From Eledone cirrhosa (taxonomy: Eukaryota), in contig OZ024744.1 of assembly GCA_964016885.1 (NCBI GenBank), forward strand, positions 126,232,001 to 126,296,000: DNA of 64,000 nt, read 5' to 3'. The notes below the pieces were generated by a model. That model had not been told where the DNA came from. It ran no database searches and saw nothing but the letters and a program-made list of their open reading frames with translations. Numbering within the stretch: the stretch's first letter is position 1; each line of letters begins with the position of its first letter. The position numbers were made by a program, and so were the translations under genes. Positions 1 through 64,000 of this stretch are shown piece by piece.

Positions 1-14
1 CAAGTCGGTCGCCA

Positions 15-175
15 TGCTTTCCAGCATAGAGTTACGTCTCTTTATGGTCTGAGTTCAAATCACGCCGAGGTTAACTTTGCCTTTCATCCTTACGGGGTCG
101 ATAAAATAAAGCACCAGTAATGTACTGGGGTCGATTTAATCGACTTTCCCCTCCTCTGCCAAATGACACACACAT
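15..175 (+). mobile_element. tRNA-derived SINE (5'-truncated)
   Basis: B-box-like gagttcaaat followed by gcctttcatccttacggggtcgataaaataaagcaccag, which resembles a conserved SINE central domain. Related copies at ~8060-8130, ~11400-11560, 17716-17778 (-), 18005-18062 and 34033-34190. Confidence 0.65.
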
Positions 176-196
176 GCATGGTTCGGGGGAACCTAC

Positions 197-256
<60 letters not shown>

Positions 257-1135
257 GTAGGTCACTGGTTGAGTCGGTATTAACCACAGTAACTAAGGTA
301 CTCAATACATATTAGATATAGGTGTCTTTCTAATTGCTGGCCTTGTTCATAAGGTATACACAAGTATGATGTGTGTCTGTTTAACTGTACGTGTGAAAAC
401 ATCGCGAAATTGCGCCTTTTAATATTTGAATATAAACAGTTAAAAAATAATTATTTTAGTAATTTTTAAATATCGATAATGTGTATATAAATATTAGAAA
501 TCAATTTAATTAGTTCAGTAACATTACTCGGAGTTAAGATAAACCTTCATTTGAAGAAATTCGAGATTTGACCAAATAAATAGATTATGTGATCAATAAA
601 AAAAATATGTATACGCGCTTGAACGACGGGTTGCAGACAGTCAGGCATACAGACACATATTTTAAAGCGTGCGACGTTAAAAGTGTTACTCTCTCTCTTT
701 TTAGATAGATAGACTTAATTAAAGCAGTTTCACTCTCTCTATATTTCATCAGCTCTCTCTCTCTTAAATTGAAAGATTCATTAAGGCTGAAATAATCTAA
801 ACAGTAACATCATTTTTCGCCAGCTCTAGCTTGCGTCCAGAGATATACACACACATATATATATATTTTTTTTGTTATCGAGTTGAGCTTTGCCAAGCAT
901 AGAATTCCAAATTTGACCATCTCCACTGAAAATGTTCGTGAAATAGTCTTTAAGAAGCAATTTAATTTTTTCCAACTGAAACTGTAAGTATTTTAAAATT
1001 TATTTCAACATGGTCTTAAAAGATTGTTGGCTTTTTTTAAATTCATAACTATTTACTATGAAATATAAATTATTAAATCCAATTTATTTGATAACCATGA
1101 TTTGATTTTATAATTACCTGAATCACGTTAACATG

Positions 1136-1176
<41 letters not shown>

Positions 1177-1429
1177 GTGTGTGTATATATATATATATAT
1201 AATAATTGTTTCTACGTTACGCAGTGTATTACTGGTACTGTATTTTACGATATTAAATATTAAATATTAACTATTAGATATTAAATATTAAATATTAGAT
1301 ATTAGATATTAAATATTAAATATGATATCCCTGAAATATATATAATGAAATAAATATGGTTTTATAAATGTAATTTCCATTTGTTTAATATCAAATATAT
1401 ATATATATATATATATGTATTTATGTATA

Positions 1430-1497
<68 letters not shown>

Positions 1498-1723
1498 GCA
1501 GACACAGACACAGAATATCGTATATATCACACACACACAATTAAGACTTGACGTGTTGCAGACAGCCAGACATACAGAGAGATATTTTAAAGCGTGCGAC
1601 CTTAAATTTCTTACTCTTTCTCTTATCAAAAGAGAAAGAGTAATGCTAACACTTACGTCTACTTCACGCTCTCTTGAACCGTTACAGAAATTGCATCACA
1701 TCTAATTATAACTTTGTACGTTT

Positions 1724-1724
1724 G

Positions 1725-1799
<75 letters not shown>

Positions 1800-1805
1800 G
1801 CACAC

Positions 1806-1836
<31 letters not shown>

Positions 1837-1839
1837 CAC

Positions 1840-1893
<54 letters not shown>

Positions 1894-1960
1894 GTGTGTG
1901 TGTGTATATATATACACACACACGTGTATATATATATATATATATACACACACACGTGTG

Positions 1961-1993
<33 letters not shown>

Positions 1994-2015
1994 GTGTGTG
2001 TATATATATATATAT
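1724..2015. repeat. Compound (TA)n/(CA)n/(TG)n microsatellite with CACGTG hinges; empty site of the LINE in copy 2
   Basis: Read directly. The equivalent tract in copy 2 (35742-39760) is expanded and interrupted by the CR1 element. Confidence 0.9.
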
Positions 2016-2360
2016 CTGTCTCTCTCCCTGTCTCTCACTCTGCCTCTATCCCCCCTCTCTCTCTCTGTCTCTCCCCCCCCCCCTCTCTCTCTCTCTAGTA
2101 GTAGAGAGAGAGAGAGATATAAACGTATAACCCTAAACCTAACCCATCTCTCTCACTCTCTCTCTCCCCCTCTCTCTCTCTTCTCTCTCTCACTCTCCCT
2201 CTACCCCTCCCTCTCTCTATTTCTCTCTCTCTCTCTCCAGTAGTAGAGAGAGACAAAGAGAGAGAGAGATATAAACGTATAACCCTAACCAAACCCTAAC
2301 CCAACTCTAACCCAACCCTAACCCTAACCCCAACCCTAACTCTAACCTAACCCTAACCCA

Positions 2361-2391
<31 letters not shown>

Positions 2392-2722
2392 ACCCCCTCT
2401 CTCTCTCTCTAGTAGTAGAGAGAGAGACAAAGAGAGAGAGAGAGATATAAACGTATAACCCTAACCCATCTCTCTCTCTCTATTTCTCCCCCCCTCTCTC
2501 TCTCTCTAGTAGTAGAGAGAGAGAGACAAAGAGAGAGAGAGATATAAACGTATAACCCTAACCCAACCCTAACCTCTCTCTCTCCCCCCTCTCTCTCTCT
2601 ATTCCCCCCCTCTCTCTCTCTCTCTAGTAGTAGAGAGAGAGACAGAGAGAGAGAGAGAGATAGATATAAACGTATAACCCTAACCCAACCCTAACCCATC
2701 TCTCTCTCTCTCTCTCTCTCTC
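2016..2722. repeat. Composite minisatellite: (CT)n-agtagtag(AG)n-atataaacgtat-(CCCTAA)-like, ~5 units
   Basis: atataaacgtataaccctaa recurs at ~2117, 2269, 2445, 2542 and 2664, with telomere-like CCCTAA/CCCAA tracts. Copy 2 version at ~39761-40240. Confidence 0.85.
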
Positions 2723-2864
2723 TTTGTTTTTAACATTGTTTTGTTTTTCTTTTCTTTTCTTATTCAGATGACAAACGGCAGAGGATACAACAGAAGAAAA
2801 GAACAAAGATAATTATTATTATTATTACTATTATTATTTGTTTTATTATAATCAAAATATGCTG

Positions 2865-3440
2865 TTAGTTAGATCTGCATTGCGTACATTTTATATAATT
2901 TATGCCAGTTCCTTTTCTGCATATCGAACATGGCCATTTCCCTGACGGAATAGAGTTTTGTCCTCTTTCGTGACACAAAGTACAGCCAGCGGCATCATTG
3001 CGGACAGACTTAATCCCGAATTGCACTGACACACTGCCTCGCAATACGGAACACCACACGTCTTTGATCTTCTTCCCGTCGATCAGCCTCCTTGCCATGC
3101 TAAGTACACCTGACGTCTAGCTTCTCTCTTAGCGGCGGCTTTATATTCTTCTCTACTCCCACTAATTTTCCAAGCATTCCATGCTAGCCTTTAGTCTCCA
3201 ATGGCCCGATCTACCGTGCTGTCCCACCACCATGTCACTCTCTGTCTGGTTGGAACTCTGATCCAGCCACAAGTTTAATCAGTAGCCTGCAATAAGTTGT
3301 CACATAAGAAAATCGAGTTCTCATGTATGTCATACGACTGTGAATCGTCTTCTTTTTCGTCATACACATATTGAAGGGCTTTCCTAAATTTCTATTTTAG
3401 TGAAATCTCTTTTAGCTTCCAGACCTTTCTTTTTTCCACA
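2865..3440 (-). mobile_element. Decayed RTE-clade LINE fragments
   Basis: Minus-strand peptide SGKWPCSICRKGTGINYIKCTQC matches the cysteine-rich RTE segment at 10710-10919. 3220-3370 matches the RTE segment at 28880-29077. Confidence 0.7.
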
Positions 3441-4294
3441 TCTTCCTGTATGTCTCAATCATACCTGGAGCTGTCCAACATGACCATTGAAATCCCCTGC
3501 TAGCATAACGATGTCTCCGTCCTGTCATTGTGGCTGTTTGTAAAAATTGCTTGTAAATGAAGTCTTTCTTTTCTTTACCTAGCAGAAGCAATTAACACTA
3601 ACCCAACTGTAACACTAACCCTAACACTAACTTATGCAGGCCTAGGTAAAGACAAGAAAGATAAAACAAGGAGTGATGCTTCTTGAATTTTGTGATGCAA
3701 GTGTTTTAACCATTTGCAAAACCAACTTCCACAAACCTGCCTCACTGCCGCCTAATAACCTACAAATCAGGCAAGCACAGAAGCCGGATTTCTCGGTAGT
3801 TAGGCAGCGAGACAGACAGATGGGGTGTGAAGTACCAGGGTGTGCCCCGGGGAGGAATGTTTCCCACAGCGTGGGTTGGTTGTTGGTGATGTCTCGGTTA
3901 TCTTGAGACGGAGTGAGACGTGCAGGAATACTCTCACGGAATCGCCAAATGAGGTTTATTTTTCAACATAGTCCCTGGAATGAAACAATGTGGTTATTAA
4001 GAAGAATTGAAATTAATGTAAGATTTCACAGATCTATGATCAATCCTTCACAGTCAGCTTACAAAGTTTTCAGCCAAACCTTGTGTATTTCCAACATTTC
4101 AAACCCTATCTAGGACTACATTATCTAATGTACAGTACAGTAGTTAGTATTAGTGGCTATCAGACATAGTGTATCTAAATGCAACATTTTTAACATTGTT
4201 TTTTTTTTCTTTTCTTTTCTTTTCTTATTCAGATGACAGACGGCAGAGGATACAATAGAAGAAAAGAACAATGATAATTATTATTATTATTATT

Positions 4295-4697
4295 GTTGTT
4301 ATTCCTTGAATCTCAGTCATTGATGTTGGTTAACTGGAAAGTCCGTTGGAATGAATATCAAGCCACTACCTGCAGCCTCAGATATTCAGGACGTATCGGA
4401 GGGTTCTTGCTGTTCCAAGCAAGCATGCCTTTTGAAGCGTTCCAAAAAGCGTGAAGGGGCCGATTTTCTTTAACCATCCCTGGAAACTTTTGGAGATGGA
4501 CAAAAAACTGGAACACAATAGACCTGACCTGGTGGTTGTGGACAAAGAAAAAAGATCGTGTCTGATTGTGGATGTGGCCTGCCCGTTCAACACGAGAGTG
4601 CAAGAGAAGGAGAGGGAGAAAATTAACCGATACCAGGACCTAAAGTGGGAGGTGAAAAGGATTTGGAACTGCCATGAAGTCAAAGTGATCCCGATTG

Positions 4698-4735
<38 letters not shown>
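4295..4735 (+). mobile_element. 3' fragment of a restriction-like-endonuclease non-LTR retrotransposon (R4/Dong-like) in an (ATT)n tract
   Basis: ORF 4451-4852 contains HNRPDLVVVDKEKRSCLIVDVACPFNTRVQEKEREKINRYQDL, a PD-(D/E)xK REL motif, running into (TTA)n. Copy 2 at ~41813-42253. Confidence 0.75.
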
Positions 4736-4738
<3 letters not shown>

Positions 4739-4769
4739 TATTATTTGTTTTATTATAATCAAAATATGC

Positions 4770-5292
4770 TGTTAGTTAGATCTGCATTGTGTACATTTTA
4801 TATAATTTATGCCAGTTCCTTTTCTACATATCGAACATGGCCATTTCCCTGACGGAATAGAGTTTTGTCCTCTTTTCTACTCATCAACACTCATTCGTGA
4901 CACAAAGTACAGCCAGCGGCATCATTGCGGACAGACTTAATCCTGATTTGCACTGACACACTGCCTCGCAATACGGAACACCGCACGTCTTTGATCTTCT
5001 TCCCGTCGATCAGCCTCCTTGCCATGCAAAGTACACCTGACGTCTAGCTTCTCTCTTAGCGGCGGCGGCTGTATATTCTTCTCTACTCCCACTAATTTTC
5101 CAAGCATTCCATGCTAGTCTTTAGTCTCCAATGGCCCGATCTACAGTTTCTGTCTCAACTCGTCTATGCTTGGTCGTTCCCGCACATTGACATTGCACAT
5201 CCAACGGAGCATGCTTGCTTCATTTCTCTCCAGCCGTCGCATGTCCTCTGCAGTTGCTGCCCGTGTCTCACTACCATGCAGCATCGCGCATC
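4770..5292 (-). mobile_element. Decayed RTE LINE fragments
   Basis: Peptide AMLHGSETRAATAEDMRRLERNEASMLRWMCNV is typical of RTE ORF2 C-terminal to the RT. 4770-5143 duplicates 2865-3215. Confidence 0.7.
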
Positions 5293-5301
5293 TAAACCTG
5301 G

Positions 5302-6172
5302 CCCTTACCCTAACCCCAACCTCTTTGGTTTTCGTTTTCTCGACGGCTAGCTGCATTTCGTGATCCGCCTTTCGATTGCGCTTCCGTCGCGGCAAAAGAA
5401 TTGCCTTTCCAGACCGCCGTCGCCCGACCGGACCCATGATAGAAGACGTTCGTTACCGTTGGAGCAACGCAAATTACTCCTCGGTTGACGCCAAAAACGA
5501 ACGCCTTCCCGCCTCGCGCCGCCTTCTCCTCGCCGACCCTCGGCCTCGACGATTAGCCACTTTCCGTCACAGCAGTAGATACGCGTCCGTCGTAATAGCC
5601 GTCATTTTAACGCAGGAGAAACGCCTAATTGCCCTGCACCGCGTTTGACGGCGATCTACGACGGCGACGATGCGCGCACTCTTCCTTGCTGCGACGAAGG
5701 TTTCGGCTTTTCGTCGTGGACCCGGTCAGGTCATGCCGCTGACCTCGCGTTACGGCGACGCGAGAAGACGTTCGTTACCGCTGGAGCAACGCAAATTACT
5801 CCTCGGTTGACGCCAAAAACGAACGCCTCGCGCCGCCGCTTCCTCCTCGGCCTCGACGATTAGCCGCTTTCCGTCACAGCAGTAGATACGCGTCCATCGT
5901 AATAGCCGTCATTTTAACGCAGGAGAAACGCCTTGACGACGATATACGACGGGTCGACGACGCGCGCACTCTTTCTGCTGCGACGAAGGTTTTGGCTTTT
6001 CGTTGTGGACCCGGTCGGGTCATGCCTCTGACCTCGCGTTGCGTCGCCACCGCCGCGGCGGGCTTGGGTTTAGCCGTAGCTACCCTCGTTTTGCCAACGG
6101 CGACGCGAGAAGACGTTCGTTACCGCTGGAGCAACGCAAATTACTCCTCGGATGAGGCCAAAAACGAACGCT
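5302..6172 (+). repeat. Orphan relic of the rDNA-cassette leader (short CCCTAA tract, partial 169-bp unit, two ~320-345-bp ETS-like units)
   Basis: Shares agaagacgttcgttaccgctggagcaacgcaaattactcctcgg (~5440, 5763, 6108) and ccgtcacagcagtag...cgtaatagccgtcattttaa with 13170-13550. Copy 2 at ~42820-43690. Confidence 0.8.
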
Positions 6173-6250
6173 GAAGAGATATTGTCCATGGATATCGGGA
6201 ATTTTACCCGCCCTAGATAGATAGATAGATAGGGATGTATGTATGTATGT

Positions 6251-6292
<42 letters not shown>

Positions 6293-6671
6293 GTATGTAT
6301 CTTTCTCATTCTCTCTGTATGTATGTATGTATGTATATATATATAATTATATATTTATAGACATCCTGAAAGCTTTTTAAATGTCTGAGAGATTGGCTAA
6401 ATATGTTTTGCAGGTATGACCAGTAAGAGAGAGGTAAGTTATTTCAAAACAATTCTTTGACCATTATTTTAAGGTACTATCTCAGTGTATTTTTAAATTG
6501 ACCTCTTGATAGGATGAAATGACCTGTATAATTTTTTTCATATTTAGATGGAATAGAAGAAAAACAAGAAAAATGAAATGAATTCAAACAGAAAATATAC
6601 ACCAATGCCAATGGAGGTATGATTTCAGTTTAATCTTAACCTAATGACCACTTTACAGAGTGTACTGGATA

Positions 6672-6754
<83 letters not shown>

Positions 6755-7212
6755 AGGAAGCTCCAACCGTTAAGGTTGTCTTTCCATTTATTAATATATT
6801 GTGTATTTACTCCACTAAACTGTTGAGTGCTTTATATCAGTTATAAAAAAATTTCAGCTTGTTGAATCCCAAAATAGTTGTTGAAACAGCCACAGCTCAG
6901 CCGTCGGGGTCCTGAATATTTATCATATATATATACGTATGAGTGTGTGTGTTTTGAGAATTAATAATTATATAAACAAGTTTGTAATGAACAATTTATT
7001 TCTTATCAAAACTGTATAAACATGATATTATTTACAGTAAGAATAACAATAATAATGATGGTTTCTAGTAAAGGTGGAAGGCCAGTAATTTGGGGGAGGG
7101 GAAAGTTGATTAAATCGAAGAGAGAAAGAAAGAAAAAACAGAACGGGAAGGAGAGGGGATGGCAAGAGGTCCGGTGTCGCAGGAGAGAGGGGAGGGTGGT
7201 TGAGCTTTGAGT

Positions 7213-7700
7213 CTAGGGCAAGAGGGCAGAAATGCTGCGCCCCACGGATAAGACGGCAAAAATATTCTCGCGGACGATGGCCAGAGATACCCAATGCAAC
7301 AACCACCCAACCTCGCGGTGTTCCCTCCTCAGATGGGCTGCTGACTCTCCGATCTTTTGGAGGAGCTCGGCAGTACAAGGTCCAAGTACTCCTGGGGTCT
7401 CGACGTTGACTGGTGCAGAGAGGAAGTGGCCGGACAATCCTCGGTATTTGTTTATTTTACGTTCTTCTGCGAGGTGGGCTGCGATGCCGGGGTTTGTGAC
7501 CGAAACGACTTGGAAACGAAGTTGTAGGCGGAGATTGTGTCGTAGCTGGTGGTGTCCCAGATGAGGGACCTACGTCCTTCGAATGGGAAGAGAGTGATTC
7601 CGTCGGGGCGCTTGCCATCTCCGGGACCTGTTGGCCCCAGTTGTGATGGGAAGCCAGCTGCGTCCAGGCTTCTTCTCAATATGTCGTTGACAACGACGTG
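7213..7700 (-). mobile_element. Decayed CRE-like non-LTR retrotransposon 3' fragment
   Basis: Peptides GDGKRPDGITLFPFEGRRSLIWDTT and VETPGVLGP...LLQKIG...SLAIVREN resemble the REL domain of CRE-clade elements; frameshifted. Copy 2 at ~44721-45208. Confidence 0.65.
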
Positions 7701-8245
7701 TATCTATTCAATAATTATTTGAATATTGAAATTTTAGGTTTAACTACCTTTTAAACCAAATACATTAAGAAAGGCATGACCAACACCACATCATTTTTAT
7801 TTCTATTTTGAAAGTAGGTTTATAAGTATTAAATTTCAGTAGATTCTTATATCCTTCATGGTGGTCTGGTGGGAGATATGAGAGATGGTGGAGGTTCTGG
7901 TCTGGGGTTCAATCCTGCTCAGGAGATACTCTAAGGGGGTTCATACTAAACTTCTTCAGTGTTTCTTATCTCTAGAGACAAATATATATACATAAGGTAA
8001 TCTGGTAAAGTTGTTAGAACATCACATAGAATTCTTTGTAGTATTTTTTCCAGTTCTTCAATCTGAGTTCAACTTTACTTTTCTTCCATTCGGGGTTGAT
8101 AATAACGTACCAGTCAAATACTAGGGGTTAATTCTTCCTCTATATCTCTTTCTCACTCTCTGTCTGTTTTATTAAGACCTGGAGAGGTGATGTACTCTAC
8201 CAGGTTTTATAATGAGTGATGGGGTCATACCTGCCTGCTACACCT

Positions 8246-8568
8246 CTGTGTACTAAGTGTAGCATATTATATCCTTGTTCAGGGCCTTCCTGACATTACT
8301 GTGTACTAAGGGTAGCATTTTATATCCTTGTTCAGGGCCATCTTAACATTGCTGTGTACTAAGTGTAGCATATTATATCCTTGTTCGGGGCCTTCCTGAC
8401 ATTAGTGTGTACTGAGTGTAGATTTTAACATCCTTGTTCTGGGCCTTCCTAACATTACTGTGTACTGAGTGTAGATTTTAACATCTTTGTTCAGAGCCTT
8501 CCTTACATTACTGTGTACTAAGTGTAGCATTTCATATACTTGTTCTGGGCCTTCCTAACGTTACTGTG
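8246..8568. repeat. 53-bp minisatellite, ~6 copies
   Basis: ctgtgtactaagtgtagcatattatatccttgttcagggccttcctgacatta recurs at 8246, 8299, and onward. Copy 2 at ~45754-46076. Confidence 0.9.
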
Positions 8569-8569
8569 G

Positions 8570-9345
8570 AAATAGTAGTTTATATCCAATATGTAATATA
8601 GATATGGATTCTACAGGACTAAAACTCATTAATATGAGGGGTATTAGTAGATTATATGCCATATTTAATAGAGAAATGGCTTCTACAAGACTAAAACTCA
8701 TTAATATGAGGGGTATTACAGTTTATATGCCATATTTAATACAGAAATGGCTTCTAAAGGACTAGAACTCTTTAAATTGAATAAAATAGTAGTATATATC
8801 CTATGTTTAATACAGAAATGCCTTCTAAAGGACTCATTAATATGAGGGTATTAGTAGATTATATAACATATTTAATACAGAAATGGCTTTTAAATTCAGG
8901 GACTCGTTAATTTGATGGAAATAGTAGTGTCTATGCAATATTTAATACAGAAATAGCTTCTACAGGACTAAAACTAATTAATATGAGGGGTATTAGTAGT
9001 ATATGTGCCATATTTAATACAGAGATGGCTTCTAAATGGAGGTATCTCATTAATTCGATTGAAATGGTAGTGTATATGCAATATTTAATACAGAAATAGC
9101 TTCTACAAGAATAAAACTCATTAATATGAAGGTTATTATTACATTATATGCCATATTTAATACAGAAATCGGTTCTAAAGGACTAGAACTCTTTAATTCA
9201 AATCAAATAGTAGTATAAAGCAATATTTACTACAGAAATGGCTTCTACAAGACTAAAAATCCTTAATATGAGGGGTATTGTTAGATTATATACCATATTT
9301 AATACAGAAATGGCTTCTAAATGAAGAAATCTCTTTAATTCGATA
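8570..9345. repeat. ~59-bp AT-rich minisatellite, ~13 diverged copies
   Basis: Recurrent atatttaatacagaaatggcttcta...ctcattaatatgaggggtatt. Copy 2 at ~46078-46853. Confidence 0.85.
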
Positions 9346-9999
9346 GTAATAGTAATAATAATAATAGTAATAGTAATAATACAGCCAATTTTCCACGCAA
9401 TACTTTTAGTTAGCACCCCGAACGCATAATTGGGAATATAATCACTTATTTCCTAATGTTTGTTGAGTGAGTTGGGAAAAAAAACTTGGGAAATATATTT
9501 TCAGGGTCTCAAAATCTTAAAGAGAAAAAAAAGTCCTGTGGAAGGTAGCAAAACAATTAGGAAGAAAATGGTTTGAAGTTGGTTGGTGAGTATAAGATTA
9601 CAGTATCTTGTTGATTTCTATAAAGTTTACTTTTAACTGAATTGGTAAAAATGGATAAATTAGAAGACACAATATAATAACTAATATTGTCTTCTAAAAC
9701 AGGGAATAAAAATATGTTGGTGTATTGGGGGGGGGGGGGGTAAACATGTGAGTTAATGGGAATGTTTTTGTTTGTTTTTATTGAAACATATTCAATCTAC
9801 AGATAGGTTGTTATAGTTATTTAGTCTCGGGTCTGCCATTATCTGCAGATTTATAATTGAGGGGTGTTCCAGGTGTGACCACCCTACATTATTCCTAGAG
9901 ATTGTTACTCCTTCATTCTTCAGTCATCTTGGTCTTCTTATGAGATGGTGGTGTAGTCTTATTTATTGTTAAGGTTATGGTCTTCCTTTGTCCACACTC

Positions 10000-10041
<42 letters not shown>

Positions 10042-10374
10042 AAAGGCTTCCTTCTCTGGAAAAAGATGATTTAATATTCACAACCATCTGTCTAATTGTT
10101 TTCTGATGAGAATAAAGTTAATCTTGCTTGTATGTCTACCTGATCAAATGACTGGCTGATATCTTGAAGTCATTTACACCACAGAACTGTAGGAGTCTTG
10201 ATCCCTCAAGCCATACCTCTAGCCATCATGTACTCCAAAAGAGTCTCACCTTGGTGCTACTCAACATGTCCATTAAATTTAGCAGCAAGGATGCCCTCTT
10301 CTTAGTGAGAGACAACTACAAGAGAGGTTCTTAGAGAAGAATAAGCCACTATAGTTAACTTTTGTTGACATAGA

Positions 10375-11065
10375 GAACCCCGATCTGTCATCTGGTGGTC
10401 CTTAAGGAAACTAGGTGTAGGGGAATGGCTTGTGAGGACAGTGCAAGCTATGTACAAGGGTGCTGTCAGTAAAGTGAGAGGAGGAATTCCAGAAACAAAG
10501 TAGGTGTACATCAGGGTTCGGTCCTCAGTCCGCTCTTGTTCATTATAGTCCTCCCTCCCTCCCTCCCTCCCTCCAAGCCATAACAGAGGAGGAGTAGTTT
10601 AAGACTGGATGCCCATGGGAACTTCTCTATGCTGACGATCTGGTTCTTATAGCAGAATCAGTAGAGGAGCTAGCTAGAGAATAAATTCTGGCTATGGAAA
10701 CAGCAGTAGTTGGAATCAAGAAGACTGAGAGTGAACCTAGCTAAGACAAAAGTGTTTATAAGTAGAAGAGAGGACAAAACTCTGATTCTGTCAGGGAAAT
10801 GGCCATGTTCGATATGTAGGAAAGGAGTTGGCATAAATTCTATGAAATGTAGTACGCAATGCAGATCTTGGCTACACAAGAGATGTAGTGGGATAGCAGG
10901 AAAACTGACTGACAGGTAGGGAGAAATACGTATGCAGTAGATGTACAGGGAAATTTGACAGAGATTGCAGTGATAGACACATTTTTCAAATGCAGGTGGG
11001 ATCTATAGAGGGAGTTGATAGCTTCTGATACCTAGGTGATCAGATTAGTAAGGGAGGAGGGTGAT
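10375..11065 (+). mobile_element. Decayed RTE LINE reverse-transcriptase fragment
   Basis: GVHQGSVLSPLLFIIV, CPWELLYADDLVL and ESRRLRVNLAKTKV, then WPCSICRKGVG...C..C..WLHKRC; stops and frameshifts. Copy 2 at ~47882-48580. Confidence 0.85.
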
Positions 11066-11592
11066 ATAAAATATATTGTTATCATGACTGTCTTTATTAT
11101 TTAAATTACCTCTGTCTATTTACAGATTTTACAGAGTGTACTGGGTGCTTTTATGATGGGAGCAGCAACTCTATACGATTTTACAGAGTGTACTTGGTGC
11201 TTTTATCATGGCACATGGCAGCAGCAGCAGCAGCAACTACGATTTTACAGAGTGTACTTGGTGCTTTTTACTCTGACATCAGCACTGAGGAAGTTGTCAT
11301 ATTTTCAGCTAAATTAATGAGTAGAAAAACCAAGTTTCTGCTACAAAAAATTCTCAGATTCAAGGGAGACATTCAGTTTAAGTATGGTATACTGTCACTA
11401 AGGCAGCAAATTGGCAGAGTCGCTAGAATATCAGATAGCATTCTTTACATTATTTGTTTCAGCTCTCTGTTCTCTCAATTCAAATCCTGCTCAGGTCAAC
11501 TTTGCCTTTCATCCATACAAAATAGATTAATAAAAGTACCAGTGTATTACTGGGGTCAATTCTTCTTCTAACTCTTCTGCACTTCCATTCTC

Positions 11593-11671
<79 letters not shown>

Positions 11672-11934
11672 GCTTCTTTAGAACACATCTGCTGTATTCA
11701 GACCTGGAGCGGAGATGGGCTCCACCAAGTTTTAAAAATTGCCCTTTAAGCGCTGTATGTCAATATGGTGCCCCTATGATTCCCTCCCTCAGGAGTTATG
11801 GGACCATAGATACTGTCAATTGTAAAGAATAACAGAGATATTCAGTGCTAGTGTGGTGTTCTGTCAGTTGTGGAGATTGATGAATCTAAACAGAAATATC
11901 AACAGCACTTTTCATTTCTGAGTAACACATTTGT

Positions 11935-12092
11935 TACCAAGTGCTGCATGGCTGGAATGAAAATCAGTGCTGTGAAAACCAAGACATTCATCCTCTCAAG
12001 GAAGCTTGTGCAGTGCACTCTACATGTAAATGGAGTCCCACTGAAGCAGGTAGAAAAGTTCATGTATCTCGAAGCTGTGTTCACGAGTGATG
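11935..12092 (+). mobile_element. RTE-type RT fragment
   Basis: AGMKISAVKTKT...LHVNGVPLKQVEKFMYL, the RT motif 6/7 region. Confidence 0.6.
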
Positions 12093-12230
12093 ACAGAGAC
12101 GGCAAAGGCACAACACACAACAGAAGAAAAGAACAATGACAATTATTATTATTATTATTATTATTATTTGTTTTATTAGTTTTATTATAATAAAAATTGT
12201 GCTGTTAGTTTGCTTGCTATACCATCATGT

Positions 12231-12318
12231 ACCCTAACCCTAAACCTAACCCCAACTCCAACTCTGACCCTAAACCTAACCCCAACCCCAACCCTAACCC
12301 TAACCCTAACCCTAACCC
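12231..12318 (-). repeat. Interstitial telomeric repeat (TTAGGG)n, partly degenerate
   Basis: ccctaa repeats with variants, abutting the 169-bp array at a shared CCC. Confidence 0.85.
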
Positions 12319-13238
12319 ACGATAGAAGACGTTCGTTACCGCTGGAGCAACGCAAATTACTCCTCGGTTGACGCCAAAAACGAACGCCTTCTCGACGGCT
12401 AGCCGCATTTCGTGATCCGCCTTTCGATTGCGCTTCCGTCGCGGAAAAAGAATTGCCTTTATAGGCCGCCGCCGCCCGACCGGACCCACGATAGAAGACG
12501 TTCGTTACCGCTGGAGCAACGCAAATTACTCCTCGGTTGACGCCAAAAACGAACGCCTTCTCGACGGCTAGCCGCATTTCGTGATCCGCCTTTCGATTGC
12601 GCTTCCGTCGCGGAAAAAGAATTGCCTTTATAGGCCGCCGCCGCCCGACCGGACCCACGATAGAAGACGTTCGTTACCGCTGGAGCAACGCAAATTACTC
12701 CTCGGTTGACGCCAAAAACGAACGCCTTCTCGACGGCTAGCCGCATTTCGTGATCCGCCTTTCGATTGCGCTTCCGTCGCGGAAAAAGAATTGCCTTTAT
12801 AGGCCGCCGCCGCCCGACCGGACCCACGATAGAAGACGTTCGTTACCGCTGGAGCAACGCAAATTACTCCTCGGTTGACGCCAAAAACGAACGCCTTCTC
12901 GACGGCTAGCCGCATTTCGTGATCCGCCTTTCGATTGCGCTCCCGTCGCGGAAAAAGAATTGCCTTTATAGGCCGCCGCCGCCCGACCGGACCCACGATA
13001 GAAGACGTTCGTTACCGCTGGAGCAACGCAAATTACTCCTCGGTTGACGCCAAAAACGAACGCCTTCTCGACGGCTAGCCGCATTTCGTGATCCGCCTTT
13101 CGATTGCGCTTCCGTCGCGGAAAAAGAATTGCCTTTATAGGCCGCCGCCGCCGCCCGACCGGACCCACGATAGAAGACGTTCGTTACCGCTGGAGCAACG
13201 CAAATTACTCCTCGGTTGACGCCAAAAACGAACGCCTT
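12316..13238 (+). repeat. 169-bp GC-rich tandem repeat (5 full units plus a partial); putative rDNA IGS/ETS subrepeat
   Basis: Units start at 12316, 12485, 12654, 12823, 12992 and 13164. The array ends ~360 bp upstream of the 18S 5' end. Confidence 0.9.
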
Positions 13239-13596
13239 CCGGTTCGGGCGACGTAAAAGTCTGTAGCCTTTTCGCCGATCCTCGACGATTATCCGCCTTC
13301 CGAACAACCGCCTTTCCGCCGTCACAGCAGTAGGTACTCGTCCGTCGTAATAGCCGTCATTTTAATGCAGGAGAAACGCCTAAATGCACTGCGATTGACG
13401 ACGATCTACGACGCGCTTACTCTTCCTTGCTGCGACGAAGGTTTCGTTCGGCTTTTCGTCGTGGACCCGGTCAGGTCATGCCGCTGATCTCGCGTTGCGT
13501 CGTTACCGCTGGAGCAACGCAAATTACTCCTCGTTTAACGCCAACATCGAACGCGCTTCGGTTCTCGGTCGTCGTTGTTTTGTTTCGTGCGGAAGA
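13239..13596 (+). other. 5' ETS-like leader
   Basis: GC-rich region directly before the 18S start, containing a further copy of the 169-bp core at ~13498-13555. Identity inferred from position. Confidence 0.5.
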
Positions 13597-13782
13597 TACC
13601 TGGGTGATCCTGCCAGTAGTCATATGCTTGTCTCAAAGCTTAAGCCATGCAAGTGGAAGTTCATGCCGTAAACGAAAATGGTGAAACCGCGAATGGCTCA
13701 GGAACCGGATCTAATCCTCGGGACCGTATTCCTCACCGCGAGGAGAGGATAACTGTGGCAATTCTAGAGCTAATACATGCAA
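13597..13782 (+). pseudogene. 18S: 18S rRNA 5'-end fragment (~185 nt)
   Basis: TACCTGGGTGATCCTGCCAGTAGTCATATGCTTGTCTCAAAG-CTTAAGCCATGCA...GTGAAACCGCGAATGGCTCA...GGATAACTGTGGCAATTCTAGAGCTAATACATGC are universal eukaryotic SSU 5' motifs. Collinearity then breaks. Confidence 0.93.
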
Positions 13783-13786
13783 TTGA

Positions 13787-16458
13787 GATCGGAGAGGGAG
13801 CGATCCGTCTGCTTGATTCCGATAACGAACGAGACATTCGTATCCGAAAGAACGTTTGTCTGGAAACTGGTGCAGTCAGTGAGTCGAAAAAAAAATATCT
13901 CGGTGGTAGTAGCAAATATTCGAACGAGACATTCGTATGCGAAAGAACGTTTGTCGGTGGTAGTAGCAAATATTCGAACGAGACATTCGTATGCGAAAGA
14001 ACGTTTGTCTGGAAGTGGCGATCCATGCCCGGTGGATAGTTGGTTCCGGGTTTTACTATGATTGTTGCAAAACAGAAACTTAAAGGGATTGACAGAATTT
14101 GCGATTCCAGAGAGAGGGCGATCCGTCTGCTTGATTCCGATAACGAACGAGACATTCGTATCCGAAAGAACGTTTGTCTGGAAACTGGTGAGTCAGTGAG
14201 TCGAAAAAAAAATATCTCGGTGGTAGTAGCAAATATTCGAACGAGACATTCGTATGCGAAAGAACGTTTGTCGGTGGTAGTAGCAAATATTCGAACGAGA
14301 CATTCGTATGCGAAAGAACGTTTGTCTGGAAGTGGCGATCCATGCCCGGTGGATAGTTGGTTCCGGGTTTTACTATGATTGTTGCAAAACAGAAACTTAA
14401 AGGGATTGACAGAATTTGCGATTCCGGAGAGGGGGCGATCCGTCTGCTTGATTCCGATAACGAACGAGACATTCGTATCCGAAAGAACGTTTGTCTGGAA
14501 ACTGGTGAGTCAGTGAGTCGAAAAAAAAAATATCTCGGTGGTAGTAGCAAATATTCGAACGAGACATTCGTATGCGAAAGAAAAATATCTCGGTGGTAGT
14601 AGCAAATATTCGAACGAGACATTCGTATGCGAAAGAACGTTTGTCTGGAAGTGGCGATCCATGCCCGGTGGATAGTTGGTTCCGGGTTTTACTATGATTG
14701 TTGCAAAACAGAAACTTAAAGGGATTGACAGAATTTGCGATTCCGGAGAGGGGGCGATCCGTCTGCTTGATTCCGATAACGAACGAGACATTCGTATCCG
14801 AAAGAACGTTTGTCTGGAAACTGGTGAGTCAGTGAGTCGAAAAAAAAATATCTCGGTGGTAGTAGCAAATATTCGAACGAGACATTCGTATGCGAAAGAA
14901 AAATATCTCGGTGGTAGTAGCAAATATTCGAACGAGACATTCGTATGCGAAAGAACGTTTGTCTGGAAGTGGCGATCCATGCCCGGTGGATAGTTGGTTC
15001 CGGGTTTTACTATGATTGTTGCAAAACAGAAACTTAAAGGGATTGACAGGATTTGCGATTCCGGAGAGGGGGCGATCCGTCTGCTTGATTCCGATAACGA
15101 ACGAGACATTCGTATCCGAAAGAACGTTTGTCTGGAAACTGGTGAGTCAGTGAGTCGAAAAAAAAATATCTCGGTGGTAGTAGCAAATATTCGTATGCGA
15201 AAGAAAAGATCTCGGTGGTAGTAGCAAATATTCGAACGAGACATTCGTAGGCGAAAGAAAAATATCTCGGTGGTAGTAGCAAATATTCGAACGAGACATT
15301 CGTATTCGAAAGAACGTTTGTCTGGAAGTTGCGATCCATGCCCGGTGGATAGTTGGTTCCGGGCTTTACTATGATTGTTGCAAAACAGAAACTTAAAGGG
15401 ATTGACAGAATTTGCGATTCCGGAGAGGGGGCGATCCGTCTGCTTGATTTCGATAACGAACGAGACATTCGTATCCGAAAGAACGTTTGTCTGGAAACTG
15501 GTGAGTCAGTGAGTCGAAAAAAAAAATATCTCGGTGGTAGTAGCAAATATTCGAACGAGACATTCGTATGCGAAAGAACGTTTGTCGGTGGTAGTAGCAA
15601 ATATTCGAACGAGACATTCGTATGCGAAAGAACGTTTGTCGGTGGTAGTAGCAAATATTCGAACGAGACATTCGTATGCGAAAGAACGTTTGTCTGGAAG
15701 TGGCGATCCATGCCCGGTGGATAGTTGGTTCCGGGTTTTACTATGATTGTTGCAAAACAGAAACTTAAAGGGATTGACAGAATTTGCGATTCCAGAGAGA
15801 GGGCGATCCGTCTGCTTGATTCCGATAACGAACGAGACATTCGTATCCGAAAGAACGTTTGTCTGGAAACTGGTGAGTCAGTGAGTCGAAAAAAAAATAT
15901 CTCGGTGGTAGTAGCAAATATTCGAACGAGACATTCGTATGCGAAAGAACGTTTGTCGGTGGTAGTAGCAAATATTCGAACGAGACATTCGTATGCGAAA
16001 GAACGTTTGTCTGGAAGTGGCGATCCATGCTCGGTGGATAGTTGGTTCCGGGTTTTACTATGATTGTTGCAAAACAGAAACTTAAAGGGATTGACAGAAT
16101 TTGCGATTCCGGAGAGGGGGCGATCCGTCTGCTTGATTCCGATAACGAACGAGACATTCGTATCCGAAAGAACGTTTGTCTGGAAACTGGTGAGTCAGTG
16201 AGTCGAAAAAAAAATATCTCGGTGGTAGTAGCAAATATTCGTATGCGAAAGAAAAGATCTCGGTGGTAGTAGCAAATATTCGAACGAGACATTCGTATGC
16301 GAAAGAAAAATATCTCGGTGGTAGTAGCAAATATTCGAACGAGACATTCGTATTCGAAAGAACGTTTGTCTGGAAGTTGCGATCCATGCCCGGTGGATAG
16401 TTGGTTCCGGGCTTTACTATGATTGTTGCAAAACAGAAACTTAAAGGAATTGACAGAA
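13787..16458 (+). repeat. rRNA-mosaic satellite, ~8 monomers of 317-372 bp
   Basis: Equivalent positions at 14040, 14357, 14676, 14994, 15353, 15725, 16042 and 16401. Monomers contain 18S motifs (GAAACTTAAAGGGATTGAC, GATTCCGGAGAGGG, TTCCGATAACGAACGAGAC) and a 28S motif (ATCTCGGTGGTAGTAGCAAATATTC). Confidence 0.92.
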
Positions 16459-16494
16459 TTTTCGAATCGACATCAACTCGGCTACGGCTATCCC

Positions 16495-16830
16495 GTCGAG
16501 TACGAGAGTATCGCGGGATCAGAGCAACGGTTTGCTAGGCTGCCTCTGAGCGATAACGGCTGAACGCCTCCTCTAAGCCGGAACCCTAGCCGGACCCGAG
16601 TTGTTTTTCGACAAGCGTCTCGACCTTCTTAAGGCCCATGCCTTAGTTTGGCGATTGCCGTCCGTTCGCCGACGGCGGCAGCGTCAGCGGAAATGCCATT
16701 CTGTGACGACTACGACGATTCGTCGTCGTCCATTCGATTTCCTGAAAGAGATAGAGACTAAAGTGATCAAATTGTTCGGAGTTACGTGCTTAGTAGAGCA
16801 GCTACCACACTGCAATCTATTGAGAGTTTT
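16495..16830 (+). pseudogene. 28S: 28S rRNA 3'-end remnant
   Basis: AGTACGAGAG (sarcin-ricin loop core, 16499), CTGAACGCCTC..TAAG (16560) and TAGTAGAGCAGCTACCACACTGCAATCTATTGAGAGT (16791-16828) occur in the expected LSU 3' order. Confidence 0.8.
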
Positions 16831-17870
16831 CTGACGAACGATACAATCCGCCCACGTGGCGCCAGAAAGGGAGAAGAAAAGAAAAGTTAGACGCCGCCGA
16901 TCGATCGGTTCGTTGTTTTACGTGTACACAGCTTGTGTGTGTGTCTGTATGTGATACAAGCCGCCTATCCGTCTTCCAAGTAAGTTTTGTGTGTAGACTG
17001 CGGAAAGAAATCCAATCCGCCGTCTAGGCGGTTCTGCCGCCGACCCATACTTTTGCGAGTCGCTCCCGGGAAAGACAGGCGGCAAGACGGCGTGTATACA
17101 CGACGCCTTCCGTCTTCCGCCTCGAACCCGGGCAAACGTTCCTTTATTCGTCCACGCCTTCCCGCTTCGATCGCGAGAAAGTAATCAATCTGTTTTGTGT
17201 GTGTGTCTGTGTGTGATACAAATTTGTTTTCTTAATTTGATAACCATGAATTGTTTCAACACCGGCCCTTTTAAGGGCCACTTATATTTTCAATAATCAG
17301 TTTAAATGGGTTGCACCGTAGCCACTTGGTAATACACTGCAAATCTCCCGTCAATCTATGAAGGTTTTGTAGTAGATTAGATCAAAACACAATCAGCAAG
17401 ACAGTAATGGAATGAATAATATAAACATTTGTTTATAATTAAAGCCTTAAGATGTCCCTCCCTCCCTCCCTTCCTTCCTTCCTTCCTTCCTTCCTTCCTT
17501 CCTTCCTTCCTTCCTTACGATATACACTTTAATAACATTGAAACTTATTTAATAAGTTTAAATTTTAAACACTTTTTATTCAGACGTACCGCGATAAGTA
17601 ACTAGATATGTTCTAACGAATAATCCGCGATGTGGCGAGGATTACCGCGATAGGAAATTAGATACGTTCCAAAGAAATATCCGCGAAAAGTGAACCGCGA
17701 TATAGCGGGTTCACCAGCCAGTGTATTACTGGTACTTTATTTTATCGACCCCCATAAGGATGAAAGGCAAAGTTAACTGTGCAATAACAAAGGGAGATAA
17801 CCTCGTCTTTTTTTTTTTACGGAGTTATTTCCCTTTAAATTTTATCTATTACTTATGATGATACAATTTA

Positions 17871-18004
17871 ATCAGTTCTTAGCTGTCGAGACACTGCATC
17901 CTTTAAAACCTCCATGGAACAAGCTACCTGCAACAGTTGTTAGCTGTCGAGACACTGCATCTTTTAAAACCTCCATGGAACAAACTACCTGCATCAGTTG
18001 TTAG
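17871..18004 (+). repeat. 61-bp tandem repeat derived from the CR1 ORF2 3' end
   Basis: tggaacaagctacctgca.cagttgttagctgtcgagacactgcatcctttaa matches the reverse complement of 36553-36606 (WNKLPASIVSCRDTASF). Confidence 0.75.
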
Positions 18005-18273
18005 GGTCTGAGTTCAAATCACGCCGAGGAGGTTAACTTTGCCTTTCATCCTTACGGGGTCGGTCGGAAAACGAACCATTCCCGGTTCGCTTTCGAAGCG
18101 GGTTTCCGAAAACAGCGCTTCTCTCGACCGGGCCCGTCGTCCGCTCGGCGGTGGTTTTCATCGTCCCAGGCACGGCTAACAGGCGGAGACGGGACAAACG
18201 CGCGTGTTCCTTTTTTTATCAGCCGCAGCGCCGTTCGTATATATGCTTAGGTTGTTTTTTTTTTTAAATATCC

Positions 18274-18504
18274 TAAGTTAAGTTGGGGCTAAGTTAAGTT
18301 GGGGCTAAGTTAAGTTGAGGTTAAGTTGAGTTGGGGTTAAGTTAAGTGGGGGTTAAGTTAAGCTGGGGTTAAGTTAAGTTGAGGTTAAGTTAAGTTGGGG
18401 TTAAGTCAAGTTGGGGTTAAGTTAAGTTGGGGTTAAGTTAGGTTGGGGTTAAGTTAGGTTGGGGTTAAGTTAAGTTGGGGTTAAGTTAGGTTGCGGTTAA
18501 GTTA
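18274..18504 (+). repeat. G-rich telomere-like 16-bp repeat (TTAAGTTAAGTTGGGG)n, ~14 copies
   Basis: Read directly; variants include TTAGGTTGGGG. Confidence 0.85.
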
Positions 18505-24810
<6,306 letters not shown>

Positions 24811-24909
24811 TGGAGATTTTTTAACACAAAGTCACACAAGGATTAGAAAAATGGCGATAATCACTTTGAAAGTAACAATTATGCAATAAATAGTTGTTAT
24901 TGCCACGTC

Positions 24910-25944
24910 TCGTATCCTCCTTTGGCAATGTGTAAAATGTTAGCGAGATCGAGTGAACAATACACAAGTTATAATACTTTACAGACGGGACTTATACAGT
25001 AGATGTAGCAAAATGCGTAGATTACGATTCTTGAGACGAGATTAAAATATACGATTAGGGGATACTTTAAGAAGACGAGTAGATGTTTGAGTAGATTTAG
25101 CTGCTTTTTCTAGCATTTTTAGTTATACTTTGAAGCACATTTTTTTTGTTACTATTATATTAAAAGTTATCTGGTTACGTTATTTGACTGGTATTTCTAG
25201 CATTTTACAAGGACCACGTGTGTGTTTTATTTAAGGAAGATCTAGTTGTTATTTCTGATATTTTCTTCATCAAGTTAGTTGCTATTTCCTGCATCCTCTT
25301 GAAGACAAGAAATAATAATGAATTAGCTGCTGTTTCTAGTAGGTTCTATGGTAGTGATGAGCGTGGGAGGGAGGTTTGACTGCTATTTTTAGCAGGTTCT
25401 AAGGCATTGAGGTTTATGTTTTACGAGAGATTTGGCTGTTATTTCTAACATGTTATAATGGAGAGAGAGAGAGAGTATAAGATATACAGAGAGAGGGAGT
25501 ATAAGATATAGAGAGAGGGGAAACGGCCGATGTTTACGTTGAGAAAACCTAATAAAATGTTATAAATGGGTTTATAAAGAATAGAATGAGATAAACAAGA
25601 CAAAGTTAGATAAAATAAATCAGCTGTAAGGATATTATACGATATATTTATAATATTTTAATATATTTTTCCTGGTCGTCTGCTGCCATTGATAGAGAGA
25701 GGAGTGGTGGGAGGTAGCCATAACAACCGTGGTAGCAGCACTGAGGTTTGTTTTTAAAGAAGTGAATACAAGAAAAACAAGCAACTAAGAATATTAATCT
25801 CTTAAACCCTTCAAGATGTGTATGACAAGAAAGAAGACGTTTTAGAGTCGTATGACATAGATGATAACTGGAAATTCTTACGTGACAACTTACTGCAGGC
25901 TACTGAAGAAACTTGTGGCTGGAGCAGAGCTCCGACCAGACAGA
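24910..25944. repeat. 1035-bp direct repeat, copy A
   Basis: tcgtatcctcctttggc...gctccgaccagacaga recurs at offset 3062 (27972-29006). Confidence 0.93.
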
Positions 25945-27971
25945 AGTACATGTGCGGACACTCATTGGCTGTGCGTGGTATGCATTTCAGCAAGATATCT
26001 CCGTAACATCAAGAGTTATGGCTGTGGAGGCACACCTAGTCAAACGTAAACAAGCTCTGGAGCGTATACGCTTCGCGATTTTGTTTACGTTTGACTAGGT
26101 GTGCCTCCACAGCCACAACTCTTGATGTTACGGAGATATCTTGCTGAAATGCATACCACGCACAGCCAATGAGTGTCCGCACATGTACTTCTAATTACAC
26201 ATCGATCCGTCAACATCCGGCCGGCCCACGATCGACGCACAGGGCCGGATGGCCCGTTTGCAGTGAATTTTCACCGGAATCGATCTGTAATTACTGGTAC
26301 ATGTGCGGACACACATTTGCTGTGTGTGGTGTGATTTTCACGAAAAACTGCCCATGCTAAATGAGGAAGCTGAAGTCCGCCGGCGAATGGTGTGCTTCGA
26401 AGAAAACTAATTCGAAAATGACCGTTTGCAGGCGGAGTAACCTTTTCGATCGTGGGCCAGCCGCCCGTGGTGGGATACATCTGTAATTACTGGTACATGT
26501 GCGGACACACATTTGCTGTGTGTGGTGTGATTTTCGAGAAAGACTGCCCATGCTAAATGAGGAAGCTGAAGTCCGCCGGCGAATGGTGTGCTTCGAAGAA
26601 AACTAATTCGAAAATGACTATTTGCCGGCGGAATCACCTTTTCGGTCCTGGTCCGGCCGGATCTTGCCGGATCGATCGGAAATTTGTGGACCATGTTCGG
26701 AAGGCCATTGTGCATGTGTGGTGAAAAAAATTTGTGTCGAAATCTTCTCGGAAAATAACGGATCGCCGGCGGAGATTGCCATTTCGATCGTGGGCCGGCC
26801 GGATCTTGTCGGATCGATTCGGACATATGTGCATCGTGTTCGCAAGGCCCTTGTCTATGTGTGGTGTGATTTTCATAAAGAAATTCCGAAAAACCCAGTT
26901 TTAAATCTGATTTCGCCAAAGAATTTTGGCTATCAGATCGGGTTGAAAGGTATGGTTTCAGGTCGATCTGAAAGTCTAAAATGGAATTCACTCGGTTAGC
27001 TAACTATTGATATATCGGAGATATCTTTCTGAAAATCACACCACACACTCCCAATGAGTGTCTGCACATGTACCAGTAATTACAGATGGATCCCACCACG
27101 GGCGGCCGGCCCACGATCGAAAAGGTTACTCCGAAGCACACCATTCGCCGGCGGAATTCATTTAGCATGGGCAGTTTTTCTCGAAAATCACACCACACAC
27201 AGCCAATGAGTGTCCGCACATGTACCAGTAATTACAGATGGATCCCACCACGGGCGGCTGGCCCACGATCGAAAAGGTTACTCCGCCTGCAAACGGTCAT
27301 TTTCGAATTCGTTTTCTTCGAAGCACACGATTCGCCGGCGGACTTCAGCTGCCTCATTTAGCATGGGCAGTTTTTCTCGAAAATCACACCACACACAGCA
27401 AATGTGTGTCCGCACATGTACCAGTAATTACAGATCGATTCCGGTGAAAATTCACTGAAAACGGGCCATTCGGCCCTGTGCGTCGATCGTGGGCCGGCCG
27501 GATGTTGACGGATCGATGTGTAATTAGAAGTACATGTGCGGACACTCATTGGCTGTGCGTGGTATGCATTTCAGCAAGATATCTCTGTAACATCAAGAGT
27601 TATGGCTGTGGAGGCACACCTAGTCAAACGTAAACAAGCTCTGGAGCGTATACGCTTCGCGATTTTGTTTACGTTTGACTAGGTGTGCCTCCACAGCCAC
27701 AACTCTTGATGTTACGGAGATATCTTGCTGAAATGCATACCACGCACAGCCAATGAGTGTCCGCACATGTACTTCTAATTACACATCGATCCGTCAACAT
27801 CCGGCCGGCCCACGATCGACGCACAGGGCCGGATGGCCCGTTTGCAGTGAATTTTCACCGGAATCGATCTGTAATTACTGGTACATGTGCGGACACACAT
27901 TTGCTGTGTGTGGTGTGATTTTCGAGAAAGACTGCCCATGCTAAATGAGGAAGCTGAAGTCCGCCGGCGAA
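25945..27971. repeat. Second block of the foldback/palindromic satellite
   Basis: Matches 20485 onward at offset 5460. Palindrome centres at 26054-26080 and ~27638-27664. Confidence 0.93.
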
Positions 27972-29006
27972 TCGTATCCTCCTTTGGCAATGTGTAAAAT
28001 GTTAGCGAGATCGAGTGAACAATACACAAGTTATAATACTTTACAGACGGGACTTATACAGTAGATGTAGCAAAATGCGTAGATTACGATTCTTGAGACG
28101 AGATTAAAATATACGATTAGGGGATACTTTAAGAAGACGAGTAGATGTTTGAGTAGATTTAGCTGCTTTTTCTAGCATTTTTAGTTATACTTTGAAGCAC
28201 ATTTTTTTTGTTACTATTATATTAAAAGTTATCTGGTTACGTTATTTGACTGGTATTTCTAGCATTTTACAAGGACCACGTGTGTGTTTTATTTAAGGAA
28301 GATCTAGTTGTTATTTCTGATATTTTCTTCATCAAGTTAGTTGCTATTTCCTGCATCCTCTTGAAGACAAGAAATAATAATGAATTAGCTGCTGTTTCTA
28401 GTAGGTTCTATGGTAGTGATGAGCGTGGGAGGGGGGTTTGACTGCTATTTTTAGCAGGTTCTAAGGCATTGAGGTTTATGTTTTACGAGAGATTTGGCTG
28501 TTATTTCTAACATGTTATAATGGAGAGAGAGAGAGAGTATAAGATATACAGAGAGAGGGAGTATAAGATATAGAGAGAGGGGAAACGGCCGATGTTTACG
28601 TTGAGAAAACCTAATAAAATGTTATAAATGGGTTTATAAAGAATAGAATGAGATAAACAAGACAAAGTTAGATAAAATAAATCAGCTGTAAGGATATTAT
28701 ACGATATATTTATAATATTTTAATATATTTTTCCTGGTCGTCTGCTGCCATTGATAGAGAGAGGAGTGGTGGGAGGTAGCCATAACAACCGTGGTAGCAG
28801 CACTGAGGTTTGTTTTTAAAGAAGTGAATACAAGAAAAACAAGCAACTAAGAATATTAATCTCTTAAACCCTTCAAGATGTGTATGACAAGAAAGAAGAC
28901 GTTTTAGAGTCGTATGACATAGATGATAACTGGAAATTCTTACGTGACAACTTACTGCAGGCTACTGAAGAAACTTGTGGCTGGAGCAGAGCTCCGACCA
29001 GACAGA
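27972..29006. repeat. 1035-bp direct repeat, copy B
   Basis: Duplicate of 24910-25944; this copy continues into the RTE fragment. Confidence 0.93.
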
Positions 29007-29660
29007 GAGTGACCTGGTGGTGGGACAACACGGTAGATAAGGCCATTAGAGACAAAAGACTAGCATGGAACACTTGAAAAAATGGTGGGAGTAGAGACCG
29101 ATACACAGCTGCTAAGAGAGAAGCTAGACGTCAGATGTACTTAGCACGCACGGAGGCTGAGAGTAGGAGGTTTGCCAATGTTCTGTGATGGGAAGATCAG
29201 AGGCGTGCGGTGTTCCACATTGCAAGGCATGGTGTCAGTGTAAATCAGGATGTTGTTGGAGATAAGTGTATCCGGAATGATGCCAGTGTACTTGGTGTCA
29301 CGAATGATCAAAAAAAGGAGGCCTGGAAATATCATTATGAGAGGCTGATGAATTGTGGAGAATGAATGGGAGAGAGGGAAACTATCCCCAGTAGACCCAA
29401 CAGAGGGACCAGCTATTGAGATTGGGGAATATAGGGTACAAGAGGCAATTAAGGAAATGAAGAATGGCAAGGCTACTGGACTCTAGGGGATAGTTGCTCA
29501 GATGCTGAAGGCATCAGAAGTAGGCACTAAACTGGTTACACACATCATCAATCAAGCTATATATGGTAGTGTCATACCCAAAGAATGGTGCAGCAGTATT
29601 CTCATAAATTGGTACAAAGGTAAAGGGGATGCTCTGGAGAGGAGCAATTATATGGGCACT
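28875..29660 (+). mobile_element. Decayed RTE LINE ORF2 fragment
   Basis: NWKFLRDNLLQATEETCGW...VTWWWDNTV, then AIKEMKNGKATG and IPKEWCSSILINWYKGKGDALERSNY; several stops. Confidence 0.85.
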
Positions 29661-29860
29661 TCAATATTTAATGATACAGGTGATAAAACAACAACTATAA
29701 GGTAAATAAGTCACCTTATGTTATTTACAAACATTAACGTCCACCTTAATATGAAATAATCACCATAAAAGAGGAAGCGAGGGCATCGGCTACCGGCACC
29801 CGGGCTGCTCTCTCATCCTGAGTGGGATCTTCCAGCGTTGATGCATCACCACGTTGATGC

Positions 29861-30529
29861 ATCACCACGTTGATGTAAAACTTGGTTTTTCACTTTGGGA
29901 TAATACACGTATTTGCAACTTATTTATGTTTATTTACGTTGAGCGTAATCGATTTGTTTCCATATCTCCACGCGTTTTATTTCATAGTCATAGTTATAAA
30001 ATTAGAAAACTTTCTTTAAAAAAAACAAATTAACGCGGGTAACTACAAGATAACCTTGTTTTGTAATACTGGCAGACATTGAAGATTCTTTATGGATGGT
30101 TGATACTCAGCTGCCAGGAACACAGGATGTGGCAGAGGGTATAAGATTTGCCTGCTATTTCTAGCAACTTCAATGACCACATAATTGGTTTGTAATTTTG
30201 TTTTAAAGTGTAAGGGTTTACACAGCCATTTATGAATTTCTAAGAGATACGTTTACGATGAGATACACTTATTAAAAATACTTTCATTGCATAGTTCCGT
30301 TTGTAAAGGCTTTAATTTACTGTACTACTCGGGAACCTTTTAATAACACACAGGATTAAGTCCATGTTTGTTCAACCAATTAATGGTATCTGCTGTAGTA
30401 GGGGTAACGATGGAAATATGGCGATGATTAACTCCACCCTGGGGTATAATGTAGAATTCATATTTTTCAACTTGCCCATACGTGTATTATCCCAAAGTGA
30501 AAAACCAAGTTTTACATCAACGTGGTGAT
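29861..30529. mobile_element. MITE-like element with perfect 52-bp terminal inverted repeats
   Basis: atcaccacgttgatgtaaaacttggtttttcactttgggataatacacgtat (29861-29912) is the exact reverse complement of 30478-30529. AT-rich non-coding interior. Confidence 0.8.
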
Positions 30530-31169
30530 TTCAAAGTTTATTTATTTACACATGGTGGTGGGGGGGGATACGGAAATAAACGAAGGCTGACGAATGACGT
30601 CACATTCTTCTACTTTCACTTCTGACAGCCAATTCCGTTGTAGTGCCATATATAAACATGATGGTCACGGCTGGAACAACTTTAATTATAGGTCTGCTCA
30701 ATCATACTAACATGGGATTTAAATTGAGCAAAGTTGGAGTTGTCTCCCCTGGTACTTTACTACGCTACGTTTGTTTATATATATCATCATCATCATCTTC
30801 AACATTATCATTTAACGTTCATTGTTATCACACCTGCATGGGTTATACAGGTTGTCACGTTATGAGACATGTCAGGTGTGGAGACCAGGTCTCATATGGA
30901 TGTGTATTTTGGTTTGGTTTCTAAGGCTGGATGCCCTTCTTAACACGAAACACGTTACAATGTGGACTGCACACTTTTGTATGACCACCTTACAGGATGA
31001 ACTGGGTGTTTTTATTGTTGTAGCATCAACGAGGTGTGTGGGATATTTAGCAGGTGAGGGCAGGGCCTTATGAATAGGAAGGGGTGATGAGAAGATTGGT
31101 GAAGACTAGTGTGTTCTCTACATGTTTGTTTTATTTCATTTTCAGCACATGGGAGGGGGGGGGGGTCTT

Positions 31170-33870
31170 CTACATTACAGCATGACGCCAGAGATCTCGA
31201 GCCTGTGACATTTCCATTGAGAGGTTTAATTGGGCAAGGCGAGCTTTTATTATTTCATCCCAAGCTTTCCTAGGTCTTCCCCTTTCATAGTTAACATCGA
31301 CTTTGACAACCCTGTACCTTTTTATACAGCTGTCACCTTCCATATACATCACATGTCCAAACCACCACCATCTCCTCTCCTCTACACTGCATCTGACCTC
31401 TCTTATACCTAGTTTCTCTCTCAGTTTATTAATGCTTGTTGTTCATGCACACTATTACACATCTATCAGATCCTGTAAACTTCATTTCTTTCCAGTCTTT
31501 ATAGGTCCTCTGAATATATTGCCCTGGTCTCACTTCAATGTAACATTGCTGTTTGTACACAGACTTCATACAATCTGCCTTTCACTTTCAGGGGAAATCA
31601 TTTTGTAGGCATCAGTAGTAGTAGCTCCCTAAACTGTTTCCATCCCATTCTCACTCAGGCTACTGTACCTTCAGAACACCCACCTCCACTGTTAATTTGG
31701 TTAATTAAGTTAACAGAAATTATGAACCGGTTTCTACAGAGCCTTCTGGACATTTAACCCTTTAGCATTTAAACCAGCCATACCTAGCCAGAATACTCTC
31801 ACATCTTTCTGTTCAAACCAGCCATAACTGGCCACTCATACTGACGTTAAGGTATTGTTCTCAATATAAATAATATCAAAATCTCATAGATTCGATATTA
31901 TATGAGATAATTATGTAAGATAAAGCCTTTACCACAAAAATACAATAGTATATATAGAGTAATAAAAATGCTAAAGGGTAAAAGTAGCTTATTATTTTGT
32001 GAGCTCTTGCTACTTATTGCTCTTGTGCATCAAGAACATACACAGCTTACATTTTGTTGCTAATCTCACTGAGATCCAACTACATCTCTTGTTTATCCAT
32101 AGTTTGGAATTTCTACCTACTCCTTTCCTTTAGAATGATCAAGGCCATTTTCTTGTGGGGATCTAGGCCCTGTTTTCCTTTCTATTTTGCCAAGTTATCT
32201 TACATCACTTTCATTCTAGACCATGCTTCCAGGTTTGGAATTTCTCCTCTAATTTTACCACAGATTAAGTGACAAGGGTTCAATCATGTGCATACAGGAG
32301 TTCCCATGGACAGCCAGTAATATGTAATAGCCTGCAGGATGATAATAAACAGAAGAGGGTTAATTACAGAGCCCTGATAGAGGGTTAATAACAGAGCCCT
32401 GATAGACTTGTTCACTCAACTCCTCACTATAGCCATCATTACTTTTAACCTTACTGACTGCTCCTCCATACATGGCTTTTACTGCTCTCACAAGCCACTC
32501 ATATACCCCTAGTTTTCTAAGTTATACACCAGATTAGGGAAGGGGGAAGTCTCACAGAAGCTCTCTCTGGGTCAACAAATGCCAAGTAGAGGGGCTTATT
32601 TTAGCTAGGTACTACTCTTGCAGTTGCCACACAAGGAAGAGGACATCAGTGGTACTTTTACCTGGCACAAATCCAAACTTCATCTCATCTAGGTTAACTT
32701 GGTCCCTAATCAGCTGTGTTATAAATCTAACACCTTCATGAAGTGGTCCATCTAATATCTCTATAGTTTTCTAGCTCTAGTACATCTCCTTTGCCCTTGT
32801 AGCAGTTGATGATGATGATACTACACCATTTATTTGGTATGACACCATTTTGTATTACATGCTGTACGATACCAGTGGTTAAGATGTGACCCACCACCCC
32901 AGATACTTTCAGTATCTCAGCAACTATCACCAATGGACAAGATACTTTCTCTGTCTTCATATCCTTAATTACCTTACTTCATATCCTTAATTACCTTACT
33001 GCTTACTTGTATGGCTGGACCCTCTGTTGGGCCCACTTTCCGTAGACTATCTTCCTCCCATGCATTCTCCTCATTCAGTAATCTTTCATAAAGGCATTTC
33101 CATGTTACAAAGGTTGGCTGAAAAGTTCATAGACTATCAATGATAGCATGATGCTAGAGCTGTGAAATCTTGCCTGCATTAATTTCAACTCTTCTTATTA
33201 ATAACTGCATTGTTTCCTTCCAGGGACTATGTTGAAAAATAAACCTCATTTGGTCATTCCATGAGTGTATCTTGGTCTGCCTATGAACTTTTCAGCTGAC
33301 CCTATTCAGCATCAGTGAGCCCAAATGCCCCATTATCATCCTGGACACACTTTACCCCAACATCACAATTTGCCCTCACACACTGCCTCACAATCCTGAA
33401 CATCTCATGTATTTCATCCTCACATCATAAAACCAACTGAAATTATATATTCTCTGCTTCCCTCCTTGCAAAGAATACTTCTTGCCTAGCTTCCTGTAGT
33501 GTACCCTCCAGCTGCCTCCATTCTGCCATTATTCCATGCCTGTCTCTTGGCCTTAACTGTCTCATCTACCCTAGTGTTTCACCACCAAGATACTCTCCTC
33601 TCTGAAGCCCTGCTCCAGCCACAGATCTAGTTTGACACCTTCAGCAAAGGTTCTTTAAGGAACTCCCACTGTTCCCCTATATTGTATGTTTCTATTTGTT
33701 CTTCCTTACTGTTGTAAAGATCAAACAAAATATCTCTAAATTTGGAACTGGCTGAGGGGTCCTTTAACTTCCATATCCTTCTCCTCCAAGTTGCCCTCAG
33801 TCTTCAAGTTCATCTAAGTCTATGAAATCACTAACTACTGGGTTATGTTGGGAGGTGCATTCTTCCCCAG
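31170..33870 (-). mobile_element. Decayed RTE LINE (ORF2, interrupted)
   Basis: C-terminal RGRPRKAWDE...WRHAV (31170-31352) and VIPNKWCSIIIINCYKGKGDVLELENYR (32736-32960); many stops and nested insertions. Confidence 0.8.
33108..33304. mobile_element. Small mariner-like MITE nested in the RTE
   Basis: Imperfect ~22-bp TIRs ggttggctgaaaagttcatag / ctatgaacttttcagctgacc with TA dinucleotides close to both ends. Confidence 0.5.
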
Positions 33871-34214
33871 GGGGTGGGGATTGTGTGTTTACAAATGTCA
33901 ATATCTCATCTTCTGGTGAGGATAAAAATCTGACTGGCATGCTCCTCTGACCAATAGGTGTTGAAGTGGTTGTCGGGTAAACGTTAAGACCCTCTGATAT
34001 ACATATATATATATATACTAGCATGGTACCCATGCTTTCCAGCATAGAGTTACGTCTCTTTATGGTCTGAGTTCAAATCACGCCGAGGTTAACTTTGCCT
34101 TTCATCCTTACGGGGTCGATAAAATAAAGCACCAGTAATGTACTGGGGTCGATTTAATCGACTTTCCCCTCCTCTGCCAAATGACACACACATGCATGGT
34201 TCGGGGGAACCTAC

Positions 34215-34270
<56 letters not shown>

Positions 34271-35145
34271 GTAGGTCACTGGTTGAGTCGGTATTAACCA
34301 CAGTAACTAAGGTACTCAATACATATTAGATATAGGTGTCTTTCTAATTGCTGGCCTTGTTCATAAGGTATACACAAGTATGATGTGTGTCTGTTTAACT
34401 GTACGTGTGAAAACATCGCGAAATTGCGCCTTTTAATATTTGAATATAAACAGTTAAAAAATAATTATTTTAGTAATTTTTAAATATCGATAATGTGTAT
34501 ATAAATATTAGAAATCAATTTAATTAGTTCAGTAACATTACTCGGAGTTAAGATAAACCTTCATTTGAAGAAATTCGAGATTTGACCAAATAAATAGATT
34601 ATGTGATCAATAAAAAAAATATGTATACGCGCTTGAACGACGGGTTGCAGACAGTCAGGCATACAGACACATATTTTAAAGCGTGCGACGTTAAAAGTCT
34701 TACTCTCTCTCTTTTTAGATAGATAGACTTAATTAAAGCAGTTTCACTCTCTCTATATTTCATCAGCTCTCTCTTAAATTGAAAGATTCATTAAGGCTGA
34801 AATAATCTAAACAGTAACATCATTTTTCGCCAGCTCTAGCTTGCGTCCAGAGATATACACACACATATATATATATTTTTTTTGTTATCGAGTTGAGCTT
34901 TGCCAAGCATAGAATTCCAAATTTGACCATCTCCACTGAAAATGTTCGTGAAATAGTCTTTAAGAAGCAATTTAATTTTTTCCAACTGAAACTGTAAGTA
35001 TTTTAAAATTTATTTCAACATGGTCTTAAAAGATTGTTGGCTTTTTTTAAATTCATAACTATTTACTATGAAATATAAATTATTAAATCCAATTTATTTG
35101 ATAACCATGATTTGATTTTATAATTACCTGAATCACGTTAACATG

Positions 35146-35192
<47 letters not shown>

Positions 35193-35452
35193 GTGTGTGT
35201 ATATATATATATATATAATAATTGTTTCTACGTTACGCAGTGTATTACTGGTACTGTATTTTACGATATTAAATATTAAATATTAACTATTAGATATTAA
35301 ATATTAAATATTAGATATTAGATATTAAATATTAAATATTAAATATGATATCCCTGAAATATATATAATGAAATAAATATGGTTTTATAAATGTAATTTC
35401 CATTTGTTTAATATCAAATATATATATATATATATATATGTATTTATGTATA

Positions 35453-35514
<62 letters not shown>

Positions 35515-35741
35515 GCAGACACAGACACAGAATATCGTATATATCACACACACACAATTAAGACTTGACGTGTTGCAGACAGCCAGACATACAGAGAGAT
35601 ATTTTAAAGCGTGCGACCTTAAATGCCTTACTCTTTCTCTTATCAAAAGAGAAAGAGTAATGCTAACACTTACGTCTACTTCACGCTCTCTTGAACCGTT
35701 ACAGAAATTGCATCACATCTAATTATAACTTTGTACGTTTG

Positions 35742-35775
<34 letters not shown>

Positions 35776-35778
35776 TAC

Positions 35779-35867
<89 letters not shown>

Positions 35868-35901
35868 CGTGTGTGTGTGTATATATATACACACACACGT
35901 G

Positions 35902-35963
<62 letters not shown>

Positions 35964-36014
35964 AATACACACACACGTGTGTGTGTATATATATATATAT
36001 ATACACACACACAC

Positions 36015-36097
<83 letters not shown>

Positions 36098-36187
36098 CAC
36101 ACACACGTGTGTGTGTATATATATATATACACACACACACGTGTGTGTGTATATATTTATATATATATATATACACACGTGTGTGTG

Positions 36188-36232
<45 letters not shown>

Positions 36233-36236
36233 GTGA

Positions 36237-36267
<31 letters not shown>

Positions 36268-36512
36268 CACGTGTGTGTGTGTATATATATATATATACAC
36301 ACACACGTGTGTATATATATATATATACATATATATATATACACACACACGTGTGTGTGTATATAATAATAATAATAATAATGAAATGATTGTGTACAGT
36401 GCTCAGGTGCACTACAACTCATCAAAGGTGCATGTATAGTACATAGAATAATGTACAAACATCAGTAAAATGAACAGTGCACACATGTGTGCATGTGTAT
36501 GGAAGGGGCACA

Positions 36513-39278
36513 TCAGGTGTAGTTTTGGCGTATTTCGGGAAGCATGAGTGTCTTAAAGGATGCAGTGTCTCGGCAGCTAACAATTGACGCAGGCAGTTTG
36601 TTCCATGTTTCAGCAACTCTGAGCGTGAAAAAATGTCTGCGAAAGTCATGGGAGCTGTGCTGTTTTCTTATCTTGTAGGCATGTCCACGTGTGTTAGACA
36701 CATGGAGATCAAAGAGGCGCTCAGGGTTGCAGTTGGCGAGATGGTTAAAAACTTTGTGGGTATTCACCAAGTCCACTGCCAGATGTCGGAGCTTCAATGA
36801 ATCCATGCCCAGGGAAGCAAGGCGTTCAGAGTATGGTAGGTGTCTGATGGAGGGTATGCGCTTGGTTGCACGTCTCTGAACAGCTTCCAGGAGGTCAATG
36901 TTCCGAGCAAGATAGGGGTTCCAGACTGATGATGCGAATTCCAAGTGTGGTCGCACCATAGCTGTATACAGTTTTAAATAGATGGCTGGAGAGCGGCTAA
37001 CAAAGGTCTTGCTGAGTGATGCCAAGACACCCTCGGCCTTCTTGACAATCTTAGAGACATGCTTTGTCCAACGCAAATCGTTGCCGACAGTAATGCCCAG
37101 GTCACGTTCACAAGAGGACTTTTTGATGTCAGTGTTGTGGAGGGAGTATGTGGACGCTGGATTTTTCCTTCCAAAATGCATGGTGGTACACTTGTCCACA
37201 GCCAGCTTCAGTTGCCAGTCTGTGATCCATTGCTGCATTGTGTCCAGGTCTGATTTTAGGAAAGAGTTGTAAATTTCAGGATCAGTCCTTTTGATTTCAA
37301 GGTACAGCTTGATGTCATCTGCATATTTTAGTACCGTGGCATTCTGTAAGTTGGCATCTATGTCATTAATATATGCCACAAACAAAAGAGGACCAAGAAC
37401 AGATCCCTGTGGTACACCAGATGACATCTCATATGGTGAAGAATGCTGTCCTAGAACCGTGACTACTTTCCTTCGGCTGAGAATGAAGGATTTCAGCCAG
37501 TCGAAAAGATCATCCCTCACACCCATTGCAGAGAGTTTTGCCATAAGTCTTTTGTGTGGCACAGAATTAAAAGCCTTAGCAAAGTCAAGGTAAACAACAT
37601 CCACCCATGAGCCGCTGTCAGTGATCCGGGTGATGTCCTCAAGGAACTCGATAAGCTGATCACAGCAGCTGGAGTTAGGGATAAATCCAAACTGTGAGGG
37701 CCGGATGAGGCTGTGAGAGCTCCAGAAGTTCCAAAGTGTTTCTCTGACACAGGATTCCATCAGTTTGGCCATACAGCTAGTAAGACTGACTGGACGATAG
37801 TTGACAGGTGACATGCGGTTGCCCTTTTTGAACAGGGGAATGACACTGGCAGTTTTCCACTGCTCCGGAGTAGCACCATTGCTGAGACAGTATTGAAAGA
37901 AAAAAGAAAGCTGGCGCAAAAGGAAATCCCCGCCACGTTTGAGAAGCAGGTATGTCACACCATCAAGACCAGGGGAGGCATAGTTGCGCTTATTCTTAAG
38001 GTGACGTCGCAACATTGCAGGTGTAAATTCCATAGTTGTTATGGAATTTGATGTTAGAGATGGTGGAGATGGTACATTCTGGTTTTCAACAGTAAAAATA
38101 CTTGCATAGCACTCAGCAATGAGTTCTGCGCATTCCTTGGGATCGTCAGTGATCTGGCTTGTGTGGGGATTGCGAAGAGGACCAACTGGAGAGTGAGGTC
38201 TCTGCTTTGAATGAACATATTTCCAGAACACCTTACTGTCAGGATTGGTTGCGATGCACTGTTCAAATTCAAGCACTGCCTTCTTTGTCACTTGCTTGAG
38301 ATGGTTAGAAGATTTATTCCGCTTTTTTCTGTTGGCATCTGATCTATGCAGTTTATATTCCCGTTCAGCGTTCCGACGTTCTTTCCTGGCAAGTCGGACT
38401 GCTGAAGTTTCCCAGATTGCACTTTTGGGGTGGTTATTTTTCCGCTTCCGTGGCACTGATGCTGCACACGCTATCCATATTGAGTCCAGGATGCTCTGGA
38501 GTATAGAGTTCACATCTCCAGAGTTATACATCTCATGCCAGTTTGGGCGCTGTAGCTCAGTGCAGTACAAGTTCCAATCCGCCCTCTTCCAATCAAAGCA
38601 AGCAGATTGGAGATGGCTCTGGTTTTTGTTGCTGCCCTCAAGTGCCAGATTGGCAATGATCATAGCATGATCAGAGTCGCCTAGAGGTTCCTCAGTAGTA
38701 CAACTGATAACCACTTCAGGAGTAGTGGTGAAGATCAGGTCCAAAGTGTTGTCACCTCTTGTTGGAGAGGTGACTACTTGTGACCAGTTTGAGTCCAGCA
38801 CTAGTTCAAGGAAATCGTTTGCACCCTGTGGCCAACGAAAGGTTTCCCAATCGATCTCAGGATGATTGAAGTCACCTGCAATAAACACATAAGTGGCTGT
38901 TTTCTTGGCAGCAACTCTGAGGATATCGCAAAGCTGTGTGTCCTGATGGTAGTTTGGGGGGCGATAAACAACACCAAGCAGAAGTGTTGACATGGTCATA
39001 CGTATGTCACAGAAAAAAACTTCTTCCTGTGATTCGTTCAAATCAACGCAAGGAATTACCGAAAAGTTTGAACGAACGTAGACCATCACACCACCACCAC
39101 GGCGGTTAATGCGGTCCTTGCGGAAAAGGTTGTACCCAGTAATGGTGAAAACCCCATCACAGAGTAAGGAATGTGCCCATGTTTCCGTGACTGTGATGAA
39201 GTCAGGGTCGATGCTTCTGACGTAGGATTCGAACAGATGTATCTTGTTGCATAAACTGCGAGCATTTAAGGACAACAA
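36513..39278 (-). CDS. LINE ORF2: APE endonuclease plus reverse transcriptase (921 aa from a TTG; frame open to at least 39344)
   Basis: APE motifs LNARSL, VTETW, GDFN, LDLIF and SDH. RT motifs YRPVSLTS, QFGF, YLDFAKAF, GVPQGSVLGPLLF and YADD. CR1-type C-terminus NTRGH...RHFFTLRV..WNKLP. Confidence 0.95.
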   Translation of the reverse strand: MLSLNARSLCNKIHLFESYVRSIDPDFITVTETWAHSLLCDGVFTITGYNLFRKDRINRRGGGVMVYVRSNFSVIPCVDLNESQEEVFFCDIRMTMSTLLLGVVYRPPNYHQDTQLCDILRVAAKKTATYVFIAGDFNHPEIDWETFRWPQGANDFLELVLDSNWSQVVTSPTRGDNTLDLIFTTTPEVVISCTTEEPLGDSDHAMIIANLALEGSNKNQSHLQSACFDWKRADWNLYCTELQRPNWHEMYNSGDVNSILQSILDSIWIACAASVPRKRKNNHPKSAIWETSAVRLARKERRNAEREYKLHRSDANRKKRNKSSNHLKQVTKKAVLEFEQCIATNPDSKVFWKYVHSKQRPHSPVGPLRNPHTSQITDDPKECAELIAECYASIFTVENQNVPSPPSLTSNSITTMEFTPAMLRRHLKNKRNYASPGLDGVTYLLLKRGGDFLLRQLSFFFQYCLSNGATPEQWKTASVIPLFKKGNRMSPVNYRPVSLTSCMAKLMESCVRETLWNFWSSHSLIRPSQFGFIPNSSCCDQLIEFLEDITRITDSGSWVDVVYLDFAKAFNSVPHKRLMAKLSAMGVRDDLFDWLKSFILSRRKVVTVLGQHSSPYEMSSGVPQGSVLGPLLFVAYINDIDANLQNATVLKYADDIKLYLEIKRTDPEIYNSFLKSDLDTMQQWITDWQLKLAVDKCTTMHFGRKNPASTYSLHNTDIKKSSCERDLGITVGNDLRWTKHVSKIVKKAEGVLASLSKTFVSRSPAIYLKLYTAMVRPHLEFASSVWNPYLARNIDLLEAVQRRATKRIPSIRHLPYSERLASLGMDSLKLRHLAVDLVNTHKVFNHLANCNPERLFDLHVSNTRGHAYKIRKQHSSHDFRRHFFTLRVAETWNKLPASIVSCRDTASFKTLMLPEIRQNYT

Positions 39279-39334
39279 TTTGTACCCTGCTCGCAGTCTA
39301 TGATGGTGTGTAGAGGGTGGCAGGTTGTTCTGGT

Positions 39335-39489
39335 TTAGTTTCCCAGAGTTGTAGCAGTTTTTACATTGCCAGTTATTGTGGGTAGATCACACTCAGACCA
39401 GCTGGTATCTCTCTTCCACGTTTCACCCGCCTTGACAAACCTCCAGATCTGCCCATCATCACGCAGACTGAAACTTTCATCTTGTGCTG
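39335..39489 (-). CDS. C-terminal remnant of putative LINE ORF1
   Basis: Open frame AQDESFSLRDDGQIWRFVKAGETWKRDTSWSECDLPTITGNVKTATTLGN* from the element's truncated 5' end to TAA at 39337-39335, overlapping the ORF2 frame. Confidence 0.55.
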
Positions 39490-39552
39490 TATATATATAT
39501 ATATACACACGTGTGTGTGTATTTATGTATATATATATATATACACACACAC

Positions 39553-39594
<42 letters not shown>

Positions 39595-39709
39595 GTGTGT
39601 GTGTGTATATATATTTATATATATATACACACACGTGTGTGTGTATATATATATATATATATACACGTGTGTGTGTATTTATATATATATATATACACAC
39701 ACACGTGTG

Positions 39710-39740
<31 letters not shown>

Positions 39741-40126
39741 GTGTGTGTATATATATATATCTGTCTCTCTCCCTGTCTCTCACTCTCCCTCTATCCCCCC
39801 TCTCTCTCTCTGTCTCTCTCTCCCCCCCCTCTCTCTCTCTAGTAGTAGAGAGAGACAAAGAGAGAGAGATATAAACGTATAACTCTAACCAAACCCTAAC
39901 CCAACCCTAACCCCAACCCTAACCCTAACCTAACCCTAACCCATCTCTCTCTCTCTCTCACCCCCTCTCTCTCTCTCTAGTAGTAGAGAGAGAGACAAAG
40001 AGAGAGAGAGATATAAACGTATAACCCTAACCCAACCCTAACCTCTCTCTCTCTTCTCTCTCTCTCTCTCCCCTCTCTCTCTCTATTCCCCCCTCTCTAT
40101 TTCCCCCCCCCTCTCTCTCTAGTAGT

Positions 40127-40157
<31 letters not shown>

Positions 40158-42215
40158 TATAAACGTATAACCCTAACCCAACCCTAACCCTAACCCAACC
40201 CCAACCCTAACCCATCTCTCTCTCTCTCTCTCTCTCTCTCTTTGTTTTTAACATTGTTTTGTTTTTCTTTTCTTTTCTTATTCAGATGACAAACGGCAGA
40301 GGATACAACAGAAGAAAAGAACAAAGATAATTATTATTATTATTACTATTATTATTTGTTTTATTATAATCAAAATATGCTGTTAGTTAGATCTGCATTG
40401 CGTACATTTTATATAATTTATGCCAGTTCCTTTTCTGCATATCGAACATGGCCATTTCCCTGACGGAATAGAGTTTTGTCCTCTTTCGTGACACAAAGTA
40501 CAGCCAGCGGCATCATTGCGGACAGACTTAATCCCGAATTGCACTGACACACTGCCTCGCAATACGGAACACCGCACGTCTTTGATCTTCTTCCCGTCGA
40601 TCAGCCTCCTTGCCATGCTAAGTACACCTGACGTCTAGCTTCTCTCTTAGCGGCGGCTTTATATTCTTCTCTACTCCCACTAATTTTCCAAGCATTCCAT
40701 GCTAGCCTTTAGTCTCCAATGGCCCGATCTACCGTGCTGTCCCACCACCATGTCACTCTCTGTCTGGTTGGAACTCTGATCCAGCCACAAGTTTAATCAG
40801 TAGCCTGCAATAAGTTGTCACATAAGAAAATCGAGTTCTCATGTATGTCATACGACTGTGAATCGTCTTCTTTTTCGTCATACACATATTGAAGGGCTTT
40901 CCTAAATTTCTATTTTAGTGAAATCTCTTTTAGCTTCCAGACCTTTCTTTTTTCCACATCTTCCTGTATGTCTCAATCATACCTGGAGCTGTCCAACATG
41001 ACCATTGAAATCCCCTGCTAGCATAACGATGTCTCCGTCCTGTCATTGTGGCTGTTTGTAAAAATTGCTTGTAAATGAAGTCTTTCTTTTCTTTACCTAG
41101 CAGAAGCAATTAACACTAACCCAACTGTAACACTAACCCTAACACTAACTTATGCAGGCCTAGGTAAAGACAAGAAAGATAAAACAAGGAGTGATGCTTC
41201 TTGAATTTTGTGATGCAAGTGTTTTAACCATTTGCAAAACCAACTTCCACAAACCTGCCTCACTGCCGCCTAATAACCTACAAATCAGGCAAGCACAGAA
41301 GCCGGATTTCTCGGTAGTTAGGCAGCGAGACAGACAGATGGGGTGTGAAGTACCAGGGTGTGCCCCGGGGAGGAATGTTTCCCACAGCGTGGGTTGGTTG
41401 TTGGTGATGTCTCGGTTATCTTGAGACGGAGTGAGACGTGCAGGAATACTCTCACGGAATCGCCAAATGAGGTTTATTTTTCAACATAGTCCCTGGAATG
41501 AAACAATGTGGTTATTAAGAAGAATTGAAATTAATGTAAGATTTCACAGATCTATGATCAATCCTTCACAGTCAGCTTACAAAGTTTTCAGCCAAACCTT
41601 GTGTATTTCCAACATTTCAAACCCTATCTAGGACTACATTATCTAATGTACAGTACAGTAGTTAGTATTAGTGGCTATCAGACATAGTGTATCTAAATGC
41701 AACATTTTTAACATTGTTTTTTTTTTCTTTTCTTTTCTTTTCTTATTCAGATGACAGACGGCAGAGGATACAATAGAAGAAAAGAACAATGATAATTATT
41801 ATTATTATTATTGTTGTTATTCCTTGAATCTCAGTCATTGATGTTGGTTAACTGGAAAGTCCGTTGGAATGAATATCAAGCCACTACCTGCAGCCTCAGA
41901 TATTCAGGACGTATCGGAGGGTTCTTGCTGTTCCAAGCAAGCATGCCTTTTGAAGCGTTCCAAAAAGCGTGAAGGGGCCGATTTTCTTTAACCATCCCTG
42001 GAAACTTTTGGAGATGGACAAAAAACTGGAACACAATAGACCTGACCTGGTGGTTGTGGACAAAGAAAAAAGATCGTGTCTGATTGTGGATGTGGCCTGC
42101 CCGTTCAACACGAGAGTGCAAGAGAAGGAGAGGGAGAAAATTAACCGATACCAGGACCTAAAGTGGGAGGTGAAAAGGATTTGGAACTTCCATGAAGTCA
42201 AAGTGATCCCGATTG

Positions 42216-42256
<41 letters not shown>

Positions 42257-43768
42257 TATTATTTGTTTTATTATAATCAAAATATGCTGTTAGTTAGATC
42301 TGCATTGTGTACATTTTATATAATTTATGCCAGTTCCTTTTCTACATATCGAACATGGCCATTTCCCTGACGGAATAGAGTTTTGTCCTCTTTTCTACTC
42401 ATCAACACTCATTCGTGACACAAAGTACAGCCAGCGGCATCATTGCGGACAGACTTAATCCTGATTTGCACTGACACACTGCCTCGCAATACGGAACACC
42501 GCACGTCTTTGATCTTCTTCCCGTCGATCAGCCTCCTTGCCATGCAAAGTACACCTGACGTCTAGCTTCTCTCTTAGCGGCGGCGGCTGTATATTCTTCT
42601 CTACTCCCACTAATTTTCCAAGCATTCCATGCTAGTCTTTAGTCTCCAATGGCCCGATCTACAGTTTCTGTCTCAACTCGTCTATGCTTGGTCGTTCCCG
42701 CACATTGACATTGCACATCCAACGGAGCATGCTTGCTTCATTTCTCTCCAGCCGTCGCATGTCCTCTGCAGTTGCTGCCCGTGTCTCACTACCATGCAGC
42801 ATCGCGCATCTAAACCTGGCCCTTACCCTAACCCCAACCTCTTTGGTTTTCGTTTTCTCGACGGCTAGCCGCATTTCGTGATCCGCCTTTCGATTGCGCT
42901 TCCGTCGCGGCAAAAGAATTGCCTTTCCAGACCGCCGTCGCCCGACCGGACCCATGATAGAAGACGTTCGTTACCGTTGGAGCAACGCAAATTACTCCTC
43001 GGTTGACGCCAAAAACGAACGCCTTCCCGCCTCGCGCCGCCTTCTCCTCGCCGACCCTCGGCCTCGACGATTAGCCACTTTCCGTCACAGCAGTAGATAC
43101 GCGTCCGTCGTAATAGCCGTCATTTTAACGCAGGAGAAACGCCTAATTGCCCTGCACCGCGTTTGACGGCGATCTACGACGGCGACGATGCGCGCACTCT
43201 TCCTTGCTGCGACGAAGGTTTCGGCTTTTCGTCGTGGACCCGGTCAGGTCATGCCGCTGACCTCGCGTTACGGCGACGCGAGAAGACGTTCGTTACCGCT
43301 GGAGCAACGCAAATTACTCCTCGGTTGACGCCAAAAACGAACGCCTCGCGCCGCCGCTTCCTCCTCGGCCTCGACGATTAGCCGCTTTCCGTCACAGCAG
43401 TAGATACGCGTCCATCGTAATAGCCGTCATTTTAACGCAGGAGAAACGCCTTGACGACGATATACGACGGGTCGACGACGCGCGCACTCTTTCTGCTGCG
43501 ACGAAGGTTTTGGCTTTTCGTTGTGGACCCGGTCGGGTCATGCCTCTGACCTCGCGTTGCGTCGCCACCGCCGCGGCGGGCTTGGGTTTAGCCGTAGCTA
43601 CCCTCGTTTTGCCAACGGCGACGCGAGAAGACGTTCGTTACCGCTGGAGCAACGCAAATTACTCCTCGGATGAGGCCAAAAACGAACGCTGAAGAGATAT
43701 TGTCCATGGATATCGGGAATTTTACCCGCCCTAGATAGATAGATAGATAGGGATGTATGTATGTATGT

Positions 43769-43810
<42 letters not shown>

Positions 43811-44189
43811 GTATGTATCTTTCTCATTCTCTCTGTATGTATGTATGTATGTATATATATATAATTATATATTTATAGACATCCTGAAAGCTTTTTAAAT
43901 GTCTGAGAGATTGGCTAAATATGTTTTGCAGGTATGACCAGTAAGAGAGAGGTAAGTTATTTCAAAACAATTCTTTGACCATTATTTTAAGGTACTATCT
44001 CAGTGTATTTTTAAATTGACCTCTTGATAGGATGAAATGACCTGTATAATTTTTTTCATATTTAGATGGAATAGAAGAAAAACAAGAAAAATGAAATGAA
44101 TTCAAACAGAAAATATACACCAATGCCAATGGAGGTATGATTTCAGTTTAATCTTAACCTAATGACCACTTTACAGAGTGTACTGGATA

Positions 44190-44258
<69 letters not shown>

Positions 44259-47200
44259 ATCCAGGAAGCTCCAACCGTTAAGGTTGTCTTTCCATTTATT
44301 AATATATTGTGTATTTACTCCACTAAACTGTTGAGTGCTTTATATCAGTTATAAAAAAATTTCAGCTTGTTGAATCCCAAAATAGTTGTTGAAACAGCCA
44401 CAGCTCAGCCGTCGGGGTCCTGAATATTTATCATATATATATACGTATGAGTGTGTGTGTTTTGAGAATTAATAATTATATAAACAAGTTTGTAATGAAC
44501 AATTTATTTCTTATCAAAACTGTATAAACATGATATTATTTACAGTAAGAATAACAATAATAATGATGGTTTCTAGTAAAGGTGGAAGGCCAGTAATTTG
44601 GGGGAGGGGAAAGTTGATTAAATCGAAGAGAGAAAGAAAGAAAAAACAGAACGGGAAGGAGAGGGGATGGCAAGAGGTCCGGTGTCGCAGGAGAGAGGGG
44701 AGGGTGGTTGAGCTTTGAGTCTAGGGCAAGAGGGCAGAAATGCTGCGCCCCACGGATAAGACGGCAAAAATATTCTCGCGGACGATGGCCAGAGATACCC
44801 AATGCAACAACCACCCAACCTCGCGGTGTTCCCTCCTCAGATGGGCTGCTGACTCTCCGATCTTTTGGAGGAGCTCGGCAGTACAAGGTCCAAGTACTCC
44901 TGGGGTCTCGACGTTGACTGGTGCAGAGAGGAAGTGGCCGGACAATCCTCGGTATTTGTTTATTTTACGTTCTTCTGCGAGGTGGGCTGCGATGCCGGGG
45001 TTTGTGACCGAAACGACTTGGAAACGAAGTTGTAGGCGGAGATTGTGTCGTAGCTGGTGGTGTCCCAGATGAGGGACCTACGTCCTTCGAATGGGAAGAG
45101 AGTGATTCCGTCGGGGCGCTTGCCATCTCCGGGACCTGTTGGCCCCAGTTGTGATGGGAAGCCAGCTGCGTCCAGGCTTCTTCTCAATATGTCGTTGACA
45201 ACGACGTGTATCTATTCAATAATTATTTGAATATTGAAATTTTAGGTTTAACTACCTTTTAAACCAAATACATTAAGAAAGGCATGACCAACACCACATC
45301 ATTTTTATTTCTATTTTGAAAGTAGGTTTATAAGTATTAAATTTCAGTAGATTCTTATATCCTTCATGGTGGTCTGGTGGGAGATACGAGAGATGGTGGA
45401 GGTTCTGGTCTGGGGTTCAATCCTGCTCAGGAGATACTCTAAGGGGGTTCATACTAAACTTCTTCAGTGTTTCTTATCTCTAGAGACAAATATATATACA
45501 TAAGGTAATCTGGTAAAGTTGTTAGAACATCACATAGAATTCTTTGTAGTATTTTTTCCAGTTCTTCAATCTGAGTTCAACTTTACTTTTCTTCCATTCG
45601 GGGTTGATAATAACGTACCAGTCAAATACTAGGGGTTAATTCTTCCTCTATATCTCTTTCTCACTCTCTGTCTGTTTTATTAAGACCTGGAGAGGTGATG
45701 TACTCTACCAGGTTTTATAATGAGTGATGGGGTCATACCTGCCTGCTACACCTCTGTGTACTAAGTGTAGCATATTATATCCTTGTTCAGGGCCTTCCTG
45801 ACATTACTGTGTACTAAGGGTAGCATTTTATATCCTTGTTCAGGGCCATCTTAACATTGCTGTGTACTAAGTGTAGCATATTATATCCTTGTTCGGGGCC
45901 TTCCTGACATTAGTGTGTACTGAGTGTAGATTTTAACATCCTTGTTCTGGGCCTTCCTAACATTACTGTGTACTGAGTGTAGATTTTAACATCTTTGTTC
46001 AGAGCCTTCCTTACATTACTGTGTACTAAGTGTAGCATTTCATATACTTGTTCTGGGCCTTCCTAACGTTACTGTGGAAATAGTAGTTTATATCCAATAT
46101 GTAATATAGATATGGATTCTACAGGACTAAAACTCATTAATATGAGGGGTATTAGTAGATTATATGCCATATTTAATAGAGAAATGGCTTCTACAAGACT
46201 AAAACTCATTAATATGAGGGGTATTACAGTTTATATGCCATATTTAATACAGAAATGGCTTCTAAAGGACTAGAACTCTTTAAATTGAATAAAATAGTAG
46301 TATATATCCTATGTTTAATACAGAAATGCCTTCTAAAGGACTCATTAATATGAGGGTATTAGTAGATTATATAACATATTTAATACAGAAATGGCTTTTA
46401 AATTCAGGGACTCGTTAATTTGATGGAAATAGTAGTGTCTATGCAATATTTAATACAGAAATAGCTTCTACAGGACTAAAACTAATTAATATGAGGGGTA
46501 TTAGTAGTATATGTGCCATATTTAATACAGAGATGGCTTCTAAATGGAGGTATCTCATTAATTCGATTGAAATGGTAGTGTATATGCAATATTTAATACA
46601 GAAATAGCTTCTACAAGAATAAAACTCATTAATATGAAGGTTATTATTACATTATATGCCATATTTAATACAGAAATCGGTTCTAAAGGACTAGAACTCT
46701 TTAATTCAAATCAAATAGTAGTATAAAGCAATATTTACTACAGAAATGGCTTCTACAAGACTAAAAATCCTTAATATGAGGGGTATTGTTAGATTATATA
46801 CCATATTTAATACAGAAATGGCTTCTAAATGAAGAAATCTCTTTAATTCGATAGTAATAGTAATAATAATAATAGTAATAGTAATAATACAGCCAATTTT
46901 CCACGCAATACTTTTAGTTAGCACCCCGAACGCATAATTGGGAATATAATCACTTATTTCCTAATGTTTGTTGAGTGAGTTGGGAAAAAAAACTTGGGAA
47001 ATATATTTTCAGGGTCTCAAAATCTTAAAGAGAAAAAAAAGTCCTGTGGAAGGTAGCAAAACAATTAGGAAGAAAATGGTTTGAAGTTGGTTGGTGAGTA
47101 TAAGATTACAGTATCTTGTTGATTTCTATAAAGTTTACTTTTAACTGAATTGGTAAAAATGGATAAATTAGAAGACACAATATAATAACTAATATTGTCT

Positions 47201-47510
47201 TCTAAAACAGGGAATAAAAATATGTTGGTGTATTGGGGGGGGGGGGGGGGGTAAACATGTGAGTTAATGGGAATGTTTTTGTTTGTTTTTATTGAAACAT
47301 ATTCAATCTACAGATAGGTTGTTATAGTTATTTAGTCTCGGGTCTGCCATTATCTGCAGATTTATAATTGAGGGGTGTTCCAGGTGTGACCACCCTACAT
47401 TATTCCTAGAGATTGTTACTCCTTCATTCTTCAGTCATCTTGGTCTTCTTATGAGATGGTGGTGTAGTCTTATTTATTGTTAAGGTTATGGTCTTCCTTT
47501 GTCCACACTC

Positions 47511-47548
<38 letters not shown>

Positions 47549-49107
47549 AAAGGCTTCCTTCTCTGGAAAAAGATGATTTAATATTCACAACCATCTGTCT
47601 AATTGTTTTCTGATGAGAATAAAGTTAATCTTGCTTGTATGTCTACCTGATCAAATGACTGGCTGATATCTTGAAGTCATTTACACCACAGAACTGTAGG
47701 AGTCTTGATCCCTCAAGCCATACCTCTAGCCATCATGTACTCCAAAAGAGTCTCACCTTGGTGCTACTCAACATGTCCATTAAATTTAGCAGCAAGGATG
47801 CCCTCTTCTTAGTGAGAGACAACTACAAGAGAGGTTCTTAGAGAAGAATAAGCCACTATAGTTAACTTTTGTTGACATAGAGAACCCCGATCTGTCATCT
47901 GGTGGTCCTTAAGGAAACTAGGTGTAGGGGAATGGCTTGTGAGGACAGTGCAAGCTATGTACAAGGGTGCTGTCAGTAAAGTGAGAGGAGGAATTCCAGA
48001 AACAAAGTAGGTGTACATCAGGGTTCGGTCCTCAGTCCGCTCTTGTTCATTATAGTCCTCCCTCCCTCCCTCCCTCCCTCCCTCCCTCCAAGCCATAACA
48101 GAGGAGGAGTAGTTTAAGACTGGATGCCCATGGGAACTTCTCTATGCTGACGATCTGGTTCTTATAGCAGAATCAGTAGAGGAGCTAGCTAGAGAATAAA
48201 TTCTGGCTATGGAAACAGCAGTAGTTGGAATCAAGAAGACTGAGAGTGAACCTAGCTAAGACAAAAGTGTTTATAAGTAGAAGAGAGGACAAAACTCTGA
48301 TTCTGTCAGGGAAATGGCCATGTTCGATATGTAGGAAAGGAGTTGGCATAAATTCTATGAAATGTAGTACGCAATGCAGATCTTGGCTACACAAGAGATG
48401 TAGTGGGATAGCAGGAAAACTGACTGACAGGTAGGGAGAAATACGTATGCAGTAGATGTACAGGGAAATTTGACAGAGATTGCAGTGATAGACACATTTT
48501 TCAAATGCAGGTGGGATCTATAGAGGGAGTTGATAGCTTCTGATACCTAGGTGATCAGATTAGTAAGGGAGGAGGGTGATATAAAATATATTGTTATCAT
48601 GACTGTCTTTATTATTTAAATTACCTCTGTCTATTTACAGATTTTACAGAGTGTACTGGGTGCTTTTATGATGGGAGCAGCAACTCTATACGATTTTACA
48701 GAGTGTACTTGGTGCTTTTATCATGGCACATGGCAGCAGCAGAAGCAGCAACTACGATTTTACAGAGTGTACTTGGTGCTTTTTACTCTGACATCAGCAC
48801 TGAGGAAGTTGTCATATTTTCAGCTAAATTAATGAGTAGAAAAACCAAGTTTCTGCTACAAAAAATTCTCAGATTCAAGGGAGACATTCAGTTTAAGTAT
48901 GGTATACTGTCACTAAGGCAGCAAATTGGCAGAGTCGCTAGAATATCAGATAGCATTCTTTACATTATTTGTTTCAGCTCTCTGTTCTCTCAATTCAAAT
49001 CCTGCTCAGGTCAACTTTGCCTTTCATCCATACAAAATAGATTAATAAAAGTACCAGTGTATTACTGGGGTCAATTCTTCTTCTAACTCTTCTGCACTTC
49101 CATTCTC

Positions 49108-49190
<83 letters not shown>

Positions 49191-49752
49191 GCTTCTTTAG
49201 AACACATCTGCTGTATTCAGACCTGGAGCGGAGATGGGCTCCACCAAGTTTTAAAAATTGCCCTTTAAGCGCTGTATGTCAATATGGTGCCCCTATGATT
49301 CCCTCCCTCAGGAGTTATGGGACCATAGATACTGTCAATTGTAAAGAATAACAGAGATATTCAGTGCTAGTGTGGTGTTCTGTCAGTTGTGGAGATTGAT
49401 GAATCTAAACAGAAATATCAACAGCACTTTTCATTTCTGAGTAACACATTTGTTACCAAGTGCTGCATGGCTGGAATGAAAATCAGTGCTGTGAAAACCA
49501 AGACATTCATCCTCTCAAGGAAGCTTGTGCAGTGCACTCTACATGTAAATGGAGTCCCACTGAAGCAGGTAGAAAAGTTCATGTATCTCGAAGCTGTGTT
49601 CACGAGTGATGACAGAGACGGCAAAGGCACAACACACAACAGAAGAAAAGAACAATGACAATTATTATTATTATTATTATTATTATTATTTGTTTTATTA
49701 GTTTTATTATAATAAAAATTGTGCTGTTAGTTTGCTTGCTATACCATCATGT

Positions 49753-49840
49753 ACCCTAACCCTAAACCTAACCCCAACTCCAACTCTGACCCTAAACCTA
49801 ACCCCAACCCCAACCCTAACCCTAACCCTAACCCTAACCC
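49753..49840 (-). repeat. Interstitial telomeric repeat (copy 2)
   Basis: Same tract as 12231-12318. Confidence 0.85.
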
Positions 49841-50935
49841 ACGATAGAAGACGTTCGTTACCGCTGGAGCAACGCAAATTACTCCTCGGTTGACGCCAAA
49901 AACGAACGCCTTCTCGACGGCTAGCCGCATTTCGTGATCCGCCTTTCGATTGCGCTTCCGTCGCGGAAAAAGAATTGCATTTATAGGCCGCCGCCGCCCG
50001 ACCGGACCCACGATAGAAGACGTTCGTTACCGCTGGAGCAACGCAAATTACTCCTCGGTTGACGCCAAAAACGAACGCCTTCTCGACGGCTAGCCGCATT
50101 TCGTGATCCGCCTTTCGATTGCGCTTCCGTCGCGGAAAAAGAATTGCCTTTATAGGCCGCCGCCGCCGCCCGACCGGACCCACGATAGAAGACGTTCGTT
50201 ACCGCTGGAGCAACGCAAATTACTCCTCGGTTGACGCCAAAAACGAACGCCTTCTCGACGGCTAGCCGCATTTCGTGATCCGCCTTTCGATTGCGCTTCC
50301 GTCGCGGAAAAAGAATTGCCTTTATAGGCCGCCGCCGCCCGACCGGACCCACGATAGAAGACGTTCGTTACCGCTGGAGCAACGCAAATTACTCCTCGGT
50401 TGACGCCAAAAACGAACGCCTTCTCGACGGCTAGCCGCATTTCGTGATCCGCCTTTCGATTGCGCTTCCGTCGCGGAAAAAGAATTGCCTTTATAGGCCG
50501 CCGCCGCCGCCCGACCGGACCCACGATAGAAGACGTTCGTTACCGCTGGAGCAACGCAAATTACTCCTCGGTTGACGCCAAAAACGAACGCCTTCTCGAC
50601 GGCTAGCCGCATTTCGTGATCCGCCTTTCGATTGCGCTTCCGTCGCGGAAAAAGAATTGCCTTTATAGGCCGCCGCCGCCCGACCGGACCCACGATAGAA
50701 GACGTTCGTTACCGCTGGAGCAACGCAAATTACTCCTCGGTTGACGCCAAAAACGAACGCCTTCTCGACGGCTAGCCGCATTTCGTGATCCGCCTTTCGA
50801 TTGCGCTTCCGTCGCGGAAAAAGAATTGCCTTTATAGGCCGCCGCCGCCGCCCGACCGGACCCACGATAGAAGACGTTCGTTACCGCTGGAGCAACGCAA
50901 ATTACTCCTCGGTTGACGCCAAAAACGAACGCCTT
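49838..50935 (+). repeat. 169/172-bp tandem repeat (6 full units plus a partial)
   Basis: ORF-track spacing 50011, 50183, 50352, 50524, 50693, 50865 shows alternating 172/169 units. Confidence 0.9.
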
Positions 50936-51293
50936 CCGGTTCGGGCGACGTAAAAGTCTGTAGCCTTTTCGCCGATCCTCGACGATTATCCGCCTTCCGA
51001 ACAACCGCCTTTCCGCCGTCACAGCAGTAGGTACTCGTCCGTCGTAATAGCCGTCATTTTAATGCAGGAGAAACGCCTAAATGCACTGCGATTGACGACG
51101 ATCTACGACGCGCTTACTCTTCCTTGCTGCGACGAAGGTTTCGTTCGGCTTTTCGTCGTGGACCCGGTCAGGTCATGCCGCTGATCTCGCGTTGCGTCGT
51201 TACCGCTGGAGCAACGCAAATTACTCCTCGTTTAACGCCAACATCGAACGCGCTTCGGTTCTCGGTCGTCGTTGTTTTGTTTCGTGCGGAAGA

Positions 51294-51479
51294 TACCTGG
51301 GTGATCCTGCCAGTAGTCATATGCTTGTCTCAAAGCTTAAGCCATGCAAGTGGAAGTTCATGCCGTAAACGAAAATGGTGAAACCGCGAATGGCTCAGGA
51401 ACCGGATCTAATCCTCGGGACCGTATTCCTCACCGCGAGGAGAGGATAACTGTGGCAATTCTAGAGCTAATACATGCAA
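51294..51479 (+). pseudogene. 18S: 18S rRNA 5'-end fragment (copy 2)
   Basis: Same motifs as 13597-13782. Confidence 0.93.
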
Positions 51480-51483
51480 TTGA

Positions 51484-54400
51484 GATCGGAGAGGGAGCGA
51501 TCCGTCTGCTTGATTCCGATAACGAACGAGACATTCGTATCCGAAAGAACGTTTGTCTGGAAACTGGTGCAGTCAGTGAGTCGAAAAAAAAATATCTCGG
51601 TGGTAGTAGCAAATATTCGAACGAGACATTCGTATGCGAAAGAACGTTTGTCGGTGGTAGTAGCAAATATTCGAACGAGACATTCGTATGCGAAAGAACG
51701 TTTGTCTGGAAGTGGCGATCCATGCCCGGTGGATAGTTGGTTCCGGGTTTTACTATGATTGTTGCAAAACAGAAACTTAAAGAGATTGACAGAATTTGCG
51801 ATTACGGAGAGGGGGCGATCCGTCTGCTTGATTCCGATAACGAACGAGACATTCGTATCCGAAAGAACGTTTGTCTGGAAACTGGTGAGTCAGTGAGTCG
51901 AAAAAAAAATATCTCGGTGGTAGTGGCAAATATTCGAACGAGACATTCGTATGCGAAAGAACGTTTGTCGGTGGTAGTAGCAAATATTCGAACGAGACAT
52001 TCGTATGCGAAAGAACGTTTGTCTGGAAGTGGCGATCCATGCCCGGTGGATAGTTGGTTCCGGGTTTTACTATGATTGTTGCAAAACAGAAACTTAAAGG
52101 GATTGACAGAATTTGCGATTACGGAGAGGGGGCGATCCGTCTGCTTGATTCCGATAACGAACGAGACATTCGTATCCGAAAGAACGTTTGTCTGGAAACT
52201 GGTGAGTCAGTGAGTCGAAAAAAAAATATCTCGGTGGTAGTAGCAAATATTCGAACGAGACATTCGTATGCGAAAGAACGTTTGTCTGGAAGTGGCGATC
52301 CATGCTCGGTGGATAGTTGGTTCCGGGTTTTACTATGATTGTTGCAAAACAGAAACTTAAAGGGATTGACAGAATTTGCGATTCCGGAGAGGGGGCGATC
52401 CGTCTGCTTGATTCCGATAACGAACGAGACATTCGTATCCGAAAGAACGTTTGTCTGGAAACTGGTGAGTCAGTGAGTCGAAAAAAAAATATCTCGGTGG
52501 TAGTAGCAAATATTCGTATGCGAAAGAAAAGATCTCGGTGGTAGTAGCAAATATTCGAACGAGACATTCGTAGGCGAAAGAAAAATATCTCGGTGGTAGT
52601 AGCAAATATTCGAACGAGACATTCGTATTCGAAAGAACGTTTGTCTGGAAGTTGCGATCCATGCCCGGTGGATAGTTGGTTCCGGGCTTTACTATGATTG
52701 TTGCAAAACAGAAACTTAAAGGGATTGACAGAATTTGCGATTCCGGAGAGGGGGCGATCCGTCTGCTTGATTTCGATAACGAACGAGACATTCGTATCCG
52801 AAAGAACGTTTGTCTGGAAACTGGTGAGTCAGTGAGTCGAAGAAAAAAATATCTCGGTGGTAGTAGCAAATATTCGAACGAGACATTCGTATGCGAAAGA
52901 ACGTTTGTCGGTGGTAGTAGCAAATATTCGAACGAGACATTCGTATGCGAAAGAACGTTTGTCGGTGGTAGTAGCAAATATTCGAACGAGACATTCGTAT
53001 GCGAAAGAACGTTTGTCTGGAAGTGGCGATCCATGCCCGGTGGATAGTTGGTTCCGGGTTTTACTATGATTGTTGCAAAACAGAAACTTAAAGGGATTGA
53101 CAGAATTTGCGATTCCAGAGAGAGGGCGATCCGTCTGCTTGATTCCGATAACGAACGAGACATTCGTATCCGAAAGAACGTTTGTCTGGAAACTGGTGAG
53201 TCAGTGAGTCGAAAAAAAAATATCTCGGTGGTAGTAGCAAATATTCGAACGAGACATTCGTATGCGAAAGAACGTTTGTCTGGAAGTGGCGATCCATGCT
53301 CGGTGGATAGTTGGTTCCGGGTTTTACTATGATTGTTGCAAAACAGAAACTTAAAGGGATTGACAGAATTTGCGATTCCGGAGAGGGGGCGATCCGTCTG
53401 CTTGATTCCGATAACGAACGAGACATTCGTATCCGAAAGAACGTTTGTCTGGAAACTGGTGAGTCAGTGAGTCGAAAAAAAAATATCTCGGTGGTAGTAG
53501 CAAATATTCGTATGCGAAAGAAAAGATCTCGGTGGTAGTAGCAAATATTCGAACGAGACATTCGTAGGCGAAAGAAAAATATCTCGGTGGTAGTAGCAAA
53601 TATTCGAACGAGACATTCGTATTCGAAAGAACGTTTGTCTGGAAGTTGCGATCCATGCCCGGTGGATAGTTGGTTCCGGGCTTTACTATGATTGTTGCAA
53701 AACAGAAACTTAAAGGGATTGACAGAATTTGCGATTCCGGAGAGGGGGCGATCCGTCTGCTTGATTTCGATAACGAACGAGACATTCGTATCCGAAAGAA
53801 CGTTTGTCTGGAAACTGGTGAGTCAGTGAGTCGAAAAAAAAAATATCTCGGTGGTAGTAGCAAATATTCGAACGAGACATTCGTATGCGAAAGAACGTTT
53901 GTCGGTGGTAGTAGCAAATATTCGAACGAGACATTCGTATGCGAAAGAACGTTTGTCGGTGGTAGGAGCAAATATTCGAACGAGACATTCGTATGCGAAA
54001 GAACGTTTGTCTGGAAGTGGCGATCCATGCCCGGTGGATAGTTGGTTCCGGGTTTTACTATGATTGTTGCAAAACAGAAACTTAAAGGGATTGACAGAAT
54101 TTGCGATTCCAGAGAGAGGGCGATCCGTCTGCTTGATTCCGATAACGAACGAGACATTCGTATCCGAAAGAACGTTTGTCTGGAAACTGGTGAGTCAGTG
54201 AGTCGAAAAAAAAATATCTCGGTGGTAGTAGCAAATATTCGAACGAGACATTCGTATGCGAAAGAACGTTTGTCGGTGGTAGTAGCAAATATTCGAACGA
54301 GACATTCGTATGCGAAAGAACGTTTGTCTGGAAGTGGCGATCCATGCCCGGTGGATAGTTGGTTCCGGGTTTTACTATGATTGTTGCAAAACAGAAACTT

Positions 54401-57400
54401 AAAGGGATTGACAGAATTTGCGATTCCGGAGAGAGGGCGATCCGTCTGCTTGATTCCGATAACGAACGAGACATTCGTATCCGAAAGAACGTTTGTCTGG
54501 AAACTGGTGAGTCAGTGAGTCGAAAAAAAAATATCTCGGTGGTAGTAGCAAATATTCGAACGAGACATTCGTATGCGAAAGAAAAATATCTCGGTGGTAG
54601 TAGCAAATATTCGAACGAGACATTCGTATTCGAAAGAACGTTTGTCGGTGGTAGTAGCAAATATTCGAACGAGACATTCGTATGCGAAAGAACGTTTGTC
54701 TGGAAGTGGCGATCCATGCCCGGTGGATAGTTGGTTCCGGGTTTTACTATGATTGTTGCAAAACAGAAACTTAAAGGGATTGACAGAATTTGCGATTCCG
54801 GAGAGAGGGCGATCCGTCTGCTTGATTCCGATAACGAACGAGACATTCGTATCCGAAAGAACGTTTGTCTGGAAACTGGTGAGTCAGTGAGTCGAAAAAA
54901 AAATATCTCGGTGGTAGTAGCAAATATTCGTATGCGAAAGAAAAGATCTCGGTGGTAGTAGCAAATATTCGAACGAGACATTCGTAGGCGAAAGAAAAAT
55001 ATCTCGGTGGTAGTAGCAAATATTCGAACGAGACATTCGTATGCGAAAGAACGTTTGTCGGTGGTAGTAGCAAATATTCGAACGAGACATTCGTATGCGA
55101 AAGAACGTTTGTCGGTGGTAGTAGCAAATATTCGAACGAGACATTCGTATGCGAAAGAACGTTTGTCTGGAAGTGGCGATCCATGCCCGGTGGATAGTTG
55201 GTTCCGGGTTTTACTATGATTGTTGCAAAACAAAAACTTAAAGGGATTGACAGAATTTGCGATTCCGGAGAGAGGGCGATCCGTCTGCTTGATTCCGATA
55301 ACGAACGAGACATTCGTATCCGAAAGAACGTTTGTCTGGAAACTGGTGAGTCAGTGAGTCGAAAAAAAAATATCTCGGTGGTAGTAGCAAATATTCGAAC
55401 GAGACATTCGTATGCGAAAGAACGTTTGTCTGGAAGTGGCGATCCATGCCCGGTGGATAGTTGGTTCCGGGTTTTACTATGATTGTTGCAAAACAGAAAC
55501 TTAAAGAGATTGACAGAATTTGCGATTACGGAGAGGGGGCGATCCGTCTGCTTGATTCCGATAACGAACGAGACATTCGTATCCGAAAGAACGTTTGTCT
55601 GGAAACTGGTGAGTCAGTGAGTCGAAAAAAAAATATCTCGGTGGTAGTGGCAAATATTCGAACGAGACATTCGTATGCGAAAGAACGTTTGTCGGTGGTA
55701 GTAGCAAATATTCGAACGAGACATTCGTATGCGAAAGAACGTTTGTCTGGAAGTGGCGATCCATGCCCGGTGGATAGTTGGTTCCGGGTTTTACTATGAT
55801 TGTTGCAAAACAGAAACTTAAAGGGATTGACAGAATTTGCGATTACGGAGAGGGGGCGATCCGTCTGCTTGATTCCGATAACGAACGAGACATTCGTATC
55901 CGAAAGAACGTTTGTCTGGAAACTGGTGAGTCAGTGAGTCGAAAAAAAAATATCTCGGTGGTAGTAGCAAATATTCGAACGAGACATTCGTATGCGAAAG
56001 AACGTTTGTCTGGAAGTGGCGATCCATGCTCGGTGGATAGTTGGTTCCGGGTTTTACTATGATTGTTGCAAAACAGAAACTTAAAGGGATTGACAGAATT
56101 TGCGATTCCGGAGAGGGGGCGATCCGTCTGCTTGATTCCGATAACGAACGAGACATTCGTATCCGAAAGAACGTTTGTCTGGAAACTGGTGAGTCAGTGA
56201 GTCGAAAAAAAAATATCTCGGTGGTAGTAGCAAATATTCGTATGCGAAAGAAAAGATCTCGGTGGTAGTAGCAAATATTCGAACGAGACATTCGTAGGCG
56301 AAAGAAAAATATCTCGGTGGTAGTAGCAAATATTCGAACGAGACATTCGTATTCGAAAGAACGTTTGTCTGGAAGTTGCGATCCATGCCCGGTGGATAGT
56401 TGGTTCCGGGCTTTACTATGATTGTTGCAAAACAGAAACTTAAAGGGATTGACAGAATTTGCGATTCCGGAGAGGGGGCGATCCGTCTGCTTGATTTCGA
56501 TAACGAACGAGACATTCGTATCCGAAAGAACGTTTGTCTGGAAACTGGTGAGTCAGTGAGTCGAAGAAAAAAATATCTCGGTGGTAGTAGCAAATATTCG
56601 AACGAGACATTCGTATGCGAAAGAACGTTTGTCGGTGGTAGTAGCAAATATTCGAACGAGACATTCGTATGCGAAAGAACGTTTGTCGGTGGTAGTAGCA
56701 AATATTCGAACGAGACATTCGTATGCGAAAGAACGTTTGTCTGGAAGTGGCGATCCATGCCCGGTGGATAGTTGGTTCCGGGTTTTACTATGATTGTTGC
56801 AAAACAGAAACTTAAAGGGATTGACAGAATTTGCGATTCCAGAGAGAGGGCGATCCGTCTGCTTGATTCCGATAACGAACGAGACATTCGTATCCGAAAG
56901 AACGTTTGTCTGGAAACTGGTGAGTCAGTGAGTCGAAAAAAAAATATCTCGGTGGTAGTAGCAAATATTCGAACGAGACATTCGTATGCGAAAGAACGTT
57001 TGTCTGGAAGTGGCGATCCATGCTCGGTGGATAGTTGGTTCCGGGTTTTACTATGATTGTTGCAAAACAGAAACTTAAAGGGATTGACAGAATTTGCGAT
57101 TCCGGAGAGGGGGCGATCCGTCTGCTTGATTCCGATAACGAACGAGACATTCGTATCCGAAAGAACGTTTGTCTGGAAACTGGTGAGTCAGTGAGTCGAA
57201 AAAAAAATATCTCGGTGGTAGTAGCAAATATTCGTATGCGAAAGAAAAGATCTCGGTGGTAGTAGCAAATATTCGAACGAGACATTCGTAGGCGAAAGAA
57301 AAATATCTCGGTGGTAGTAGCAAATATTCGAACGAGACATTCGTATTCGAAAGAACGTTTGTCTGGAAGTTGCGATCCATGCCCGGTGGATAGTTGGTTC

Positions 57401-60400
57401 CGGGCTTTACTATGATTGTTGCAAAACAGAAACTTAAAGGGATTGACAGAATTTGCGATTCCGGAGAGGGGGCGATCCGTCTGCTTGATTTCGATAACGA
57501 ACGAGACATTCGTATCCGAAAGAACGTTTGTCTGGAAACTGGTGAGTCAGTGAGTCGAAAAAAAAAATATCTCGGTGGTAGTAGCAAATATTCGAACGAG
57601 ACATTCGTATGCGAAAGAACGTTTGTCGGTGGTAGTAGCAAATATTCGAACGAGACATTCGTATGCGAAAGAACGTTTGTCGGTGGTAGGAGCAAATATT
57701 CGAACGAGACATTCGTATGCGAAAGAACGTTTGTCTGGAAGTGGCGATCCATGCCCGGTGGATAGTTGGTTCCGGGTTTTACTATGATTGTTGCAAAACA
57801 GAAACTTAAAGGGATTGACAGAATTTGCGATTCCAGAGAGAGGGCGATCCGTCTGCTTGATTCCGATAACGAACGAGACATTCGTATCCGAAAGAACGTT
57901 TGTCTGGAAACTGGTGAGTCAGTGAGTCGAAAAAAAAATATCTCGGTGGTAGTAGCAAATATTCGAACGAGACATTCGTATGCGAAAGAACGTTTGTCGG
58001 TGGTAGTAGCAAATATTCGAACGAGACATTCGTATGCGAAAGAACGTTTGTCTGGAAGTGGCGATCCATGCCCGGTGGATAGTTGGTTCCGGGTTTTACT
58101 ATGATTGTTGCAAAACAGAAACTTAAAGGGATTGACAGAATTTGCGATTCCGGAGAGAGGGCGATCCGTCTGCTTGATTCCGATAACGAACGAGACATTC
58201 GTATCCGAAAGAACGTTTGTCTGGAAACTGGTGAGTCAGTGAGTCGAAAAAAAAATATCTCGGTGGTAGTAGCAAATATTCGAACGAGACATTCGTATGC
58301 GAAAGAAAAATATCTCGGTGGTAGTAGCAAATATTCGAACGAGACATTCGTATTCGAAAGAACGTTTGTCGGTGGTAGTAGCAAATATTCGAACGAGACA
58401 TTCGTATGCGAAAGAACGTTTGTCTGGAAGTGGCGATCCATGCCCGGTGGATAGTTGGTTCCGGGTTTTACTATGATTGTTGCAAAACAGAAACTTAAAG
58501 GGATTGACAGAATTTGCGATTCCGGAGAGAGGGCGATCCGTCTGCTTGATTCCGATAACGAACGAGACATTCGTATCCGAAAGAACGTTTGTCTGGAAAC
58601 TGGTGAGTCAGTGAGTCGAAAAAAAAATATCTCGGTGGTAGTAGCAAATATTCGTATGCGAAAGAAAAGATCTCGGTGGTAGTAGCAAATATTCGAACGA
58701 GACATTCGTAGGCGAAAGAAAAATATCTCGGTGGTAGTAGCAAATATTCGAACGAGACATTCGTATGCGAAAGAACGTTTGTCGGTGGTAGTAGCAAATA
58801 TTCGAACGAGACATTCGTATGCGAAAGAACGTTTGTCGGTGGTAGTAGCAAATATTCGAACGAGACATTCGTATGCGAAAGAACGTTTGTCTGGAAGTGG
58901 CGATCCATGCCCGGTGGATAGTTGGTTCCGGGTTTTACTATGATTGTTGCAAAACAAAAACTTAAAGGGATTGACAGAATTTGCGATTCCGGAGAGAGGG
59001 CGATCCGTCTGCTTGATTCCGATAACGAACGAGACATTCGTATCCGAAAGAACGTTTGTCTGGAAACTGGTGAGTCAGTGAGTCGAAAAAAAAATATCTC
59101 GGTGGTAGTAGCAAATATTCGAACGAGACATTCGTATGCGAAAGAACGTTTGTCTGGAAGTGGCGATCCATGCCCGGTGGATAGTTGGTTCCGGGTTTTA
59201 CTATGATTGTTGCAAAACAGAAACTTAAAGAGATTGACAGAATTTGCGATTACGGAGAGGGGGCGATCCGTCTGCTTGATTCCGATAACGAACGAGACAT
59301 TCGTATCCGAAAGAACGTTTGTCTGGAAACTGGTGAGTCAGTGAGTCGAAAAAAAAATATCTCGGTGGTAGTGGCAAATATTCGAACGAGACATTCGTAT
59401 GCGAAAGAACGTTTGTCGGTGGTAGTAGCAAATATTCGAACGAGACATTCGTATGCGAAAGAACGTTTGTCTGGAAGTGGCGATCCATGCCCGGTGGATA
59501 GTTGGTTCCGGGTTTTACTATGATTGTTGCAAAACAGAAACTTAAAGGGATTGACAGAATTTGCGATTACGGAGAGGGGGCGATCCGTCTGCTTGATTCC
59601 GATAACGAACGAGACATTCGTATCCGAAAGAACGTTTGTCTGGAAACTGGTGAGTCAGTGAGTCGAAAAAAAAATATCTCGGTGGTAGTAGCAAATATTC
59701 GAACGAGACATTCGTATGCGAAAGAACGTTTGTCTGGAAGTGGCGATCCATGCTCGGTGGATAGTTGGTTCCGGGTTTTACTATGATTGTTGCAAAACAG
59801 AAACTTAAAGGGATTGACAGAATTTGCGATTCCGGAGAGGGGGCGATCCGTCTGCTTGATTCCGATAACGAACGAGACATTCGTATCCGAAAGAACGTTT
59901 GTCTGGAAACTGGTGAGTCAGTGAGTCGAAAAAAAAATATCTCGGTGGTAGTAGCAAATATTCGTATGCGAAAGAAAAGATCTCGGTGGTAGTAGCAAAT
60001 ATTCGAACGAGACATTCGTAGGCGAAAGAAAAATATCTCGGTGGTAGTAGCAAATATTCGAACGAGACATTCGTATTCGAAAGAACGTTTGTCTGGAAGT
60101 TGCGATCCATGCCCGGTGGATAGTTGGTTCCGGGCTTTACTATGATTGTTGCAAAACAGAAACTTAAAGGGATTGACAGAATTTGCGATTCCGGAGAGGG
60201 GGCGATCCGTCTGCTTGATTTCGATAACGAACGAGACATTCGTATCCGAAAGAACGTTTGTCTGGAAACTGGTGAGTCAGTGAGTCGAAGAAAAAAATAT
60301 CTCGGTGGTAGTAGCAAATATTCGAACGAGACATTCGTATGCGAAAGAACGTTTGTCGGTGGTAGTAGCAAATATTCGAACGAGACATTCGTATGCGAAA

Positions 60401-63400
60401 GAACGTTTGTCGGTGGTAGTAGCAAATATTCGAACGAGACATTCGTATGCGAAAGAACGTTTGTCTGGAAGTGGCGATCCATGCCCGGTGGATAGTTGGT
60501 TCCGGGTTTTACTATGATTGTTGCAAAACAGAAACTTAAAGGGATTGACAGAATTTGCGATTCCAGAGAGAGGGCGATCCGTCTGCTTGATTCCGATAAC
60601 GAACGAGACATTCGTATCCGAAAGAACGTTTGTCTGGAAACTGGTGAGTCAGTGAGTCGAAAAAAAAATATCTCGGTGGTAGTAGCAAATATTCGAACGA
60701 GACATTCGTATGCGAAAGAACGTTTGTCTGGAAGTGGCGATCCATGCTCGGTGGATAGTTGGTTCCGGGTTTTACTATGATTGTTGCAAAACAGAAACTT
60801 AAAGGGATTGACAGAATTTGCGATTCCGGAGAGGGGGCGATCCGTCTGCTTGATTCCGATAACGAACGAGACATTCGTATCCGAAAGAACGTTTGTCTGG
60901 AAACTGGTGAGTCAGTGAGTCGAAAAAAAAATATCTCGGTGGTAGTAGCAAATATTCGTATGCGAAAGAAAAGATCTCGGTGGTAGTAGCAAATATTCGA
61001 ACGAGACATTCGTAGGCGAAAGAAAAATATCTCGGTGGTAGTAGCAAATATTCGAACGAGACATTCGTATTCGAAAGAACGTTTGTCTGGAAGTTGCGAT
61101 CCATGCCCGGTGGATAGTTGGTTCCGGGCTTTACTATGATTGTTGCAAAACAGAAACTTAAAGGGATTGACAGAATTTGCGATTCCGGAGAGGGGGCGAT
61201 CCGTCTGCTTGATTTCGATAACGAACGAGACATTCGTATCCGAAAGAACGTTTGTCTGGAAACTGGTGAGTCAGTGAGTCGAAAAAAAAAATATCTCGGT
61301 GGTAGTAGCAAATATTCGAACGAGACATTCGTATGCGAAAGAACGTTTGTCGGTGGTAGTAGCAAATATTCGAACGAGACATTCGTATGCGAAAGAACGT
61401 TTGTCGGTGGTAGGAGCAAATATTCGAACGAGACATTCGTATGCGAAAGAACGTTTGTCTGGAAGTGGCGATCCATGCCCGGTGGATAGTTGGTTCCGGG
61501 TTTTACTATGATTGTTGCAAAACAGAAACTTAAAGGGATTGACAGAATTTGCGATTCCAGAGAGAGGGCGATCCGTCTGCTTGATTCCGATAACGAACGA
61601 GACATTCGTATCCGAAAGAACGTTTGTCTGGAAACTGGTGAGTCAGTGAGTCGAAAAAAAAATATCTCGGTGGTAGTAGCAAATATTCGAACGAGACATT
61701 CGTATGCGAAAGAACGTTTGTCGGTGGTAGTAGCAAATATTCGAACGAGACATTCGTATGCGAAAGAACGTTTGTCTGGAAGTGGCGATCCATGCCCGGT
61801 GGATAGTTGGTTCCGGGTTTTACTATGATTGTTGCAAAACAGAAACTTAAAGGGATTGACAGAATTTGCGATTCCGGAGAGAGGGCGATCCGTCTGCTTG
61901 ATTCCGATAACGAACGAGACATTCGTATCCGAAAGAACGTTTGTCTGGAAACTGGTGAGTCAGTGAGTCGAAAAAAAAATATCTCGGTGGTAGTAGCAAA
62001 TATTCGAACGAGACATTCGTATGCGAAAGAAAAATATCTCGGTGGTAGTAGCAAATATTCGAACGAGACATTCGTATTCGAAAGAACGTTTGTCGGTGGT
62101 AGTAGCAAATATTCGAACGAGACATTCGTATGCGAAAGAACGTTTGTCTGGAAGTGGCGATCCATGCCCGGTGGATAGTTGGTTCCGGGTTTTACTATGA
62201 TTGTTGCAAAACAGAAACTTAAAGGGATTGACAGAATTTGCGATTCCGGAGAGAGGGCGATCCGTCTGCTTGATTCCGATAACGAACGAGACATTCGTAT
62301 CCGAAAGAACGTTTGTCTGGAAACTGGTGAGTCAGTGAGTCGAAAAAAAAATATCTCGGTGGTAGTAGCAAATATTCGTATGCGAAAGAAAAGATCTCGG
62401 TGGTAGTAGCAAATATTCGAACGAGACATTCGTAGGCGAAAGAAAAATATCTCGGTGGTAGTAGCAAATATTCGAACGAGACATTCGTATGCGAAAGAAC
62501 GTTTGTCGGTGGTAGTAGCAAATATTCGAACGAGACATTCGTATGCGAAAGAACGTTTGTCGGTGGTAGTAGCAAATATTCGAACGAGACATTCGTATGC
62601 GAAAGAACGTTTGTCTGGAAGTGGCGATCCATGCCCGGTGGATAGTTGGTTCCGGGTTTTACTATGATTGTTGCAAAACAAAAACTTAAAGGGATTGACA
62701 GAATTTGCGATTCCGGAGAGAGGGCGATCCGTCTGCTTGATTCCGATAACGAACGAGACATTCGTATCCGAAAGAACGTTTGTCTGGAAACTGGTGAGTC
62801 AGTGAGTCGAAAAAAAAATATCTCGGTGGTAGTAGCAAATATTCGAACGAGACATTCGTATGCGAAAGAACGTTTGTCTGGAAGTGGCGATCCATGCCCG
62901 GTGGATAGTTGGTTCCGGGTTTTACTATGATTGTTGCAAAACAGAAACTTAAAGAGATTGACAGAATTTGCGATTACGGAGAGGGGGCGATCCGTCTGCT
63001 TGATTCCGATAACGAACGAGACATTCGTATCCGAAAGAACGTTTGTCTGGAAACTGGTGAGTCAGTGAGTCGAAAAAAAAATATCTCGGTGGTAGTGGCA
63101 AATATTCGAACGAGACATTCGTATGCGAAAGAACGTTTGTCGGTGGTAGTAGCAAATATTCGAACGAGACATTCGTATGCGAAAGAACGTTTGTCTGGAA
63201 GTGGCGATCCATGCCCGGTGGATAGTTGGTTCCGGGTTTTACTATGATTGTTGCAAAACAGAAACTTAAAGGGATTGACAGAATTTGCGATTACGGAGAG
63301 GGGGCGATCCGTCTGCTTGATTCCGATAACGAACGAGACATTCGTATCCGAAAGAACGTTTGTCTGGAAACTGGTGAGTCAGTGAGTCGAAAAAAAAATA

Positions 63401-64000
63401 TCTCGGTGGTAGTAGCAAATATTCGAACGAGACATTCGTATGCGAAAGAACGTTTGTCGGTGGTAGTAGCAAATATTCGAACGAGACATTCGTATGCGAA
63501 AGAACGTTTGTCGGTGGTAGTAGCAAATATTCGAACGAGACATTCGTATGCGAAAGAACGTTTGTCTGGAAGTGGCGATCCATGCTCGGTGGATAGTTGG
63601 TTCCGGGTTTTACTATGATTGTTGCAAAACAGAAACTTAAAGGGATTGACAGAATTTGCGATTCCGGAGAGGGGGCGATCCGTCTGCTTGATTCCGATAA
63701 CGAACGAGACATTCGTATCCGAAAGAACGTTTGTCTGGAAACTGGTGAGTCAGTGAGTCGAAAAAAAAATATCTCGGTGGTAGTAGCAAATATTCGTATG
63801 CGAAAGAAAAGATCTCGGTGGTAGTAGCAAATATTCGAACGAGACATTCGTAGGCGAAAGAAAAATATCTCGGTGGTAGTAGCAAATATTCGAACGAGAC
63901 ATTCGTATTCGAAAGAACGTTTGTCTGGAAGTTGCGATCCATGCCCTGTGGATAGTTGGTTCCGGGTTTTACTATGATTGTTGCAAAACAGAAACTTAAA
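51484..64000 (+). repeat. rRNA-mosaic satellite with a 3724-bp higher-order repeat
   Basis: Variant-marked monomers recur at 51737, 55461, 59185 and 62909. The array continues past the window end. Confidence 0.95.

Follow-up and report, generated by a model that had tools for sequence, protein, structure and literature searches.

A mosaic satellite of 18S, ITS1 and 28S fragments forms the interior of a hollowed rDNA unit in Eledone cirrhosa

In the genome of Eledone cirrhosa, we found that a tandem array of short mosaic monomers is the interior of a hollowed rDNA unit, in which 5′ETS repeats and 18S nt 1-191 come before the array and the 28S 3′ end and spacer come after it. The array lies in a 64,000-nt stretch of DNA, here called the window, to whose positions the coordinates below refer unless they are marked as host coordinates. 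The monomer, ~317 bp long, contains six fragments that all derive, in sense orientation, from the 45S unit of the host itself: 18S supplied three of them, 28S two and ITS1 one. An earlier note on this DNA had proposed that several fragments of host rDNA were joined out of their native order and then amplified, and our analysis bore this out: six donors were found, and their order is non-collinear with the host, containing three backward jumps (E→C, F→G and G→A). The same note took the array for a free SSU+LSU satellite; the array instead fills the middle of a hollowed rDNA unit, which itself belongs to a ~38-kb macro-repeat, and ITS1 is among the donors. The explanation that we favour, and that we regard as probable rather than secure, is that a promoterless rDNA fragment lost most of its interior through deletions and back-jumps guided by microhomology, that the remnants closed into a 317-bp monomer, and that the result was amplified as an inert satellite. 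The main features of the window are listed here:

2456-39930, no strand assigned: one ~37.5-kb macro-unit, mostly non-rDNA junk, in tandem
5336-6171, forward strand: second, separate 5′ETS-derived block in the macro-unit, 82-93% to host
12231-12318, forward strand: (TAACCC)n-like run (TRF), adjoining the 5′ end of the rDNA-derived segment
12315-13239, forward strand: 169-bp 5′ETS repeat, 5.5 tandem copies, host about -1782 to -1603 from 18S
13240-13552, forward strand: more 5′ETS pieces with small deletions, 4.5% substitutions relative to host
13553-13787, forward strand: 5′ frame of the array, ETS -43 to 18S nt 191, 224 matches and 9 mismatches
13788-16465, forward strand: mosaic array, 8 monomers, order A-B-C-D-(E-C)n-F-G
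16470-16884, forward strand: 3′ frame, 28S 3′ end with several small deletions, Rfam RF02543 at 62.5 bits, 7.9% substitutions
16935-17190, forward strand: 3′ spacer pieces, ending ~80 nt short of where the candidate start motif described below first recurs in the spacer
18068-18274, forward strand: isolated 28S piece, host 4888-5092, 3.1% substitutions
49837-64000, forward strand: next hollowed unit, with an array of 13.4 kb and a 3724-bp higher-order period, continuing beyond the window end

The frame pieces stand in native rDNA order on both sides of the array; Rfam places the 18S gene start upstream of it and the 28S gene end downstream, and spacer sequence as far as 2.5 kb past the 28S end also belongs to the frame. 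When arrays were tokenised, those with a start (11) opened from the 18S 5′ piece and those with an end closed through F-G into the 28S 3′ piece. The junction with the TAACCC run was identical in all seven other copies examined, and a marker word of the 169-bp repeat was present in 3-11 copies per locus (8 loci). The unit does not hold complete 18S, 5.8S and 28S genes: what it holds is 18S nt 1-191, the 3′ end of 28S and, from the interior, ~200 nt in scraps, and no rRNA at the Rfam gathering score was found in the 64-kb window. In addition, TAACCC-like runs precede both ETS-derived blocks of the macro-unit (5301-5335 and 12231-12318), and a 16-bp telomere-like repeat (18274-18504) lies downstream of the isolated 28S piece.

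The hollowed unit lacks the motif at which transcription of the host rDNA probably starts. A candidate start motif lies at host -2190 to -2150 and recurs in each ~710-bp spacer subrepeat, with 18 copies within a 30-kb stretch of C12; its position, its repetition and what we take to be the TATA-GGG consensus suggest that it is the probable Pol I start. The motif was found in 15 of 15 host rDNA loci, all chosen for the motif, and gave zero matches at up to 6 edits in the 64-kb window and no hits in the macro-array (38 loci, 300 kb). The rDNA-derived segment begins at least 200 nt downstream of the motif position, next to the TAACCC run. We considered the 169-bp repeat as an amplified promoter and rejected it, because the repeat sits inside the 5′ETS, downstream of the probable start motif. 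Each 169-bp repeat carries a TATA-like word (12453, 12622, 12791, 12960 and 13129) gained by substitutions relative to the host, which could be chance or a new promoter.

The donors of the monomer were assigned against an intact host 45S unit on C12, with an 18S of 2876 nt followed by 5.8S and 28S in a 22.5-kb repeat, and host coordinates were counted from 18S nt 1. The example copies of the blocks are:

14419-14436, forward strand: block A, 18S nt 575-592, 17/18
14432-14470, forward strand: block B, 18S nt 2042-2080, 37/39, E 1e-12
14155-14173, forward strand: block C, ITS1, host 3165-3183, 19/19
14174-14213, forward strand: segment D, ~40 nt, without assignable donor
14214-14252, forward strand: block E, 28S nt 2083-2121 (host 6280-6318), 38/39, E 9e-14
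14330-14353, forward strand: block F, 28S, host 5589-5615, local score 34.5
14353-14414, forward strand: block G, 18S nt 1843-1900, 82% with indels, E 5e-11

TRF resolved the array into periods of 317-359 bp with 94-97% matches, plus a 54-bp subrepeat, and the copy number of (E-C)n ranged from 1 to 7 over the 197 monomers counted. Block B matches 18S nt 2042-2080 at 38 of 39 positions in the first array copy. Among 200 dinucleotide shuffles of one monomer, the best match was at most 33.7 bits. Blocks B, E and G (58-67 bits) and C (35.6 bits) were equalled by none of these shuffles, and A and F (29.2 bits) were equalled by 4% of them and, in gapped local alignment, each scored above all of 300 shuffles. 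For segment D, the gapped local alignment search gave a best score that 49-63% of shuffles equalled (P 0.5-0.6), and an origin in 5.8S, 18S 430-453, 28S 5627 or inverted ITS1 was non-significant in each case. Altogether, ~200 of 8650 interior bases remain (~2%), as the six blocks. A coding role of the array was rejected, the open reading frames there being products of the repeat.

Alignment to the host 45S unit confirmed four of the donor assignments proposed in the earlier note, namely SSU ~1110-1155, ~380 and ~1300-1330 in approximate yeast numbering and the LSU at the LR7 primer site. The block it had placed weakly at SSU 880-960 proved to be the ITS1 piece, block C. Its last two blocks, given separate donors just downstream of LR7 and at SSU ~1275, are one 28S piece (F) running into the 18S piece G, and neither of those two donors is needed.

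Our results suggested that microhomology took part in building the mosaic, as had been proposed, given one clean junction, one shared word and the excess microhomology of the flank deletions. The A→B junction shows a clean 5-nt microhomology, and a 10-nt word with just two occurrences in the host interior is common to the ends of B and E; the CATG and GGT junctions of the original proposal were not confirmed. Exact overlap exists today at one of the seven junctions tested. At the other six, 1-11 bases match neither donor exactly, partly because of later substitutions. In the flanks, nine deletions of at least 5 nt had a mean microhomology of 2.6 nt versus 0.77 expected, beyond the 99.9th percentile, in a small sample (n = 9) in which some gaps may be host changes. 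The four flank pieces diverge from the host by 3.1-7.9%, with 32 substitutions to A/T versus 13 to G/C, and the substitutions of the 18S 5′ piece fall on positions common to the Rfam and host sequences. The divergence of the blocks from host rRNA was roughly 4-6% in the alignment tally, similar to that of the flanks.

Other rDNA copies in the same genome carry deletions of 360-1800 bp, and the long ones among the 19 loci analysed retain hundreds to thousands of bases between deletions. Neither breakpoint hot spots nor intermediates were found among these 19 loci, and of their 36 breakpoints a single one lay 10 nt or less from the edge of a block (P 0.65). None of the 19 loci has a chimeric junction, and therefore no intermediate supports a stepwise path. 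In a copy at C2 ~114.065 Mb, a 2.2-kb deletion begins where block E ends (host 6317), and at another rDNA locus a 1-kb deletion ends 23 nt before block B; over the 36 breakpoints, such deletions near E and B are non-significant.

The hollowed unit is part of a much larger repeat. Positions 2456-13239 are repeated at 39931-50764 with 99% identity, and macro-units on C28 are spaced at a median of 37.8 kb (42 intervals). Their content is mostly microsatellites, other tandem repeats and transposon pieces. The idea that the macro-unit is a whole rDNA repeat with a long spacer was rejected, since just three of its segments had counterparts in all or most of the six host units compared. On C28, the units form a single, large, nested and homogenised macro-array of 1.8 Mb (124.69-126.47 Mb). 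This macro-array begins at a 200-N assembly gap, and the counts are a floor: at least 43 arrays on C28, of 0.7-19 kb (median 5.8 kb), with 256 kb in total and ~775 monomers. In the whole host assembly of 3.0 Gb, there are 59 exact 18S-array junctions and 61 exact array-28S junctions (7 and 8 contigs, respectively), located mostly at C28 124.7-126.5 Mb, once on C18 and otherwise on unplaced contigs. The hollowed arrays on C28, C18 and unplaced contigs stand outside the true rDNA arrays; of true 18S, at least 11 full matches were scored elsewhere, on C2, C4, C12 and C25. The copy on C18 (6.70-6.76 Mb) is a lone rearranged macro-unit, in which the segment is cut at window position 16775 and joined to window position 9524.

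Short reads agreed with the assembly. In three runs from one sample, possibly the source of the assembly, contigs cross the array-28S junction with 0 differences and extend over the non-rDNA flank, at depths of ~4000-4170 versus 3373-4145 for host 18S/28S contigs. By contig depth, which is a rough measure, the hollowed unit is roughly as numerous as true rDNA. The cores of 204 monomers differ by a mean of 1.2%, the monomers comprise 25 haplotypes, and 231 nt of the frame (13560-13790) are identical in all 10 loci compared; this low core difference and identical frame point to a recent spread of the unit. Length variants are still segregating within arrays, with small deletions and duplications. 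That all this is an assembly or library chimera is exceedingly improbable: the three confirming runs are indeed one sample, but the exact junctions are numerous and spread over several contigs, the arrays vary widely in length, the monomers fall into many haplotypes, the array-28S junction is crossed at high depth, and monomer contigs also appear in runs of other studies. The three runs examined of 16 such runs contained near-identical monomer pieces at depths of ~2-36 beside rRNA of other organisms; we rejected them as evidence for related species, as they fit carry-over or environmental DNA. In sum for the earlier proposal, the blocks align above chance, the host rRNA is non-collinear with the monomer and short-read contigs contain the junctions. 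One short-read run with deep monomer coverage and no contig on the window-type 18S 5′ part was considered as RNA, a view rejected because it and two further runs cover the non-rDNA flank evenly, as in DNA; a missing contig on the 18S 5′ part in short-read runs proves nothing. Another run, with library type not on record, yielded host 28S contigs and 0.60 of the monomer words, with no spacer repeats and no contig over 16340-16524.

The surviving scraps are biased to the conserved rRNA cores. Five of the six donors lie within mature rRNA and four reach a cross-eukaryote identity of at least 0.7. The mean identity of the donors was 0.66 versus 0.32 for the interior (P 0.011, or 0.04 with segment D counted as unconserved). 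This profile was drawn from 42 of 78 environmental eukaryote rDNA contigs, those of at least 2 kb, with the 1.24-kb R2-site insert excluded and the 28S 3′ end, where outside sequences number 0-5, kept outside the test. Donor G+C was lower, 0.50 versus 0.58, a marginal difference (P 0.06) that accounts for the bias marginally at best. The core bias is not predicted by plain deletion and counts against reading the unit as inert. In addition, retention of 2% of the interior at 3-8% divergence is extreme, and the inert reading leaves both this survival and the bias unexplained. The extreme interior loss, the core bias and the lack of intermediates leave room for a single template-hopping event or for selection.

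Even so, judged from the sequence, the hollowed unit is most likely an inert satellite. A promoterless rDNA piece would have left the true arrays, after which its flanks decayed, as is visible in their 3-8% substitutions biased to A/T and in their deletions with excess microhomology. Within the interior, forward jumps would represent deletions, and each backward jump would represent either a duplication or a deletion that reached the next tandem unit. The 10-nt word common to the ends of B and E may have made the E-C subrepeat. The G→A jump would have closed the 317-bp monomer, followed by expansion to 0.7-19 kb per unit, and the whole ~38-kb segment may then have been amplified and homogenised, recently. 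The ~60 copies in the assembly were likely spread by unequal exchange.

A rather improbable alternative is that the mosaic arose during repair of an rDNA break, in a single event or a few, by a polymerase or reverse transcriptase that switched among short templates, possibly fragments of pre-rRNA, with later amplification being neutral. Templated insertions at DNA breaks are a known process, and six blocks of 18-58 nt, all sense and including an ITS1 piece, with most junctions holding 1-11 bases that fit neither donor exactly and without intermediates among the 19 loci, are consistent with such an origin; the bias to conserved cores would also fit protected RNA fragments. However, exchanges within a tandem array would just as readily give blocks of the same strand, the flanks display a stepwise deletion process, the arrays still vary by small deletions and duplications, and the frame contains spacer DNA from well past the 28S end.

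The core bias, together with the retention of both rRNA ends, also bears on whether a new or read-through promoter drives the unit and its retention or amplification was favoured because the RNA presents many conserved rRNA cores, as small-RNA precursors or as decoys of rRNA-binding factors; a small-RNA or decoy role had been raised in the earlier note. The exact matches of one monomer to host rRNA (34 of 318 21-mers and 18 of 318 26-mers), an abundance roughly equal to that of true rDNA and the TATA-like word gained by the 169-bp repeat would be in keeping with this, but we consider it improbable: the probable Pol I start motif is missing, the 18S 5′ piece is substituted at positions that Rfam and host share, the blocks are no better conserved than the flanks, the monomer gave no folding signal on either strand (z -0.29 and +0.09), and the cassette takes up little of the 38-kb unit, which is rich in junk and is amplified as a whole. 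A slim chance may be given to a second rDNA-sized gene family derived from rDNA, in which the hollowed unit would multiply conserved cores, with a new promoter in the amplified ETS repeat, and supply small RNAs or decoys for ribosome production or rRNA-binding factors. Similarly slim is the chance that the 1.8-Mb macro-array has a chromosomal role, as a centromere, a heterochromatin block or a nucleolus-associated anchor, with the rDNA cassette as a passenger or a supplier of binding sites. One large, nested and homogenised array on C28, whose start abuts an assembly gap, and the further copies on unplaced contigs would suit such a role, and degraded rDNA tends to lie near human centromeres (PMC5381670); against it, a rearranged copy is found on C18 too, and the units are long and rich in microsatellites and transposon pieces.

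With head-to-tail homogeneous monomers, above-chance homology to host rDNA and a location outside the true arrays, the unit resembles rDNA-derived satellites, and with its decay relative to host rDNA and its high copy number, it resembles amplified rDNA pseudogenes. It departs from the former in having six donors rather than the single contiguous one of the tomato and PcP190 pattern. The IGS-derived satellite of tomato arose from damaged rDNA by recombination and segmental duplication, with loss of the neighbouring rDNA (Jo et al., 2009; PMC2679016), and in both cases a satellite grew out of damaged rDNA units. In tomato, a single IGS subrepeat serves as the monomer and the coding part was eliminated (PMC2679016), whereas here the monomer is an 18S/ITS1/28S mosaic framed by both rRNA ends. 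The PcP190 satellite of frogs likewise has tandem monomers carrying rRNA-coding sequence; it stems from one contiguous 120-bp 5S-like region, is common to several families and can be transcribed (PMC11675491), in contrast to the six 45S-unit donors here and a unit known from one genome.

Non-functional rDNA about as numerous as functional rDNA also occurs in Cycas revoluta, where amplified 45S pseudogenes make up ~50% of copies, and divergent rDNA in Podisma, as summarised in a review (PMC10462631). Their units are heterogeneous and mutated in that account, and those of E. cirrhosa are homogeneous, ~98% deleted inside and endowed with an inner satellite. Human rDNA units displaced outside the true arrays decay to junk (Robicheau et al., 2017; PMC5381670), and degrading copies outside true arrays occur in the present genome too; unlike these mosaic units, the human ones are near full length and are not described as re-amplified or scrambled. 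Our survey of the openly accessible literature brought up no multi-donor 18S+ITS1+28S monomer.

These findings outline a route from rDNA to satellite on which a few percent divergence suffices to turn an 8.6-kb rRNA gene into a 317-bp mosaic monomer, with the frame preserving the history. The unit seems to be present in about the same number as true rDNA; it will therefore distort counts of rDNA copies, FISH with 18S/28S end probes and the mapping of rRNA-derived small RNAs in E. cirrhosa. Its unique junctions make expression directly testable, and if the unit were expressed, the conserved-core bias would suggest an RNA gene of a new kind, born from rDNA.

Several further elements were observed in and around the rDNA. 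The 28S of the C12 reference unit has a 1.24-kb insert at the R2 site (host 7897-9132), which is shared by several assembled rDNA units; an rDNA copy at C1:80.94 Mb is without it. At C2 ~166.8876-166.8925 Mb, the R2 site is interrupted by ~5 kb of inserted sequence containing a stop-to-stop frame of 1214 aa, likely a full R2 element. The R2 target (host 7897/9132) is not among the blocks, and the array does not qualify as an R2 decoy. In the macro-unit, a LINE-type element at 36513-39386 (reverse strand) has a 957-aa open frame with endonuclease and reverse transcriptase domains (PF03372, PF14529, PF00078); it is present in several macro-units (also before 124.71 and 126.31 Mb) and was therefore co-amplified with the array. 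Nested 196-bp and ~1584-bp repeats, partly inverted, occupy 18506-22206 and 25942-27972, and their copy number differs among macro-units. The Rfam Histone3 stem-loop at 17259-17303 scores above gathering; we rejected it as a histone 3′ processing signal, as it forms one arm of a MITE-like palindrome that recurs in 127 exact copies, many of them arranged as inverted pairs on C18 at 4.9-12.7 Mb.
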